Positions 1 to 64,000 of a stretch of 64,000 nucleotides of DNA are shown here, piece by piece. Numbering within the stretch: position 1 is the first letter of the stretch; every line of letters begins with the position of its first letter. The stretch spans positions 11,736 to 75,735 of the forward strand of contig CAKOMW010000002.1 in NCBI GenBank assembly GCA_934096805.1, read 5' to 3'. The notes beneath the pieces are model-generated. The model was not told the DNA's origin. It made no database searches and saw only the letters and a program-made list of their open reading frames with translations. The translations under genes and the position numbers were made by a program. Source of the DNA: an uncultured Bacilli bacterium. Lineage in GTDB: Bacteria; Bacillota_I; Bacilli_A; RF39; UBA660.

Positions 1-38
1 TGAAAAGAAGTGAAGTAGATAAAAATAAACTATCTCCA

Positions 39-2537
39 ATGATGCTACAATATTTAGAAATAAAAGAACAAAACGAAGATGCCATCATCTTCTTTAGACT
101 TGGAGACTTTTATGAAATGTTCTTTGAAGACGCAGAACTAGTATCCCGTCTTCTAGAACTAACCCTAACAGGAAAAAACTGTGGACTAGAAGAAAGAGTA
201 CCAATGTGTGGTATACCATACCATGCCTATTTAGGATACCTAGAAAAACTAGTGACCCTAGGGTATAAAATAGCAATATGCGAACAACTAACACCTCCAG
301 ATAAAAAAGGAGTAGTAAAAAGAGGAATAGTTCAAATTGTAACCAAAGGAACCTTAATGGAAAGAACATCCCTAGACGAAAAAAATAATAACTACATCGG
401 AAGCATATACGATTACAATCATTGTTATGCCTTAAGCTATGCCGATATTTCAACCGGAGCAATGTATTCAAGCCTAATAGACCACGACAAAGAAAAACTA
501 ATAAACGAAATAATAAGAATAGACATCAAAGAACTAATAGTAAATGATAAAATAGATCGCAAAATACTAAGCACCTTAAGAGAAAAATATAGCATCCTAA
601 TAACCATAAATAATAATCTCCTTGAAGAACAATATCAAAATATATACGAAGACATTAAAGATTTAAGAATAATAAACTCTATAAAACACTTGCTCTTCTA
701 CATTCAAGACACCAAAAAAGGAAATCTAAGTCATCTTCAAAAAAGTATCATAATAGACAAAAACGAATCATTAGAAATAGACATTCATTCCAAAAGAAAT
801 TTAGAACTAGTAGAAACCCTAAGACTAAAAGAAAGAACATACTCATTACTATGGCTCCTAGATAAAACTAAAACAGCCATGGGTTCAAGATTACTAAAAA
901 AATGGATAGAGGCCCCTCTAGTAAACAAAGAAGAAATTGAAAAAAGACAAAATCTGATCACAACCCTTCTAACCGAATTCATTCTAAAAGAAGAGCTAAG
1001 AGACCTCCTAAACAATGTCTATGACCTAGAAAGACTATCAGGAAGAATATCATATGGAAACCTAAACGCAAGAGACCTAATCCAACTAAAAAACTCCATA
1101 AAAACTTTCCCAGAAATAAAAAATATCTTAAAACAAATAAACTATGAAAAAACCTTTGACACTCTAGAAGAATTACAAAACACCCTAGAAAAATCAATAA
1201 ATGAAGATGCGCCAGTAACGATAAAAGAGGGAAATATTATAAAACAAGGATACAACGAAGAACTAGACAATCTAAGAAACCTATCAAGTGGAGGCAAAGA
1301 ATTCATTTTAAAACTAGAACAACAAGAAAAAGAACGTACCGGAATAAAAAACCTAAAAGTAGGATTCAACAAAGTCTATGGATATTACATTGAAATATCA
1401 AAAGGAAACGTTCATCAAATAAAAGAAGAATATGGCTATGTCAGAAAACAAACCCTAACAACCGGAGAAAGATATATAACAAACGAACTAAAAGAAAAAG
1501 AAGACATAATCTTAAACTCTGAAGAAAAAAGCATTGCTTTAGAATACAAACTATTCATTGAAATAAGAGACGAAGTAAGAAAATACATCCAAAAAATTCA
1601 ACAAGCAGCCCAAGTAATAAGTGAAATAGACGCCATCGTATCCCTAGCCAATGTTGCAGAACAAAACAACTTTATAAAACCAACCATAACAAATGAAAGG
1701 AACGTATACATAAAAGAAGCCAGACACCCTGTTGTAGAAAAAGTATCAAAAAAAGAATACGTTCAAAACGATATAATAATGGATGAAAAAACCAATATAC
1801 TCCTAATAACCGGACCAAATATGAGTGGAAAATCAACATATATGAGAATGTTTGCTATAATTGTAATCATGAATCAAATAGGCTCATTCATTCCTGCAAA
1901 ACAAGCAACCCTTCCAATCTTTGATAAAATATTCACAAGAATCGGAGCTAGCGATGACCTTGTAAGTGGAGAATCAACATTCATGGTTGAAATGAAAGAA
2001 GCCAACAATGCCGTTCAAGGAGCAACAAAAAACAGCCTAATTCTCTTTGATGAACTAGGAAGAGGTACAGCAACTTATGACGGAATGAGCCTAGCCCAAG
2101 CAATATTAGAATACATCCACGACCATGTAAAAGCAAAAACCTTGTTTTCAACCCACTATCACGAACTAACTACTCTAGATAAAAAACTAAGAAACCTAAA
2201 AAACATCCACGTAAGCGCCATCGAGGAACAAGGAACAATAACCTTTCTTCACAAAATAAAACCAGGACCAGTAGACAAAAGTTACGGAATTCATGTTGCA
2301 TCATTAGTAAACCTACCAAAAGAAATAATAAAAAGAGCTGAAGAAATACTAGACGTCTATGAAAATAAAAAACCAAAAAAAGAAATATATGAACAAACAA
2401 CTTTAAATCTAGAATTTAACAATCAAGAACAATCAAAAATTGAAAAAAGAATAAAAGAAATAAATCCTCTAGAAATCACTCCCCTAGAAGCCCTTAATAT
2501 TCTAGATGAATTAAAAAAAGAACTAAACGAAAAGTAG
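39..2537 (+). CDS. mutS: DNA mismatch repair protein MutS. The N-terminus may extend upstream of the window, since there is no in-frame stop between position 3 and 39.
   Basis: N-terminal PMMLQYLEIK..FFRLGDFYEMFFEDA mismatch-binding motif, Walker A GPNMSGKST, DE LGRGT and STHYHEL motifs, 832 aa. Confidence 0.9.
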   Translation: MMLQYLEIKEQNEDAIIFFRLGDFYEMFFEDAELVSRLLELTLTGKNCGLEERVPMCGIPYHAYLGYLEKLVTLGYKIAICEQLTPPDKKGVVKRGIVQIVTKGTLMERTSLDEKNNNYIGSIYDYNHCYALSYADISTGAMYSSLIDHDKEKLINEIIRIDIKELIVNDKIDRKILSTLREKYSILITINNNLLEEQYQNIYEDIKDLRIINSIKHLLFYIQDTKKGNLSHLQKSIIIDKNESLEIDIHSKRNLELVETLRLKERTYSLLWLLDKTKTAMGSRLLKKWIEAPLVNKEEIEKRQNLITTLLTEFILKEELRDLLNNVYDLERLSGRISYGNLNARDLIQLKNSIKTFPEIKNILKQINYEKTFDTLEELQNTLEKSINEDAPVTIKEGNIIKQGYNEELDNLRNLSSGGKEFILKLEQQEKERTGIKNLKVGFNKVYGYYIEISKGNVHQIKEEYGYVRKQTLTTGERYITNELKEKEDIILNSEEKSIALEYKLFIEIRDEVRKYIQKIQQAAQVISEIDAIVSLANVAEQNNFIKPTITNERNVYIKEARHPVVEKVSKKEYVQNDIIMDEKTNILLITGPNMSGKSTYMRMFAIIVIMNQIGSFIPAKQATLPIFDKIFTRIGASDDLVSGESTFMVEMKEANNAVQGATKNSLILFDELGRGTATYDGMSLAQAILEYIHDHVKAKTLFSTHYHELTTLDKKLRNLKNIHVSAIEEQGTITFLHKIKPGPVDKSYGIHVASLVNLPKEIIKRAEEILDVYENKKPKKEIYEQTTLNLEFNNQEQSKIEKRIKEINPLEITPLEALNILDELKKELNEK

Positions 2538-2545
2538 GTGATAAA

Positions 2546-3388
2546 ATGGGAACACTATACATAGTAGCAACTCCTATCGGTAATCTAGAAGACATTACCA
2601 AAAGAGCAATAAAAACCCTAAAAGAAGTAGACATTATTCTCTGTGAAGACACAAGACACAGCCTAAAACTATTAAACCACTATGAAATAAAAAACAAACT
2701 AATTTCATACCATAAATTTAATGAAACAGAGAGAACAACAACCATAATAAACTACCTAAAACAAGGAAAAAACATTGCCCTAATAACAGACGCCGGAACC
2801 CCATGTATATCAGATCCGGGATACATCCTAATAAAAGAAGCTAAAACAAATAATATAAATACAGTTCCAATCGGAGGAATATCAGCATTAGTTACAGCCT
2901 TATCAATAAGCGGTTTAAACACTAACAACTTCACTTTTTATGGATTCTTTCCTCGAGAAACAAAACAAAAAAAAGAACTAATAAAAAACATAAAAACAAG
3001 TAATATAAATACATTTGTCTTCTATGAAAGCCCAAAAAGAATAATAAAAACTCTAGAATACATAGAACAAAACCTAGACAATATAAAAATAAGTCTATCA
3101 AGCGATCTAACCAAACTCCATGAAAAAAACTATTATGGACAAATAAAACAAGTAATAACAGAACTAAAAGCCAATGAAAACGCAACCAAAGGAGAATACA
3201 CCTTTGTAATAGAAAAAGATTATATTGAAAAACAAGAAACCAATCTCTCATTAGAAGCACAACTAATAGATATAGCAATAAAAAATAAAACATCTCTAAA
3301 AGAAGCAATAAACATCTTAAATGAAACAACCAACTATAAAAAGAAAGACATATACAATGCCAATATAAATCTAAAAAACATTAAATAA
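2546..3388 (+). CDS. rsmI: 16S rRNA (cytidine1402-2'-O)-methyltransferase RsmI (tetrapyrrole-methylase fold)
   Basis: LYIVATPIGNLEDIT..ILCEDTRHS N-terminal signature, 280 aa. Confidence 0.85.
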   Translation: MGTLYIVATPIGNLEDITKRAIKTLKEVDIILCEDTRHSLKLLNHYEIKNKLISYHKFNETERTTTIINYLKQGKNIALITDAGTPCISDPGYILIKEAKTNNINTVPIGGISALVTALSISGLNTNNFTFYGFFPRETKQKKELIKNIKTSNINTFVFYESPKRIIKTLEYIEQNLDNIKISLSSDLTKLHEKNYYGQIKQVITELKANENATKGEYTFVIEKDYIEKQETNLSLEAQLIDIAIKNKTSLKEAINILNETTNYKKKDIYNANINLKNIK

Positions 3389-3456
3389 AAAGCCAAATAA
3401 TTATTTACATTTAAAAATAAATATGTTATAATAAGCCCCACTAAATGGGGGATAAT

Positions 3457-3960
3457 ATGAACAAAGAAATAATAAAATATTTAAACCAACTAGTCCTAAC
3501 ACTAATAATCCTAACAACATCAACATTCATCTGGTTAGAAAACCAAGACAAAAAAAGAAACATCATCACCAATAGTCAAATAAGAAAAACTATGTACATC
3601 GAAGAACTATCAAACCCGATAACCCTAGAAAACTCTTATCCAACCAAAGATAAAGAAGGCCTAAAAGAAAAAGGTTACACTTTTAAAGTAAAAAATAACT
3701 ATCAAAATAAAGAAGTAACATTCTATTTAAAAAACAATCTAATAGATAAAAAAGATCAATTAAACTACAAATATATAAGATACCAAGTAACAAAAGACAA
3801 CCACGTAATAATAAAACCAACAAACATCAAAGAAACAGGCATCTTATTTAAAGACAACAATACAGAAAATAGTACCTATGAAATAAAAATGTGGATTGAC
3901 TATAACTCAGACACAGGAGTATACGGTAAAAAGTTTTCTACTAAATTAGCCCTTTTATAG
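3457..3960 (+). CDS. Hypothetical membrane-anchored protein. It is a short paralog of the N-terminal domain of the poly-G variable family.
   Basis: N-terminal TM helix. Shares the YEIKMWIDYNSD motif with RLWIDESATNTD / RIWIDYEVDANS of the variable proteins. SD-like GGGGGA 4 nt upstream of the ATG at 3457. Confidence 0.5.
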   Translation: MNKEIIKYLNQLVLTLIILTTSTFIWLENQDKKRNIITNSQIRKTMYIEELSNPITLENSYPTKDKEGLKEKGYTFKVKNNYQNKEVTFYLKNNLIDKKDQLNYKYIRYQVTKDNHVIIKPTNIKETGILFKDNNTENSTYEIKMWIDYNSDTGVYGKKFSTKLALL

Positions 3961-4004
3961 TGCTATTTTTTTTAATTTGTTTTATAATTAAATAGGTGAT
4001 AACA

Positions 4005-4916
4005 ATGCAACAAACAAAAGATATATTCAATAAAACAAAATATAATGATAAAATACTAAAAGAAAATTATACAAAAGCCTTAAATAATAAAAAAGTATTA
4101 CAACTAAGAGAAAGAATAAAAATTGAAGATCAAAAAATATACAAACATGTACCAAACTTAATTGACTCATCAATAGAATTTGATAACTGTCTAAACTGTA
4201 AAGGACTAGCTAATTGTCAAAATGAAATAAAAGGATACTGCTACTATCCAGAAATAAACGATGACCAATTAATCTTTTCCTACGTAGCATGCAAATATAA
4301 AAACAACGAACTAAAAAAAGAAAAATATAAGGAGAATATTGACCTGTACAATGTTCCAACATCAATAAAAAATGCCTGTATGAAAAACATCTATGTTGAT
4401 GATAAATCACGAATTGAACCAATAAAATACATAAACAATTACTATCAAAACTACCCAAATGAAGAAAAAGGGTTATACTTATATGGAAATTTCGGAAGCG
4501 GGAAAACTTACTTAATCGCAGCCCTTTTCAATGAATTCGCAAAAAAAGGAATAAAATCAACAATAATCTACTTTCCAGAATTCCTAAGAACCCTAAAAGA
4601 ATCATTTCAAGAAACAGAAAACACTTACAGTGCAAAATATGAATACATAAAAAAAACACCACTTCTTTTAATTGATGACATCGGCGCCGAAAACGTAACA
4701 CCATGGGGAAGAGACGAAATACTAGGAACAATTCTCCAATATAGAATGGACGAAAACCTTCCAACCTTTTTCACATCAAATCTATCCCTTGATGAACTAG
4801 AAAGCCATCTAGGAGCAACCAATAAAAACATAGACAAAGTAAAAGCAAGAAGAATAATCGAAAGAATAAAATACCTAGCAAAAGACATAAAGCTAATCGG
4901 AGAAAATCGAAGATGA
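4005..4916 (+). CDS. dnaI: Primosomal helicase loader DnaI (DnaC/DnaI AAA+ family)
   Basis: Cys-rich N-terminal Zn-binding region, Walker A GNFGSGKTYL, Walker B LLLIDDIGAE. SD AGGTGA precedes the ATG at 4005. Confidence 0.7.
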   Translation: MQQTKDIFNKTKYNDKILKENYTKALNNKKVLQLRERIKIEDQKIYKHVPNLIDSSIEFDNCLNCKGLANCQNEIKGYCYYPEINDDQLIFSYVACKYKNNELKKEKYKENIDLYNVPTSIKNACMKNIYVDDKSRIEPIKYINNYYQNYPNEEKGLYLYGNFGSGKTYLIAALFNEFAKKGIKSTIIYFPEFLRTLKESFQETENTYSAKYEYIKKTPLLLIDDIGAENVTPWGRDEILGTILQYRMDENLPTFFTSNLSLDELESHLGATNKNIDKVKARRIIERIKYLAKDIKLIGENRR

Positions 4917-6724
4917 AAAACAATCAAAACATTATAGAAACCACAACCAAAGAAGAATATAAACAAAAAAACAATATCAAAACCGAAGAAGAATTATTCA
5001 ACAACTTGCTAAATAATTTAAAAAACGAAATAAAATCCATATTTCAAGGAACAATATCCGAAAATAAATACCAAATAGTAATAAAAACCCTTAACTATTT
5101 AGATGAAACCCTAGAACAAATAGAACATAAAAAACAAATAAAAACAAAATATTTAAGAAAAATAAAACAAGACACCATAACCTACTTAAAGGAAACAGAT
5201 AAAACAAAACCAAAAGCCAATAAAAAAATAGAAATATATCAAAAAATAATAAATAGATTGGAAAACATTGAACTAAATATAAACTATAATAAAAACAAAG
5301 AAACAATCGATAACTATAACATCATAAAATATGTTCTAATCGACCTAAAAGACGCAAATATCAGTCAAAAAATAGTAAAAGAATATGGATACTTAATAAA
5401 TGCTTATAATCAAACCAATCAAAACATTATAAACCAATTGGTAAATGAATACATAAAAGAACTATATAACTACATGGACATTGAAATAAACTACGACCTA
5501 TGCTACTATGAATCAATAATAAACGCTATCTTTGAAAACAAAAAAATTATAATCGAAGAAAAGACACTAAAAGAAAACACAAATAAATGCTTAAAAATAT
5601 TAAAACATAACAAAAACATCGAAGAGAAAAAAAGAATAAAAATGTTTTATTGGATAAACCATTTAATAAACATGTTGAATGATAAAGAATACATTCCAAC
5701 AATAGAAACAATAAATAACCTCTATAATATCAGATTTTATTTTAAACAAGCTCTCCACGAGGAAGGAAGAATCTACTACCTGACTAATCTTACTAAAACA
5801 CCAACAAATCAAGAAGATTACATAATATCGATTGACGACGAAGACAACTATAATAGAGATGATGCTGTATCAATAGAAAAAGAAAATGAAAACTATAACC
5901 TAAAAATATACATATCAGACCCTAACACTTTCTGTACAATGGACTCTCTATTAATAAAAGAAGCTAGAAAAAGATCCCAAAGCATCTACCTAAGTGATAG
6001 AACAATAGAAATATTTCCTGAAAGTATAATAGAGAACTACTTATCATTAAATGAAGAAAAACAAAGACTAGCTAGAATTTATAACTACAAAATATCAGAA
6101 GACGGACAAATAATAGACTTCTACATAGAAAAATCACCAATCATTGTAAGCAAAAACCTATCATATGAAAAAGTGAACAACAACCAGTACAAAGACAAAA
6201 AAATAAACGAGACCTTAGAACAACTACACGAAATAAGAAACATTATAACCAAAAACTATAACATAAAAAATCAATCAAACAGCGAAACCTTAATTGAATC
6301 CCTAATGGTCTTTAATAATATTAACGTTGCAAGATACTTTAAACAACACAATCTCCCATTAATATATAGAAATTTCGAACTAAAAAAAATAAAAAATTTC
6401 GAAGACATCGATCCTCAAGACGAAAATACCAAAAAAATTATAAAAATAATAAATTCAATCACCAATCAAGCATACTTTTCAGACAAAGTATTTCACCACG
6501 ATGGTATAAATGAAGAATATTATTGCTATAGCACTTCGCCTAACAGAAGATACGCCGACATTCTAGTAAATGAATGTGAAGACACTCTATATTTTAATAA
6601 ACCAACCAACAAAGAATACTATGCCTTTGAAGAATACTTAAAAAAAGAAGCAGATTACTTAAATCAAAAAAACCTCCAAATAGCAGAATACTACACAAGA
6701 TATGCAAGAACCTTAAAAAGATAA
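4913..6724 (+). CDS. RNB-domain exoribonuclease (RNase II/R family)
   Basis: SIDDEDNYNRDDAVSIE...IYISDPNTF matches the RNB catalytic DxxxxDDA / HIADV-like region. 603 aa. ATGA overlap with the dnaI stop. Confidence 0.6.
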   Translation: MKNNQNIIETTTKEEYKQKNNIKTEEELFNNLLNNLKNEIKSIFQGTISENKYQIVIKTLNYLDETLEQIEHKKQIKTKYLRKIKQDTITYLKETDKTKPKANKKIEIYQKIINRLENIELNINYNKNKETIDNYNIIKYVLIDLKDANISQKIVKEYGYLINAYNQTNQNIINQLVNEYIKELYNYMDIEINYDLCYYESIINAIFENKKIIIEEKTLKENTNKCLKILKHNKNIEEKKRIKMFYWINHLINMLNDKEYIPTIETINNLYNIRFYFKQALHEEGRIYYLTNLTKTPTNQEDYIISIDDEDNYNRDDAVSIEKENENYNLKIYISDPNTFCTMDSLLIKEARKRSQSIYLSDRTIEIFPESIIENYLSLNEEKQRLARIYNYKISEDGQIIDFYIEKSPIIVSKNLSYEKVNNNQYKDKKINETLEQLHEIRNIITKNYNIKNQSNSETLIESLMVFNNINVARYFKQHNLPLIYRNFELKKIKNFEDIDPQDENTKKIIKIINSITNQAYFSDKVFHHDGINEEYYCYSTSPNRRYADILVNECEDTLYFNKPTNKEYYAFEEYLKKEADYLNQKNLQIAEYYTRYARTLKR

Positions 6725-6731
6725 AAAATGC

Positions 6732-6760
6732 TTGAAAAAAGTATTTTTTTGTTATAGAAT
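6732..6760 (+). promoter_or_regulatory. Sigma-A-like promoter (TTGAAA-N17-TAGAAT) of variable-family copy 1
   Basis: -35 TTGAAA at 6732-6737, 17-bp spacer, -10 TAGAAT at 6755-6760. The same architecture is conserved upstream of copies 2, 4 and 5. Confidence 0.45.
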
Positions 6761-6874
6761 TAGACTATAGAAAACTAAAAAGGAGGACAGGTGTAATTGT
6801 AGGTTATAATTATAAACCACATAATATCGGGTAAAATAATTCGAAAATTTACATTTATACACCTAACAAGCAAT

Positions 6875-8461
6875 ATGATAAACAAACATTCGTCTGGGGG
6901 GGGGCAAAATACTAACAACCCTATAAATAAAAAAAGAAAGATACTATACTTAGTAGCCTTATCAATGTTTAGCATAGGTATAATAACACTAAGCACTTAT
7001 GCACTATATAATAATGAACTAATAACAGGTATAAATAAAATAGAAACAGGACAAGTAAAAATGTCCTACACAGAAGTAAATGAACTAAGCTTAAACAACG
7101 CCCTACCTATGAAAGATGAAGAAGGTAAAAAACTTAACAATTACTTTGATTTTACTGTGTCATCATATATAAAAACAAAAACAGATGATAACAATGAACA
7201 AGTATTAAAATATAATATAATCCTAGAACCAACATATTTTTCCGCACTAGGACAATCAGCTTCCTTACAAGAAATATCTGCATCAGAAATGGCAGAATAT
7301 TATCGTATAATTAATTCGGTTTATCACTTCAAAACATATCTAACAAAAATAGATGACAATGGAACAGAAACAGAAGTAGCAAAGCCAATTAACGTTGAAG
7401 ATTTAAATGGAGTTATAACCCAACAACAAGAAACATTCAAAAACGCCAAAGAACCAGTAACAACAAAGTATAGGCTAAGAATTTGGATAGACTATGAAGT
7501 AGATGCCAACAGCATAGTATGGAAAAAATTAGAACAACTTGGAGGAGCAACAATAAAATTTAGAGTAAACGTAAACACAGACAAAATAGAGCAAACTACT
7601 ACTATACCAATACTTAATCTACCAGTAGGAACAAGCCAAATAAAAAAAGTAACTCATGGTATGAGCTATACTTTACAAGTAGATAATAGGTTTGCAACAG
7701 AATATAGATATCAAGGAACCGATCCTAACAACTACATAAAATTTAATAATGAACTATGGAGAATAATCGGAGTAATCCCAACCGATGATGGAACAGGTAA
7801 AGTAGAAAATAGATTAAAAATAATAAGAAATGAATCAATCGGAGAAATGCCATGGAATGCTTGTGAGTATTCAAATATTGGTAGTGATAGTAATCCTGTA
7901 TATACATGCAATGACACAGGTAAATTCCTAAATGACTGGACTGGATCAACCTTAAACACTTACTTAAACACAACTTATTACAATTCCCTAACCAAAGAAG
8001 CAAGAGACATGATAGGAACAACAAAGTATTATCTTGGAAGTTCAGGCGATGAATTTAATGATTACATATGGGAAGCAGAAAGGTCAAACGAAAGTAAAAA
8101 CTATTATTCATATAATGGTGTGAATAATCCCTTGTCAGAAACAAATAAAATATCACTAGTTTATCCAAGTGATATATATTACGGTTATAACTATGAAATT
8201 CCAATTTTATTATATCAAGCAGACTTATTATCTGTTTTTGAATATTCTAAGATTTTAAAATTGAATTGGAGCAAAACTGATTATGTAAAGACAAGCGTCG
8301 ATAGTAGCCATACGATCAACTTTAATGATGATATTCATGTAGATATCTTTGATAATATGGCAACCCCTTATGTGTATCCAGTCCTAAGTCTCTCATCTAA
8401 TGTAAAAATATCCGGAGGAACTGGAACAAGCACTGACCCTTATACCTTATCCCTTCAATAA
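6875..8461 (+). CDS. Poly-G phase-variable surface protein family, copy 1 (full-length, in frame). N-terminal signal anchor, conserved central WRIIG..PTxD..G.VENR..II module, C-terminal LSLSSNVKISGG.GTS..PYTLS.
   Basis: Continuous 528-aa ORF. N-terminal TM ILYLVALSMFSIGIITLSTYALY. Paralogous to the ORFs at 36.5, 44.6 and 60.2 kb. Confidence 0.7.
   Translation: MINKHSSGGGQNTNNPINKKRKILYLVALSMFSIGIITLSTYALYNNELITGINKIETGQVKMSYTEVNELSLNNALPMKDEEGKKLNNYFDFTVSSYIKTKTDDNNEQVLKYNIILEPTYFSALGQSASLQEISASEMAEYYRIINSVYHFKTYLTKIDDNGTETEVAKPINVEDLNGVITQQQETFKNAKEPVTTKYRLRIWIDYEVDANSIVWKKLEQLGGATIKFRVNVNTDKIEQTTTIPILNLPVGTSQIKKVTHGMSYTLQVDNRFATEYRYQGTDPNNYIKFNNELWRIIGVIPTDDGTGKVENRLKIIRNESIGEMPWNACEYSNIGSDSNPVYTCNDTGKFLNDWTGSTLNTYLNTTYYNSLTKEARDMIGTTKYYLGSSGDEFNDYIWEAERSNESKNYYSYNGVNNPLSETNKISLVYPSDIYYGYNYEIPILLYQADLLSVFEYSKILKLNWSKTDYVKTSVDSSHTINFNDDIHVDIFDNMATPYVYPVLSLSSNVKISGGTGTSTDPYTLSLQ
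6896..6904 (+). repeat. Homopolymeric G tract, n=9, in codons 8-10 of copy 1 (in-frame, ON)
   Basis: ATG ATA AAC AAA CAT TCG TCT GGG GGG GGG CAA AAT... reads through into the 528-aa ORF. Confidence 0.8.
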
Positions 8462-8491
8462 CATAAATTAAAACAATACATTATAAAAATC

Positions 8492-8515
8492 AAAAGTTCC
8501 AATCGGAACTTTTTA
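8492..8515 (+). terminator. Rho-independent terminator after copy 1
   Basis: Perfect 9-bp stem AAAAGTTCC / GGAACTTTT with loop AATC and a T-run. Confidence 0.6.
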
Positions 8516-8583
8516 AATTACTTTTCCTTGTCTTTTCCTAAAAAATATGATATAATTTACAAGTCGCATAAGAGGTGGTAAAA

Positions 8584-10401
8584 ATGGAAAATAAAAATGA
8601 AAAAATAATAAATATTGCAGTAGTAGCACACGTAGACGTAGGAAAATCAACCCTTGTAGACGCACTACTACAACAAAGCGGTTCCTTAGAAAAAGAAACA
8701 GACGAACATCAAATCATGGACAGTAATGACCTAGAAAAGGAAAGAGGAATAACAATCTATTCTAAAAACTGTTCAATAAGATACAAAGACTATAAAATAA
8801 ACATAGTAGACACTCCAGGACATGCTGACTTTTCAAGTGAAGTAGAAAGAATCATCAAAACCGTAGACACTGTAATCCTACTTGTTGATTCAGCTGAGGG
8901 AGTAATGCCTCAAACAAGATTCGTTCTACAACAAGCCCTAAAACAAAACCTTAATCCAATTCTGTTTATCAATAAAATAGATAAAAAAGACGCTAGAATA
9001 GACGACGTTGTAAACATGACATTCGATCTATTCGTTGAACTTGATGCCAATGACACTCAATTAGACTTCCCAATCGTCTATGGAATAGCACGTGACGGAA
9101 TTGCTAAACTTGACATCAATGACCCATCAAATGACATAACCCCACTTTTAGAAACAATCATAAATCACACCAAAGTATACGAAGGAAATGAAAACGACCC
9201 TTTACAACTACAAATATCATCACTAGAATACGATGATTACCTAGGAAGAATGGGAATCGGAAGAGTAACCAAAGGAATAATAAAAAGTGGAGAAATGGTA
9301 GCTATAAGCAAAAACAATAGTGAAATAATAAACAATCGTGTTGGAAAAATATTCGTAAACGAAGGAATAAAAAAGAAAGAAGTAAAAGAAGCAAGATACG
9401 GAGAAATAGTAACAGTTCAAACATATCCTGATATCAAAGTTGGAGACACAATTTGCGATGTAAACAATATAAATCCAATGGACCCAATTGAAATTGAAGA
9501 ACCAACACTATCAATGAACTTTCTAGTAAATTCATCACCATTCGCAGGAAGAAGTGGCAAATTCTTAACCAATAGACACATCAAAGAAAGACTTGACCGC
9601 GAACTAGAAACAAACGTCGGTCTAAAAGTAGAACCATTAGAAAACAGCGACGGATACAAAGTATCAGGACGAGGAGAACTACACCTATCAATTCTCTTAG
9701 AAAAAATGAGAAGAGAAGGCTACGAACTATCAGTATCAAAACCAGTCGTGCTTTTTAAAGAAGAAAATGGTATTAAAGAAGAACCATATGAAAAAGTAAT
9801 AATAAACGTTCCAAATGACTACAGTGGTACTATTATAAATGACTTAAACGAAAGAAAAGGAATAATGGAAGAACTATCAAACAATGAAAGCTACACCAAA
9901 ATAATCTTTTCCGTGCCAACTCGTGGTCTAATTGGATATCGTAGCAATTTCATAACTAATACCAAAGGTGAGGGAATAATGGTAAGAAGCTTCGATTCAT
10001 ACAAACCATATGCCGGTCCAATAAAAGGAAGAAAAAACGGAGTATTAGTTTCTTGCGAAAATGGTACAACAATGGCTTATTCTCTATACAATCTAAGCGA
10101 CCGTGGAACAATGATTGTATCCCCATCAACCGAAGTATATGAAGGCATGATAATAGGAATAAACAACAGAGACAACGACCTAAACGTTAACCCTTGCAAA
10201 AACAAACAATTAACAAACACCAGAGCAGCAGGAAGTGACGATGCCTTAACCCTAATAAACCCTAAAAAATTCACTCTAGAAGAAGCCCTAGAATTTATAG
10301 AAAACGATGAACTAGTAGAAATAACCCCAGACAGCATAAGACTAAGAAAAAAGATACTAGATGAAAAAGAAAGGTACAGAGTCCAATCTAAGAACTCTTA
10401 A
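8584..10401 (+). CDS. typA: Translational GTPase TypA/BipA
   Basis: G1 AHVDVGKST, DTPGHADF, NKID. EF-G-like domains. SD AGAGGTGG before the ATG at 8584. Confidence 0.9.
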   Translation: MENKNEKIINIAVVAHVDVGKSTLVDALLQQSGSLEKETDEHQIMDSNDLEKERGITIYSKNCSIRYKDYKINIVDTPGHADFSSEVERIIKTVDTVILLVDSAEGVMPQTRFVLQQALKQNLNPILFINKIDKKDARIDDVVNMTFDLFVELDANDTQLDFPIVYGIARDGIAKLDINDPSNDITPLLETIINHTKVYEGNENDPLQLQISSLEYDDYLGRMGIGRVTKGIIKSGEMVAISKNNSEIINNRVGKIFVNEGIKKKEVKEARYGEIVTVQTYPDIKVGDTICDVNNINPMDPIEIEEPTLSMNFLVNSSPFAGRSGKFLTNRHIKERLDRELETNVGLKVEPLENSDGYKVSGRGELHLSILLEKMRREGYELSVSKPVVLFKEENGIKEEPYEKVIINVPNDYSGTIINDLNERKGIMEELSNNESYTKIIFSVPTRGLIGYRSNFITNTKGEGIMVRSFDSYKPYAGPIKGRKNGVLVSCENGTTMAYSLYNLSDRGTMIVSPSTEVYEGMIIGINNRDNDLNVNPCKNKQLTNTRAAGSDDALTLINPKKFTLEEALEFIENDELVEITPDSIRLRKKILDEKERYRVQSKNS

Positions 10402-11419
10402 TACCTTTCTTCTTTTTAATATAAGAATAAATAAGATAATAAACATAAGAACAGCTAAACGAAAGTACAATAACCAAAGAACTAATAAAGAAGCATCTCC
10501 ATCCCTTAATCCCAATAAGAGGATAAAGAATACTATCAAAAATAAAAGAAAATAAATACATATAAAACGAAACCAAAGAAATTCTCTTAACAGCCCCAAC
10601 AACAACCTTATTCTTACAAGAACAACCAAGAAGCAAACCAAACACCAAAATAGAAATAACAAAAGTAAATAAATCATTATAATAAATAGTAATTGTACTC
10701 TTAAAACTAGAACCGTAACAATAAAAAAATAAAATAAAACTTTGAAGTAAAATAAGACCAAATATTAACAAAACATTAATCCATCTCTTAATATTAAAAC
10801 CATACTCCCTAATATAACAACCAACATAATAATAGCAAATAGGCCACAAAGCAAGCATCCTATCAGGAAGTATATCAAGCTTATAAGAAGAAAACTCAAA
10901 CATAGCTAAAGTATTAGGCAAAAAACTAATAAAAACTAAGCTACCTATAAGAATAAGCTTTTCCTTTTTTTTAAGTCCTTTATATAAAATATTCAAAAAA
11001 GGAATAAGTAAAAACAAACCAATATACATTTCCACATACCAAGCATAACCAATCGTATTAAAATTAAAAATATCAATTATAAGCTTTATTATATCAGTTT
11101 CACCAAGATAAAAATACCTAAAAAATAAAGTAATAATAGATATAATAAAATAAGAAATCAAAATTGGCAAAATCTTCAAATAATGGTCTTTATTAACCCT
11201 CTTATTAATCTTCAAATAACCAGTAAGAAGAACAAATAAAGGCACACAAATAAAAAGCAACTGTCTTAAGAAAATGGACAAAAACATATACAAATTATCA
11301 ACACTTCTATCATAAAATCCATTATATAAAAATGTATGAACCCATATCACAAAACAAATAGCCACAGCCCTTATTAAATCCAAATTAAAAAAACGATTAT
11401 TATTACTACAATTTTCCAT
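10388..11419 (-). CDS. Acyltransferase-3 family integral membrane protein (OatA-like O-acyltransferase)
   Basis: N-terminal RFFNLDLIRAVAICFVIWVHT motif typical of the Acyl_transf_3 family. Multi-TM, 343 aa. It is the only long minus-strand ORF in the window. Confidence 0.7.
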   Translation of the reverse strand: MENCSNNNRFFNLDLIRAVAICFVIWVHTFLYNGFYDRSVDNLYMFLSIFLRQLLFICVPLFVLLTGYLKINKRVNKDHYLKILPILISYFIISIITLFFRYFYLGETDIIKLIIDIFNFNTIGYAWYVEMYIGLFLLIPFLNILYKGLKKKEKLILIGSLVFISFLPNTLAMFEFSSYKLDILPDRMLALWPICYYYVGCYIREYGFNIKRWINVLLIFGLILLQSFILFFYCYGSSFKSTITIYYNDLFTFVISILVFGLLLGCSCKNKVVVGAVKRISLVSFYMYLFSFIFDSILYPLIGIKGWRCFFISSLVIVLSFSCSYVYYLIYSYIKKKKGIKSS

Positions 11420-11505
11420 ATATTACTCCTATAAAAAAAGTATATCACAAACCAAAAAATAAAACAAACATTGCAAATAATAAATATATTTAATATAATA
11501 TAAAT

Positions 11506-12249
11506 ATGGAAAAAGACATGAAAATATATAGACAATTATTAAATCAAAAAACATTCAAAATGGTAGACAAAAACTTCCCATCATATGAACCGTACAAAAA
11601 AGAAAAACAAAAACACTTAAAAAATCAAATAGACCTAACAAACTTTACTAAAGAAATAAACGAAAACAATAAAAAAGATATACTATTAGAAAGCTTAGAC
11701 AACATAAAAGAAGACTACATCTACCAAAGTAACATTCACGGTATTAATCACAATGAAAGAGTAAGCCTTTATGGATTCTACATAGGAGTAAAAAATAATC
11801 TCGAAGACCAAAACTTAAAGTTGCTTCTTGAAGCCTGTAAATACCATGATATAGGAAGAATAAACGATATTGAAGACAAAGCCCACGGTTATCGAAGTTC
11901 AAAAATGATTGAAACATTTGAGACCCTAACAAAAGAAGAACTAAAAGTCCTAAAATGTATGATAACCTATCATAGCATCGATGACTACCTATTAAGCAAC
12001 TTAGCAAACCATTGCGAAATAAAAGATAAAGATAACCTACAACTGCTATGTAACATCTTAAAAGATTCAGACGCTTTAGATAGAACTCGTGGTGGAACAA
12101 TATGGGGCTTAAACACCAACTTTCTAAGAACTGAACAAGCAAAGGAAATGGTATATTTAGCATATGAATTATTATATAACTATGAACAAATAAAGAAAGA
12201 ACAAAAAAACAAAGAAAGGAAAAAAGAATATGAAAGGAACTTATATTGA
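11506..12249 (+). CDS. HD-domain phosphohydrolase
   Basis: KYHDIGR ... H..D motif pattern, 247 aa. Confidence 0.55.
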   Translation: MEKDMKIYRQLLNQKTFKMVDKNFPSYEPYKKEKQKHLKNQIDLTNFTKEINENNKKDILLESLDNIKEDYIYQSNIHGINHNERVSLYGFYIGVKNNLEDQNLKLLLEACKYHDIGRINDIEDKAHGYRSSKMIETFETLTKEELKVLKCMITYHSIDDYLLSNLANHCEIKDKDNLQLLCNILKDSDALDRTRGGTIWGLNTNFLRTEQAKEMVYLAYELLYNYEQIKKEQKNKERKKEYERNLY

Positions 12250-13417
12250 AATCAATCTAGACAATTTAAAACACAACGTTAAAACTATAAAAGAAAAATA
12301 CAACAACTATGACTATTATATTGCCGTCGTAAAAGGAGATGCCTATGGTCACGGTCAGTACATAGCAAATGCCCTAGAAAAATCTGGAATAAACTATCTA
12401 GCAGTAAGTAGTCTAAAAGAAGCAAACGACATAAGAAAATACAACAAAAATATTCCAATCTTATTACTACAACCAGTACCAATCGAAGACTTAAACCAAG
12501 TGACTAAAAATAACTTAACCCTAGTAATACATGAGCTAGAATATGCCAAAAAAATAACAGAAAATTTAAAAGACAACCTAAAAATTCATTTAAAAATAGA
12601 TTCAGGAATGGGGAGACTAGGTTTTACAGACAAAAAAGACTTAAAAAAATGCTATGACCTCTTATCAAAAAACAAGCTAGTAGAAATCGAAGGAATATAT
12701 TCCCACTTTGCCACAATTGGCTTATTTGATAAAAGATGGGACATCCAATTAGAAAGATTCAAAGACATAACAAGCGAAATAAACCTAAAAGACATTCCTA
12801 TTAGACATATGGCTAGCAGTGCAACCTTAATAAACCATCCTAAAATAGAATTTTGCAATGCCGTAAGAAGCGCAACCCTTATATATGGATATAACATATC
12901 AATTAACCAAAGCAACAAAGGAATAAAAAACAAACTAAAAACTTTAAGAAACAAACTATGTCAAAAAAAATATAATATAAGTAAATGCTACACAAATATT
13001 GACATAAACGTTAAAAAATGCATGAAATTTTACACCAATATTTTAGCCATAAAAGAAATAAAAAAAGGAGATAAAATTGGCTACGGAGCAAAAATTAAAG
13101 TTTCAGAAAATACCAAAATAGCAATTCTACCATTAGGATACAATAACGGCATAGGAACCAAAAATATAAACAGATATGTTGTCATAAAAGGAAAAAGATA
13201 TAACGTTTTAGAAACAAGCATGAATATGACAATAATAAAAATAGATGACCAAGTAACAAAAAAAGACCAAGTGATCCTGATGGACAACGAAAACATTACC
13301 ATCGGGCAATTAGGACGTTTCGCAGACAAACACATGCATGAAATAATGCTAGATATTGGTAAAAACAATAAAAGAGTATACATAGAAGATAAAAAAATAA
13401 TTCATATTGAAGATTAA
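12230..13417 (+). CDS. alr: Alanine racemase
   Basis: PLP-lysine motif AVVKGDAYGHG, N-terminal IEINLDNLKHNV, 395 aa. Confidence 0.85.
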   Translation: MKGTYIEINLDNLKHNVKTIKEKYNNYDYYIAVVKGDAYGHGQYIANALEKSGINYLAVSSLKEANDIRKYNKNIPILLLQPVPIEDLNQVTKNNLTLVIHELEYAKKITENLKDNLKIHLKIDSGMGRLGFTDKKDLKKCYDLLSKNKLVEIEGIYSHFATIGLFDKRWDIQLERFKDITSEINLKDIPIRHMASSATLINHPKIEFCNAVRSATLIYGYNISINQSNKGIKNKLKTLRNKLCQKKYNISKCYTNIDINVKKCMKFYTNILAIKEIKKGDKIGYGAKIKVSENTKIAILPLGYNNGIGTKNINRYVVIKGKRYNVLETSMNMTIIKIDDQVTKKDQVILMDNENITIGQLGRFADKHMHEIMLDIGKNNKRVYIEDKKIIHIED

Positions 13418-13507
13418 AGTGCAACAGCACTTTTTTAACATCAAAAAATTCTAATTTTATTGAATAAAAAAACAAACTATGATAAACTATCTATAGTAGG
13501 TGGTCTT

Positions 13508-15220
13508 ATGAATAAGAATACAATTTATATTATTAGCATTATTGCTCTAGTCCTTGCTATAATAATATTTTTTATTATCCTAAGACTTAGTAGTTTAAAA
13601 AAACTAAGAACCAAAGCAAGGGAACTAGAAAAACAAAGAAACCTAATTGTATCAACTCCTATTATGTCAGAACTATCAAAAATAGAAGTAATCCTAAAAA
13701 ATGAAAAATTAGAAGAAAAATTAGAACAATGGAAAAAAAGATACGAAATAATAAAAGGTGAAAAATATGATGCAATTACAGATAAACTATTAGAATTAGA
13801 TGGTTTAATTGAAGACAAAGACATAAAAGAATCAAAAGAAAAAGCTGTAGAATTAGAAATGGAAATATATAAACTTCGCGTCATAACAGATAATTTACTA
13901 GACGAAATTCGCGAAGTAACAATGAGTGAAGAAAGAAACAGGGCAATCGTAACCAAACTAAAATCAAGATATCGAGATCTAGAAAGAACATTTAATAACA
14001 ATTCCAATGCTTATCAAGAAATATATCAAAATATTGAACTACAATTTGAAAACATTGAAAAAAAATTTCAAGACTTTGAAGAAGTAATGGAAAATAATGA
14101 ATACGATGAAGTAGTAAAAGTAGTAAAAGTCCTAGATGAAATGATTGCCCACATCGGAGTAGTTGTTGAAGAAACTCCAGACTTAATCCTACTTATTAAC
14201 AAGATAATACCAACTAGAATAAAAGAAATAAGAGAAATATATAACAAAATGCTATCAAAAGGCTATCCCCTTGATTATTTAAAAGTAGAATACAACACCA
14301 GTGAAATAGAAAACAAAACTAAAGAAGCATACGATAGAATAAAAATACTCAATCTAGAAGATAGTATGTTTGAATTAAAAACATTCCTAAGTTATCTCGA
14401 CAACCTAATGACCGACTTTGACAACGAAAAAAGAAGTCGCAAAATATTCGACGAAACAGCTAAAACATTCAAATATAAAATAGAAAAAGTAAACAAAATA
14501 GTTGCAGACATCTATGCTCAACTAGACGATATAAAAAGTATGTATAACCTGAACCAAGATGACCTAAATGACTTAGAAACAGTAAATAAAAATCTTTTCG
14601 ATGCCAACAATGAATTTAACACCATGATAAAAGACTTAAAAAGTAAAAAAGAACCATACTCAAAGTTAAAAGACAAAATACTAAATCTATCAATAAATTT
14701 CGAACACATCGAAGATGACTTAAACGAATGCCTAAAATCACTTGGTAGCATGCACGACGATGAAATAAGAGCAAGAGAACAATTAGAAGAAATAACAGAA
14801 CTCCTAAAAAAATGTCGTAGTAAAATAAGAAACTATAAATTACCGATCATTTCAAACAATTATTTCGTTGAATTAAGCGAAGCAAATGACTCTATCTATG
14901 AAATAGTAAAAGAACTAGAAAAAACTCCAATAACAATAAAAACACTCAATATAAGAGTAGACACAGCAAGAGACTTATCGCTAAAATTATGCAACACAAC
15001 CAATGAAATGATAAAAACAGCAAAATTAGCTGAAATGACAATAGTATATGGAAACAGATACAAACCAATGGATGATGACATTGAAAAAGGACTAGACGTT
15101 GCAAGTCAACTATTCTTCAAAGGAAATTATAAAAAATCATTAGAAACAGCAATTGCAGCTATAAACATTGTCGAACCGGATATCTATAAAAAAATGTTAA
15201 ATGTCTATAAAGACGAGTAA
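13508..15220 (+). CDS. ezrA: Septation ring formation regulator EzrA
   Basis: Single N-terminal TM (IYIISIIALVLAIIIFFIIL) followed by about 540 aa of coiled-coil, which is the EzrA architecture. SD AGGTGG before the ATG at 13508. Confidence 0.7.
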   Translation: MNKNTIYIISIIALVLAIIIFFIILRLSSLKKLRTKARELEKQRNLIVSTPIMSELSKIEVILKNEKLEEKLEQWKKRYEIIKGEKYDAITDKLLELDGLIEDKDIKESKEKAVELEMEIYKLRVITDNLLDEIREVTMSEERNRAIVTKLKSRYRDLERTFNNNSNAYQEIYQNIELQFENIEKKFQDFEEVMENNEYDEVVKVVKVLDEMIAHIGVVVEETPDLILLINKIIPTRIKEIREIYNKMLSKGYPLDYLKVEYNTSEIENKTKEAYDRIKILNLEDSMFELKTFLSYLDNLMTDFDNEKRSRKIFDETAKTFKYKIEKVNKIVADIYAQLDDIKSMYNLNQDDLNDLETVNKNLFDANNEFNTMIKDLKSKKEPYSKLKDKILNLSINFEHIEDDLNECLKSLGSMHDDEIRAREQLEEITELLKKCRSKIRNYKLPIISNNYFVELSEANDSIYEIVKELEKTPITIKTLNIRVDTARDLSLKLCNTTNEMIKTAKLAEMTIVYGNRYKPMDDDIEKGLDVASQLFFKGNYKKSLETAIAAINIVEPDIYKKMLNVYKDE

Positions 15221-15475
15221 TAAAATAAGAAAACCTTAAATGATATAAACCATATTTTGGAAATACCATAAAAAAAGGTTTTTTTATATATAATTATGTT
15301 AAATTTACTATAATAACAAAAAAGTACATCATCAAAAAAACAAACAAATGTATCGAAAATCTTGACACATTATTCTTTACTATGATATAGTAAAAACATA
15401 AAAGAAAAATTAAACAAAAAACCTATTTTACTTTTGTTGTAATTACTTTTGTAGTATACTTAAAGAGGTGATAAA

Positions 15476-17551
15476 ATGACAGAAAATTTAAATGACATGC
15501 AAATCGAAGCAGTAAAACATAAAGATGGACCTCTTCTTATACTGGCGGGAGCTGGTTCCGGAAAAACAAAAGTATTAACCACTAGAATTGCTTATTTAAT
15601 AAAAGAATACAACGTAAAGCCAAGTGAAATTCTTGCTATTACATTTACTAATAAAGCAGCAGGAGAAATGAAAGAAAGAATAACTAATTTGATTGGAAAA
15701 ACAAATCTTTTAGCATGCACTTTCCATTCATTTGGAGTAAGAATTCTCCGTGAAAATTACAGCTATTTAGGTTATCAAAAAAACTTTAATATTTTAGACA
15801 GTGATGATTCTCTAACATTAATAAAAAAAATATTGAAAGATTATAACATTGACCCCAAAAGAATAAGTCCATACATGATAAGAAATAAAATATCAAATAA
15901 TAAAAGCGAGTTTGTTTTACCAGAAGAATATAAAAAATTCGTCTGTTCAGAAGAAGACGACATTATCTACAAAGTCTATAAAAAATATCAAGAAACATTA
16001 TTTAAAAATAATTCTGTAGACTTTGATGACCTATTAATTCTCCCAATAAAGTTATTTAATGAAAACAAACACGTCCTTGAAGAATATCAAGAAAGATACA
16101 AATACATCTTAATAGATGAGTATCAAGACACCAACCGTGCTCAATACATTTTATCAAAAATGATAAGTGCTAAATATCATAATATATGTGCTATCGGTGA
16201 TAATGATCAATCAATTTATTCCTTTAGAAATGCCGATTACAGAAACATTTTAAACTTTGAAAAAGATTATCCCAATTGTAAAACAATAATGTTAGAACAA
16301 AATTATCGTTCAACCAAAAACATCTTAAATGCAGCAAACTCAATAATAAAAAATAACAATCAAAGAAAAGATAAAAATCTATGGAGCGACAATAATGATG
16401 GCGATAAAATAACCATCTATAAGGCCCATGATGAATTAGATGAAGTCTTTTACTGCATAAGAAAAATAAAAGAACTGTTAAAAAAAGAAGTAAGCTACAA
16501 AGATATAGTAATTCTCTATAGGACAAATGCTCAATCTCGTATCTTCGAAACAGAACTTTTAAAAGCCAATCTGCCATTTAAAGTCGTAGGAAGTTTCTTC
16601 TTCTATCAAAGAAAAGAAATAAAAGATTTATTAGCATACTTAAAACTAATCAATAATCACAATGACGACATTAGTCTTCGAAGAGTAATCAACACTCCTA
16701 AAAGAGGAATAGGACTTAAAAGCCTTGCAAACCTAGAAGAAAAAGCTACAAACAATGATATAAGTCTGTTCGATGCTATAGAACAAGGAAAAGAATTAGA
16801 ATTTAAAAAACTAATTATTGAATTAACAAACGAAAAAGAAAATCTTTCATTAACAGACTTCGTTGAATTAGTATTAGAAAAAAGTGGGTTAAGAAAAGCC
16901 TTAAAAGAAGAGCACTCTTTAGAATCAGACATAAGAATAGAAAACTTAGAAGAATTTAAATCAGTTACAAAAACATTTGAAGAACAAAGTGGAGTAATAT
17001 CATTGGAAGACTTCCTACTTGAAGTAAGCCTCGTAAGCGACATCGAAGAATATAAAAACGATCCTAACAGAATAACTCTAATGACAGTCCATTCTGTAAA
17101 AGGTCTAGAATACCCATACGTCTTTCTCGTTGGAATGGAAGAAGGTCTATTTCCACATAAAAACTCTTTAACAAAAGAAGAACAAGAAGAAGAAAGAAGA
17201 CTTATGTATGTAGCGGTAACAAGAGCCAAGAAAAAGTTATACATAACTTGGGCCAAAAACAGAAGAATCTATGGAATAGATCAAATATGTATAAAAAGTA
17301 GATTTATAAACGAAATAGACAACGATCTATTAGAACTAGATAACAAAGATGAAATAAAACCAATCAAAAAAGAAAAAAAATTATACGATAACGACCAAGA
17401 ATTCACATATGGAGACAAAATAGAACATGAAACCTACGGAAGTGGCGTAGTAATCGAAGTATCAAAAACAATAATAACCGTAGCCTTTAAAAACGGAATC
17501 GGTATAAAAAAACTATTAAAAAATCATAAAAGTATTAGGAAGGTGAATTAA
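15476..17551 (+). CDS. pcrA: ATP-dependent DNA helicase PcrA (UvrD family)
   Basis: AGAGSGKTKVLT Walker A, TFTNKAAGEM, DEYQDTN, VTRAK motifs. 691 aa. Confidence 0.9.
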   Translation: MTENLNDMQIEAVKHKDGPLLILAGAGSGKTKVLTTRIAYLIKEYNVKPSEILAITFTNKAAGEMKERITNLIGKTNLLACTFHSFGVRILRENYSYLGYQKNFNILDSDDSLTLIKKILKDYNIDPKRISPYMIRNKISNNKSEFVLPEEYKKFVCSEEDDIIYKVYKKYQETLFKNNSVDFDDLLILPIKLFNENKHVLEEYQERYKYILIDEYQDTNRAQYILSKMISAKYHNICAIGDNDQSIYSFRNADYRNILNFEKDYPNCKTIMLEQNYRSTKNILNAANSIIKNNNQRKDKNLWSDNNDGDKITIYKAHDELDEVFYCIRKIKELLKKEVSYKDIVILYRTNAQSRIFETELLKANLPFKVVGSFFFYQRKEIKDLLAYLKLINNHNDDISLRRVINTPKRGIGLKSLANLEEKATNNDISLFDAIEQGKELEFKKLIIELTNEKENLSLTDFVELVLEKSGLRKALKEEHSLESDIRIENLEEFKSVTKTFEEQSGVISLEDFLLEVSLVSDIEEYKNDPNRITLMTVHSVKGLEYPYVFLVGMEEGLFPHKNSLTKEEQEEERRLMYVAVTRAKKKLYITWAKNRRIYGIDQICIKSRFINEIDNDLLELDNKDEIKPIKKEKKLYDNDQEFTYGDKIEHETYGSGVVIEVSKTIITVAFKNGIGIKKLLKNHKSIRKVN

Positions 17552-17552
17552 A

Positions 17553-18452
17553 ATGAATAAAACACTAGTAATCATGGCCGCAGGAATGGGCTCAAGATAT
17601 GGAGGACTAAAACAAATCGAATCCTTCGGACCAAACAATGAATTAATAATAGACTACTCAATTTATGATGCCAAAAGAACAGGCTTCAATAAAGTAGTAT
17701 TCATAATAAAAGAAGAAAACTACGAACTTTTCAAACAAAAAATCGGAGACAGAATATCAAATCACATAAAAGTAGAATATGCATTTCAAAAATTAACAGA
17801 CATTCCAGAAGGATATAAAATCCCAGAAGAAAGAATTAAACCACTTGGAACAGCCCATGCAATATATTCAGCAAGAAACTATATAAATGAAGACTTTGCA
17901 GTAATAAATGCCGATGATTTCTATGGCTATGAAGCATTCAAACTATTAAGTGAACAACTAGAAAAAGCAAACGAAAACGAATACATAATGATTCCCTACA
18001 AAGTAAAAAATACAATTACCCCAAACGGAAGTGTAAAACGAGGAGTTTGCTTAGTAGAACAAAACGAACTAAAAGGAATTGAAGAATCAGTAATTGAAAT
18101 AAAAGATAAAAAAATAATGAAAACTCCAATCGGAACAGACAAAACAACCGAAATAAGTGAAGACACCTTAGTATCAATGAACCTTTTCGGATTTAAGAAA
18201 AATATCTTAACCTACATTGAACAAGACTTCAAAAACTTTTTAGAAGAAAATAAAAACAATCTCCTAGAAAAAGAATTCTTTTTACCAGACGTAGTATTCA
18301 ATTGTATAAAAAGAGGACAAATTAAAGTGAAAGTTTTCCCAACCAATGAAAAGACATATGGCGTAACTTATAAAGAAGATAAACACCAAGTAGAAGAAGC
18401 CATAAAAGAAAAAATAAAAGAAAACATCTATCCTAACAATCTATGGTCATAA
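17553..18452 (+). CDS. Sugar-phosphate nucleotidyltransferase family protein (GlmU N-terminal-like fold)
   Basis: LVIMAAGMGSRYGG...PLGTAHAI...INADDFY NTP-transferase motifs. Confidence 0.55.
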   Translation: MNKTLVIMAAGMGSRYGGLKQIESFGPNNELIIDYSIYDAKRTGFNKVVFIIKEENYELFKQKIGDRISNHIKVEYAFQKLTDIPEGYKIPEERIKPLGTAHAIYSARNYINEDFAVINADDFYGYEAFKLLSEQLEKANENEYIMIPYKVKNTITPNGSVKRGVCLVEQNELKGIEESVIEIKDKKIMKTPIGTDKTTEISEDTLVSMNLFGFKKNILTYIEQDFKNFLEENKNNLLEKEFFLPDVVFNCIKRGQIKVKVFPTNEKTYGVTYKEDKHQVEEAIKEKIKENIYPNNLWS

Positions 18453-18591
18453 AAAAAACTAAGAGGCATAAATTAATAAAAATACTAGACAATAATAAAA
18501 AAATATGATAAAATCATATACGTTATCAAGCAATCCGCTGGCTAAATAAAATAATAAAGAACCATGATTGCATAAGAAAAGGAGTGTTAAT

Positions 18592-18936
18592 ATGAATTTA
18601 GTAGACAAAATGGCCGCTAAACAAATCAAAAGTGATATTCCTGAGTTCAGAGTTGGAGATACAGTTCGTGTTGATGTAAAAATCATCGAAGGAAAAAAAG
18701 AACGTATCCAAGCATATGAAGGAGTAGTCACTAGTCGTAAAGGTTCTGGATTAAGTGAAACATTCACAGTAAGAAAAATCTCTTATGGTGTTGGAGTAAA
18801 CAGAATTTTCCCTGTTCATTCTCCAAAATTAGCAAAAATTACTGTCGTAAGACGTGGTAAAGTAAGACGTGCTAAACTAAACTTCTTAAAAGATTATGTT
18901 GGACAATACAGAATCAAAGAAAAAGGAATAAAATAA
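18592..18936 (+). CDS. rplS: 50S ribosomal protein L19
   Basis: [10 protein letters not shown]...[12 protein letters not shown]...[27 protein letters not shown] 8 nt before the ATG at 18592. Confidence 0.9.
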
Positions 18937-18955
18937 GGCACCTGCCTTATTTTTG
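18934..18955 (+). terminator. Terminator hairpin TAAGGCA-CC-TGCCTTA plus T-run after rplS
   Basis: 7-bp perfect stem followed by TTTTT. Confidence 0.5.
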
Positions 18956-18962
18956 TTATACT

Positions 18963-19487
18963 ATGAAAAAAGAAACAACCAAAAAAGAAAAATACAAAGA
19001 ATTAATAACCTACGCCATAATAATAATCTTAATTATTCTGATAAGAACCTTTATTATAACCCCTGTAAGAGTAAACGGAACAAGCATGGATGACACCTTA
19101 AAAGATAAAGAAATAATGCTTTTAAACAAATTTAGCTATTACTTCAAAGATATAAAAAGATTCGACATAATAGTAATAGACTATGAAAATACAAAACTAA
19201 TAAAAAGAGTAATCGGACTACCTGGAGAAACCCTAGAATACAAAAATAATAAACTATACATAAACGGTAAAGAACAAAAAGAAACCTTCTTAAACCAAGA
19301 AACAGAAGACTTTAATATTGAAGACCTAGGATACACTAAAATTCCAGAAAACTGCTACTTCGCAATTGGTGACAATAGAAAAGACTCACTCGACAGTAGA
19401 GTATTCGGTTGCTTTAAAAAAGACCAAATCAAAGGAAAAGCAAACATTGTCCTATTTCCGTTAAAAAACTTTGGATACAAGCACTAA
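18963..19487 (+). CDS. lepB: Signal peptidase I (S26 family)
   Basis: VNGTSMDDTL (catalytic Ser box), GDNRKDSLDSRVFG (box E), N-terminal TM. Confidence 0.85.
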   Translation: MKKETTKKEKYKELITYAIIIILIILIRTFIITPVRVNGTSMDDTLKDKEIMLLNKFSYYFKDIKRFDIIVIDYENTKLIKRVIGLPGETLEYKNNKLYINGKEQKETFLNQETEDFNIEDLGYTKIPENCYFAIGDNRKDSLDSRVFGCFKKDQIKGKANIVLFPLKNFGYKH

Positions 19488-19502
19488 CTTGTATCTTTTT
19501 TT
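19474..19502 (+). terminator. Terminator GATACAAG-loop-CTTGTATC plus T7
   Basis: Perfect 8-bp stem overlapping the lepB stop. Confidence 0.55.
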
Positions 19503-19569
19503 ATTAAAAAGTTTACATTACAGTAACAATATATTATAATAAAATAAAAGAATAAAAGGAGAAAAAGTT

Positions 19570-21507
19570 ATGAAAAAGAAAAGCAAAGGGCAAACCATTA
19601 TTATAATTATCCTAATCATATTATTAGTAATTCTAGCAATATGTGGTTACTACATTTATAAACAACTTAACAACAATAATAATGAAAACCCAATAAACAA
19701 TTTAAAAGACCAAACAAAAAAAGAACCAACCAAATTAACTAAAGTAGGAGAATACGACCTTATAACTTCAATAGGAAGCAATTATTTCATTATCGAAGAA
19801 AATGAAAAATACGGTGTAATAGACACCAATGGTAAAATAATCGAAGAAATAAAATACGACGACATTTCCTATTTGATTGACGACTATTATTACACAACCC
19901 TAAAAGATCAAGTAACATTAAAGAGGAAAGGAAACACTGTAGGTGACATAAGTAAATACGAAGGAAACAAACTATATAAAGATGAAAACGAAAAAGATGC
20001 CCCTTACATTCTTTTATACTCTGAAAAAAATAAAGATACTAAAAAGTTAGAATACAGTCACTTTGAAAAAGCCAAAGATGACTTAAGACTAACCTATGCT
20101 TCAACCAAAAAAAACTATAAAACAATAGTATACAACTCTAAAACCGGAGAAAAAGTAAAAGAAATAGATAACTATCTAAGAAAAAAAGAAATAAACAATA
20201 CCAAAGAAAAAAGCTATTTTGCTTATGACTACATAAAAGATGAAACAAGAACCATAACATACTACGATAAAGATCTAAACAAAACTATAAAAGACAATAA
20301 CTATATTTCACTAGACAACATATACAATGAAGACTTCAGTCACAACGAACAATTCCTAGACCTTGTAACAACCAAAAAACAACTAGGAAAAAAATACGGC
20401 TATTACAGCATAAAACAACAAAAATTAATTCTCCCAATTGAGTATGGCACCACTAAAAAAACAAAAAGCATTGTCCAAACAAATAAAGATGAAACCCTAT
20501 TCGTAATAAGAGACAATACCTTTAAAAACTATTACGCAACAAAAGGTAAATACACACTAGTAGACAGCACCAACAAACAAGTCCTAAAAGGAAAATATGA
20601 CAATATTGACTTAATTGAAAACTTTATACTAGTAGCCAAAGGAACAAACCTAAAAATATATGATAAAAACCTAAAAGAACTATATAGTTTTAAATTCATT
20701 GAATATGACAAAAAATATTGCTCAGGAAAAAAAGACTACTGTGATTTACTAGGAACATACATCTTTGGCTACCAAAAACTATCATCCAACATTCTAGCAG
20801 TCGAATCCTTAAAAAAAGATAATGACAAAACAATAAACAAAGACACTGAAGAAAACGAATCTACAAGCTACAAATACTTCTACATAAAAGATGATAAAAT
20901 AGACCTAAAAGAAGAAGAAATTCATGTCCTAGTAAGAGAATCACTAGACAAAAGATACATCATAAGAACCACATACGATAACGATTCAAAACTAAAAAAA
21001 GTAACAATCTACGATGAAAACTTAGAAAAAATAAATGCCATCGACACCAACATCCCAGATAATAATAACAACATTTTCTGTCAATGTGAAAACTCATGTG
21101 ATGCAAACATACCAGACGATGATCATTTTAAATCACATGATCACTACGACTATGACATAAGCGAAGACGGAAACTATCTTCTAATAAAATACTGCGTTCC
21201 AACCCAAAATGACACCGAACTAAAAACAATCTACTATGACATCAAAAACAACAAAGAAGTCCAAAAAAACGAAATGTATAATTACAACAAAGAAGGTAAT
21301 TATTACTATCAAGCAACTTACAACGATCAAGGCAACATAACCAAAATGACAATCTATAACAAAAACAACAACGAAATAGCCCTAATCGAAGAAAAAGGCT
21401 ATACTATAAGAGAAACAAACTCATCAAAAAACTATGTCATTATTTCTAAAGTAAAAGAAGAGAATAATGATACAACAACAAAAGACATGTTATATAAATT
21501 TGAATAA
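19570..21507 (+). CDS. Hypothetical membrane-anchored extracellular protein (N/K/Y-rich)
   Basis: Strong SD AAGGAG, N-terminal TM. 645 aa, no recognisable catalytic motifs. Confidence 0.45.
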   Translation: MKKKSKGQTIIIIILIILLVILAICGYYIYKQLNNNNNENPINNLKDQTKKEPTKLTKVGEYDLITSIGSNYFIIEENEKYGVIDTNGKIIEEIKYDDISYLIDDYYYTTLKDQVTLKRKGNTVGDISKYEGNKLYKDENEKDAPYILLYSEKNKDTKKLEYSHFEKAKDDLRLTYASTKKNYKTIVYNSKTGEKVKEIDNYLRKKEINNTKEKSYFAYDYIKDETRTITYYDKDLNKTIKDNNYISLDNIYNEDFSHNEQFLDLVTTKKQLGKKYGYYSIKQQKLILPIEYGTTKKTKSIVQTNKDETLFVIRDNTFKNYYATKGKYTLVDSTNKQVLKGKYDNIDLIENFILVAKGTNLKIYDKNLKELYSFKFIEYDKKYCSGKKDYCDLLGTYIFGYQKLSSNILAVESLKKDNDKTINKDTEENESTSYKYFYIKDDKIDLKEEEIHVLVRESLDKRYIIRTTYDNDSKLKKVTIYDENLEKINAIDTNIPDNNNNIFCQCENSCDANIPDDDHFKSHDHYDYDISEDGNYLLIKYCVPTQNDTELKTIYYDIKNNKEVQKNEMYNYNKEGNYYYQATYNDQGNITKMTIYNKNNNEIALIEEKGYTIRETNSSKNYVIISKVKEENNDTTTKDMLYKFE

Positions 21508-21532
21508 ATACAAGCTAAAACTTGTATTTTTC
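21506..21532. terminator. Bidirectional terminator AATACAAG-CTAAAA-CTTGTATT between convergent genes
   Basis: Perfect 8-bp stem with T-runs on both strands. Confidence 0.5.
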
Positions 21533-21757
21533 TTTTAAAAACAAAATTTTTTCATAAACATCCTTACTAAGTTTTTCCTTAGCAATCTTTAAATAAGGAG
21601 TACAATCATACATAATATCCTTCCAATTATTTTTAACATAATAATAAATAATATCAACTTCATCATCTGAAATACTCAAATTTTCCTTAAAACAATAATT
21701 CTTAATATCATCCTTACTAAGTCTCTTTACATAACTTCCAATAATACTTTCATACAT
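21515..21757 (-). CDS. Small hypothetical protein (80 aa)
   Basis: Minus-strand ORF in a true intergenic gap, ending at a bidirectional terminator. No homolog recognised. Confidence 0.35.
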   Translation of the reverse strand: MYESIIGSYVKRLSKDDIKNYCFKENLSISDDEVDIIYYYVKNNWKDIMYDCTPYLKIAKEKLSKDVYEKILFLKEKYKF

Positions 21758-21797
21758 TTAAAATCACCTAATAATTTATATGTAAGTTTTTTTAAAA

Positions 21798-23861
21798 ATG
21801 AACCAAAATAATAATATGAGAAAAACAAATAATAATATAAAAAAAACTATTAACAAAAGAATCTTAATCATAGAAATACTAATTATTTCTATTTTTATCT
21901 GTGTCTTCATAAGAATAAGCTATTTAAACATCTTCCGTGGTGATTATTACAAAATGCTTTTAAACAACAAAACAAACGTCTATGTCTATGGCGATTCTAC
22001 ACCACGTGGTAAAATATATGACCGCAACATGACCCTCTTAGTAGACAATACATCAGTAAAAAGCATCTACTATAAAAAAGAAAAAAATATTACCCCAACA
22101 GAAGAAATAGAACTAGCATATCAAATAAGCAATAAACTAGACATAAGCTATAAAAAAGCAACCACTAGAATCCAAAAAGAATTCTTTATTTTAAAATATA
22201 AAGAATTAACAAACAAAAAAATAACATCACAAGAATTAGAAAAATTAAAAAATAGAAAACTAACCGAAGAAGACATCTACGAGTTAAAAATAAAAAGAAT
22301 CACCAAAGAAGATCTAAAAAAACTAAACAATAAAGACAAAAAAGTAGCATATATATACTATTTAATGAACAAAGGCTACTCATATGATGAAAAACTAATA
22401 AAAACACCAGCAACAGACAAAGAATATGCCTACATATCAGAAAACAAAAACGAATTAAAAGGCTTTACAACAAAATTAGAATGGAAAAGAAAATATCTAT
22501 ACGGTGATACTCTAAAATCAATCCTTGGAGAAGTATCAGAACCAAACAAAATTCCTGAAGAAGACCTAAAATACTACCTATCTCAAGGCTATTCCAGAGA
22601 CGATAGAGTAGGACTAACCGGAATCGAAAAACAATACGAAAAAATCCTAAAAGGAACCAAAGACAAATACAAAATAATGGACGATAACTCATTAAAACTA
22701 GTAGAAAAAGGAAAAAGAGGAAACGATATTGTTCTATCAATAGACATAAATCTTCAAAAAGAATTAGAAACAATGCTAAAAAAAGAAGTAATAAAAACAA
22801 AATATGAAAGAAACACTGACTTCTACAGTGGAAGTTTTATAATAATGCAACAACCAAAAACTGGAGAAATACTATCATTGCTTGGAGAACAAGTTTATTA
22901 TGATAAAAACGGTTACAAAACATATAATTATGAAGAAGGTAACATGCTAATGACAATAACGCCAGGTTCAGTTGTAAAAGGAGCCAGCATGATAGTAGGA
23001 TACAATAATAAAGCTATAAAAATAGGAACAAGCTTCTACGACAACTGTATATACCTATATAATTTACCAGAAAAATGTTCTTGGAAAACACTAGGACTAG
23101 TAAACGATCTCCAAGCCTTACAATACTCATCAAATGTTTATCAATACCTAACTGCCATGAAAGTTGGAGGTTTTAGCTACTATCCACATAAAAAACTAAA
23201 AATAGATGAAAAAGCCTTCTCAAAATACCGAGACGTTTACTATCAATTCGGATTAGGAGTAAAAACAGGAATAGATTATCCAAAAGAAGAAGTAGGGTAT
23301 AAAGGAGAAAACAAAGCCGGAGATCTTCTTATAAACTTTGCAATAGGGCAATATGACACCTATACACCACTTCAATTAAGTCAATACATAACAACTATAG
23401 CCAATAATGGAACAAGAGTAAAACCAAAACTTCTAAAAAAAGTGCTAAATCAACAAGGAGATACAATTTATGAAGAAACCCCAACAACTCTAAACAAAAT
23501 AAATACCAAAGAAAAATACTTAAAAAGAGTCCAAAAAGGTTTTAGGTTAGTAATGACAAATGGAACCGGTGTAGGTTATATAAATGAGACCTATAAACCA
23601 GCAGGAAAAACCGGAACCAGTGAAAGTTTTATAGACACAGATAATGATGGAACAATAGATAATCAAACAGTCAGCAATAACTTCATAGCCTATGCCCCAT
23701 ATAATAAACCAGTAGTTTCAATAATGACCTCATCCCCTAACGTTCAAAATCCTAAAAGAGGAGAGTATAAATCAAACATAAATTATAGATTAATGGAAAA
23801 AAGTAGTAACATTTTCTTCAAATATTACACAATTAAAGGAGAAAGAAGAAAAAATATATAA
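21798..23861 (+). CDS. Penicillin-binding protein 2-type transpeptidase
   Basis: N-terminal TM, dimerisation domain, transpeptidase domain with STVK-like and KTGT motifs (AGKTGT). 687 aa. Confidence 0.8.
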   Translation: MNQNNNMRKTNNNIKKTINKRILIIEILIISIFICVFIRISYLNIFRGDYYKMLLNNKTNVYVYGDSTPRGKIYDRNMTLLVDNTSVKSIYYKKEKNITPTEEIELAYQISNKLDISYKKATTRIQKEFFILKYKELTNKKITSQELEKLKNRKLTEEDIYELKIKRITKEDLKKLNNKDKKVAYIYYLMNKGYSYDEKLIKTPATDKEYAYISENKNELKGFTTKLEWKRKYLYGDTLKSILGEVSEPNKIPEEDLKYYLSQGYSRDDRVGLTGIEKQYEKILKGTKDKYKIMDDNSLKLVEKGKRGNDIVLSIDINLQKELETMLKKEVIKTKYERNTDFYSGSFIIMQQPKTGEILSLLGEQVYYDKNGYKTYNYEEGNMLMTITPGSVVKGASMIVGYNNKAIKIGTSFYDNCIYLYNLPEKCSWKTLGLVNDLQALQYSSNVYQYLTAMKVGGFSYYPHKKLKIDEKAFSKYRDVYYQFGLGVKTGIDYPKEEVGYKGENKAGDLLINFAIGQYDTYTPLQLSQYITTIANNGTRVKPKLLKKVLNQQGDTIYEETPTTLNKINTKEKYLKRVQKGFRLVMTNGTGVGYINETYKPAGKTGTSESFIDTDNDGTIDNQTVSNNFIAYAPYNKPVVSIMTSSPNVQNPKRGEYKSNINYRLMEKSSNIFFKYYTIKGERRKNI

Positions 23862-23924
23862 AAATGTTTTGATTTTTTGAAAAAATTTGATATAATATCT
23901 ATGGAAATGAGGAGGGATATTATG

Positions 23925-24086
23925 GCAAAATTTGAAAATAGACAAGGAAAAACACTTACTTGTACTGTATGTAAAAGTCAAAACTATCGTACAGAAAAAA
24001 ATGTAAAGAACACAACAGAACGTTTAGAATTAAACAAATACTGTCCTAAATGTAAAAAACACACATTACATAAAGAAGAAAAATAA
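23925..24086 (+). CDS. rpmG: 50S ribosomal protein L33
   Basis: C..C...NY.T.KN.....[17 protein letters not shown] zinc-ribbon signature. SD GAGGAGGG before the ATG at 23925. Confidence 0.85.
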
Positions 24087-24102
24087 TTAAGTAGGTGAAA
24101 AA

Positions 24103-24660
24103 ATGATAAATGTAAATGATTTTAAGACAGGTATGACTATTCAATTCGACGGAAATATTTACACTATACTAGAATTTCAACACGTAAAACCTGGTAAAGG
24201 AGCTGCTTTTGTAAGAACAAAATTAAAAAACTTAAGAACCGGAGCTACAACAGAATATACATTTAACTCTGCTACTAAAGTAGAATTAGCAAGAATTGAA
24301 AGAAAACCAATGCAATATTTATACTCAACCGGAGACGACTATACATTCATGAATATGGAAGATTACTCCCAAATTGATATAAATAAATCTAATCTTGGAG
24401 ATGACATAAAATATCTAAAAGAAAATCTAGATGTAGATATAACTTTCTTCGAAGGAGAAATGTTAGGACTATCCCTTCCAGATAAAATAGAAATGGAAGT
24501 AACAACAACCGAACCAGGAGTAAAAGGAAATACAACTTCAAGTGCAATGAAAGATGCAACTCTTGAAACTGGCTACATTGTAAAAGTACCTTTATTCATA
24601 AACGAAGGAGAAAAAATATTAATATCTACTAAAGATGGAAAATATGTATCAAGAGCATAA
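24103..24660 (+). CDS. efp: Elongation factor P
   Basis: KTGM.I..DG..Y.ILEFQHVKPGKGAAFVRTKLKNL.TG, 185 aa. Confidence 0.9.
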   Translation: MINVNDFKTGMTIQFDGNIYTILEFQHVKPGKGAAFVRTKLKNLRTGATTEYTFNSATKVELARIERKPMQYLYSTGDDYTFMNMEDYSQIDINKSNLGDDIKYLKENLDVDITFFEGEMLGLSLPDKIEMEVTTTEPGVKGNTTSSAMKDATLETGYIVKVPLFINEGEKILISTKDGKYVSRA

Positions 24661-24733
24661 CTATTAAAAATAATATAAAAACAAAACCAAATATATTGCT
24701 ATATTTATAAAAATATAATACAATATATTTAGT

Positions 24734-24808
24734 GCAGATGTGGTTCAATGGTTAGAACATGGCCTTGCCAAGGCTAGGATGCGGGTTCGATTCCCGTCAT
24801 TTGCTCCA
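24734..24808 (+). tRNA. tRNA-Gly (anticodon GCC)
   Basis: Manually folded cloverleaf. Acceptor GCAGATG/CATTTGC (one G-U), D-stem GTTC/GAAC, anticodon stem-loop TGGCC-TTGCCAA-GGCTA, T-arm GCGGG-TTCGATT-CCCGT, 3' CCA encoded. Confidence 0.85.
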
Positions 24809-24848
24809 GAAGCAAAAATCGTCGCACCAAAGCGATGTTAATGATAAA

Positions 24849-24874
24849 ATCAATCAGAGATGATTGATTTTTTT
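24849..24874 (+). terminator. Hairpin ATCAATC-AGAGAT-GATTGAT plus T-run downstream of tRNA-Gly. It is duplicated at 27031-27055.
   Basis: Perfect 7-bp stem followed by TTTTTT. The same hairpin with a GAAA loop recurs 2.2 kb downstream. Confidence 0.5.
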
Positions 24875-25178
24875 GTCGTTTAAGAAAGGTGTTGATGATA
24901 TTATGATAAAAATAATCAAACAAGAAATTAAAATAAATCATGAACTTAAAAGTAAAGTTGAATGGGCTTGTAGGCTTAATAATACTAAACCTATTTTCAT
25001 TAATGGTAGTTTATTAAAATTAGAGCCTACCAATATAGGCTATTTAGAGCCTCATAGAGCAATTATTAATAACAAGACATATCTTTTATTCAATGGACAC
25101 GAATTTGCTTACTACAGAGATTTAAATACCAAAATAAAACTATCTGATTTAAAAGATTTCATTAAAAAACTAAAATAA
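24864..25178 (+). CDS. Hypothetical protein (104 aa). A decayed second copy lies at about 27094-27290.
   Basis: ORF with no recognisable domain. The N-terminal IKIIKQEIK.. region is repeated in a frame-disrupted copy. Confidence 0.4.
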   Translation: MIFLSFKKGVDDIMIKIIKQEIKINHELKSKVEWACRLNNTKPIFINGSLLKLEPTNIGYLEPHRAIINNKTYLLFNGHEFAYYRDLNTKIKLSDLKDFIKKLK

Positions 25179-25369
25179 TGACGAAATCTGTGTTATAACC
25201 CGACTTTTTCATTTAGTAACTGAAAAAGTCGGGAATAGTTTGCGAGATTTAATTTCACTTCCAACAGTTGGATATATACTATAAAATGTTGGTTGAATAT
25301 TGGATCTGGCAGATTAGTGATAAAATTCGTTGAAATTGTGATATAATTATATATAGGGGAAGATATACT

Positions 25370-25969
25370 ATGTTAGTAATTTTTGAGGGATTAGATAATT
25401 GTGGTAAAACGACGTTAGTTCAAATGATAAAAGAATATTATATGAAATTAGATATTCCAGTAGAAATTTCAAAAGAGTTTGAAACAAATATTGGTAAAGA
25501 ATTAAAGCAAATGGCAAAATAAGGAACATTAGATCCGATTTTAAAGGCTTATTTATTTGCAACTGATAGATATATAAGAATGAAAAATATTACTAATGAT
25601 GATTTTAAAGAAAAAATAATGCTGTTTGATAGATATGTACCTTCCGCCTTAGCTTATCGTATGGTAGAAGGTGTAGATAAGAATTGGGTGGCTAACATCA
25701 ATTCGATTTTTCCAAAGGCTGATCTTGGATTTTTTATTGATATCACACCAGAGGACTCTATTAAGAGAAATACTGATGCAAAATTTAATATTAAATCATC
25801 TGCCGAGCACTTAGCAAAAGTTAGAAATGCATATTTATCTATTATAAATGAGAATAACCTAATACATGTTAATGGAATGCAACCTATTGAGTATATATTT
25901 GATGAAGTAATTAGTAATATTGAGGAGTACAGAAAAAGATATGAAAAAAGATACGGAAAAAGAATTTAA
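25370..25969 (+). pseudogene. Thymidylate kinase (Tmk)-like gene interrupted by an in-frame TAA at 25521-25523
   Basis: P-loop VIFEGLDNCGKTT, then a stop, then LFATDRY (LID) and DRYVPSALAYR (DRY motif) continue in the same frame. Confidence 0.5.
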
Positions 25970-26540
25970 TAATTTAATAGAAAATATTAAAAAATGTGAA
26001 ATTTGCAAAGATAAGTTTGGATTTCAACCACATCCTATATTTTTAGGAAATATTAATTCAAAGATAGTTCAAATAAGTCAGGCTCCATCTGCTACCGTTC
26101 ATGAAACATTAAAACCATTTACAGATCAAAGTGGAAAAAAACTAAAATATGAGTGGTATATGATAGACGATGACACATTTTATAATCCAAACAATTTTTA
26201 TATAGCAGCTCTAGCTCATTGCTATCCAGGAAAAGATAAAAATGGAAATGATAAAATACCGCCAAAGATTTGTTATGAAACTTGGATAAGAAAAGAACTA
26301 GAATATATTAATAACAAAATTTATATAATAATTGGTGCAAAATCAGCAAAAGTGTTTTTTCCAAAGGAAAATTTTAATGAATTAATTTTTAAAGATAATT
26401 ACATAAATGGAAAACCAGCTATAGTGTTACCACACCCTTCTCCGCTTAATATAAAATGGTTCAAGGACCACCCAAATTTTATGAATAAAAGAATATTAGA
26501 AATTAGAAAAATAATAAATAATGTATTGGAGGAAAAATAA
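25920..26540 (+). CDS. Uracil-DNA glycosylase superfamily protein
   Basis: C.IC......FGF.P.PIF.G.....IV.ISQAPS motif-A region and the HPSPLN motif B. Confidence 0.5.
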   Translation: MRSTEKDMKKDTEKEFNNLIENIKKCEICKDKFGFQPHPIFLGNINSKIVQISQAPSATVHETLKPFTDQSGKKLKYEWYMIDDDTFYNPNNFYIAALAHCYPGKDKNGNDKIPPKICYETWIRKELEYINNKIYIIIGAKSAKVFFPKENFNELIFKDNYINGKPAIVLPHPSPLNIKWFKDHPNFMNKRILEIRKIINNVLEEK

Positions 26541-26855
26541 ATGATAGATTTAAAACAATTACAAAAAGATATTTATAAAAATAAATTGGATAAGGGATTT
26601 AATGTAACAGACATTAATAAAGAATTTTGCTTAACATATGGTGAAATGGCAGAAGCATACGAAGCTTGGAGAAAAAAACAAACAGACGTTGGAGAAGAAA
26701 TTGCGGATGTAGTAATATATTTGCTTGGCTTATCAGAGATTTTAAATGTAGATTTAGAAACCGAAATTTTAAAAAAAGTAAATAAAAATAAACATAGAAA
26801 ATATAAAATTATTAATGGGGTAAATACAAGAGTTAAAGAATACAAAGAAGAATAA
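26541..26855 (+). CDS. MazG-like nucleotide pyrophosphohydrolase (all-alpha NTP-PPase)
   Basis: EE.AE...AWRKK and EE.ADV..YLLGL divalent-cation-binding EExxE/D motifs. 104 aa. Confidence 0.5.
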   Translation: MIDLKQLQKDIYKNKLDKGFNVTDINKEFCLTYGEMAEAYEAWRKKQTDVGEEIADVVIYLLGLSEILNVDLETEILKKVNKNKHRKYKIINGVNTRVKEYKEE

Positions 26856-26968
26856 AACTTAAACCTGTTGATAAAAATATTAATATATTGTTACTAAAAT
26901 AAACAAATATGTTATACTATTAATAGATTGATTTAATCAATTACTTGTTTCTATTTTTTCGCAAATGA

Positions 26969-27300
26969 CCCATGTCATTGCTCCATTGACGAATCTGTTC
27001 GAACTATTTAGTTTGAACTCGATATATAGAATCAATCGAAAGATTGATTTTTTTGTGTCTTACAAAGAAATCATCCTAAAGAAAGTATGGTGTTTATGAT
27101 TAATATTATCAAACAAGAAATTAGAGTTTATTTGTGATTTTTGTAATACTACTCCTATATTTATAAATGGAAGTATTAGAAAAATTGATAAATCTAATTT
27201 GGCTTATGTTGAACCTCACAAAATAATTATCAATAATATAATGTTTCTTGTTTTTAATTATTCTAATGATGTTTATATCAAAAACTAAATTTTCTAATTA
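26969..27300 (+). repeat. Degenerate duplicate of 24793-25180 (tRNA-Gly 3'-end remnant + hairpin/T-run + decayed hypothetical ORF)
   Basis: CCCATGTCATTGCTCCA versus tRNA 3' CCCGTCATTTGCTCCA. Same ATCAATC..GATTGAT hairpin. MINIIKQEIR.. copy with frame disruptions. Confidence 0.55.
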
Positions 27301-27568
27301 GATTAGAAAAACTTATATCTGATTTATTTATAGGTGAAATAGTACAAATAAGCCTAGTTGTACTGCTTCGCTCTTTTTTAGTTTACACTTTTCAAAAAAA
27401 TTTACATTTATACCAATATATGATATGATAAAATAAAATAAAAACATAACTATTTATAATAATATATAAAGCAAAAAAATCCTAACACTTTATCAGTAAC
27501 AGTACTATAATAAAATTAAAAACAATAAATATAATAACCAAAAATTTAAATCTTAAGGAGATGATAAT

Positions 27569-28270
27569 ATGGCTTATATAAAATTTGAGAATGTCGACAA
27601 AACTTATAAAATGGGAGAAGTAAAAATAGAAGCTTTAAAAAATACTTCATTTGAAATAGAAAAGGGAGAATTGGTTTGCATACTAGGTCCATCTGGTGCT
27701 GGCAAAACAACATGTCTAAATATTTTAGGAGGAATGGATACCTTAACAAATGGTAAAGTTATTGTTGATGGTGTTAGAATAGATAAATTAAAAGAAAGAG
27801 AACTAATTAAATATAGAAGAAATGATATAGGATTTGTTTTCCAATTTTATAATTTAATTCAAAACATGAATGTGCTTGAAAATGTAGAACTTGCAACTCA
27901 ATTATGTAAAGACTCTTTAGAACCAAACTTAATTTTAAATAAAGTAGGCTTAAAAATGAGAAAAAACAATTTTCCTTCTCAACTTTCAGGTGGTGAACAA
28001 CAAAGAGTTGCTATAGCAAGAGCAATATGCAAAAATCCTAAATTATTATTATGTGATGAACCAACTGGAGCATTAGATTATAATACAGGAAAACAAATCC
28101 TAAAACTATTACAAGATACATGCAGAAATGAAAAAATGACAGTTATTATTATTACACACAATTCAGCAATAAGCCCAATGGCAGACAAAATAATAAAATT
28201 TAAAAACGGTTCTGTTAGCGATGTTATTATAAATAAAAAGCCAAAAAGTATTGAGGATATTGAGTGGTAA
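27569..28270 (+). CDS. ABC transporter ATP-binding protein (MacB/FtsE-LolD-like)
   Basis: Walker [11 protein letters not shown]-loop, signature [14 protein letters not shown], Walker [13 protein letters not shown]. Confidence 0.85.
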
Positions 28271-28271
28271 T

Positions 28272-30737
28272 ATGAAAAGTATGATAATAAAACATATCTT
28301 CATGAAAATAAAAGACAACTATAAAAGATTTTTGTCATTATTATCTATGGCACTTCTTGGAGTCGGATTTTATGCAGGTATTCAAGCATGCAGTCCCGAT
28401 ATGCTAAACACTCTAGATAATTTTTATGATACTAATAATGTTTATGATATAGAAATTATCTCAAATTTAGGAATGACAAGTGAAGATATAAAAGAATTAA
28501 CAAAAATTAATAACATCGAAAAAGTAATCGGAACCTTTTCAAAAGACGTTTACATGCATAATAACAATGATCAATACGTAGTAAAATTAATTGGAATAAA
28601 TAACGATATAAATAATACTTATATAGAAGAAGGAAGATTACCTAACAGTAATAACGAAATAGTAGTAGAAAAAACACTGCTAGAAGATAATAATTTAAAA
28701 ATAAACGATACAATAGTCATAGAAAATAAAAATTATAATATAGTTGGTACAGTAATTAGTCCATTATATTTTTCAACTGAAAGACCCAACACAACTCTTG
28801 GAAGTGGAAAAGTTAATTACTATGCATATGTTGCAGAAGATGCTATAAAAAGTGATACATTCACAAATGTCTACATAACCGTATTAGGAGCCAAAAATGA
28901 AGTTACAAACAGCGATAAATACAAATCAATTATTCAAAAAGTTACCAATAATATTGAACAAATCAAAAAAAATAGAGAAGACGAAAGATATAAAGAATTA
29001 TATGAAGAAACAATCAAAAATAGTCAAGAATATGGAATTGCTCTTAATCAATCAGAATTAGTTAAACCTAAATGGCATATTTTTAATAGACTTGACAATG
29101 CTGCATATAAAGAACTCATAAATGCCAGCGACAATATAAAAAAACTAGGGAATGTTTTCCCACTAATATTTTTCGGTATTGCAGTATTAGTAAGTCTTAT
29201 CTCTATGATGAGAATGATAGAAGAAGACAGAACGGAAAACGGAACTTTGAAATCGCTTGGTTATAATAATTTTGAAATAACATCAAAATATATCATATAT
29301 TCGTTATTTGCAACAATTACAGGTAGTATTTTAGGAATTTTCCTCGGTTCATACTTAATACCATATGTAATATGGAATATTTATAAAAAATTATTTTTTA
29401 TCCCTGAATTTATATACTTAATCAATAATAGTTACAATGCGATAGGACTATGGATATGTATATTATGTATATGCGGTACTGCCATATTTGTCTGTACTCA
29501 TAATTTAAAAGACGTTCCAGCTAACTTAATGAGACCTAAAGAACCAAAAAGTGGAAAAAAAATATTTGTAGAAAAAATAACATTCATTTGGAAAAAATTA
29601 AAATTTTCAGATAAAATTACGATAAGAAATATTTTTAGATATAAAATCAGAGTCCTAACAACCATCTTTGGTATTGCTGGTTGTACAGCCTTGATACTTG
29701 CTGGATTTGGACTAAAAGACTCCATTAAAAATGTTACCAATTATCAATTCAACAATATATTTAAATACGATAAAATGCTAATGATAAATGAACACAAAGA
29801 TTACAATCAAATAAAAAATAGTTTAGAAAACGATTTATATGTAAACAAAATAGTAGAAGTTAATACACAAAATATTACAATATCCTATAATGGCGAAGAA
29901 CAAAATGTAACAACACTAACACCAAATAATTTTGAAGAATTAAATAACGTTATATCACTTATTGATATAAATGATAATAAAAAAATAAACAACGAAATTA
30001 TAGAAAACACATGCATTATAAGCGAAAAAACATCAAAATTATTAAACATCGAAGTTGGAGATAAAATTACATTATTAGATAATGAAAATAATCAAAAACA
30101 ATTAAAAGTATCATATATAACTAAAAACTATATTAACCAATACCTATATATTACAAAAAACACATACAACAATTTATTCGGTGAATACAATATTAATTCA
30201 CTTTTAGTAGACTTAAACAATATAACCAAAGAAGAAAAATCCTCTTTTGATAAAAACTATATTAATAACGGTTATGCAGTAGCAATAATTGATAATGAAG
30301 ACATTAAAACTTCTATGAATGACATGCTATCTTCGATCAATTCCATAGTAGCAATCTTGATTATTGCTGCAACTGCATTAGCATTTGTTGTATTATATAA
30401 TTTATCTAATATTAATATTAGCGAAAGAAAAAGAGAAATAGCAACATTAAAAGTATTAGGTTTTTATCCAAAAGAAGTTGATAAATATATTAATAGTGAA
30501 ACAATTATCTTAACAATAATTGGAATAGTATTAGGACTATTCTTTGGTTCATATTTAAGCCATTTCATCATTTCAACTTGTGAACCTGATTATATAATGT
30601 TTGACCGCCAAGTTTATACCATAAGTTATATATACTCATCATTAATAACAATAATATTTACTATAATAGTAAACATAGTAACTCATTATAATTTGAAAAA
30701 AATAAACATGATAGAATCATTAAAAAACGTTGAATAA
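28272..30737 (+). CDS. ABC transporter permease, FtsX/MacB-type with large extracytoplasmic domains
   Basis: Two FtsX-like 4-TM modules separated by long extracellular segments. About 820 aa, follows the ATPase. Confidence 0.75.
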   Translation: MKSMIIKHIFMKIKDNYKRFLSLLSMALLGVGFYAGIQACSPDMLNTLDNFYDTNNVYDIEIISNLGMTSEDIKELTKINNIEKVIGTFSKDVYMHNNNDQYVVKLIGINNDINNTYIEEGRLPNSNNEIVVEKTLLEDNNLKINDTIVIENKNYNIVGTVISPLYFSTERPNTTLGSGKVNYYAYVAEDAIKSDTFTNVYITVLGAKNEVTNSDKYKSIIQKVTNNIEQIKKNREDERYKELYEETIKNSQEYGIALNQSELVKPKWHIFNRLDNAAYKELINASDNIKKLGNVFPLIFFGIAVLVSLISMMRMIEEDRTENGTLKSLGYNNFEITSKYIIYSLFATITGSILGIFLGSYLIPYVIWNIYKKLFFIPEFIYLINNSYNAIGLWICILCICGTAIFVCTHNLKDVPANLMRPKEPKSGKKIFVEKITFIWKKLKFSDKITIRNIFRYKIRVLTTIFGIAGCTALILAGFGLKDSIKNVTNYQFNNIFKYDKMLMINEHKDYNQIKNSLENDLYVNKIVEVNTQNITISYNGEEQNVTTLTPNNFEELNNVISLIDINDNKKINNEIIENTCIISEKTSKLLNIEVGDKITLLDNENNQKQLKVSYITKNYINQYLYITKNTYNNLFGEYNINSLLVDLNNITKEEKSSFDKNYINNGYAVAIIDNEDIKTSMNDMLSSINSIVAILIIAATALAFVVLYNLSNINISERKREIATLKVLGFYPKEVDKYINSETIILTIIGIVLGLFFGSYLSHFIISTCEPDYIMFDRQVYTISYIYSSLITIIFTIIVNIVTHYNLKKINMIESLKNVE

Positions 30738-30786
30738 TTATTAAAAATACAAAACATTAGTTTTCTCACAAAAAAGGAGGCAAAAC

Positions 30787-30996
30787 ATGACAAAAGAAAT
30801 AAAAATAAGTATTGGCTTAATCATAATGGGAGAAGCATTATTTCTAGTAAACAAATACTTACTAGGCGACAAAACCGGTAATATAACCAACTTCACATCT
30901 GGAGTTTTAGTGGGAATATCATTGGGATTGAAACTAACAGCCTTGATAATCCTAATAATTCAAATACTTAAAAAAGAAAAATCCACTAAAAAATAA
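30787..30996 (+). CDS. Small hypothetical membrane protein (69 aa)
   Basis: SD AAGGAGG, two predicted TM helices. Confidence 0.3.
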   Translation: MTKEIKISIGLIIMGEALFLVNKYLLGDKTGNITNFTSGVLVGISLGLKLTALIILIIQILKKEKSTKK

Positions 30997-31085
30997 AAAA
31001 AATAAAAACTTCGTAAAAAGCGAGGTTTTATTTTGTGAAAACAAACATAAGTGATATAATAAAATAAAAGGTTATAGGTGAAAAA

Positions 31086-31745
31086 ATGAAAACAGAAGAA
31101 ATATTTATAAGCAATGAAAGCATTGCCATAGAACTAATTAGAAAACATTCTTATCCCCACGAAATTCTAAAAGAAATAAAAGACTATATAATAACTATAG
31201 GAAACAAACTAGATAACAATTATTTAAAACAAGATGAAAACATTTGGATTCACAAAAGTGCCAAAGTAGAAACAACAGCCAAAATAATCGGACCATGTAT
31301 TATTGATGAAAACGCCGAAATAAGACACTGTGCTTTTATTCGCGGAGGAGTAATAATAGGTAAAAACACCGTCCTAGGAAATTCATGCGAAATAAAAAAT
31401 TCAATTCTCTTTGACAACGTACAAGTCCCACACTTCAACTACATTGGCGACTCAATCCTAGGTACTCATGCTCATATGGGAGCAGGAAGCATCACATCAA
31501 ATGTGAAAAGTGATAGAAAACCAGTTAGAATAAAAGAAAACAATAAAATAATTGAAACAAACTTAAAAAAAGTTGGTGCCTTCCTTGGAGACAACGTTGA
31601 AGTAGGGTGCAACAGTGTCCTAAACCCAGGAACAATAATTGGACCAAACACAAATATATACCCTTTAACATCAGTAAGAGGGGTAATACCAAAAAATAGC
31701 ATAGTAAAAAGTACAAATAATATAATAAGAAAGGAAGAAATATAA
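31086..31745 (+). CDS. Left-handed beta-helix (hexapeptide-repeat) protein, GlmU C-terminal acetyltransferase-like
   Basis: VPHFNYIGDSILG...GAGSITSN hexapeptide repeats. Immediately upstream of glmM. Confidence 0.5.
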   Translation: MKTEEIFISNESIAIELIRKHSYPHEILKEIKDYIITIGNKLDNNYLKQDENIWIHKSAKVETTAKIIGPCIIDENAEIRHCAFIRGGVIIGKNTVLGNSCEIKNSILFDNVQVPHFNYIGDSILGTHAHMGAGSITSNVKSDRKPVRIKENNKIIETNLKKVGAFLGDNVEVGCNSVLNPGTIIGPNTNIYPLTSVRGVIPKNSIVKSTNNIIRKEEI

Positions 31746-33097
31746 TGGGAAAACTATTCGGAACAGACGGCATAAGAGGCATTGTAAATGATGACTTAAC
31801 AGCATCACTAGCCTTTAAAATCGGAGCAAGCGTCGCTAAAGTACTAAAACAAGAACTAAAAAAGGATAACTTGACATTTCTGGTAGGAACCGACACTAGA
31901 ATAAGCAAAGACATGTTTACAGCAAGCATTATATCTGGAGTCCTAAGCGAAAACTGTAACATCATTGACCTTGGAATAATGCCAACACCAGCCATTTCAT
32001 ACCTAACTAAAGAACTAAAAAAAGACGGAGCCTTTATAATAAGTGCTAGCCACAATCCTAGTAAATACAACGGGATAAAAGTACTAGACCAAAATGGATA
32101 CAAACTAACAGAACAAATGGAAGAAAAAATAGAACGACAAATTATAAACTTCGAAGAAAACAATCAAATCAACAAATGCGGAAAAATATTAAAAACAAAA
32201 GACTCAATCGAACTATACATAAAGCACTTACTAAAAACAATTGATATAAACGATGAATTAAAAAACAAGAAAATTCTAATTGATACCGCAAACGGAGCAA
32301 GCTACAAAACCGCTGAACAACTATTTAAAAAAATAAACATCAACTATGATATAATCAACAACCACCCAGACGGACTAAACATAAATGAAAATGCTGGTTC
32401 AACCCACATCCAAAATCTTCAAAAACTAGTAAAAGAAAATAACTACGATTTAGGAATAGCCTACGATGGTGATGCCGACAGATGCATAATGGTCGATGAA
32501 GACGGTGAAGAAGTAGACGGAGATTACATAATCGCCATATGTGGAAACCACCTAAAAAAACAAAACAAACTAACCAACAACACTCTAACTGGAACTGTAA
32601 TGTCCAACCTAGGACTAGTAAAATTCTGCAAAGAACAAAACATCAACTTTTCTAAAACCAAAGTTGGAGACAAATACGTCCTAGAAGAAATGTTAAAAAA
32701 TAACTATCCCCTTGGAGGAGAACAAAGCGGTCACATAATATTTAAAGAATACGCCAACACCGGAGACGGAGAATTAACATCACTTCAAGTCCTAAACGTC
32801 ATGGCCAAAGAAAATAAGTCTTTAAAAGAACTAAAAAACATCATGAAAAAATATCCTCAAGTAACCATAAACGTAGAAACAACTAAACAAGGAAAAGACC
32901 AGTTAAACACCAATAAAAACATTCAAAATAAAATTTCCGAACTAAACCAAATCCTAAACGAAGATGGCAGAGTATTAGTAAGACCAAGTGGAACCGAAAA
33001 CTTAATAAGAGTAATGATCGAAGGAAAAGATAAAAATCAAATAACCCAACAATGCGAAGAACTAGCAAATTATATTAACCAACAACTAAACAACTAA
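31745..33097 (+). CDS. glmM: Phosphoglucosamine mutase
   Basis: LFGTDGIRG, active-site SASHNPSKYNGIK, 450 aa. Confidence 0.9.
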   Translation: MGKLFGTDGIRGIVNDDLTASLAFKIGASVAKVLKQELKKDNLTFLVGTDTRISKDMFTASIISGVLSENCNIIDLGIMPTPAISYLTKELKKDGAFIISASHNPSKYNGIKVLDQNGYKLTEQMEEKIERQIINFEENNQINKCGKILKTKDSIELYIKHLLKTIDINDELKNKKILIDTANGASYKTAEQLFKKININYDIINNHPDGLNINENAGSTHIQNLQKLVKENNYDLGIAYDGDADRCIMVDEDGEEVDGDYIIAICGNHLKKQNKLTNNTLTGTVMSNLGLVKFCKEQNINFSKTKVGDKYVLEEMLKNNYPLGGEQSGHIIFKEYANTGDGELTSLQVLNVMAKENKSLKELKNIMKKYPQVTINVETTKQGKDQLNTNKNIQNKISELNQILNEDGRVLVRPSGTENLIRVMIEGKDKNQITQQCEELANYINQQLNN

Positions 33098-33147
33098 TTT
33101 AAGCTTTATTTAAGAAAAAACAATATAATATTTAAGTGGTGATAAAA

Positions 33148-33843
33148 ATGAAAATATTAATAATCGAAGACGAATACAATCTAGCAGACGCTATATCTGC
33201 CATGCTAAAAGCTCAAAACTATATGGTTGACATAAGAACAGATGGTGAAGAAGGCTTATATGAAGCCTTAACCGACATCTACGACCTAATAATCCTAGAC
33301 GTCATGCTTCCTAACAAAAATGGTTTTGAAATTCTAAAAGAGATAAAACAAGAAAAAATCTCATCCAAAGTAATAATGTTAACAGCCAAAAGCACTATCG
33401 AAGACAAAATGATAGGATTCAAAACAGGAGCAGATGATTATTTAACTAAACCATTCCACATGGATGAACTATTAGCAAGAGTAAACCTAAAACTAAGAAA
33501 AGACAACAACGAAGAAAACAACATTCTAAAATACAATGACATTGAGCTAGACACAAAGAAACTAATTCTAAAAAACACCACCACCAAAAGCGAAGTATCC
33601 GTAATAGGTAAAGAATTTCAACTACTAGAACTCCTAATAAGAAATAAAAACATCGTTCTATCCAAAGAACAAATATTTAATAAAATATGGGGCTTTGAAA
33701 GCGAATGCGAAATAAACACCCTAGAAGCATACATCTCATTCATCAGAAAAAAACTAAAACTTATAAAATCCCAAGTCCAAATAAAAGCCATAAGAGGAAT
33801 AGGCTATAGATTAGAGGTACAAAATGAAAAAATTAAGAACTAA
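33148..33843 (+). CDS. OmpR-family response regulator
   Basis: Receiver domain (IIEDE..D..LDVMLP..NG, LTAK) plus a winged-helix C-terminal domain. Confidence 0.85.
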   Translation: MKILIIEDEYNLADAISAMLKAQNYMVDIRTDGEEGLYEALTDIYDLIILDVMLPNKNGFEILKEIKQEKISSKVIMLTAKSTIEDKMIGFKTGADDYLTKPFHMDELLARVNLKLRKDNNEENNILKYNDIELDTKKLILKNTTTKSEVSVIGKEFQLLELLIRNKNIVLSKEQIFNKIWGFESECEINTLEAYISFIRKKLKLIKSQVQIKAIRGIGYRLEVQNEKIKN

Positions 33844-35011
33844 ATTATTTGTAACCATATTTTTAATCATCACAATCTTCACAACATTCATTTTTCTCTT
33901 CTCAAATCTAAGAGCCTACACCCAAGAAAAAAATAATATTGCAAACGTTATTGATAAACTATATAAAGAAGATCCATCAACCAATCTAGACCAAAAGAAA
34001 ATTTTTATGGAATACAACATTTATACCATCATACTTGGAGAAAACAATACTTACAAAGCTATAATATCAAACACCCTAGAAGACATGAACTCTAAAAAAA
34101 TAGAAAAATTAGCTAACAACATTATAAAGAAAAAAAATCAAAAACAATACATTGGTAATCTTTATTTTAATCAATACTCTTACAAATTCATAAACGATGA
34201 AATTCTTATCATTATAGACAATAGCAAAACCACAAAGAAAGTAACCGAAACCCTAGTAGTAACCTCAATAACCTTTGTTTTATTAGAAATATCCACCGTG
34301 ATAGTGGCATACACTCTAACAAAATGGTTAATAACCCCAGTCGAAACAAGCTTCGAAAAACAAAAAACCTTTATCGCCGATGCATCACATGAGTTAAAAA
34401 CCCCCCTTACAGTAATAGACGCCAGTTGTGACGCTTACTTTAATGACAAAAATGATAAATGGATAAAAAATATAAAAAATGAAACAACCAGAATGACTAA
34501 ACTAGTAACAGAACTATTAGACTTAGCCACTCTAGAAAACAATAACAAAGTCCCAATCCAAGAAGAAAACCTATCAAACATCATCGAAAGCTCAGTCCTT
34601 ACCTTCGAAAGTCTATTCTATGAAAAAAACATAAAACTAAAATACAACATCAAAAAAGACATAATGCTAGACTGCAACCAAGACTTAATAAAAGAGTTAA
34701 TGAGTATTCTAATAGACAATGCTATAAGCCACACCAAAGAAAAAAATAAAGTAGAAATAACCTTAACAAGTACCAATAAAGAAATAAATCTAAAAGTTAA
34801 AAATGAAGGTTCAAAAATAAATAAAGAAGACGAAACAAAAATATTTGAAAGATTTTATCGAGCAGATAAATCAAGAAACAGACAAAACAACAAATACGGT
34901 CTAGGGCTCTCAATAGCCAAAAACATCGTTGAAAAACAAAAGGGAAACATAAAAGCTTACTCCAAAGACAACTATACAATATTTGAAATAACCTGGAATC
35001 AAAATAAATGA
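33824..35011 (+). CDS. Sensor histidine kinase
   Basis: Two TM helices, H-box ADASHELKTPLT, N/G boxes (GLGLSIAKNIV). Confidence 0.8.
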   Translation: MKKLRTKLFVTIFLIITIFTTFIFLFSNLRAYTQEKNNIANVIDKLYKEDPSTNLDQKKIFMEYNIYTIILGENNTYKAIISNTLEDMNSKKIEKLANNIIKKKNQKQYIGNLYFNQYSYKFINDEILIIIDNSKTTKKVTETLVVTSITFVLLEISTVIVAYTLTKWLITPVETSFEKQKTFIADASHELKTPLTVIDASCDAYFNDKNDKWIKNIKNETTRMTKLVTELLDLATLENNNKVPIQEENLSNIIESSVLTFESLFYEKNIKLKYNIKKDIMLDCNQDLIKELMSILIDNAISHTKEKNKVEITLTSTNKEINLKVKNEGSKINKEDETKIFERFYRADKSRNRQNNKYGLGLSIAKNIVEKQKGNIKAYSKDNYTIFEITWNQNK

Positions 35012-35070
35012 TTCCTTTTTAAGTTTCTTTTAAGTTTAAAAAAGTAAACTAAATACAAGGAGGAAAGAAT

Positions 35071-36228
35071 ATGGAAAATAATAATGAACAAAATAAACAA
35101 GAACAACCAAAAGAAACAATAAAAAAAGACAAAAATAAAAACATTAGAAACAACATAATAATAGGAATAACACTATTTGCCCTTGGAGTACTTTCAGCTT
35201 TTATAATAATATGTCAAGAACCAAACATATTAACCAAAATAACAGAACAAAAAAATGTAACCATCACTGATACAGGTATTTCAGAAGCAGTAGACAAAGT
35301 ATACGATAAAACCGTAATCGTAACAACATACAAAGACAATCAAAAATACTCATCGGGAAGTGGATTCATCTATAAAGTAAACAAAGACACTACTTATATA
35401 ATTACTAACCACCATGTAGTAGCATCAGGAGAAACCTACAAAATTACCACCACTGATGAAGAACAACAAGATGCAACCCTTGTAGGAAGCGATCAATACT
35501 CCGACATTGCAGTATTAAAAGTAAAAACAAAAAGCACATATAAAGAAGTAGAAAAAGGAAATAGCAATAAACTAAAAATCGGAGACACAACCTTCGCCAT
35601 AGGGGCACCCTTAACAAGTGACTACTCATGGACAGTAACCAAAGGAATAATCTCAGGAAAAGAAAGACTAGTAGAAATATCAACTACATCAACAAACGAA
35701 TCAGACTATGTTATGAACGTTATCCAAACAGACACAGCCGTAAACCAAGGAAATTCAGGAGGTCCATTATGTAATGCAAACGGTGAAGTAATAGGAATAA
35801 TATCAGCAAAAATAAGTGGTACCGGAGTCGAAGGAATGGGCTTTGCCATACCAATAGAAACAGCAACAGAAAAAGCCGATAACATAATAAATAAGAAAAC
35901 AACAACATACCCATACCTAGGAATATCAATGATGAACCTAACAGACATAAAATCATATCCAAACTACTATAACTATTTAGAAAAAACAAACCTAGAAAAT
36001 GGAGTAGTAGTAATGTCAGTAGAAAACAATTCACCGGCTAAAAAAGCTGGACTAAAAGAAGGAGACATTATAACAAAACTGAATGATGAAGAAACAAAAA
36101 ACATAGCTTATCTAAGATACAAACTATATAAACATAAAAAAGGAGACAAAATAACCATAACCTATGAAAGAAATGGTAAAACAAAAACAACCAAAGTAAA
36201 ACTAACTGATCAAAACAAACAAGCATAA
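35071..36228 (+). CDS. HtrA/DegP-family serine protease with C-terminal PDZ
   Basis: TNHHVV (His), D, GNSGGPL (Ser) triad motifs. N-terminal TM, PDZ-like tail. Confidence 0.85.
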   Translation: MENNNEQNKQEQPKETIKKDKNKNIRNNIIIGITLFALGVLSAFIIICQEPNILTKITEQKNVTITDTGISEAVDKVYDKTVIVTTYKDNQKYSSGSGFIYKVNKDTTYIITNHHVVASGETYKITTTDEEQQDATLVGSDQYSDIAVLKVKTKSTYKEVEKGNSNKLKIGDTTFAIGAPLTSDYSWTVTKGIISGKERLVEISTTSTNESDYVMNVIQTDTAVNQGNSGGPLCNANGEVIGIISAKISGTGVEGMGFAIPIETATEKADNIINKKTTTYPYLGISMMNLTDIKSYPNYYNYLEKTNLENGVVVMSVENNSPAKKAGLKEGDIITKLNDEETKNIAYLRYKLYKHKKGDKITITYERNGKTKTTKVKLTDQNKQA

Positions 36229-36245
36229 AACAAACCAAAAGGTAC

Positions 36246-36274
36246 TTGAAAAAGTATCTTTTTTGTATTAAAAT
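36246..36274 (+). promoter_or_regulatory. Promoter TTGAAA-N17-TAAAAT of variable-family copy 2
   Basis: Same -35/-10 geometry as copies 1, 4 and 5. Confidence 0.4.
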
Positions 36275-36355
36275 TAAATTATAGAAAACTAAGGAAGGAG
36301 GAAGAAATTTTATAACAAACATACATATATTTGTTATGAGATTTTTGAATTTTTT

Positions 36356-37904
36356 ATGACAAATAAATATTCGTCTGGGGGGGGGGCAAAATACTACTAG
36401 CCCTATAAATAAAAAAGGGAAAACAATAAAAATAATATCAATAATAATACTTTTAATACTAATAGTAATTAGTATATCTTTTGCATTAGGTAATATTGAT
36501 ATAAATATACTAGGAAGAAGAAATATAAAAATATCTAAATGTGAACTAGATATAAACTTTAAAGAAAGTGAAGAACTAATGCTAGTAAGTAAATATCCCA
36601 TATCAAAAGAAGAAGCATTAAAGTATAATGCAAAAGAAATAAATATAACAAACAATTCTACATGTGATACAGCTTATTATAAAGTAACAATAAAAGACTT
36701 AGTAAATTCATCTATAAATAAAGATAAGATTAACTATCAAGTAATAGATAAAAGTACAAATACAGAAACAATAGATAAAAACCCAGATAACTTTAATATA
36801 AGTGATTCACTTACTAAAGGAAATACAAAAACATACACAATAAGACTATGGATAGATGAAAGTGCAACCAATACTGACTTATTTATAAATGGAGATACAA
36901 CAAAACCAATAGAATATAAATATGCACTTAACATAGAATCAAGTGATGAAGAGATAAAAGGAGCAGGCATGACAGCAACAGAATTTGCCCAAGCAAATGT
37001 AGGACAAAATGGTTTGGAACAAATAACACATACTATAGATAATACACTTCAAGTTGATGAAAGATTTGCAACAGAATATAGATACAGGGGAGGAAATTCC
37101 ACAGTAAATAATTGGGTATATTTTAACTGCAGTGATCCCTCTAATCAAACAGACTCAACATGCGAAAAATGGATGATAATTGGAGTAATTCCAACAGAAG
37201 ACGCAAATGGAAATGTTACAAACAGGTTCAAAATGCTAAGACAAATCATTCGTAATGGAGATTTGTGTATAATAAAACCATCAGGTGGAGGTGGCTCATC
37301 AGGTGGAGGTGGCTCATCAGGTGGAGGAAACGGTTCTACAGATACTTTGTATAGCTGCAACAATAATTACGCAAACAATACTATGTATAATTATTGTTTT
37401 TCGGAAAATATTATAAACTCTAACTATACAGATTATGTAGATTATGCAAAGTATTATCTTGGTGGTTATAGCTCAATAGACGTTACTCCAAAACAAATGT
37501 GGCAGTATGAGAGAAAAAATGAAGCTAACAGAGAAGGATATTTTTATAAAGATAATCAGTTGAATGTTACTAAAAAAGTTGCATTTTTAAGTATCAGTGA
37601 CCATGGATATGCCTCAAGTAACTGTGAAGATAAAACTTTAAACGGTGATAATTCAGACAACATTTATTCCTGTGATAATTGGATATTAGATAGGTTTGAT
37701 CAAGGGAACATTCGAATATTTATTAATGCAGGCTCTGCTAGTAACAAAAGTATTTATCATTTTTCATCGTCCAGGATTATTCTCAGTGAAATGAAAACTA
37801 ACAGTACCGCTCAAGTCATTAACGTCCTAACCCTCTCTTCCAACATTAAAATTACTGGAGGTAAAGGTACTAAGACTGAACCATACCAATTATCAGTGGA
37901 ATAA
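36356..37904 (+). CDS. Poly-G phase-variable surface protein family, copy 2. It is frameshifted in the G tract. The main ORF 36579-37904 is restored by -1 G.
   Basis: With G9 the reading frame gives MTNKYSSGGGQNTTSPINKKGKTIKIISIIILLILIVISISFALG.. (signal anchor), continuous with MLVSKYPIS... It contains a (GGGGS) linker repeat. Confidence 0.65.
36377..36386 (+). repeat. Homopolymeric G tract, n=10, in codons 8-11 of copy 2 (out of frame, OFF; G9 would be ON)
   Basis: ATG ACA AAT AAA TAT TCG TCT G10 then CAAAATACTACTAG gives TAG six codons later. Removing one G fuses to the 441-aa ORF. Confidence 0.8.
37281..37330 (+). repeat. 18-nt tandem repeat (TCAGGTGGAGGTGGCTCA) x about 2.7 encoding an SGGGGS linker in copy 2
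   Basis: PSGGGGSSGGGGSSGGGNGS in the ORF. The repeat is perfect at the DNA level. Confidence 0.7.
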
Positions 37905-38335
37905 TACAAAAATAAATAAAATATAAAAAAATTAAAAAAATATAAAAATTCAGTTTCATTTAAGAAATATCCACTATACTTAAGATGTAAACAAAAATAT
38001 TTGTTTATGAAAGAGGTGAGATATGACATACAAAAAGCAATATTAAAAAAATAAAAACTTAAACTCCTAAAAAGAATTTGCGAAAAAAATCGCAAAATGT
38101 AAAAAATATAAAAATATTAACAAACCTGTCTAATTAAAAAAACGAAAAAAGATGAAATTTAAACGATTCGAAAATTTACAATTATTTGTGTTGTAAAACG
38201 CCTAATAATAAAATGATGGTAACTTTAGCCATCATTTTTATTTGATATAATAATCAAATAAAACCCTAACAAAAATTACTTTATTTTATTAAACAAAAAT
38301 GATATAATACACATGTATATAAAGGAGAGATACCC

Positions 38336-39181
38336 ATGATTGATATCATTTTAGATACATTAATCGATGCTTTAAAACTGTTACCATTTTTATTTGCAAC
38401 ATTCCTTGTAATAGAATACATCGAACACAAACTAAAGGACAAACCAAGACAAAAACTACAAAATAGTAAATACGGTCCTGTAATCGGAGCCCTTCTCGGA
38501 GCCTTTCCTCAATGCGGTTTTAGCGTCGCTGCCACTAACCTCTATATCACAAGGATAATCTCCTTAGGTACCTTAATTGCAATTTTTCTATCAACTAGTG
38601 ATGAAATGCTACCAATCCTAATAGCAAACAAAACAAACCCCATAATCATAATAAAAATAGTAAGCATAAAAATAATAATTGGTATGATCTGTGGTATTAT
38701 AATAGACCTAATATACAAAAAAAATAAAAAAGAAGAAATAGAAAAATCTCCCTACGAAATATGTGAACATTCAAAATGTGGCTGTAATAATAACATTATA
38801 AAATCATCTCTAAAACATACCATAAATATATTGATATTCATCATAATCATCAGTTTCATATTAAACTTATCACTTTCTTATCTAGGTCAAGACAAAATAA
38901 AAACATTATTTCTAAATAATAATATTTTTGCCCCATTTATATCTGGTTTAATAGGTCTAATTCCAAACTGTGGTGCAAGCATAGCTTTAACAGAACTTTA
39001 CCTAGAAGACGTCATCACCCTTGGAACATCATTATCAGGGCTTTTATCAGGAAGTGGAATAGGGCTTCTAGTACTAATAAAACAAAACAAAAATATTAAA
39101 CAAAACATCCTAATAATTTTAACAATTTATCTAATCGGAGTAATAAGTGGTATTATCATTAATCTAATTAATATCATGTAA
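38336..39181 (+). CDS. Integral membrane protein with an internally duplicated P(Q/N)CG(F/A)S motif (putative permease)
   Basis: About 8 TM helices, two-fold internal repeat. SD AAAGGAG. Confidence 0.4.
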   Translation: MIDIILDTLIDALKLLPFLFATFLVIEYIEHKLKDKPRQKLQNSKYGPVIGALLGAFPQCGFSVAATNLYITRIISLGTLIAIFLSTSDEMLPILIANKTNPIIIIKIVSIKIIIGMICGIIIDLIYKKNKKEEIEKSPYEICEHSKCGCNNNIIKSSLKHTINILIFIIIISFILNLSLSYLGQDKIKTLFLNNNIFAPFISGLIGLIPNCGASIALTELYLEDVITLGTSLSGLLSGSGIGLLVLIKQNKNIKQNILIILTIYLIGVISGIIINLINIM

Positions 39182-39193
39182 AAGGAGGACCTT

Positions 39194-40504
39194 ATGGAAA
39201 TAATAGGACTAAATGAAGAAAAAATAAAACAAATATCAAAGATGAAACAAGAAGACCCAACCATTCTAGACTATCGCCTAAAATGTTACAATAAGTTCAA
39301 AGAACTAGGACTTCCTTCCTTTGGACCTAAAATAAACATTGACTTTGACAAAGTAAAATACTATAAAAACAATCTAGACAACAACATAAAAAACGATTGG
39401 AATAATATTGAAAATCAAGTAAAAGATGAATTCAATAACCTTGGGGTAATATCATCAGAAAAATACTTAGACGGAATCGGTGTTCAATACCAAAGCGAAG
39501 TAATATATCACAACATGCTAAAAGAATTAAACGATAAAAATGTAATCTTCACTTCAATAGAAAATGCTATGAAAAAATATCCGGAACTAGTAAACAAATA
39601 CTTCTCAAAAATAGTATCCCCATCAGAAAATAAATTCACTGCCTTAAATGGTGCTGTTTTTTCAGGAGGAAGCTTTATCTATATACCAAAAAACACCAAA
39701 CTAGATAGACCGCTCCAAAGTTACTTCAGAATAAACAGCAAAGATTTAGGACAATTTGAAAGAACCTTAATCGTAGTGGACGACAACAGTGAACTTCATT
39801 ATATCGAAGGATGCACAGCAAGAGACTATTCCACTAGCAACCTTCATGCAGCAGTAGTAGAAATATATGTAGGAAAAAACAGTAAATGTCGCTACAGTAC
39901 TATTCAAAACTGGGCTACCAACGTTTATAACCTCGTAACAAAAAGAGCCTTAGTCGAAGAAAACGGAACCATGGAATGGATAGACGGAAACATAGGTTCA
40001 TACAAAACAATGAAATACCCATGTTGCGTCCTAAAAGGAGACTACTCCAAAGGTACATGTATCACTATAAGCATCGCTAAAGGAAAACAACAACAAGACA
40101 GTGGAGCCAAAATGATTCACATCGGAAAAAACACAACCAGCAACATTATCTCTAAAAGCATTGCCATGGAAAATGGTTCATCAGACTATCGTGGTAAGGT
40201 AGAAATAAAAAAAAGTGCGACAAACTCAACCTCGCTTGTAAAATGTGATAGTCTAATCCTCGATAAAAACTCCAGTAGCGACACATATCCTAATAACATT
40301 GTCAACAATAACACTAGCAACATTGAACACGAAGCAACCGTTTCAAAAATAAGCGAAGAGAAACTATTCTACATGATGAGCCGTGGCATCTCCAAAGAAA
40401 AAGCCATTGAACTAATTATACTAGGATTCACAGACAGATTTAAACAAGAACTTCCAATGGAATACGCTGTTGAATTAAATCAACTATTAAAACAAAATTT
40501 ATAA
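39194..40504 (+). CDS. sufB: Fe-S cluster assembly protein SufB
   Basis: NWATNVYNLVTKRALVEENGTMEWIDGNIGS...KYPCCVLKGD...KMIHIGKNTTSNIISKSIA, a SufB-specific conserved block. Confidence 0.85.
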   Translation: MEIIGLNEEKIKQISKMKQEDPTILDYRLKCYNKFKELGLPSFGPKINIDFDKVKYYKNNLDNNIKNDWNNIENQVKDEFNNLGVISSEKYLDGIGVQYQSEVIYHNMLKELNDKNVIFTSIENAMKKYPELVNKYFSKIVSPSENKFTALNGAVFSGGSFIYIPKNTKLDRPLQSYFRINSKDLGQFERTLIVVDDNSELHYIEGCTARDYSTSNLHAAVVEIYVGKNSKCRYSTIQNWATNVYNLVTKRALVEENGTMEWIDGNIGSYKTMKYPCCVLKGDYSKGTCITISIAKGKQQQDSGAKMIHIGKNTTSNIISKSIAMENGSSDYRGKVEIKKSATNSTSLVKCDSLILDKNSSSDTYPNNIVNNNTSNIEHEATVSKISEEKLFYMMSRGISKEKAIELIILGFTDRFKQELPMEYAVELNQLLKQNL

Positions 40505-40681
40505 AAAAAGTTAAATTATGCTACTTTGACCATTTTGAACATAAAAAACTAACCAAAAAAGTAATTTTTCCCTAGAGAAAAACTACTTTTTTAATACAAA
40601 AAAAACAACAAAAAATAAAAAATGCCCATTTGCAACCGCAAAATTAATTAGGTATTATATCACCAGAAAGGAGGTGATTTA

Positions 40682-41017
40682 ATGCTTAATCAAGTTACAC
40701 TAGTAGGAAGACTAGTAAAAAAACCAGAAGTAGTAGAGTCAGAAAACAAAACCAAAAGAAGTATCATCACCTTAGCAGTGCCAAGAAACTTCAAAAACGT
40801 AAACGGTGAATACGAAACTGACTTCATTGACTGCATTCTCTGGCAAAACAATGCCCTAAACACTGCAGAATACTGTGACAAAGGCGACATAATAGGAATA
40901 AGAGGAAGAATTCAAACCTCAGTATATGAAAAAGAAGGAACTAAAATATACAAAAAAGAAATAATCGCAGAAAAAGTAACATTCCTATCAGGGAATAAAA
41001 AAGAAAAGACAGAATAA
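40682..41017 (+). CDS. Single-stranded DNA-binding protein, short form lacking the acidic C-terminal tail
   Basis: OB-fold MLNQVTLVGRLVKKPE........W.....GD...I.GR. Ends ..GNKKEKTE without a DDDIPF-type tail. Confidence 0.7.
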   Translation: MLNQVTLVGRLVKKPEVVESENKTKRSIITLAVPRNFKNVNGEYETDFIDCILWQNNALNTAEYCDKGDIIGIRGRIQTSVYEKEGTKIYKKEIIAEKVTFLSGNKKEKTE

Positions 41018-41119
41018 TCTGTCTTTTAAAATAAAAAAACAAAAATCGAATTAACTTTCGGCTAATAACGACATTTTATTCATTATATTTTCTTATAATG
41101 TAACCATGAGGTGAATAAA

Positions 41120-41482
41120 ATGGTTTTAGCAAACAGAATAAAGCAGTGTAGAAAGAGCAAAAACATGACACAAGAAGAGCTAGGCAACCTTATAGACGTT
41201 TCTAAAGTAAGCATTTGCCAATGGGAAAAAGGTACAAAAACACCAAGTACCAAAAACCTGATATTACTCTCAAAAATATTCAACATTGAATTAGAATACC
41301 TAATAGGAAACGATAACTATGTAGTAGCATCAAATGACGAAAAATATGGAATGGCAATGGCCAAAGAAGAAATAGACATCATACGTGAATTAAAAAGACA
41401 CGATAAACTATACAAAGAACTACTAGAAAATCCAAAAAGAGCAGTAGAAAGAATAGAAAAGAGTATCTATAAACATATGTAA
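41120..41482 (+). CDS. XRE-family HTH transcriptional regulator (HipB-like antitoxin candidate)
   Basis: LANRIKQCRKSKNMTQEELGNLIDVSKVSICQWEKG helix-turn-helix. SD GAGGTGA before the ATG at 41120. Confidence 0.7.
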   Translation: MVLANRIKQCRKSKNMTQEELGNLIDVSKVSICQWEKGTKTPSTKNLILLSKIFNIELEYLIGNDNYVVASNDEKYGMAMAKEEIDIIRELKRHDKLYKELLENPKRAVERIEKSIYKHM

Positions 41483-41562
41483 ATAAATTATATATGTTTA
41501 TTTTTTTATATAGGAAAAAATAAAAAAAAATGATATAATATATAAAGAAAGAAGGTGTAACT

Positions 41563-42753
41563 ATGAAGTGCATATTAATGAATAAAAACACCCCTGTTTT
41601 AGTAGCAGAATACAATACAACCCTGAATGTATTTGACAGAATGTACGAAATTATAGACATCAACTACGCGCCATTAATCATTAAAAATTACTATGAAGAA
41701 GAACAAGATGCATTAATATTACTCAAAAGACTAGGGGAATGGTTTAACGGAAGAGGCATTCCATCATGGAGAGATAAACTAGACTTATTACTTCATAGAC
41801 TTAACATCGAAACCCCCACAGAATTATTAGATAAAGCCTTTGGACTTTCACTATCTGACCAATACTGGTTAAAACCATACGATTTAGAAATAAAATACGA
41901 TGACATCAACTTTTTTGATAATGACTTTGATTATGCTGAGTTTTTAGAAGCATCACTTTCACTCAATAGCAAAACCATAAAAAAAGAAGCATCATTAAAG
42001 ACACCAAATAATACAACAGATGGTATGCTAAAAAAAGCATGGATTATCGAAAATAAAACAAGATACCTATTAAAAGGTGGATACAAAAACGAAATTCTCC
42101 AACCATTTAACGAAGTTCTGGCATCAATGATTTGTGAAAGACTAGGATTTGACCATGTTACATACACATTAGACACCTATAAAGATACAGTCGTTTCAAA
42201 ATGTCCATGTTTTATAAACAAAAACACAGAACTAATTACTTGCTACCAAATAAGAAACAATATGAAAAGACATGACTCAGAAGAAGACTACGAAGATTAC
42301 ATCAAAAAACTGGAAGAAAACAACATAAAAGATGCAAGAATCAAAATAGAAAACATGTACATTCTAGACTTCCTTATAATGAATGAAGATAGACACTTAA
42401 ACAACTTTGGCATCATAAGAGACGTAAATACTTTAAAATGGATAGACGTTGCACCAATATTTGATAATGGTATGGCCCTTTCAATTCAAAGCTACGACGA
42501 TGAAGAGCTAATTATATCAGGGCATGGTAGATTATTCTACGAAATAAAACCATTCGATGAAATCATTAAAGTAGTAAAAGACATTACAAGAATAGATGTC
42601 TCAAAACTAGAAGACATCCCAGAAGAATTTGACAACATGTTACACAAATATCAATACCTAACCAAAATATCAGATAAAAGAATATATAGACTATGCGTAC
42701 TATTACAAAGACAAATAAATAAACTAAAAAAACTAATCGAAGAAGCCCAATAA
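41563..42753 (+). CDS. HipA-like Ser/Thr kinase family protein (toxin candidate)
   Basis: DFLIMNEDRHLNNFGII matches the HipA C-terminal catalytic motif (..L.GN.D.H.KN.S). About 400 aa. Downstream of the XRE regulator. Confidence 0.5.
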   Translation: MKCILMNKNTPVLVAEYNTTLNVFDRMYEIIDINYAPLIIKNYYEEEQDALILLKRLGEWFNGRGIPSWRDKLDLLLHRLNIETPTELLDKAFGLSLSDQYWLKPYDLEIKYDDINFFDNDFDYAEFLEASLSLNSKTIKKEASLKTPNNTTDGMLKKAWIIENKTRYLLKGGYKNEILQPFNEVLASMICERLGFDHVTYTLDTYKDTVVSKCPCFINKNTELITCYQIRNNMKRHDSEEDYEDYIKKLEENNIKDARIKIENMYILDFLIMNEDRHLNNFGIIRDVNTLKWIDVAPIFDNGMALSIQSYDDEELIISGHGRLFYEIKPFDEIIKVVKDITRIDVSKLEDIPEEFDNMLHKYQYLTKISDKRIYRLCVLLQRQINKLKKLIEEAQ

Positions 42754-42873
42754 ATAGCTTCTTTTTTCATGTAAATTAATGTAAAACAACAAAAAAAAAA
42801 GTTAAATCTATGTTTACAAACTTAATAAATACATAGTAAAATAATAATATAAAAAAAGAAAGGAGTTTTAAAT

Positions 42874-43863
42874 ATGGAAAAGAAAAATAATAAGGGGTTA
42901 ACAATAATAATTGTAACATTAATAGTCTTACTTCTAGGGGTAGTTTGTTATATTTATTATGATAAATTCTTAAACAATGATAATAACAATAATGTTAATA
43001 GCCCTAACAACACAAACAAAACGAAAGAAGATACTGATTTTTATTCTATTAATAATTTAGTTAAAAATCACTATATTAAAAAGTTAACTTCTACTACCAG
43101 CGATGGAATAGAAATAAAAGACGGCAGTGTCTACTATGTTGCTACAATCGGAGGGAAACTTATTAAAGACACTTCCATTACTGAACAACCAGTAGCAGTC
43201 TATTCAACCCTAAAAGGTGGTCTTGTTGGGCCTTTATCTTTATACGTCTTAACTAAAGAAAATAATCTTTACTATTGCATCCAAAATTACAGTGACAGTG
43301 AAACTGTTCCTACATTTACAAAAATAAATACTAAGAAAATTGCTAATGTTTATACAGAATATTTAAAAGGTGACAACTTTATCGGCGTTGACTACGGAGA
43401 TGGTAACCTATACATTCATTCTCCAGAAGGATTTACCAATACTTACAAAGAAACGTACAAATACCCTGATTATCAAGACGCATATAAAACAGCAGATACC
43501 ATTCTATGGAGAATTGATACAGATAAAAAATTATATGCCTTTGTTGTATCTGAAACAAACCCTGATAATGGAGACTATAAAGAAGTAACTTACAACCAAA
43601 AACCAGTTGTTGTTAAAAATACTTTTAATGGGTACTTAAATAATACAATTGTTAACTTTGTAATCGATAATGATAATAACTTATTAACAGATAGCAAAGA
43701 CAAGACTGATTTATCACTATACAAAAACTCTAAAGTTAAAGATGCAAAATATGAAAAAGATAAAGATGGAAACTATAACGTTACAGTCACTCTAGAAGAC
43801 GGAAGCAATATTTTTATAAGCAATGCTACACTTTCATCATTATATCTAAGAAACAATTCATAA
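42874..43863 (+). CDS. Hypothetical secreted/membrane-anchored protein
   Basis: SD AAAGGAG, N-terminal TM. 329 aa, N/D/Y-rich. Confidence 0.45.
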   Translation: MEKKNNKGLTIIIVTLIVLLLGVVCYIYYDKFLNNDNNNNVNSPNNTNKTKEDTDFYSINNLVKNHYIKKLTSTTSDGIEIKDGSVYYVATIGGKLIKDTSITEQPVAVYSTLKGGLVGPLSLYVLTKENNLYYCIQNYSDSETVPTFTKINTKKIANVYTEYLKGDNFIGVDYGDGNLYIHSPEGFTNTYKETYKYPDYQDAYKTADTILWRIDTDKKLYAFVVSETNPDNGDYKEVTYNQKPVVVKNTFNGYLNNTIVNFVIDNDNNLLTDSKDKTDLSLYKNSKVKDAKYEKDKDGNYNVTVTLEDGSNIFISNATLSSLYLRNNS

Positions 43864-43976
43864 GAGAAAAATAATTAATAAAAAAAGACTTCAATTTACA
43901 CAATGAAGTTCTTTTTTCTACATCTTAATGACATTTTTCAAGAAATTTGTTATACTTACCATAGGAGATGATTACT

Positions 43977-44399
43977 ATGAATAAAAAAGGCTTTACCCTA
44001 ATAGAACTATTAGCCATAATCGTAATCTTAGGAATACTAGCAGCAATGAGTACAATGATGGTAGGAAACTATGTAAAAAACTCTAAGAAAGATGCTACAA
44101 GAGTAACTGCTCAAACAATGATAAACGCCGTACTAGACGACTTAGAACTACTAGAAGTAAAAGATGAAACACCAGAAAATAAAACTTATGATTTTCTTGG
44201 AGAAAACAAAAACTTACTAGAAAAACCATTAAACAAAAGCCCTTGGGAATACAAAATAACAGCGGCAAAAGTATACTTAACAAACTATAGCAATATAACA
44301 ATATGTATAAAAGATGAAAAAGGAAACGGAGTAAAAGGAACAGAAGAACAAATAAAAAGTAATAAAGACTTAATATACGAAAATATAACTTGTAACTAA
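43977..44399 (+). CDS. Prepilin-type N-terminal cleavage/methylation domain protein (type IV pilin / ComGC-like pseudopilin)
   Basis: MNKKGFTLIELLAIIVILGILAAM class-III signal peptide (G|FTLIE). 141 aa. Confidence 0.65.
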   Translation: MNKKGFTLIELLAIIVILGILAAMSTMMVGNYVKNSKKDATRVTAQTMINAVLDDLELLEVKDETPENKTYDFLGENKNLLEKPLNKSPWEYKITAAKVYLTNYSNITICIKDEKGNGVKGTEEQIKSNKDLIYENITCN

Positions 44400-44412
44400 A
44401 AGGAGGAAAACT

Positions 44413-45886
44413 ATGAACAAATATTCGTCTGGGGGGGGGGCAAAATACTACTAACCCTATAAATAAAAAAGGGAAAACAATAAAAATAATATCAATAATA
44501 ATACTTTTAATACTAATAGTAATTAGTATATCTTTTGCATTAGGTAATATTGATATAAATATACTAGGAAGAAGAAATATAAAAATATCTAAATGCGAAC
44601 TAGATATAAACTTTAAAGAAAGTGAAGAACTAATGCTAGTAAGTAAATATCCCATATCAAAAGAAGAAGCATTAAAGTATAATGCAAAAGAAATAAATAT
44701 AACAAACAATTCTACATGTGATACAGCTTATTATAAAGTAACAATAAAAGACTTAGTAAATTCATCTATAAATAAAGATAAGATTAACTATCAAGTAATA
44801 GATAAAAGTACAAATACAGAAACAATAGATAAAAACCCAGATAACTTTAATATAAGTGATTCACTTACTAAAGGAAATACAAAAACATACACAATAAGAC
44901 TATGGATAGATGAAAGTGCCACCAATACAGACTTATTTATAAATGGGGATACAACAAAACTAATAGAATATAAATATGCACTTAACATAGAATCAAGTGA
45001 TGAAAAATTAAAAGGACCAGATTATGCTTTAGAGTTTGCCCAAGCAAATGCAGGACAAAATGGTTTAGAACAAATAACTCATACAATAGATAATACACTT
45101 CAAGTAGATAATAAATTTGCAACAGAATACAGATACAGAGGAGGAGATTCTGTAGTAAAGAACTATGTAACATTTAATAATGAAACATGGAGAATAATCG
45201 GAATAATACCAACTGAAGATACAAATGGTAATGTAGAAAATAGAATTAAGATAATAAGGGATACTTCAATAGGAAATAAATATTGGAATACAATTAAAGA
45301 TACAACAACTAATTCATATAATAACTGGGTAACAGGAACATTAAATACATACTTAAATAATGATTATTATAATACATTAAGTACTGATGCCAAGAATATG
45401 ATAGGAACAACAAAATATTATCTTGGAGGATATGATTCTTCTAATAAAACCTCCGACATAATGTGGCAATATGAAAGAAAGAATGATGCCAATAGAAGTG
45501 GCTACTATTATGGAACTAATCCAATAATGCAAAGTGATGCAAATAAAAAGATAGCAATAATGTATGCCAGTGATTATGGATATGGAGCATCAACAAGTTG
45601 TACGAATACATTGAAATATTATGCTGGCATAAATTATGATTCAAGTACAGAATGTAATAGAACAAATAATTGGTTAGATAAAAGTCAAGCCATATGGTTA
45701 CTTTCTCAGATTACAGCCGATTCCTACGGCGCTTTCAATATGAGCTCGAGTGGCTATGTCGATAACGGCGGCAACGTCGGCAACGACGAGTATGCAGTCC
45801 GCCCAGTCCTAAGTCTGTCATCTAACGTAAAGATTTCAGGTGGAGAAGGCACTTCGAGTAGTCCTTACACCTTATCAGAAAAATAA
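44413..45886 (+). CDS. Poly-G phase-variable surface protein family, copy 3 (frameshifted in the G tract). The start is 13 nt after the pilin-like gene, with SD AAAGGAGGA.
   Basis: About 590 bp of the 5' end are nearly identical to copies 2 and 4. C-terminal VRPVLSLSSNVKISGGEGTSSSPYTLSEK. Confidence 0.65.
44431..44440 (+). repeat. Homopolymeric G tract, n=10, in copy 3 (OFF; G9 would be ON)
   Basis: ATG AAC AAA TAT TCG TCT G10 CAAAATACTACTAA gives a TAA stop. Removing one G fuses to the 417-aa ORF at 44633. Confidence 0.8.
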
Positions 45887-46027
45887 TGTTATCAACGATT
45901 TATAAAAAAGAAACCATACAAAACTAGGCTCTATATTTTTTGATGGGTCAATTTCAAATAAGGCTTCACGGTACAGTGGTGTCTTTTTTATATAATAACT
46001 TCGTATTTTATTGATTTTGTGAACACC

Positions 46028-46091
46028 TATTTTACATTTTGGCTAATTTTTATTTTACAATTTGGACAAAAATCATTTTACATTTTGGCCA
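46028..46091 (+). repeat. Three direct repeats of about 19 bp (TATTTTACATTTTGGCTAA-like) spaced 22-23 bp, upstream of gatCAB
   Basis: tattttacattttggctaa / tattttacaatttggacaa / cattttacattttggccaa. Confidence 0.4.
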
Positions 46092-46257
46092 ACTTTAATC
46101 TTTATGAATAGTAATCATTTCATTAATATATATTTTTATCACATTACTTTTAGAAATAGTACATTATAATCATACAAACAGTTTTCTTTACACTAAAAAC
46201 TCATTTTTCTTTAATTATTCTTTCATACATGCTATAATATATAGGACGGAGGTAAGT

Positions 46258-46551
46258 ATGAATAAATTAACTAAAGAAGAAGTATTACACGTTGCAAACC
46301 TTGCACGGTTACAATTAACCGAAGAAGAAATAGAAAAATTCTCATATCAATTAAAAGAAATCATGGACAGTATTAACACCATAAACGAAGTATCAACAGA
46401 TGAACAAGAACCATTAATCGCGCCATGGTCCAATGAATGTGTTCTAAGAAAAGACGAATATCAAGAATACAACCTAAAACAAGACATCCTAAAAAATGCA
46501 CCAAAAAGCTTTGATAACTTCATAGAAGTAGGAGGTGTTTTAAATGACTAA
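46258..46551 (+). CDS. gatC: Glu-tRNA(Gln) amidotransferase subunit C
   Basis: About 95 aa, V..VA.LARL.L.EEE motif. Immediately upstream of gatA. Confidence 0.8.
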   Translation: MNKLTKEEVLHVANLARLQLTEEEIEKFSYQLKEIMDSINTINEVSTDEQEPLIAPWSNECVLRKDEYQEYNLKQDILKNAPKSFDNFIEVGGVLND

Positions 46552-47980
46552 CTACCTAGAACTACCAATAATAGAAATTAACAAACTATTAAAAGAAAAA
46601 CAAATAAAACCAATTGATCTAGTAAATGAATGCTTAAAAAGAATAGAGGAAAGCGACTTAAACGCCTTTATCACTTTAGATAAAGAAAATGCCATAAAAA
46701 AAGCCAAAGAACTAGAAACAAAAGAAGTAGACAATATTCTTTTTGGAATTCCTATTGCCATAAAAGATAACATTTTAACTAAAAAACTAACCACAACTGC
46801 TGCTTCAAAAATGCTAGAAAATTTTAATCCGATATATGATGCTTATGTCATTGAATTAATAAATGAAAAAAATATGATAATCATAGGAAAAACCAACATG
46901 GACGAATTTGCCATGGGTTCAAGCAACCAAACAAGCTACTTTGGACCAGTAAAAAATCCATGGGACAAAACCCGTGTATCAGGAGGTTCATCTGGAGGCT
47001 CAGCAGTTGCAGTTGCAGCCTCACTCACCCCGTTAGCGCTAGGTAGCGACACAGGAGGTTCAATCAGACAACCATCAGCTTTCTGTGGCACCGTAGGACT
47101 AAAACCAACCTATGGAAGAGTATCAAGATACGGCCTTATTGCCTTTGCATCAAGCATGGATCAAATCGGACCAATAACCAGAAACGTCTATGAAAATGCC
47201 TTGTTACTAAACACTATTTGTAAAAAAGACAAAAGAGACCTAACCAACATTGAAACAAACGAAGACTTTACATCCTTAATCGGAAAAGACATCAAAGACA
47301 TGAAAATAGCAATTCCTAGCTTTTATCTAAGCGATGTCATTGAAAAAGAAATTTTAAATAACTTCAATGAAGTAACAGAAATGTTAAAAAACAAAGGTGC
47401 AACAGTAGAAGTAATAAACATGAAATACTTAGAAAATGCTGTAAGCCTTTATCAAATAATCGCTCTCGGAGAAGCAAGCAGTAATCTTGCCCGTTTCGAT
47501 GGCATAAAATACGGTTATAAAACAGAAAATCCTTCCTCTTTAGAAGAACTATATAAAAAAACAAGAAGCGAAGGCTTTGGAGACGAAGTAAAAAGAAGAA
47601 TAATGGTCGGTTCATATTTATTAAGTGGTGAAAACGCTAATATCTACTACGAAAAAGCCCTTAAAATAAGAAATGCTTTTAAACAAGAATTCAATAAAGT
47701 ATTCCAAAACTATGACCTTATAATCGGGCCAACAACCACAACTCTACCATACAAAATCGGAGAATCTTTAAACGATCCTAACAAAGGCTTCTTAGATGAC
47801 ATCCTAACCAATCCAATAAATATGGCTGGTCTTCCTGCAATGTCCTTACCAATAGCCTTTTCCAAAGACCATCTTCCCATAGGAATACAAATAATTGGCA
47901 ACAAATTTGATGAAAAAACAATCTATCAACTCGGATCATTTCTAGAAAAAGAACTGAACCTAAAAGGAGGCTTAAAATGA
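46544..47980 (+). CDS. gatA: Glu-tRNA(Gln) amidotransferase subunit A
   Basis: Amidase signature GGSSGGSAVAVAA...GSDTGGSIRQP. 478 aa. Confidence 0.9.
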   Translation: MTNYLELPIIEINKLLKEKQIKPIDLVNECLKRIEESDLNAFITLDKENAIKKAKELETKEVDNILFGIPIAIKDNILTKKLTTTAASKMLENFNPIYDAYVIELINEKNMIIIGKTNMDEFAMGSSNQTSYFGPVKNPWDKTRVSGGSSGGSAVAVAASLTPLALGSDTGGSIRQPSAFCGTVGLKPTYGRVSRYGLIAFASSMDQIGPITRNVYENALLLNTICKKDKRDLTNIETNEDFTSLIGKDIKDMKIAIPSFYLSDVIEKEILNNFNEVTEMLKNKGATVEVINMKYLENAVSLYQIIALGEASSNLARFDGIKYGYKTENPSSLEELYKKTRSEGFGDEVKRRIMVGSYLLSGENANIYYEKALKIRNAFKQEFNKVFQNYDLIIGPTTTTLPYKIGESLNDPNKGFLDDILTNPINMAGLPAMSLPIAFSKDHLPIGIQIIGNKFDEKTIYQLGSFLEKELNLKGGLK

Positions 47981-49392
47981 GTAAATATCTTCCAACAATT
48001 GGTATCGAAGTTCACATCGAACTAAAAACAAACTCCAAAGTCTTCTCAGACACAAAAAATGATTACAACAGTGAAGCTAACACCAATATATGTGAAATAG
48101 ACTTAGGTTATCCTGGAACACTTCCTACTGTAAATGAAGAAGTAGTAAGAAAAGCCATAAAATCTGGGCTTGCACTTAACTGTACCATAAATAAAAAGAT
48201 GCACTTTGACAGAAAAAATTATTTCTACCCAGACCTACCAAAAGGTTACCAAATAACCCAAGCCAAAACCCCAATCGCAGAAAATGGCTACATTGAAATA
48301 AAAGACAAAAAAATACGAATCGAAAGAATTCATATCGAAGAAGACACTGCAAAAAGCCTTCATAAAAAAGACAAAACATACCTTAACTACAACAGAGCAG
48401 GGGTACCCCTTATTGAAATAGTATCAAAACCAGACATGCACACTAAAGAAGAAGCAATGGCTTATCTTGAACGCCTAAGAGAAACTCTTTTCTATCTTGG
48501 TGTAAGCGACTGCAAAATCGAAGAAGGAAGCATGCGGGCAGACGTAAATATTTCCATAAGTGATACAGATACTCTAGGAACTCGCGCTGAAATAAAAAAC
48601 ATTGGTTCCATAAAAAATGTTGGTCTGGCAATCGATTATGAAATAAAAAGACAAGAAAAACTCCTAGAAAACAATGAAAAAGTTGAAGAAGATACTAGAA
48701 AATTTGATGCTACCACTAACACAACAATTTTAATGAGAAAAAAAGAAACTGGAAACGACTATCGTTATTTTGAAGAACCAGACATACCATACCTAACAAT
48801 CGAAGACACACTTATCGAAGAAATAAGACAAAATATCAAACTTCTACCAGACGAAAGAAGACAAATCTATAAACAAAGAAACATCCTAGACATTAACATT
48901 GAAAAACTAATAAATGATAAAGAACTATCAGACTACCTAAATCAATTTATAGACACAAAAGTAAACTTCAAAATAGCAAGCAACATTCTTCTATCAGACA
49001 TAAAATCATACTTAAACAAAAACAGAATATCCATTTTTGATACTAAACTAACAAAAGAAAAATTCATTGAACTAACAACCCTTCTTGAAGAAAAAACCAT
49101 AACAAACCAAATATTCAAAGACATAATAAATGACATTTTAGAACAAGATCTTTCCTTAAAAGAAATACTAAAACAAAAAAATATTTCTTTAGAGAAAGAC
49201 TTAACTCTACTAGAAGAAATAATAAAAAATGTCTTAAAAGAAAATGAAAAAAGCGTAAACGACTATAAAAATGGAAAAGACAACGCTCTAAAATACTTAA
49301 TGGGCATGGTAATGAAACAAACAAAAGGAACCTATAATCCTAAAGATGTCAACCAAACCCTAATAAGTTTACTGTCAAAAAGTGTAAATTGA
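47977..49392 (+). CDS. gatB: Glu-tRNA(Gln) amidotransferase subunit B
   Basis: PTIGIEVHIEL..T.SK.F, HIEEDT.K, GatB/YqeY C-terminal domain. 471 aa. Confidence 0.9.
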   Translation: MSKYLPTIGIEVHIELKTNSKVFSDTKNDYNSEANTNICEIDLGYPGTLPTVNEEVVRKAIKSGLALNCTINKKMHFDRKNYFYPDLPKGYQITQAKTPIAENGYIEIKDKKIRIERIHIEEDTAKSLHKKDKTYLNYNRAGVPLIEIVSKPDMHTKEEAMAYLERLRETLFYLGVSDCKIEEGSMRADVNISISDTDTLGTRAEIKNIGSIKNVGLAIDYEIKRQEKLLENNEKVEEDTRKFDATTNTTILMRKKETGNDYRYFEEPDIPYLTIEDTLIEEIRQNIKLLPDERRQIYKQRNILDINIEKLINDKELSDYLNQFIDTKVNFKIASNILLSDIKSYLNKNRISIFDTKLTKEKFIELTTLLEEKTITNQIFKDIINDILEQDLSLKEILKQKNISLEKDLTLLEEIIKNVLKENEKSVNDYKNGKDNALKYLMGMVMKQTKGTYNPKDVNQTLISLLSKSVN

Positions 49393-49441
49393 TTATTATT
49401 AAAATATAATGTATAATTACTATAATAAAGAGGTGTTATAA

Positions 49442-49912
49442 ATGAAAAAATCAATATTAAGTGAAATTAAAAAAAACAAATACACATCAATTGGTATAAT
49501 TGCATTCATCGTTTTACTAATTCTAGTCTTCATAATCTATAAAGCCATCATGCCATCCCTAGGAACTCCAGTATATGGTAACCGCCTAGACGGAATAGAA
49601 AAAGTAGAAATAACAAGTACCAAAATAAACGAATTAGACAAGGCCCTAGAAGAAGAATCATACGTAACAAATGCTAAAACAAATCTAAGTGGGAAAACTC
49701 TAAACACTGTAATCACAGTAAAAGAGGGCACTAAAGCATCAACTGCTAAAAAAATAACAAGCAAAGTCCTATCAAAATTCGATAAAGATCAAATTGCGTA
49801 CTATGACTTCCAAGTATTCATAAAAAATGAAAACAATAAGGAAAAAAGCTACCCAATAATTGCATATAAAAATAAGAGTAATGAAAGTTTCTCATACTCA
49901 CAATCTAAGTAG
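49442..49912 (+). CDS. Hypothetical membrane-anchored protein (156 aa)
   Basis: SD GAGGTG, single N-terminal TM. Confidence 0.4.
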   Translation: MKKSILSEIKKNKYTSIGIIAFIVLLILVFIIYKAIMPSLGTPVYGNRLDGIEKVEITSTKINELDKALEEESYVTNAKTNLSGKTLNTVITVKEGTKASTAKKITSKVLSKFDKDQIAYYDFQVFIKNENNKEKSYPIIAYKNKSNESFSYSQSK

Positions 49913-49921
49913 GTGTTATAA

Positions 49922-51973
49922 ATGAAAAAACAGACAAAAAAGAAAAAAACAAAAAAGAAAAATAACAAAAATATAACCAGAATAATTATTATTCTAGTTC
50001 TTTTGCTTGCAGTAATAACAGGAATTTATTTTTTCCTAAATGTCGAAGACGACAATAGTAAGCTAACTCTATTCGATAAACAATGGATAGACAAAAATAA
50101 AAGTACACTGTTTAATATTGAAATACCAAATAATATAAATATATATGGAAAAAATGGAGAAGGTGTTCTTTTTAACTATATAAAATATTTAGAAAATGAA
50201 ACAAAATTAACATTTAATAAAATATCATACAACTATCCATCAAAAAATGAAGAAGAATCAGGGCTAAAGATAATGATTTTATCAAACTCTGACACATTAA
50301 AAAAAGATGACATCTTAATCAGTGAAGATAAATACGTTTTAGTAAGTCCTACAAATACTAACATTGATGATTTATCAATTATCACTAACAAAAAAATAGG
50401 TATTTTACAAACAGATAAAGAAATATTTAACAATACTTATAACATAAACTATCAAACATATAATAATCTAAGTGATTTACTAAAAGCCGTAAAACAAAAA
50501 AAGTTAGACTATGCAGTAATACCACAACACTATTCACTTGAAGAAACAGTAAAAAATAATTTATACATAAACTATATTTACACTGACATATCAAATAAAA
50601 TAGTTCTACGTATGTCTACCAACAAAAAACTAAACGACATAGTAGCCAAAAACATTGAAAAATATAAAAAAGAACAACTAAGAACAAACTATGACGAACG
50701 ATTAATGAATTTCTACGTATCAAACATGAACATAAAAGACGTTGATCAACAATCATTATCCAATAAAACATATAAATATGGATACGTAAAAACTAATGCA
50801 TACAACATATCAAATAATAAAAAAATATACTCGGTTGCAGGAGAATATATAAACACTTTAAAAAACATGACTAACATTGATATCAATTATATTCCATTTG
50901 ATAATAAAGAAAAGCTAAAAAAAGCCATTGAAAAAAATGAAATAGACTTTGCATTCATTGACTTTGAATACGAAAATGAACAAGGATATAAAACACCATC
51001 AAACATTGACACAACTTTCCTTGCTCTATCTAAAAACTACAAAAACATAGATAACAAAAAAGGATTAACTAACAATCGTTTATACGTTTATACAGACAAC
51101 AATTTATATACATATATAAACAACAATTATAATGCTAACATAACAAAAACAAACAATGAAAACGTTCCTCTAAACGAAATCCTTTTAATAGATGAAACAG
51201 ATTATCTTCTAAAAAGAAATGAATTAAATGATACATACAACATTATTTTTAAAGACACATACCCATCAGGAAATCACTTTAACATAAATGAAAATGAAAA
51301 AAATTTAAGTGACATCCTAACATTCATCACTAATTATATAGACAATAAAAACATAAAAGAATTAGGAATGAACACTATAATAGAAAATGATGAAGACAAC
51401 AAAAGCTTCAGCACTTTATACCTAGCAATTCTATCAATAATTCTATTACCAATCATCCTAATAATAACTGTAGTTATAATAAACAAAATAACATTTAAAT
51501 TCAAAAATCCTAAAAAAGAAGACGTATTAAAATACAATGACATGTTAACCTCTTTGAAAAATAGAAACTATTTAAATGCCAACATTGATACTTGGGATGA
51601 AACCAAAATCTATCCAAGAACTATTATCATGCTTGACCTAAATAACCTAAAATACGTAAACGATAACTATGGACACCAAGAAGGAAATGAATTAATAAAA
51701 AGAGCAGCAGCAGTTCTTATAAACACTCAATTAGAAAAAAGTGAAATAATAAGAACTGATGGTAATGAATTCTTAGTATACCTAATAGGATACAATGAAA
51801 AACAAATAAAAACCTATATTGGAAAACTATCAAAAGAATTCGAAAAACTACCACATGGCTTCGGTGTATCAACCGGTTACAGCATGATTGAAGACGAAAT
51901 AAAAACAATAGACGATGCCATAAATGAAGCAAGTATTGCTATGAGAAAGGATAAACAGGAGAGATTCAAATAA
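49922..51973 (+). CDS. Membrane protein with tandem extracytoplasmic binding-protein-like domains and a C-terminal GGDEF-like domain with a degenerate active site (RTDGNEF)
   Basis: N-terminal TM, a second TM about aa 500, then IIMLDLNNLKYVNDNYGH.EGN..IK..A...........RTDGNEFLVYL. Confidence 0.5.
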   Translation: MKKQTKKKKTKKKNNKNITRIIIILVLLLAVITGIYFFLNVEDDNSKLTLFDKQWIDKNKSTLFNIEIPNNINIYGKNGEGVLFNYIKYLENETKLTFNKISYNYPSKNEEESGLKIMILSNSDTLKKDDILISEDKYVLVSPTNTNIDDLSIITNKKIGILQTDKEIFNNTYNINYQTYNNLSDLLKAVKQKKLDYAVIPQHYSLEETVKNNLYINYIYTDISNKIVLRMSTNKKLNDIVAKNIEKYKKEQLRTNYDERLMNFYVSNMNIKDVDQQSLSNKTYKYGYVKTNAYNISNNKKIYSVAGEYINTLKNMTNIDINYIPFDNKEKLKKAIEKNEIDFAFIDFEYENEQGYKTPSNIDTTFLALSKNYKNIDNKKGLTNNRLYVYTDNNLYTYINNNYNANITKTNNENVPLNEILLIDETDYLLKRNELNDTYNIIFKDTYPSGNHFNINENEKNLSDILTFITNYIDNKNIKELGMNTIIENDEDNKSFSTLYLAILSIILLPIILIITVVIINKITFKFKNPKKEDVLKYNDMLTSLKNRNYLNANIDTWDETKIYPRTIIMLDLNNLKYVNDNYGHQEGNELIKRAAAVLINTQLEKSEIIRTDGNEFLVYLIGYNEKQIKTYIGKLSKEFEKLPHGFGVSTGYSMIEDEIKTIDDAINEASIAMRKDKQERFK

Positions 51974-51974
51974 A

Positions 51975-52823
51975 ATGAAACGCGAAGTAAAAAAAATATA
52001 CAAAAACTTTCTAGATGCTTTAAAAACACCAGAATTAATGATTCTACCAGGACAATTAGCATTCTATATCCTTATGTCAATTATTCCTATAATTGCCATA
52101 ATCTCTTTAGTAGCATCATACTTAATAAACAACTTTGATTTATACAAAACAATAAGCTCAATTGTCCCAGATGTTCTAGCATCAACAATTATAAGACTAA
52201 TCGACAATACCACAATAGGAAACGTCGCTTTCATTATAATATGCTACATCATTTTAGGTTCAAATGGCCCCTCTGCCATCATAATATCATCAAATGAAAT
52301 ATATGGTCTAAAACAACCAAACTTTATAAAGCTAAAAATAAAAGCATGCCTCATGACAATGATAATCGTGCTTTTATTCCTATTTATTATAATAATTCCT
52401 CTCTTAGGGAACATTATTCTAAAAAACATTAGCTATTACTTCCCCATGGCAGGAAGCATAAAAAATTATTATCCTATAATAACAATCTTAAAATACCTAG
52501 GCTCATTCTTAGTAATATACATGGGAATAAAACTCTTATATACACTTGGGCCTAACAAAACCATAAAAAGCAAACACACAACTCTAGGTTCAATCTTTAC
52601 AACCCTAGGCTTCATCATAACAACAGAGCTATTTGCCTTTTATATATCAAACATCGCAAGATATGACAAACTATATGGCAACTTTGCCAATATATTAATA
52701 TTACTTATTTGGATCTATCTACTAGCATACATCTTTGTCGTAGGAATGGCCATCAATGTAAATAGATACCAAAACAAGGAGTGTCAAAATGAAAAGGAAA
52801 AAAATAACAAATCTAAAAAATAA
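51975..52823 (+). CDS. YihY/BrkB-family membrane protein
   Basis: LPGQLAFY.LMSIIP motif and six TM segments. Confidence 0.65.
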   Translation: MKREVKKIYKNFLDALKTPELMILPGQLAFYILMSIIPIIAIISLVASYLINNFDLYKTISSIVPDVLASTIIRLIDNTTIGNVAFIIICYIILGSNGPSAIIISSNEIYGLKQPNFIKLKIKACLMTMIIVLLFLFIIIIPLLGNIILKNISYYFPMAGSIKNYYPIITILKYLGSFLVIYMGIKLLYTLGPNKTIKSKHTTLGSIFTTLGFIITTELFAFYISNIARYDKLYGNFANILILLIWIYLLAYIFVVGMAINVNRYQNKECQNEKEKNNKSKK

Positions 52824-54813
52824 TAAAATTGTTAAAGAAACACTAAATTTCTTCAAACAAACAAAAAAATTTATAAAAGAAAATAAACTAGTATTCATCT
52901 ATGTTATTGGAACTCTTTTAAACGGAATAATTCTAAGAGCCCTAACAACCAAAAACATCCTAGCCATATCACCAATCTTTGCAGATCTATTTGTTACAAT
53001 TTTCTTTGCTTCATTTTACTTTGTAATAAAGAAAAAATGGCGCTTCTTATACCTTTATACAATGATAATTCTATCAACCCTAATCTGCATCGCCAACATC
53101 GTCTATTATCATTACTATAGTTCTTTCATTTCCATAACATTCATATCATTTGCCCTAACTAATCGTGAAACTGGAAATACAAACGTTGTTGGAAATCTAA
53201 TTGAACTAAAATACCTATTACCAATATGGTTACCAATAGTATTCTATATACTAAATAAAAAAGAAAAGAAAAAAGAACCAGTTATTAAAAAACTAACCAA
53301 AAAAGGTAGTATGCGTATCATGTATATTTGGATGACAGTATTCTTTTTTCTGTTAATATCAACTCTAAAAGGAGTCGACTATGGTAGATTCTATAGTCAA
53401 TGGAATAGGGAATACTTAGTAAACAAATTTGGCGTATACTTATATCAAATAAATGATGTTATAAAAAGCGTTGAACCCAAAATGGCAACCCTTTTTGGTT
53501 CAGACAAAGTCTACAAAGAAGTAAATGAATTCTACAAAACAAGAAGTGATAAAAAAGACTATAAAAATGAATATACTAATATTTTTAAAGGAAAAAATGT
53601 CATAGCAATCCATTCTGAAAGCATGCAAAACGTCCTTATTAATATGAAAATAAATGGTCAAGAAATAACACCAAATCTAAACAAACTAACCAAAGAATCT
53701 CTGTACTTCAGTAACTTCCATTCCCAAGTTAGTTTTGGAACAAGTAGTGACACAGAATTCACTCTTGCCACTTCACTTTTACCTGTAAAAAGCGGTTCTG
53801 TATTCATAAACTATTCAGACAGAAAATACATTTCCATGTACCAACTACTAAAAGAACAAGGATACTATACATTCAGTATGCACGCTAACACCGGAGATTT
53901 TTGGAATCGAAACATCATGCATAAAAAACTAGGATACGACAAATTCTATGAAAAACAGTCATACCAAGAAGACGAAAAAGTAGGTTTTGGTCTATCAGAC
54001 AAATCATTCATGGAACAATCAGTAAACTACATAAAACAAATAAATGAAGAACATCAAAAATACTATGGAACCCTTATTACTCTAAGCAATCATACACCAT
54101 TTGCCTACAATGAACTATTTGAAAAATTAGACCTTACCATGACCAAAGACGGTGTCAAATATCCATACTTAACAGACACTAAACTCGGAGACTACCTAGT
54201 ATCAGCCCACTATGCCGACAAACAACTAGGCTATCTAATTGAACTATTAGAAAAAGAAAACCTTTTAGAAAACACAGTCATCATGATATACGGTGACCAC
54301 GATGCTAGAATATCAACATCCCTTTGGAATAGATACTATAACTACGATTATAAAACAAACGATGTCCTTGATAAAACCGACGAAGACTATAAAGAATTAG
54401 ACTACTACTGGCAAGAACTAAACAGAAGTACACCACTTATAATATGGACAAAAGACCAAAACTTTAAAGAAAACTATGCCAAAGAAGTAAAAACAGCAAC
54501 CGGAATGTACGATGTTTTCCCAACCCTAGGCAACATGCTTGGAATATACAGCAAATACACACTAGGAAGTGACGTCATGAGTAAAAAAGACAATCTCGTA
54601 GTATTTCCAAACGGTAACTTTCTAACAAACTATGTCTACTACAACAACAATAAAAGTCAATACAAACTATTAAAAAATGTTCCATTAAGCGAAGACTACA
54701 TCAAAGAAAAAAAACAACAAGCAGACCAAATACTAGAAATGTCCAACAACATAATAGTCTATAACTATTTCAAAAAAGAACTATCAAATAGTGAATATAT
54801 TAAGGAGAAATAA
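52789..54813 (+). CDS. LTA-synthase (LtaS)-family sulfatase-like membrane protein
   Basis: Five N-terminal TM helices plus an extracellular alkaline-phosphatase-superfamily domain (HSESMQ...T.S..H). 674 aa. Confidence 0.7.
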   Translation: MKRKKITNLKNNKIVKETLNFFKQTKKFIKENKLVFIYVIGTLLNGIILRALTTKNILAISPIFADLFVTIFFASFYFVIKKKWRFLYLYTMIILSTLICIANIVYYHYYSSFISITFISFALTNRETGNTNVVGNLIELKYLLPIWLPIVFYILNKKEKKKEPVIKKLTKKGSMRIMYIWMTVFFFLLISTLKGVDYGRFYSQWNREYLVNKFGVYLYQINDVIKSVEPKMATLFGSDKVYKEVNEFYKTRSDKKDYKNEYTNIFKGKNVIAIHSESMQNVLINMKINGQEITPNLNKLTKESLYFSNFHSQVSFGTSSDTEFTLATSLLPVKSGSVFINYSDRKYISMYQLLKEQGYYTFSMHANTGDFWNRNIMHKKLGYDKFYEKQSYQEDEKVGFGLSDKSFMEQSVNYIKQINEEHQKYYGTLITLSNHTPFAYNELFEKLDLTMTKDGVKYPYLTDTKLGDYLVSAHYADKQLGYLIELLEKENLLENTVIMIYGDHDARISTSLWNRYYNYDYKTNDVLDKTDEDYKELDYYWQELNRSTPLIIWTKDQNFKENYAKEVKTATGMYDVFPTLGNMLGIYSKYTLGSDVMSKKDNLVVFPNGNFLTNYVYYNNNKSQYKLLKNVPLSEDYIKEKKQQADQILEMSNNIIVYNYFKKELSNSEYIKEK

Positions 54814-54814
54814 T

Positions 54815-55462
54815 ATGAAAAAAGATAAAAATAATAAAAAGAACACCAAAAAAAATAAAAAAATTATAATACCAATCATAATCATATTACTAGTAGCACT
54901 ATCAATCGGAGGATACTTAATATTTAAGCAAACAACAGATAAAAGCACATCTGCAAAAACAAAAGTAGTAGACAAAATAGATAACTATGGATACACTCTA
55001 GAAAAAGATGCTACAAACCTATACAAAGAACTTTTTAAAAAACTTCAAAAAGTTCTAAATGAAAACGAAGTAAACGAAGAAGAATATGCCAAACTAATCG
55101 CTCAAATGGCATCATCAGACTTCTATACTCTAGACAATAAAATGTCTAAAAACGACATTGGAGGTTCCCAATTTATATACGAACCATATCGTAAAAACTT
55201 TGTTCTTGAAGCATCAGAAACAGTATACAAATATATTCAACATAACCTTTATGGAACAAGAACTCAACAATTACCAGAAGTAGACCAAGTAGACGTTGAA
55301 GAAATAAAACAAGAAAGTTATAAATATAAAAAAATAAACGATGAAAAAGCCTATACTGTAAAAGTAAAATTAGTATACAAAAAAGATATGGGCTACCCAT
55401 CAAACGTAACTGTAAAACTATTACACAACAACAAAAAACTAGAAGTTTATTACATGAAATAA
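54815..55462 (+). CDS. Hypothetical membrane-anchored protein
   Basis: SD AAGGAG, N-terminal TM. Confidence 0.4.
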   Translation: MKKDKNNKKNTKKNKKIIIPIIIILLVALSIGGYLIFKQTTDKSTSAKTKVVDKIDNYGYTLEKDATNLYKELFKKLQKVLNENEVNEEEYAKLIAQMASSDFYTLDNKMSKNDIGGSQFIYEPYRKNFVLEASETVYKYIQHNLYGTRTQQLPEVDQVDVEEIKQESYKYKKINDEKAYTVKVKLVYKKDMGYPSNVTVKLLHNNKKLEVYYMK

Positions 55463-55551
55463 TAAAAAAATAAGAAAAACTACAAATTAAGTAGTTTTTT
55501 CTATTAAAAATAGAAAAAATATGTTAAAATATTCTAGAAGTTGGTGATAAG

Positions 55552-56575
55552 ATGAAAACAAACGATTTTGATTACTACCTACCAGAAGAACTAATTGCTC
55601 AAACACCCTTAAAAGACAGAAGTGCATCCAAGTTAATGGTCGTAGATAAAAAAACAGGAAAAATAAAACATGAAAAATTCCAAAACATAACAAACTATCT
55701 CCATAAAGGAGACGTTCTAGTTCTAAACAACACTAAAGTAATCCCTGCCAGATTAATAGGACTAAAAGAAGAAACAAACGCTACCATTGAATTACTACTA
55801 TTAAAAGAAATAAAAAACGACACATGGGAATGCCTAGTAAAACCAGCAAGAAGAATAAAAGTAGGAACCATTGTAAAAATACAAGACAAGCTAAAATGTG
55901 AATGCATAAAATGCTTAGACGAAGGAATATGTCACTTTAAAATGATATACGACGGAATTCTCCTAGAAATACTAGAAGAACTAGGGACAATGCCACTCCC
56001 ACCATACATCAAAGAAAAACTAAAAGATCAAAACCGTTATCAAACAATCTATGCCAAACAAAGTGGATCAGCAGCCGCACCAACCGCCGGCCTCCACTTT
56101 ACCAAAGAAATACTAAAAAAACTAAAAGAACAAGGAGTAATAATCTGCTATATTACTCTTCATGTCGGACTAGGAACATTTAGACCAGTAAAAGTAGACG
56201 ATGTAAAAAAACACCAAATGCACAAAGAATACTACGAAATAGATAAAGAAACATGCGATATTTTAAACAAAGCCAAACAAGACAAAAGAAAAATAGTAAG
56301 CGTTGGCACAACTACAACCAGAACCCTAGAATCAGTAATGACTAAATATAATAAATTTATTCCAACCAAAGAAGAAACCGATATCTTTATCTATCCTGGA
56401 TATAAGTTCAAAGCCATAGACACTCAGATAACAAACTTTCATCTGCCAAAGTCAACACTAATCATGCTAGTAAGTGCCTTTGCCACCAAAGAAATAATTC
56501 TAAATGCTTATAAAGAAGCAGTAAAAAATAAATATAGATTCTTCTCATTCGGAGACTCTATGATACTGGGGGATT

Positions 56576-56589
<14 letters not shown>
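55552..56589 (+). CDS. queA: S-adenosylmethionine:tRNA ribosyltransferase-isomerase
   Basis: N-terminal DFDY.LP.ELIAQ.P...[13 protein letters not shown]. 345 aa. Confidence 0.9.
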
Positions 56590-58028
<1,439 letters not shown>

Positions 58029-58086
58029 AAAATATGATAAAATATATTAGTAGTACCCAAAATATAATAAAAAAGGAAGTGTTTTA

Positions 58087-59802
58087 ATGAAGTTAAGTCA
58101 AAACTTCTTCTATACTTTAAGAGAAGACGTAAAAAATGAAGACTGCAAAAGTAGTAATCTATTAGTAAAAAGTGGAATGATTAAAAGAGTATCAAGTGGA
58201 ATTTATATGTACATGCCTCTAGGACTAAAAGTTATTAGAAACATCGAAAAAATAGTAAGAGACGAAATGAACAAACAAGGAGCTCTAGAACTTCTAATGC
58301 CAAGCCTTCTTCCAAGTGAAGCCTATGAAAAAAGTGGTAGAAAAGAAAACTTCGGTAAAAGCATGTTCAACCTAAAAGATAGAAACAACAGAGACTATGT
58401 CCTTGGACCAACCCACGAAGAACTATTTGTAAATGCAGCATCAAGTATGATAAAATCATACAAAGACATGCCATTCACTATATATCAAATGGCCACTAAA
58501 TACCGTGACGAAGCCCGTCCTAGATACGGACTTATAAGAGTAAGAGAATTTACCATGAAAGATGCATACTCATTTGATCATACCTATGAAGGACTAGATA
58601 AATCATATAAAACAATGTTCAAAGCCTATAAAAACATATTTGACAAAATAGGACTAGACTATAAAATAGTACGAGCAGACACAGGATTAATGGGAGGACT
58701 CCTATCCGAAGAATTCCAAGCCATAACCGATATCGGAGAAGACACAATAGTAATATGTGAAGAATGTGGCTTCAGATCAAACATAGAAATATGCAAATGC
58801 GTAATCGAATACGACGACATTCCACTATCAGATAAAGAAAAAGAACTAATCCATACCCCAAACATAAAAACCATAAACGACCTAGTAGAAAATGGATTCG
58901 ATATAAATGACTTAACTAAAACTCTAATATATAAAACAGACACTGAATTAGTAGCCTGCCTCATAAAAGGAGACAGAGACATAAATGAACTAAAATTACA
59001 AAACCTACTAGAAACAAAAACACTAGAACTAGCAACTGAAGAAGAAGTAGAAAAAGTAACAAATGCTAAAATAGGTTCAATTGGACCAATAGGATTAAAA
59101 ATTCCAATCATCGTAGATAAAGAAGTAATCCTAATGCAAGACTTTGTAGTCGGAGCAAACAAAACAGACTACCACTACAAAAACGCAAACGTCTATGACC
59201 TTGACCACTATCGAGTAGCAGACATAAAAAATGTTAAAGAAAGAGATAAATGTCCAGAATGCCGAGGAAAACTAGTCTTTAAAAAAGGAATAGAAATAGG
59301 AAACACCTTCAAGCTAGGTACAAAATATTCACAACTTTTAGATCTAAAATACTTAGATAAAAATAATAGAGAAAGACATCCAATAATGGGATCATACGGA
59401 ATAGGAATTGATAGAGTACTAGCAGCAGTAATAGAACAAAACAACGACGACAAAGGAATAATATTTCCAATATCAATTGCTCCATATAAAGTAGCAATAG
59501 TTCTAATAAATAATAAAGACGAAAAACAAAAACAAGTAGCAGAAGAAATATACAATAAACTAAACGAAAAAGGTATAGACACAATCCTAGACGATAGAGA
59601 AGAAAGACCAGGAGTAAAATTCAATGATATGGACTTAATAGGTATACCAATTAGAATAACAGTAGGAAAGAAAGTAGATAAAGATAAAGTAGAAATAAAA
59701 CTAAGAAAAGAAGACACATCAAAAGACATAAAAGTAGATAAAATAGAAGAAGAAATCCAAAAACAAATAAGAAAACTATCAAGAAAAAGTAAAAAGAAAT
59801 AA
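58087..59802 (+). CDS. proS: Proline--tRNA ligase
   Basis: Class II aaRS motifs. N-terminal SQ.F..TLRE...DA...S..LL..AG.I, editing-domain insertion. 571 aa. Confidence 0.9.
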   Translation: MKLSQNFFYTLREDVKNEDCKSSNLLVKSGMIKRVSSGIYMYMPLGLKVIRNIEKIVRDEMNKQGALELLMPSLLPSEAYEKSGRKENFGKSMFNLKDRNNRDYVLGPTHEELFVNAASSMIKSYKDMPFTIYQMATKYRDEARPRYGLIRVREFTMKDAYSFDHTYEGLDKSYKTMFKAYKNIFDKIGLDYKIVRADTGLMGGLLSEEFQAITDIGEDTIVICEECGFRSNIEICKCVIEYDDIPLSDKEKELIHTPNIKTINDLVENGFDINDLTKTLIYKTDTELVACLIKGDRDINELKLQNLLETKTLELATEEEVEKVTNAKIGSIGPIGLKIPIIVDKEVILMQDFVVGANKTDYHYKNANVYDLDHYRVADIKNVKERDKCPECRGKLVFKKGIEIGNTFKLGTKYSQLLDLKYLDKNNRERHPIMGSYGIGIDRVLAAVIEQNNDDKGIIFPISIAPYKVAIVLINNKDEKQKQVAEEIYNKLNEKGIDTILDDREERPGVKFNDMDLIGIPIRITVGKKVDKDKVEIKLRKEDTSKDIKVDKIEEEIQKQIRKLSRKSKKK

Positions 59803-59907
59803 AAAAGTTGAAATAGATTAATGATTAATTCTATTTCTTTTTTTCATATACTAAACTACATAATAGTGATAATAAGCGAAATCAAGAAGATAAAAAACAA
59901 AAGGTAC

Positions 59908-59936
59908 TTGAAAAAAGTAAAATTTTGATATAAAAT
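59908..59936 (+). promoter_or_regulatory. Promoter TTGAAA-N17-TAAAAT of copy 4
   Basis: Conserved with the other copies. Confidence 0.4.
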
Positions 59937-60015
59937 TAAGTTATAGAAAACTAAAGAGGAGGACAGGTGTAACTACAAAAATTCATGCATCATGTACAAA
60001 CACCTAATAAGTAAC

Positions 60016-61613
60016 ATGGTAAACAAATATTCGCTAGGGGGGGGGGGCAAAATACTACTAACCCTATAGATAAGAAAGGGAAAACAATAAAAATAATATC
60101 AATAATAATACTTTTAATACTAATAGTAATTAGTATATCTTTTGCATTAGGAAATATTGATATAAATATACTAGGAAGAAGAAATATAAAAATATCTAAA
60201 TGCGAACTAGATATAAACTTTAAAGAAAGTGAAGAACTAATGCTAGTAAGTAAATATCCCATATCAAAAGAAGAAGCATTAAAGTATAATGCAAAAGAAA
60301 TAAATATAACAAACAATTCTACATGTGATACAGCTTATTATAAAGTAACAATAAAAGACTTAGTAAATTCATCTATAAATAAAGATAAGATTAACTATCA
60401 AGTAATAGATAAAAGTACAAATACAGAAACAATAGATAAAAACCCAGATAACTTTAATATAAGTGATTCACTTACTAAAGGAAATACAAAAACATACACA
60501 ATAAGACTATGGATAGATGAAAGTGCAACCAATACTGACTTATTTATAAATGGAGATACGACAAAACCAATGGAATACAGATATGCATTAAACATAGAAT
60601 CAAGTGATGAATATATGAAAGTAGACTATGCATTAACCTTTGCTAAGTCAAAAGTAGGAACAGACGGACTAGAAATAGTAACCCATGAAATAGATGACAC
60701 ACTTCAAGTAGATAATAAGTTTGCTACAGAATACAGATATAGAGGAGGAGATTCCATAGTAAATAACTATGTAACATTCAATAATGAAACATGGAGAATA
60801 ATAGGAATAATTCCAACAGAAGATACAGACGGTAATGTAGAAAACAGATTTAAGATAATAAAAGATGAATCTATTGGATATTATGTTTGGGATAGTGATA
60901 CCGAAATAACATATGATTATGAAATAAATAATAATTTTAATCTTTTGAATAACAATAATAATGATATAATCACCCCAAATGATTTAATTAACCATAATGA
61001 AAAATATGAAACTATACAGACAGCACCTGATTTGGGAACAAAAAAATGTACTACTTGTAGTAATAATTGGGCTAGACCTAGTGCATTGAATACATATTTG
61101 AATAGTACATATTATAATTCAATAAATACTAATTCAAAAAATATGATAGGAACAACAAAATATTATCTTGGAGGATATAATACTTCTGATATAACAAATG
61201 ATGTAATGTGGCAATATGAAAGAAAGAATGATGTCAACAGAAGTGGTTATTATTCTGATACAAATCCAGTAATGTCAAATGATGCATCTAAGAGTATTGC
61301 ATTAATGTATGCCAGTGATTATGGGTATGGAGCCTCAAAAGAGTGTCCACAAACACTAAATAACTATAAGAACGATACATTATGTAAAATGACAAATAAT
61401 TGGTTAGATAAGTCTCTAAAGGAATGGCTACTTCCACAGTATCCAGATGGTGGTAGATTGTTTTATCTTGAGTCCAGCAACGTCGAACATTACAACGGTT
61501 GGACTCTGACTTACTATTCTTTTGCAGTTCGTCCAATTTTATCTTTATCATCCAACGTAAAAATTTCAGGTGGAGAAGGAACTTCTTCTAATCCATACAC
61601 TCTGTCACAATAA
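60016..61613 (+). CDS. Poly-G phase-variable surface protein family, copy 4 (frameshifted in the G tract)
   Basis: 5' about 590 bp nearly identical to copies 2 and 3. Divergent middle. C-terminal FAVRPILSLSSNVKISGGEGTSSNPYTLSQ. Confidence 0.65.
60037..60047 (+). repeat. Homopolymeric G tract, n=11, in copy 4 (OFF; G9 or G12 would be ON)
   Basis: ATG GTA AAC AAA TAT TCG CTA G11 CAAAATACTACTAACCCTATAG gives a TAG stop. The offset to the 60240 ORF is 224 nt, which is 2 mod 3. Confidence 0.8.
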
Positions 61614-61667
61614 ATTAATCAAAACTACTTGTATAAACATTAAATAAGTAGTATATTATATATAAAG

Positions 61668-61900
61668 AAGCACGTTCCTTGAACGTCGGCTTCCTAGTTT
61701 TGTAGAAAGCGACGCTTCTCTATATCAGAGAGACGTCGCTATTGTATTACATATAAAGTTTATGTATTAACATGATGATTATATATAATTGCAATAGGGA
61801 GATTATAAAAAACATTAAGATTGTACAATCTTTCTTGCTCATCATAATAACCACCTCACTTTCATAGAAAGTAAAGCCGACGCCCAAAGATACGTGCTAA
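61668..61900. repeat. GC-rich imperfect inverted repeats (AGCACGT..CGTCGGCTT / AAGCCGACG..ACGTGCT) plus a 13-bp palindromic hairpin, flanking a 150-bp AT-rich segment between copies 4 and 5
   Basis: 61668-61710 is reverse-complementary to 61861-61898 (16 matching positions in two blocks). Hairpin GCGACGCTTCTCT-ATAT-CAGAGAGACGTCGC at 61709-61739. Confidence 0.4.
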
Positions 61901-62060
61901 TATCACTATATACTATATAGAAACACAATGCAAATGAGCAAAAATGACATTTGGTATAAAAAATAGTGCACAAAATCAAGAATTGCCCTAAGGCAAAAAC
62001 AATTTTTAATATAAAAAAGGATACTAAAAAGTACTATTTTGTATAAATTAAAAAAATTTC

Positions 62061-62089
62061 TTGAAAAAGTATTTTTTTTGTTATAGAAT
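62061..62089 (+). promoter_or_regulatory. Promoter TTGAAA-N17-TAGAAT of copy 5
   Basis: Identical geometry and near-identical sequence to the copy 1 promoter. Confidence 0.4.
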
Positions 62090-62168
62090 TAAGTTATAGA
62101 AAACTAAAGAGGAGGACAGGTGTAAACAAAAAGATATATGCATGATACGCACACACCTAATAAGTAAT

Positions 62169-63747
62169 ATGGTAAACAAATATTCGTCGGGGGGGGGGGC
62201 GGAATACTAGTAATAAAGTAAAACAAAACCCCTTATTTAAAGATATAAACGACTATAATAAATATCTATTAAGTTTAATAGGTATTCTTTTTCTTGTAAT
62301 AACAGGAGTAATCTCTTATAATCTTACAAATGCATCATATGCAAAGTGGAGTAGTAGTATAGAGTCTAAGAATGTGTTGAAGCTTAGTGTGCAATCAGGT
62401 CTTGATAAAAGTGGTGCGAATAAACCAGAACTTACAAATAATATGATACCAGTATATTATGATAGTACAAATGCAGTATGGAGAAAAGCAGATGCTAATA
62501 ATAGTAAAGAAAATTATAAATGGTATGATTATGATAATAAGATGTGGGCAAATGCAGTAACTGTTACAGAAACTAATAGGAGTACTTATCTAAGTGCAAA
62601 TGTAGGTACAGAAATAAATATGAATGATATAAATACAATGTGGGTATGGATACCAAGGTATACTTATACATATTTAAATACAAATACACCACAAGAAATA
62701 AATATAAAGTTTGAAAAAGAAACAAATAGTACAGGCACAATAAAATGTACTGATAATGTATCAGGAAGTGGTACAACATCACAAACATGTACAGATACAA
62801 CAAATGGTTCTTTAGTTGCAGGAACATCTACATATACCCACCCAGCATTTACCTTTGGAGATAAAGAACTAAAAGGATTATGGGTAGGTAAGTTTGAGAG
62901 TAGTGCAACAACAATACCAACAAGTACTTCAACAACAGAATCTACAGTAATAATAAAACCAAATGTACAATCATTAAGATATAAAGCAGTATCGTATTTC
63001 TTTCGCGATGCCCGACAAATGGAGAAAGCAAATAATGTATATGGCTTTCCACAAAGTAGTAGTACAACATTTAATTGGAATGGAGAATTAAATGGAGATA
63101 CAAATAATATAGATATCCATATGATGAAGAATACAGAATGGGGAGCAGTAACATACTTATATCATTCTAAATATGGAAGATGCACAAATGGTAAATGTGA
63201 AGAGCTAACAATAAATAACTGTAATACTTATACAACAGGAATTGGAGCAGACTCAGTAAGTGCAAGTTATTCATCAACAACATGTACAACAGATAAGAAT
63301 AAATATAATGGAGAAAGTGGAGTAAAAGCGTCAACTACAGGAAATGTATATGGTGTGTATGATATGTCTGGAGGCCCATGGGAATATACAATGGGTAACA
63401 TGGTAAACTCCTCTAATCAATTTTATACATTATCTGCATCAAACTGGAGTACAACAACATATCCATTAGCAAAGTATTATGATAGTTATACATATAATGG
63501 TAGTTATACAACATATACAAGAGGAAGATTAGGAGATGCAATAGTAGAAATGAGTCCTTCATCTAGTTCTTATACTTCGTGGTATTCAGATTTCGCCTAC
63601 TTCCCGTACTCGTCCAATTCTTGGTTCACTCGTGGGGGTCACTACAATGATGGTCCGGACGCGGGCGTTTTCGGTTTCAGCTACGAGGTTGGTATTGCGG
63701 ACCATTACCACTCGTTTCGGGCCTCGCTCATCGCACAGGCCTCTTAA
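62169..63747 (+). CDS. Poly-G-switched membrane-anchored protein with a C-terminal FGE-sulfatase (formylglycine-generating-enzyme-like) domain. It shares only the promoter/leader/MVNKYSSGGG module with copies 1-4. Frameshifted in the G tract.
   Basis: With G10 the frame gives a TM anchor YLLSLIGILFLVITGVISY continuous with ORF 62374-63747. NVYGVYDMSGGPWEYT and WFTRGGHY...FR motifs resemble the FGE/SUMF1 family. Confidence 0.55.
62189..62199 (+). repeat. Homopolymeric G tract, n=11, in copy 5 (OFF; G10 or G13 would be ON)
   Basis: ATG GTA AAC AAA TAT TCG TCG G... The T to G change at the tract edge lengthens it. A TAA follows 7 codons later. The offset to the GTG at 62374 is 205 nt, which is 1 mod 3. 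Confidence 0.8.
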
Positions 63748-63895
63748 GCCTGTTTAATATAAATAATTTTAATATTTTCATAAACTTGTTTATTTTCATT
63801 AATCAATATTTTATGTTATTAATAGTATATTATAGAACTTAAATTAAAAAAAATAGGGTGGTTTATATTACATATTTAAGTTCTAGGAGGTATAT

Positions 63896-64000
63896 ATGGA
63901 CGTATTAGTAACAAATAAATTAATAAATATATTATTGATAAGTATTGCTTTTTCAATTATACAAATGACTTTTATACAAAAGTGTAAAAAGTTTAAATGT
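63896..64000 (+). CDS. Start of a hypothetical membrane protein (3' end outside the window)
   Basis: SD AGGAGG plus ATG at 63896. Hydrophobic N-terminus. Truncated by the window edge. Confidence 0.3.
   Translation, partial: MDVLVTNKLINILLISIAFSIIQMTFIQKCKKFKC

Follow-up and report, generated by a model that had tools for sequence, protein, structure and literature searches.

Copy 5 is one of several genes headed by a run of G residues in the window, i.e. the 64,000-nucleotide stretch of DNA analysed here, from an uncultured member of the Bacilli. What does it encode behind a head that it shares with other genes, by which means would its expression and its sequence vary, and does the head travel as a mobile cassette?

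The shared head of copy 5

The sequence-only reading had attributed to copy 5 a promoter, a leader, first codons and a G tract in common with the other copies. All these elements are present (Table 1), the whole leader being common to copies 1, 4 and 5 only; copy 2 has the promoter alone in common and copy 3 a different upstream region. The -35/-10 pair (62061-62089) matches 10 of the 12 consensus positions. Identity reaches 83–84% between the promoter and leader block and the leaders of copies 1 and 4 (at 6716-6796 and 59892-59972), 86% between 62076-62199 and 59923-60046, and 81–90% among all copies for the 21 nt preceding the tract. The block in common measures ~155 nt (62045-62199), with a further 20–30 nt of weak similarity 3' of the tract, which revises downwards the ~200 bp initially attributed to the module.

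In the leader a stem is predicted, AGGUGU (62118-62123) pairing with ACACCU (62153-62158), which would move the Shine-Dalgarno-like motif nearer the ATG. This closing stem recurs in the predictions for the leaders of copies 1, 4 and 5 and of two related loci, L002 and L084. The folding energy of the leaders is no better than that of shuffled sequences, copy 1 excepted, and an Rfam search with the leader gave no match.

Past the head the resemblance ceases: by BLASTP the alignment of copy 5 with copy 4 is confined to residues 1–19 (E 2e-4), and hhalign gives a probability of 1.6% for the comparison of the two families. The downstream cargo is thus unrelated, as had been proposed.

Table 1. Coordinates of copy 5 and of its features in the window.
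Feature	Position	Strand	Remarks
Copy 5, whole	62045-63747	+	Gene head, anchor, ectodomain, variable region
Shared promoter and leader block	62045-62125	+	Holds the -35/-10 pair TTGAAA-N17-TAGAAT
Leader with Shine-Dalgarno-like AGGAGG (62110-62115) and predicted stem	62110-62158	+	
Start codon and first codons, ATG GTA AAC AAA TAT TCG TC	62169-62188	+	ATG at 62169
Poly-G tract, 11 G	62189-62199	+	Putative frame switch by slipped-strand mispairing; OFF in the assembly
Rest of N-terminal tail and membrane anchor/signal segment	62200-62373	+	Encodes residues 11-68 of the product when ON; reading frame continuous with 62374-63747
Conserved ectodomain with the core of the predicted FGE-subtype C-type lectin fold	62374-63579	+	
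DGR-type variable region (VR)	63580-63747	+	Last 168 nt (56 codons), residues 471-525, to the stop codon
Hairpin ACAGGC-ctcttaa-GCCTGT across the stop codon	63735-63753	+	Weak candidate DGR target-site hairpin

A variable region of DGR type

The C-terminus of the product was previously assigned to an enzyme-like domain; it looks like the variable region (VR) of a target of a diversity-generating retroelement (DGR), which that assignment overlooked. Adenine makes up 16% of it and 46% of the whole window, its share here being the unique minimum of the 64 kb; the GC content is 54%, against 29% for the genome. A is absent from 32 of the 56 VR codons, compared with 65 of the 402 codons of the gene body. 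When relatives are aligned codon by codon, invariant A-free codons alternate with hypervariable ones of NNY type (NNC or NNT), and the residues K, E, Q, M and W account for 4.5% of the 24 hypervariable columns, compared with 23% of the variable columns elsewhere.

A template repeat (TR) with the scaffold of copy 5 exists in a close relative, L099, and ends like the VR with TCGTTTCGGGCCTCGCT, a candidate IMH-type end; we wrote the TR pattern for this scaffold as GACGCCAACTT[CT]CCGAACTCGTCCAAC...TCGTTTCGGGCCTCGCT. Compared with this TR, which is a relic from another genome, copy 5 has mismatches at 16 of the 29 TR adenines and at 13 of the 73 other sites (Fisher p=4e-4); for the VRs of L099 itself, p falls to ~1e-6. 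The 13 mismatches outside adenines mean that the L099 TR is not the actual template of copy 5. The nucleotide pattern nevertheless demonstrates a signature of adenine-directed mutagenesis, and the last 56 codons, since they carry this mark of mutagenic retrohoming, would have been written by a DGR. The hairpin across the stop codon is not conserved in L002, L083 and L084, and its significance as a DGR target hairpin is doubtful.

The homologues of copy 5 include targets of complete cassettes. By BLASTP, copy 5 is 32–36% identical over ~460 residues to the targets of L094, L096 and L098 (E 1e-46 to 1e-54). The loci L094 and L096-L098 have intact target-TR-MutS_I-like-bAvd-RT cassettes (RVT_1 for the RT), where 11–17 of the 13–21 VR/TR mismatches fall at TR adenines; and in two samples with an identical RT and an identical TR, the VRs differ. 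Clean VR/TR pairs were found for homologues in L055, L092, L094 and L096-L098.

Is the variable region still rewritten?

Around copy 5 itself no such cassette was found. A scan tolerant to changes at A detected no TR in the window, in the 9.7 kb downstream, in L001 or in L002. Neither RT nor Avd was found in the window, in the 9.7 kb downstream or in L001 by a scan for the YxDD motif and by tblastn with bRT and Avd of the Bordetella phage BPP-1, nor by the same searches in ~90 related loci, and Pfam scans of 28 ORFs of the window gave housekeeping-type genes only. Among the TR-like matches found by a permissive blastn in 82 related loci, two held up: L055, where a clean TR precedes a C-terminal fragment of RT, and L020, whose TR is a degenerate relic bearing indels; the match in L035 proved to be a tandem paralogue. 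The DNA pattern of the copy-5 scaffold was absent from viral contigs and the TR-specific pattern from JGI metagenomes, where a relaxed scaffold pattern yielded one further VR (L090) and five chance matches in GC-rich contigs.

In close relatives, by contrast, a cassette of the cognate type was found, and it is decayed: in L099 (relic at 15340-15470) and L100 the TR is internally deleted, Avd is reduced to 76 aa and RT to a remnant of 42 aa; in L101 the cassette is lost. As no other cassette of this type was found, the VR of copy 5 is probably frozen now in this lineage. Surface variation of the cell would in that case come mainly from which of its pre-diversified paralogues is in frame.

An alternative is that an intact DGR elsewhere in the genome, with RT, Avd and a TR of the copy-5 scaffold, still rewrites in trans the VRs of copy 5 and its paralogues, hypermutation and ON/OFF switching being thus combined. 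We consider it a genuine possibility, though a rather doubtful one. That no RT lies within 10 kb in any of ~90 target loci does not weigh against it, since in this family targets thereby appear, as a rule, to be distant from the RT. In low-GC gut Bacillota it is common to find intact cassettes with an RT of the same family (4539 RT matches; examples in L094 and L096-L098), and the VRs of the copy-5 lineage preserve at different loci a single DNA scaffold with its rare codons free of A, as expected from one TR serving many targets. However, the cassettes that do have the copy-5 scaffold are all decayed or lost (L099, L100 and L101), and neither viral nor JGI contigs provided a TR. Between L099 and L100 the VRs are 100% identical while the gene bodies differ (99.15% identity), and the same copy-5 protein, with an unchanged VR, is found on 3–4 contigs from at least two samples.

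A proposed frame switch by tract length

The tract lies inside the 5' coding region and begins 20 nt after the start of ATG 62169. The sigma-70-type promoter and the shared leader would drive transcription; translation from this ATG would reach the tract after those 20 nt, and slippage during replication, by gain or loss of G, would set whether the ribosomes keep the frame of the cargo. In silico, the assembled 11 G lead to a stop after 14 codons, which would be the OFF state, and 10 or 13 G to a product of 525 or 526 aa, which would be ON; copies 1–4 differ from copy 5 in being ON at 9 or 12 G. The glycines encoded by the tract sit in the N-terminal tail, before the hydrophobic anchor, so that changes by 3 G should spare the ectodomain. 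We infer that tract length would switch the expression of copy 5.

Such tracts are far from fortuitous in the window, where the 9-G pattern gives 11 overlapping matches for 0.01 expected in 64 kb; the runs of at least 9 G are five, all on the + strand. Only one of the genome's six copies is ON, the other five being OFF; in relatives, 15 further module-headed genes comprise 3–4 ON and ~11 OFF, all with a long intact ORF downstream. Paralogues and homologues have tracts of 9–11 G and are found in both states. Against a switch at this very locus, every assembly with the exact sequence has 11 G, with no variation of tract length within the population observed.

Copy 5 could also be a frameshifted pseudogene, or its G count an assembly error, the tract having no switching role, which we judge unlikely. 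It is true that copy 5 is out of frame as assembled, that so is the majority of assembled module-headed genes, and that homopolymers are prone to error, an assembled tract length being a consensus which may be wrong. On the other hand, the independent assembly L001 has the same 11 G. An ORF of 457 codons has stayed open 3' of the tract, as it has in all 20 other tract-headed genes examined; the position of the tract is kept across species, its in-frame length varying with the copy (9, 10 or 11); and close homologues exist in both states, L002 (83% identity to copy 5) being ON with 9 G, L083 and L084 being OFF.

Anchor, ectodomain and fold

The AF2 model places a helix at residues 31–53, in the anchor segment, and we propose a surface protein, either anchored in the membrane or secreted, with an N-terminal cleavage that is only putative. 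Searches with copy 5 in NCBIfam, including its signal-peptide models, and in PHROGs gave no match. A signal peptide of SipW/TasA type, raised by a motif resembling SYAxFS and by a Peptidase_S26 gene in the operon of L094, was supported by no model. The relatives of the protein exceed 7400 and occur in animal-gut Bacilli never cultured; some of the homologues have N-termini like those of type IV pilins.

Foldseek with the AF2 model found a single significant match in PDB, TaqVP, which is also the best PDB match of the sequence profile (E 0.066). [quoted passage not shown] The copy-5 model likewise shows a C-type lectin fold bearing the variable region, with a pLDDT below 50 at residues 486–507. 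The nearest structures are variable proteins of DGRs, not enzymes.

The sequence-only reading saw in the cargo a sulfatase-maturing domain of the formylglycine-generating enzyme (FGE/SUMF1) type, and in the module an autonomous mobile on/off cassette. The motifs YGVYDMSGGPWEY and RGG...FR, on which it drew, are both found in the 62374-63747 product, and some observations go its way: weak matches to PF03781 occur in 4 of 48 relatives (best E 0.005), a distant homologue (P0104) has a precomputed PF03781 annotation, and a protein with a Sulfatase domain is encoded in the window at 52789-54813. Copy 5 itself, however, matches no Pfam family, PF03781 included, even at E<=1, and DGR variable proteins far outscore the enzymes of the FGE family. 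The catalytic pair of cysteines in human FGE lies C-terminally within the domain; in the 525-aa product the last cysteine is C372, and none is found in the last 153 residues (373–525), where the pair would be expected. Hypervariability at the C-terminus is what a binding site would show, whereas an active site would be conserved. As for the Sulfatase-domain protein, it has an N-terminal extension of ~270 residues and looks LtaS-like from its architecture. We therefore hold this earlier reading to be very improbable as a whole, and copy 5 to be most likely a predicted variable ligand-binding protein rather than a sulfatase-maturing enzyme.

Finally, it is scarcely credible that horizontal acquisition or a composition rich in Gly, Ser and Tyr produced the A-poor, GC-rich 3' end instead of a DGR: the segment is indeed compositionally foreign, and the window with its 9.7 kb downstream gave no TR, but the differences fall preferentially on positions that are adenines in the TR of same scaffold, the invariant residues lie in A-free codons, and the homologous segments of relatives form demonstrable VR/TR pairs beside an RT.

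Portable or mobile module

The proposal that the module can head different genes stands in its first half. When related genomes were searched for it, the 5' module was found there, as here, to head no fewer than two cargo families unrelated to each other, and not one family only. Leaders and anchors are each of three types, cargos belong to two families, and all these are combined in different ways: in L001:12574 and L010:4537, for instance, the copy-5 anchor type is fused with a cargo of the other family. The structure model of that other family has a pLDDT of 47, too low for use.

The second half, autonomous mobility, is another matter. That the module precedes different cargos would agree with it, but the marks of a mobile element are absent: the flanks show no delimiting repeats, only low-complexity AT-rich ones, and neither transposase nor recombinase is found nearby. 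Copy 5 is surrounded by proS, a further module gene, a gene for a small membrane protein and a ger operon; P0009 proved to be a non-syntenic paralogue. The mosaic is a plain observation. As to its origin, recombination among paralogues at the conserved junction formed by the 21 nt and the G tract accounts better for the pattern, which points to a module shuffled by recombination rather than to an autonomous cassette. Common to several surface-protein families, the module would reassort with anchors and cargos through homologous recombination at this junction.

Comparison with known systems

Like TaqVP (PDB 5VF4), TvpA (2Y3C) and Mtd (1YU0), copy 5 has its VR at the extreme C-terminus, with invariant residues of RGG and (G/S)FR type between hypervariable positions, and its homologues are the targets of cassettes of TR, Avd and RT. 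The sequence identity with these three proteins is nevertheless 7–18% only, and copy 5 has in addition a large N-terminal portion of ectodomain and a poly-G frame switch. Its anchor is an N-terminal membrane segment, whereas TvpA is a lipoprotein and Mtd a phage-tail protein; neither TR nor RT is near it, the cassette being decayed in close relatives. The FGE/SUMF1 family (PF03781) is set apart from copy 5 on three counts already given, the Pfam result, the 153 residues devoid of cysteine and the hypervariable C-terminus.

Simple-sequence contingency loci are represented by the opa genes of Neisseria, with CTCTT repeats, and by the poly-G genes of Campylobacter jejuni, Haemophilus and Helicobacter. 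Copy 5 resembles them by a repeat just past the start codon whose length would set the frame of a surface protein, and by several paralogues that would switch independently, most of them OFF. It differs by its host, a low-GC member of the gut Bacilli with a small genome, by its cargo, a variable protein of DGR type, and by the inclusion of the tract in a 155-nt block of promoter, leader and gene head common to unrelated cargo families.

The variable surface proteins Vlp and Vsa of Mycoplasma have conserved 5' regions and signal peptides in common. As in copy 5, divergent surface parts follow a promoter, leader and signal region that are conserved, and the ON/OFF switching by a homopolymer and the recombination among paralogues that are proposed here have their counterparts there. 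In copy 5, on the other hand, the tract is a poly-G in the coding region, the products are not lipoproteins as far as seen, and the diversity of the cargo would come from DGR-type mutagenesis, not from tandem repeats.

Gut commensals of another phylum also diversify surface CLec domains for ligand binding, a function predicted for copy 5: in gut Bacteroides, pilus adhesins are diversified by DGRs and a TaqVP-like class has been defined (bioRxiv 10.1101/2024.11.15.621889). The type of pilus or anchor is different from that of copy 5, and phase variation is nowhere mentioned in this survey of gut DGRs (0 occurrences).

Significance

Altogether, the explanation that we favour, with good though not full confidence, is that copy 5 is a poly-G contingency gene for a surface protein whose ectodomain belongs to a DGR-variable family with an FGE-subtype CLec fold, its VR being now probably frozen and its 5' module recombining. 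The labels “FGE-sulfatase-like” or hypothetical given to such proteins would then be a likely annotation error, here corrected, as they are most probably variable proteins of adhesin or receptor type.

DGR hypermutation and phase variation by simple repeats are the two best-known programmed routes to bacterial surface diversity, and they have been studied separately. Among the publications whose full text names both, titles and abstracts point to no gene combining them. Copy 5 bears both signatures, a DGR-type VR and a poly-G switch, in one gene. If confirmed, it would be a test case for the cooperation of expression switching with the diversification of binding sites, and for the fate of a diversified repertoire once the retroelement is lost.

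More tentatively, we suggest for these gut Bacilli with a small genome a surface variation in two tiers, a broader proposal that is possible but less likely than not: a DGR writes, or once wrote, binding sites into many CLec paralogues, each provided with its own poly-G switch in a shared and recombining 5' module. The other cargo family, that of copy 3, may be a second class of DGR targets under the same switch. Were such a system real, a clonal population would display stochastically one or few of the pre-diversified binders that it archives, and contingency switching among frozen variants would replace hypermutation where the retroelement has decayed.

Cargo of copy 5

Copy 5, the poly-G-headed gene at 62045-63747, has residues 1-19 alone in common with copy 4 by BLASTP, and when the two families are compared profile to profile the probability is 1.6%: its cargo is unrelated to that of the other copies, as the sequence-only reading had it. 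That reading also recognised an FGE-sulfatase-like domain. The assignment is not supported by sequence search, since the product matches no family of Pfam or NCBIfam even at E<=1, PF03781 included; among 48 aligned relatives, four match PF03781 weakly. The catalytic cysteine pair of FGE lies in the C-terminal part, a region free of cysteines in copy 5, whose last one is residue 372.

More than 7400 proteins match the copy-5 family, hosted by uncultured low-GC gut Bacilli with several paralogues per genome. The AlphaFold model of copy 5, built with 48 relatives, has a confident core (pLDDT 80-93 across residues 80-340, pTM 0.75). Searched with Foldseek against the PDB it gives one significant match, TaqVP of Thermus aquaticus (5VF4, E 7e-4), the variable protein of a diversity-generating retroelement (DGR), which is also the only PDB match of the family sequence profile (E 0.066). 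TaqVP, TvpA and Mtd belong to the FGE subtype of the C-type lectin fold and carry their variable region at the extreme C-terminus (PMC6328139); the fold thus bears out the resemblance to FGE. Despite it, the nearest relatives of the cargo, judged from the model, are ligand-binding variable proteins. With the missing PF03781 match and C-terminal cysteines, this leaves the proposed domain standing as a fold and not as a function. What is chiefly added to the earlier reading is the nature of the cargo, a DGR-type variable protein of the same kind as TaqVP and TvpA, with a recognisable variable region (VR) at 63580-63747.

Features of copy 5 and of related loci (L numbers, contigs from other assemblies unless stated; TR, template repeat)
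Feature	Position	Strand	Basis or remark
Sigma-70-like promoter TTGAAA-N17-TAGAAT	62061-62089	+	promoter match
Start and first codons, ATG GTA AAC AAA TAT TCG TC	from 62169	+	sequence
Poly-G tract, 11 G	62189-62199	+	directly after first codons
DGR-type variable region, C-terminal 168 nt	63580-63747	+	composition and codon pattern
Sixth poly-G module	L001:12574		same genome, about 9 kb past window end; 10 G, OFF (out of frame)
TR with copy-5 scaffold	L099:15340-15470		two targets in tandem lie about 325 nt upstream
Decayed DGR cassette, preceded by a tandem pair of copy-5-type targets	L099:15340-16348, L100:9029-10028		MuF_C-domain gene next

Variable region

From 63580 to the stop codon the DNA has 16% A and 54% G+C, against 46% and about 29% for the window average; it is the unique A minimum of the 64 kb, the next-lowest stretch having 24% A. 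Codons free of A are 32 of 56 there versus 65 of 402 in the rest of copy 5, those containing CG 9 of 56 versus 6 of 402. Across the relatives, W471, Y472, D474, F478, W485, R488, G489, G499, F501, F503, G508 and R517 are invariant; between them lie columns of more than 3 bits of entropy, filled mostly by S, Y, N, G, T and D. In these hypervariable columns 4.5% of the residues are K, E, Q, M or W, versus 23% in the variable columns elsewhere, as expected from NNY codons derived from AAY. In the DNA, four to seven members of the lineage have in common the blocks TTC CCG, TCG TCC, TGG TTC, CGT GG, GGC GCT TTC and TCG TTT CGG, with NNC-type codons between them. By these features of the sequence, the end of copy 5 looks like a DGR variable region.

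A second cargo family, that of copy 3, has a GC-rich, A-poor patch just before a conserved C-terminal tail, at the 3' end of copy 3 (45694-45830) and in homologues (L013:8984-9120, L010:5392-5525, L090:5383-5515), where invariant codons are interleaved with NNY-type variable ones. For this patch, possibly another class of DGR variable region behind the same poly-G switch, no TR was seen. Downstream of copy 3, 46014-46102 holds three imperfect direct repeats of 23-nt period (ATTTTG..ACA..TTTTAC-like).

Template, and the state of the retroelement

A TR with the scaffold of copy 5 is found on L099, a scaffold of 388 kb that bears a paralogue with 83% identity to copy 5. The TR reads GAC GCC AAC TTT CCG AAC TCG TCC AAC TCT TGG TTC CAA CGT GGG GGT and continues AAC TAC AAT AAT GGT ACG AAC ... 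TCG TTT CGG GCC TCG CTT. Mismatches of copy 5 to this TR, which is from another genome, fall on 16 of its 29 adenines and on 13 of the 73 remaining positions (Fisher p=4e-4); for the two VRs of L099 itself the counts are 18 of 29 and 9-10 of 73 (p about 1e-6).

Its gene content marks the window as core chromosome (mutS, RNase R, bipA, alr, ezrA, pcrA, PBP, glmM, htrA, sufB, gatAB, queA, tgt, proS), and neither it nor the following 9.7 kb yielded a TR, an accessory protein (Avd) or a reverse transcriptase (RT). On L099 the cassette has decayed: the TR misses about 7 codons, the Avd has 76 aa and the RT is reduced to a 42-aa C-terminal remnant. L100 carries the same relic; in L101 (8813-9630) transposase fragments take its place. 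That a retroelement still diversifies the VR of copy 5 seems unlikely, since the only cassette seen with its scaffold is this decayed or replaced one, L099 and L100 show no difference in either VR or in the relic while 0.85% of their gene-body positions differ, and 3-4 contigs from at least two samples encode exactly the copy-5 protein. We prefer the reading that this VR was written by a DGR and is now probably frozen.

Distant homologues of copy 5 (32-36% identical across about 460 residues, E 1e-46 to 1e-54) head complete cassettes in L094 and L096-L098, in the order target, TR, small MutS_I-like ORF, bAvd, 340-aa RT, with 17/21, 16/18 and 11/13 VR/TR mismatches on template adenines. These cassettes are intact and apparently active, activity being deduced for L096 and L098 because, in different samples, they have the same RT and TR but different VRs. 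Further clean VR/TR pairs occur in L055 and L092.

The ORF with a MutS_I-domain match, 121-125 aa long between TR and bAvd (L092:705-1073, L094:5302-5667, L096:5290-5667), probably serves this DGR clade as an accessory gene. Besides, one surplus AT unit in an (AT)n run shortly before the YMDD motif interrupts the RT in L092 (1416-2440) and L093 (728-1752), an RT that is whole in L094, and RT ORFs of about 120 aa, C-terminal only, exist in several other species (proteins P0122-P0129); such split or partial RTs could reflect recurrent inactivation or a second switch. The L094 target closes a run of genes (309-4636) that begins with a Peptidase_S26 (signal peptidase) homologue, which may be relevant to the processing of these N-terminal segments.

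The 5' module and its G tract

Promoter, leader, first codons and G tract are common to copy 5 and the other copies, exactly where they had been read. The block 62045-62125, which contains the promoter, is 83-84% identical to the upstream regions of copies 1 and 4, and 62076-62199 aligns with 59923-60046 at 86% identity. The only Shine-Dalgarno-like AGGAGG of the leader, directly followed by a GTG-TAA mini-frame, stands ~55 nt upstream of the ATG (62110-62171; also 59957-60018 and 6781-6877). A conserved stem AGGUGU/ACACCU with differing loops is predicted in five leaders and could carry this motif close to the start codon; the folding energy is no better than that of shuffles, copy 1 excepted. 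In the 450-nt spacer from copy 4 to the copy-5 promoter lies a relatively GC-rich 17-nt inverted repeat (61676-61692/61874-61890, 82% complementary).

Runs of at least 9 G number five in the window, every one on the + strand, and the 9-G pattern has 11 overlapping matches versus 0.01 expected by chance. In silico, the ATG frame of copy 5 stops after 14 codons with 11 G, and enters the 62374-63747 ORF with 10 or 13 G to give a protein of 525/526 aa. Copies 1-4 are in frame at 9 or 12 G, copy 1 being the sole in-frame copy as assembled. In 15 other module-headed genes of related genomes the tract has 9-11 G; 3-4 are in frame and about 11 out of frame, and the long open frame downstream is retained in all 15. 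The L002 homologue of copy 5 has 9 G and is ON (in frame); L083 and L084 have 10 G and are OFF. Because the in-frame length varies among copies (9, 10 or 11), they would act as independent switches. The tract of copy 5 behaves, on this comparative evidence, like a contingency switch. Its glycines belong to an N-terminal tail ahead of the helix predicted at residues 31-53 of the AlphaFold model, so that in-frame changes of tract length would leave the ectodomain unaffected.

Reassortment of leader, anchor and cargo

The leader is short in copies 2 (promoter part only), 4 and 5, long in copy 1 and in the sixth copy, on a contig identical to the window (100%) over a 3518-nt overlap. Just after the tract, copies 2-4 are 98-100% identical, and copy 5 and the sixth copy 92-93% for 160 nt before diverging. 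The sixth copy combines a leader of copy-1 type, an N-terminal anchor of copy-5 type (86% identical) and a cargo of copy-4 type (54%), and so by its sequence directly exemplifies reassortment inside a single genome. L010:4537 likewise joins an anchor of copy-5 type to a cargo of copy-4 type. L102 has a copy-2-type leader and a copy-5-type cargo, of patchy identity to copy 5 (between 71 and 100%, depending on the stretch of the gene). The copy-5 cargo is found without a G tract as well, following ordinary signal peptides (L094, L096), the same anchor under another head (protein P0003), or type IV pilin-like N-termini (M..KGFTLIELL...; L020:277-3117, L055:8963-11230); the pilin-like form suggests a pilus or pseudopilus as the carrier of the variable lectin domain in some species.

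A self-mobile cassette does not fit this pattern, and the module is bounded by neither repeats nor recombinase genes. The pattern fits homologous recombination among paralogues, the conserved 21 nt and the G tract forming one junction. Of the portable on/off module first proposed, we thus keep that it is common to different cargos and shuffled, not that it is mobile in its own right.

Known systems

Every component of copy 5 is already of a known kind. Neisseria opa and the poly-G genes of Campylobacter have a repeat contingency switch in the leader-peptide region, where copy 5 likewise has its homopolymer; in mycoplasmas a conserved 5' region is common to variable surface proteins, and that of copy 5 recalls it. 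Among papers naming both features, titles and abstracts gave none describing a DGR-type variable region and a repeat-based frame switch in one gene, and a recent survey of gut DGRs leaves phase variation unmentioned (bioRxiv 10.1101/2024.11.15.621889). What would be new in copy 5 is that these two devices, the variable region and the putative frame switch, are joined in a single gene.
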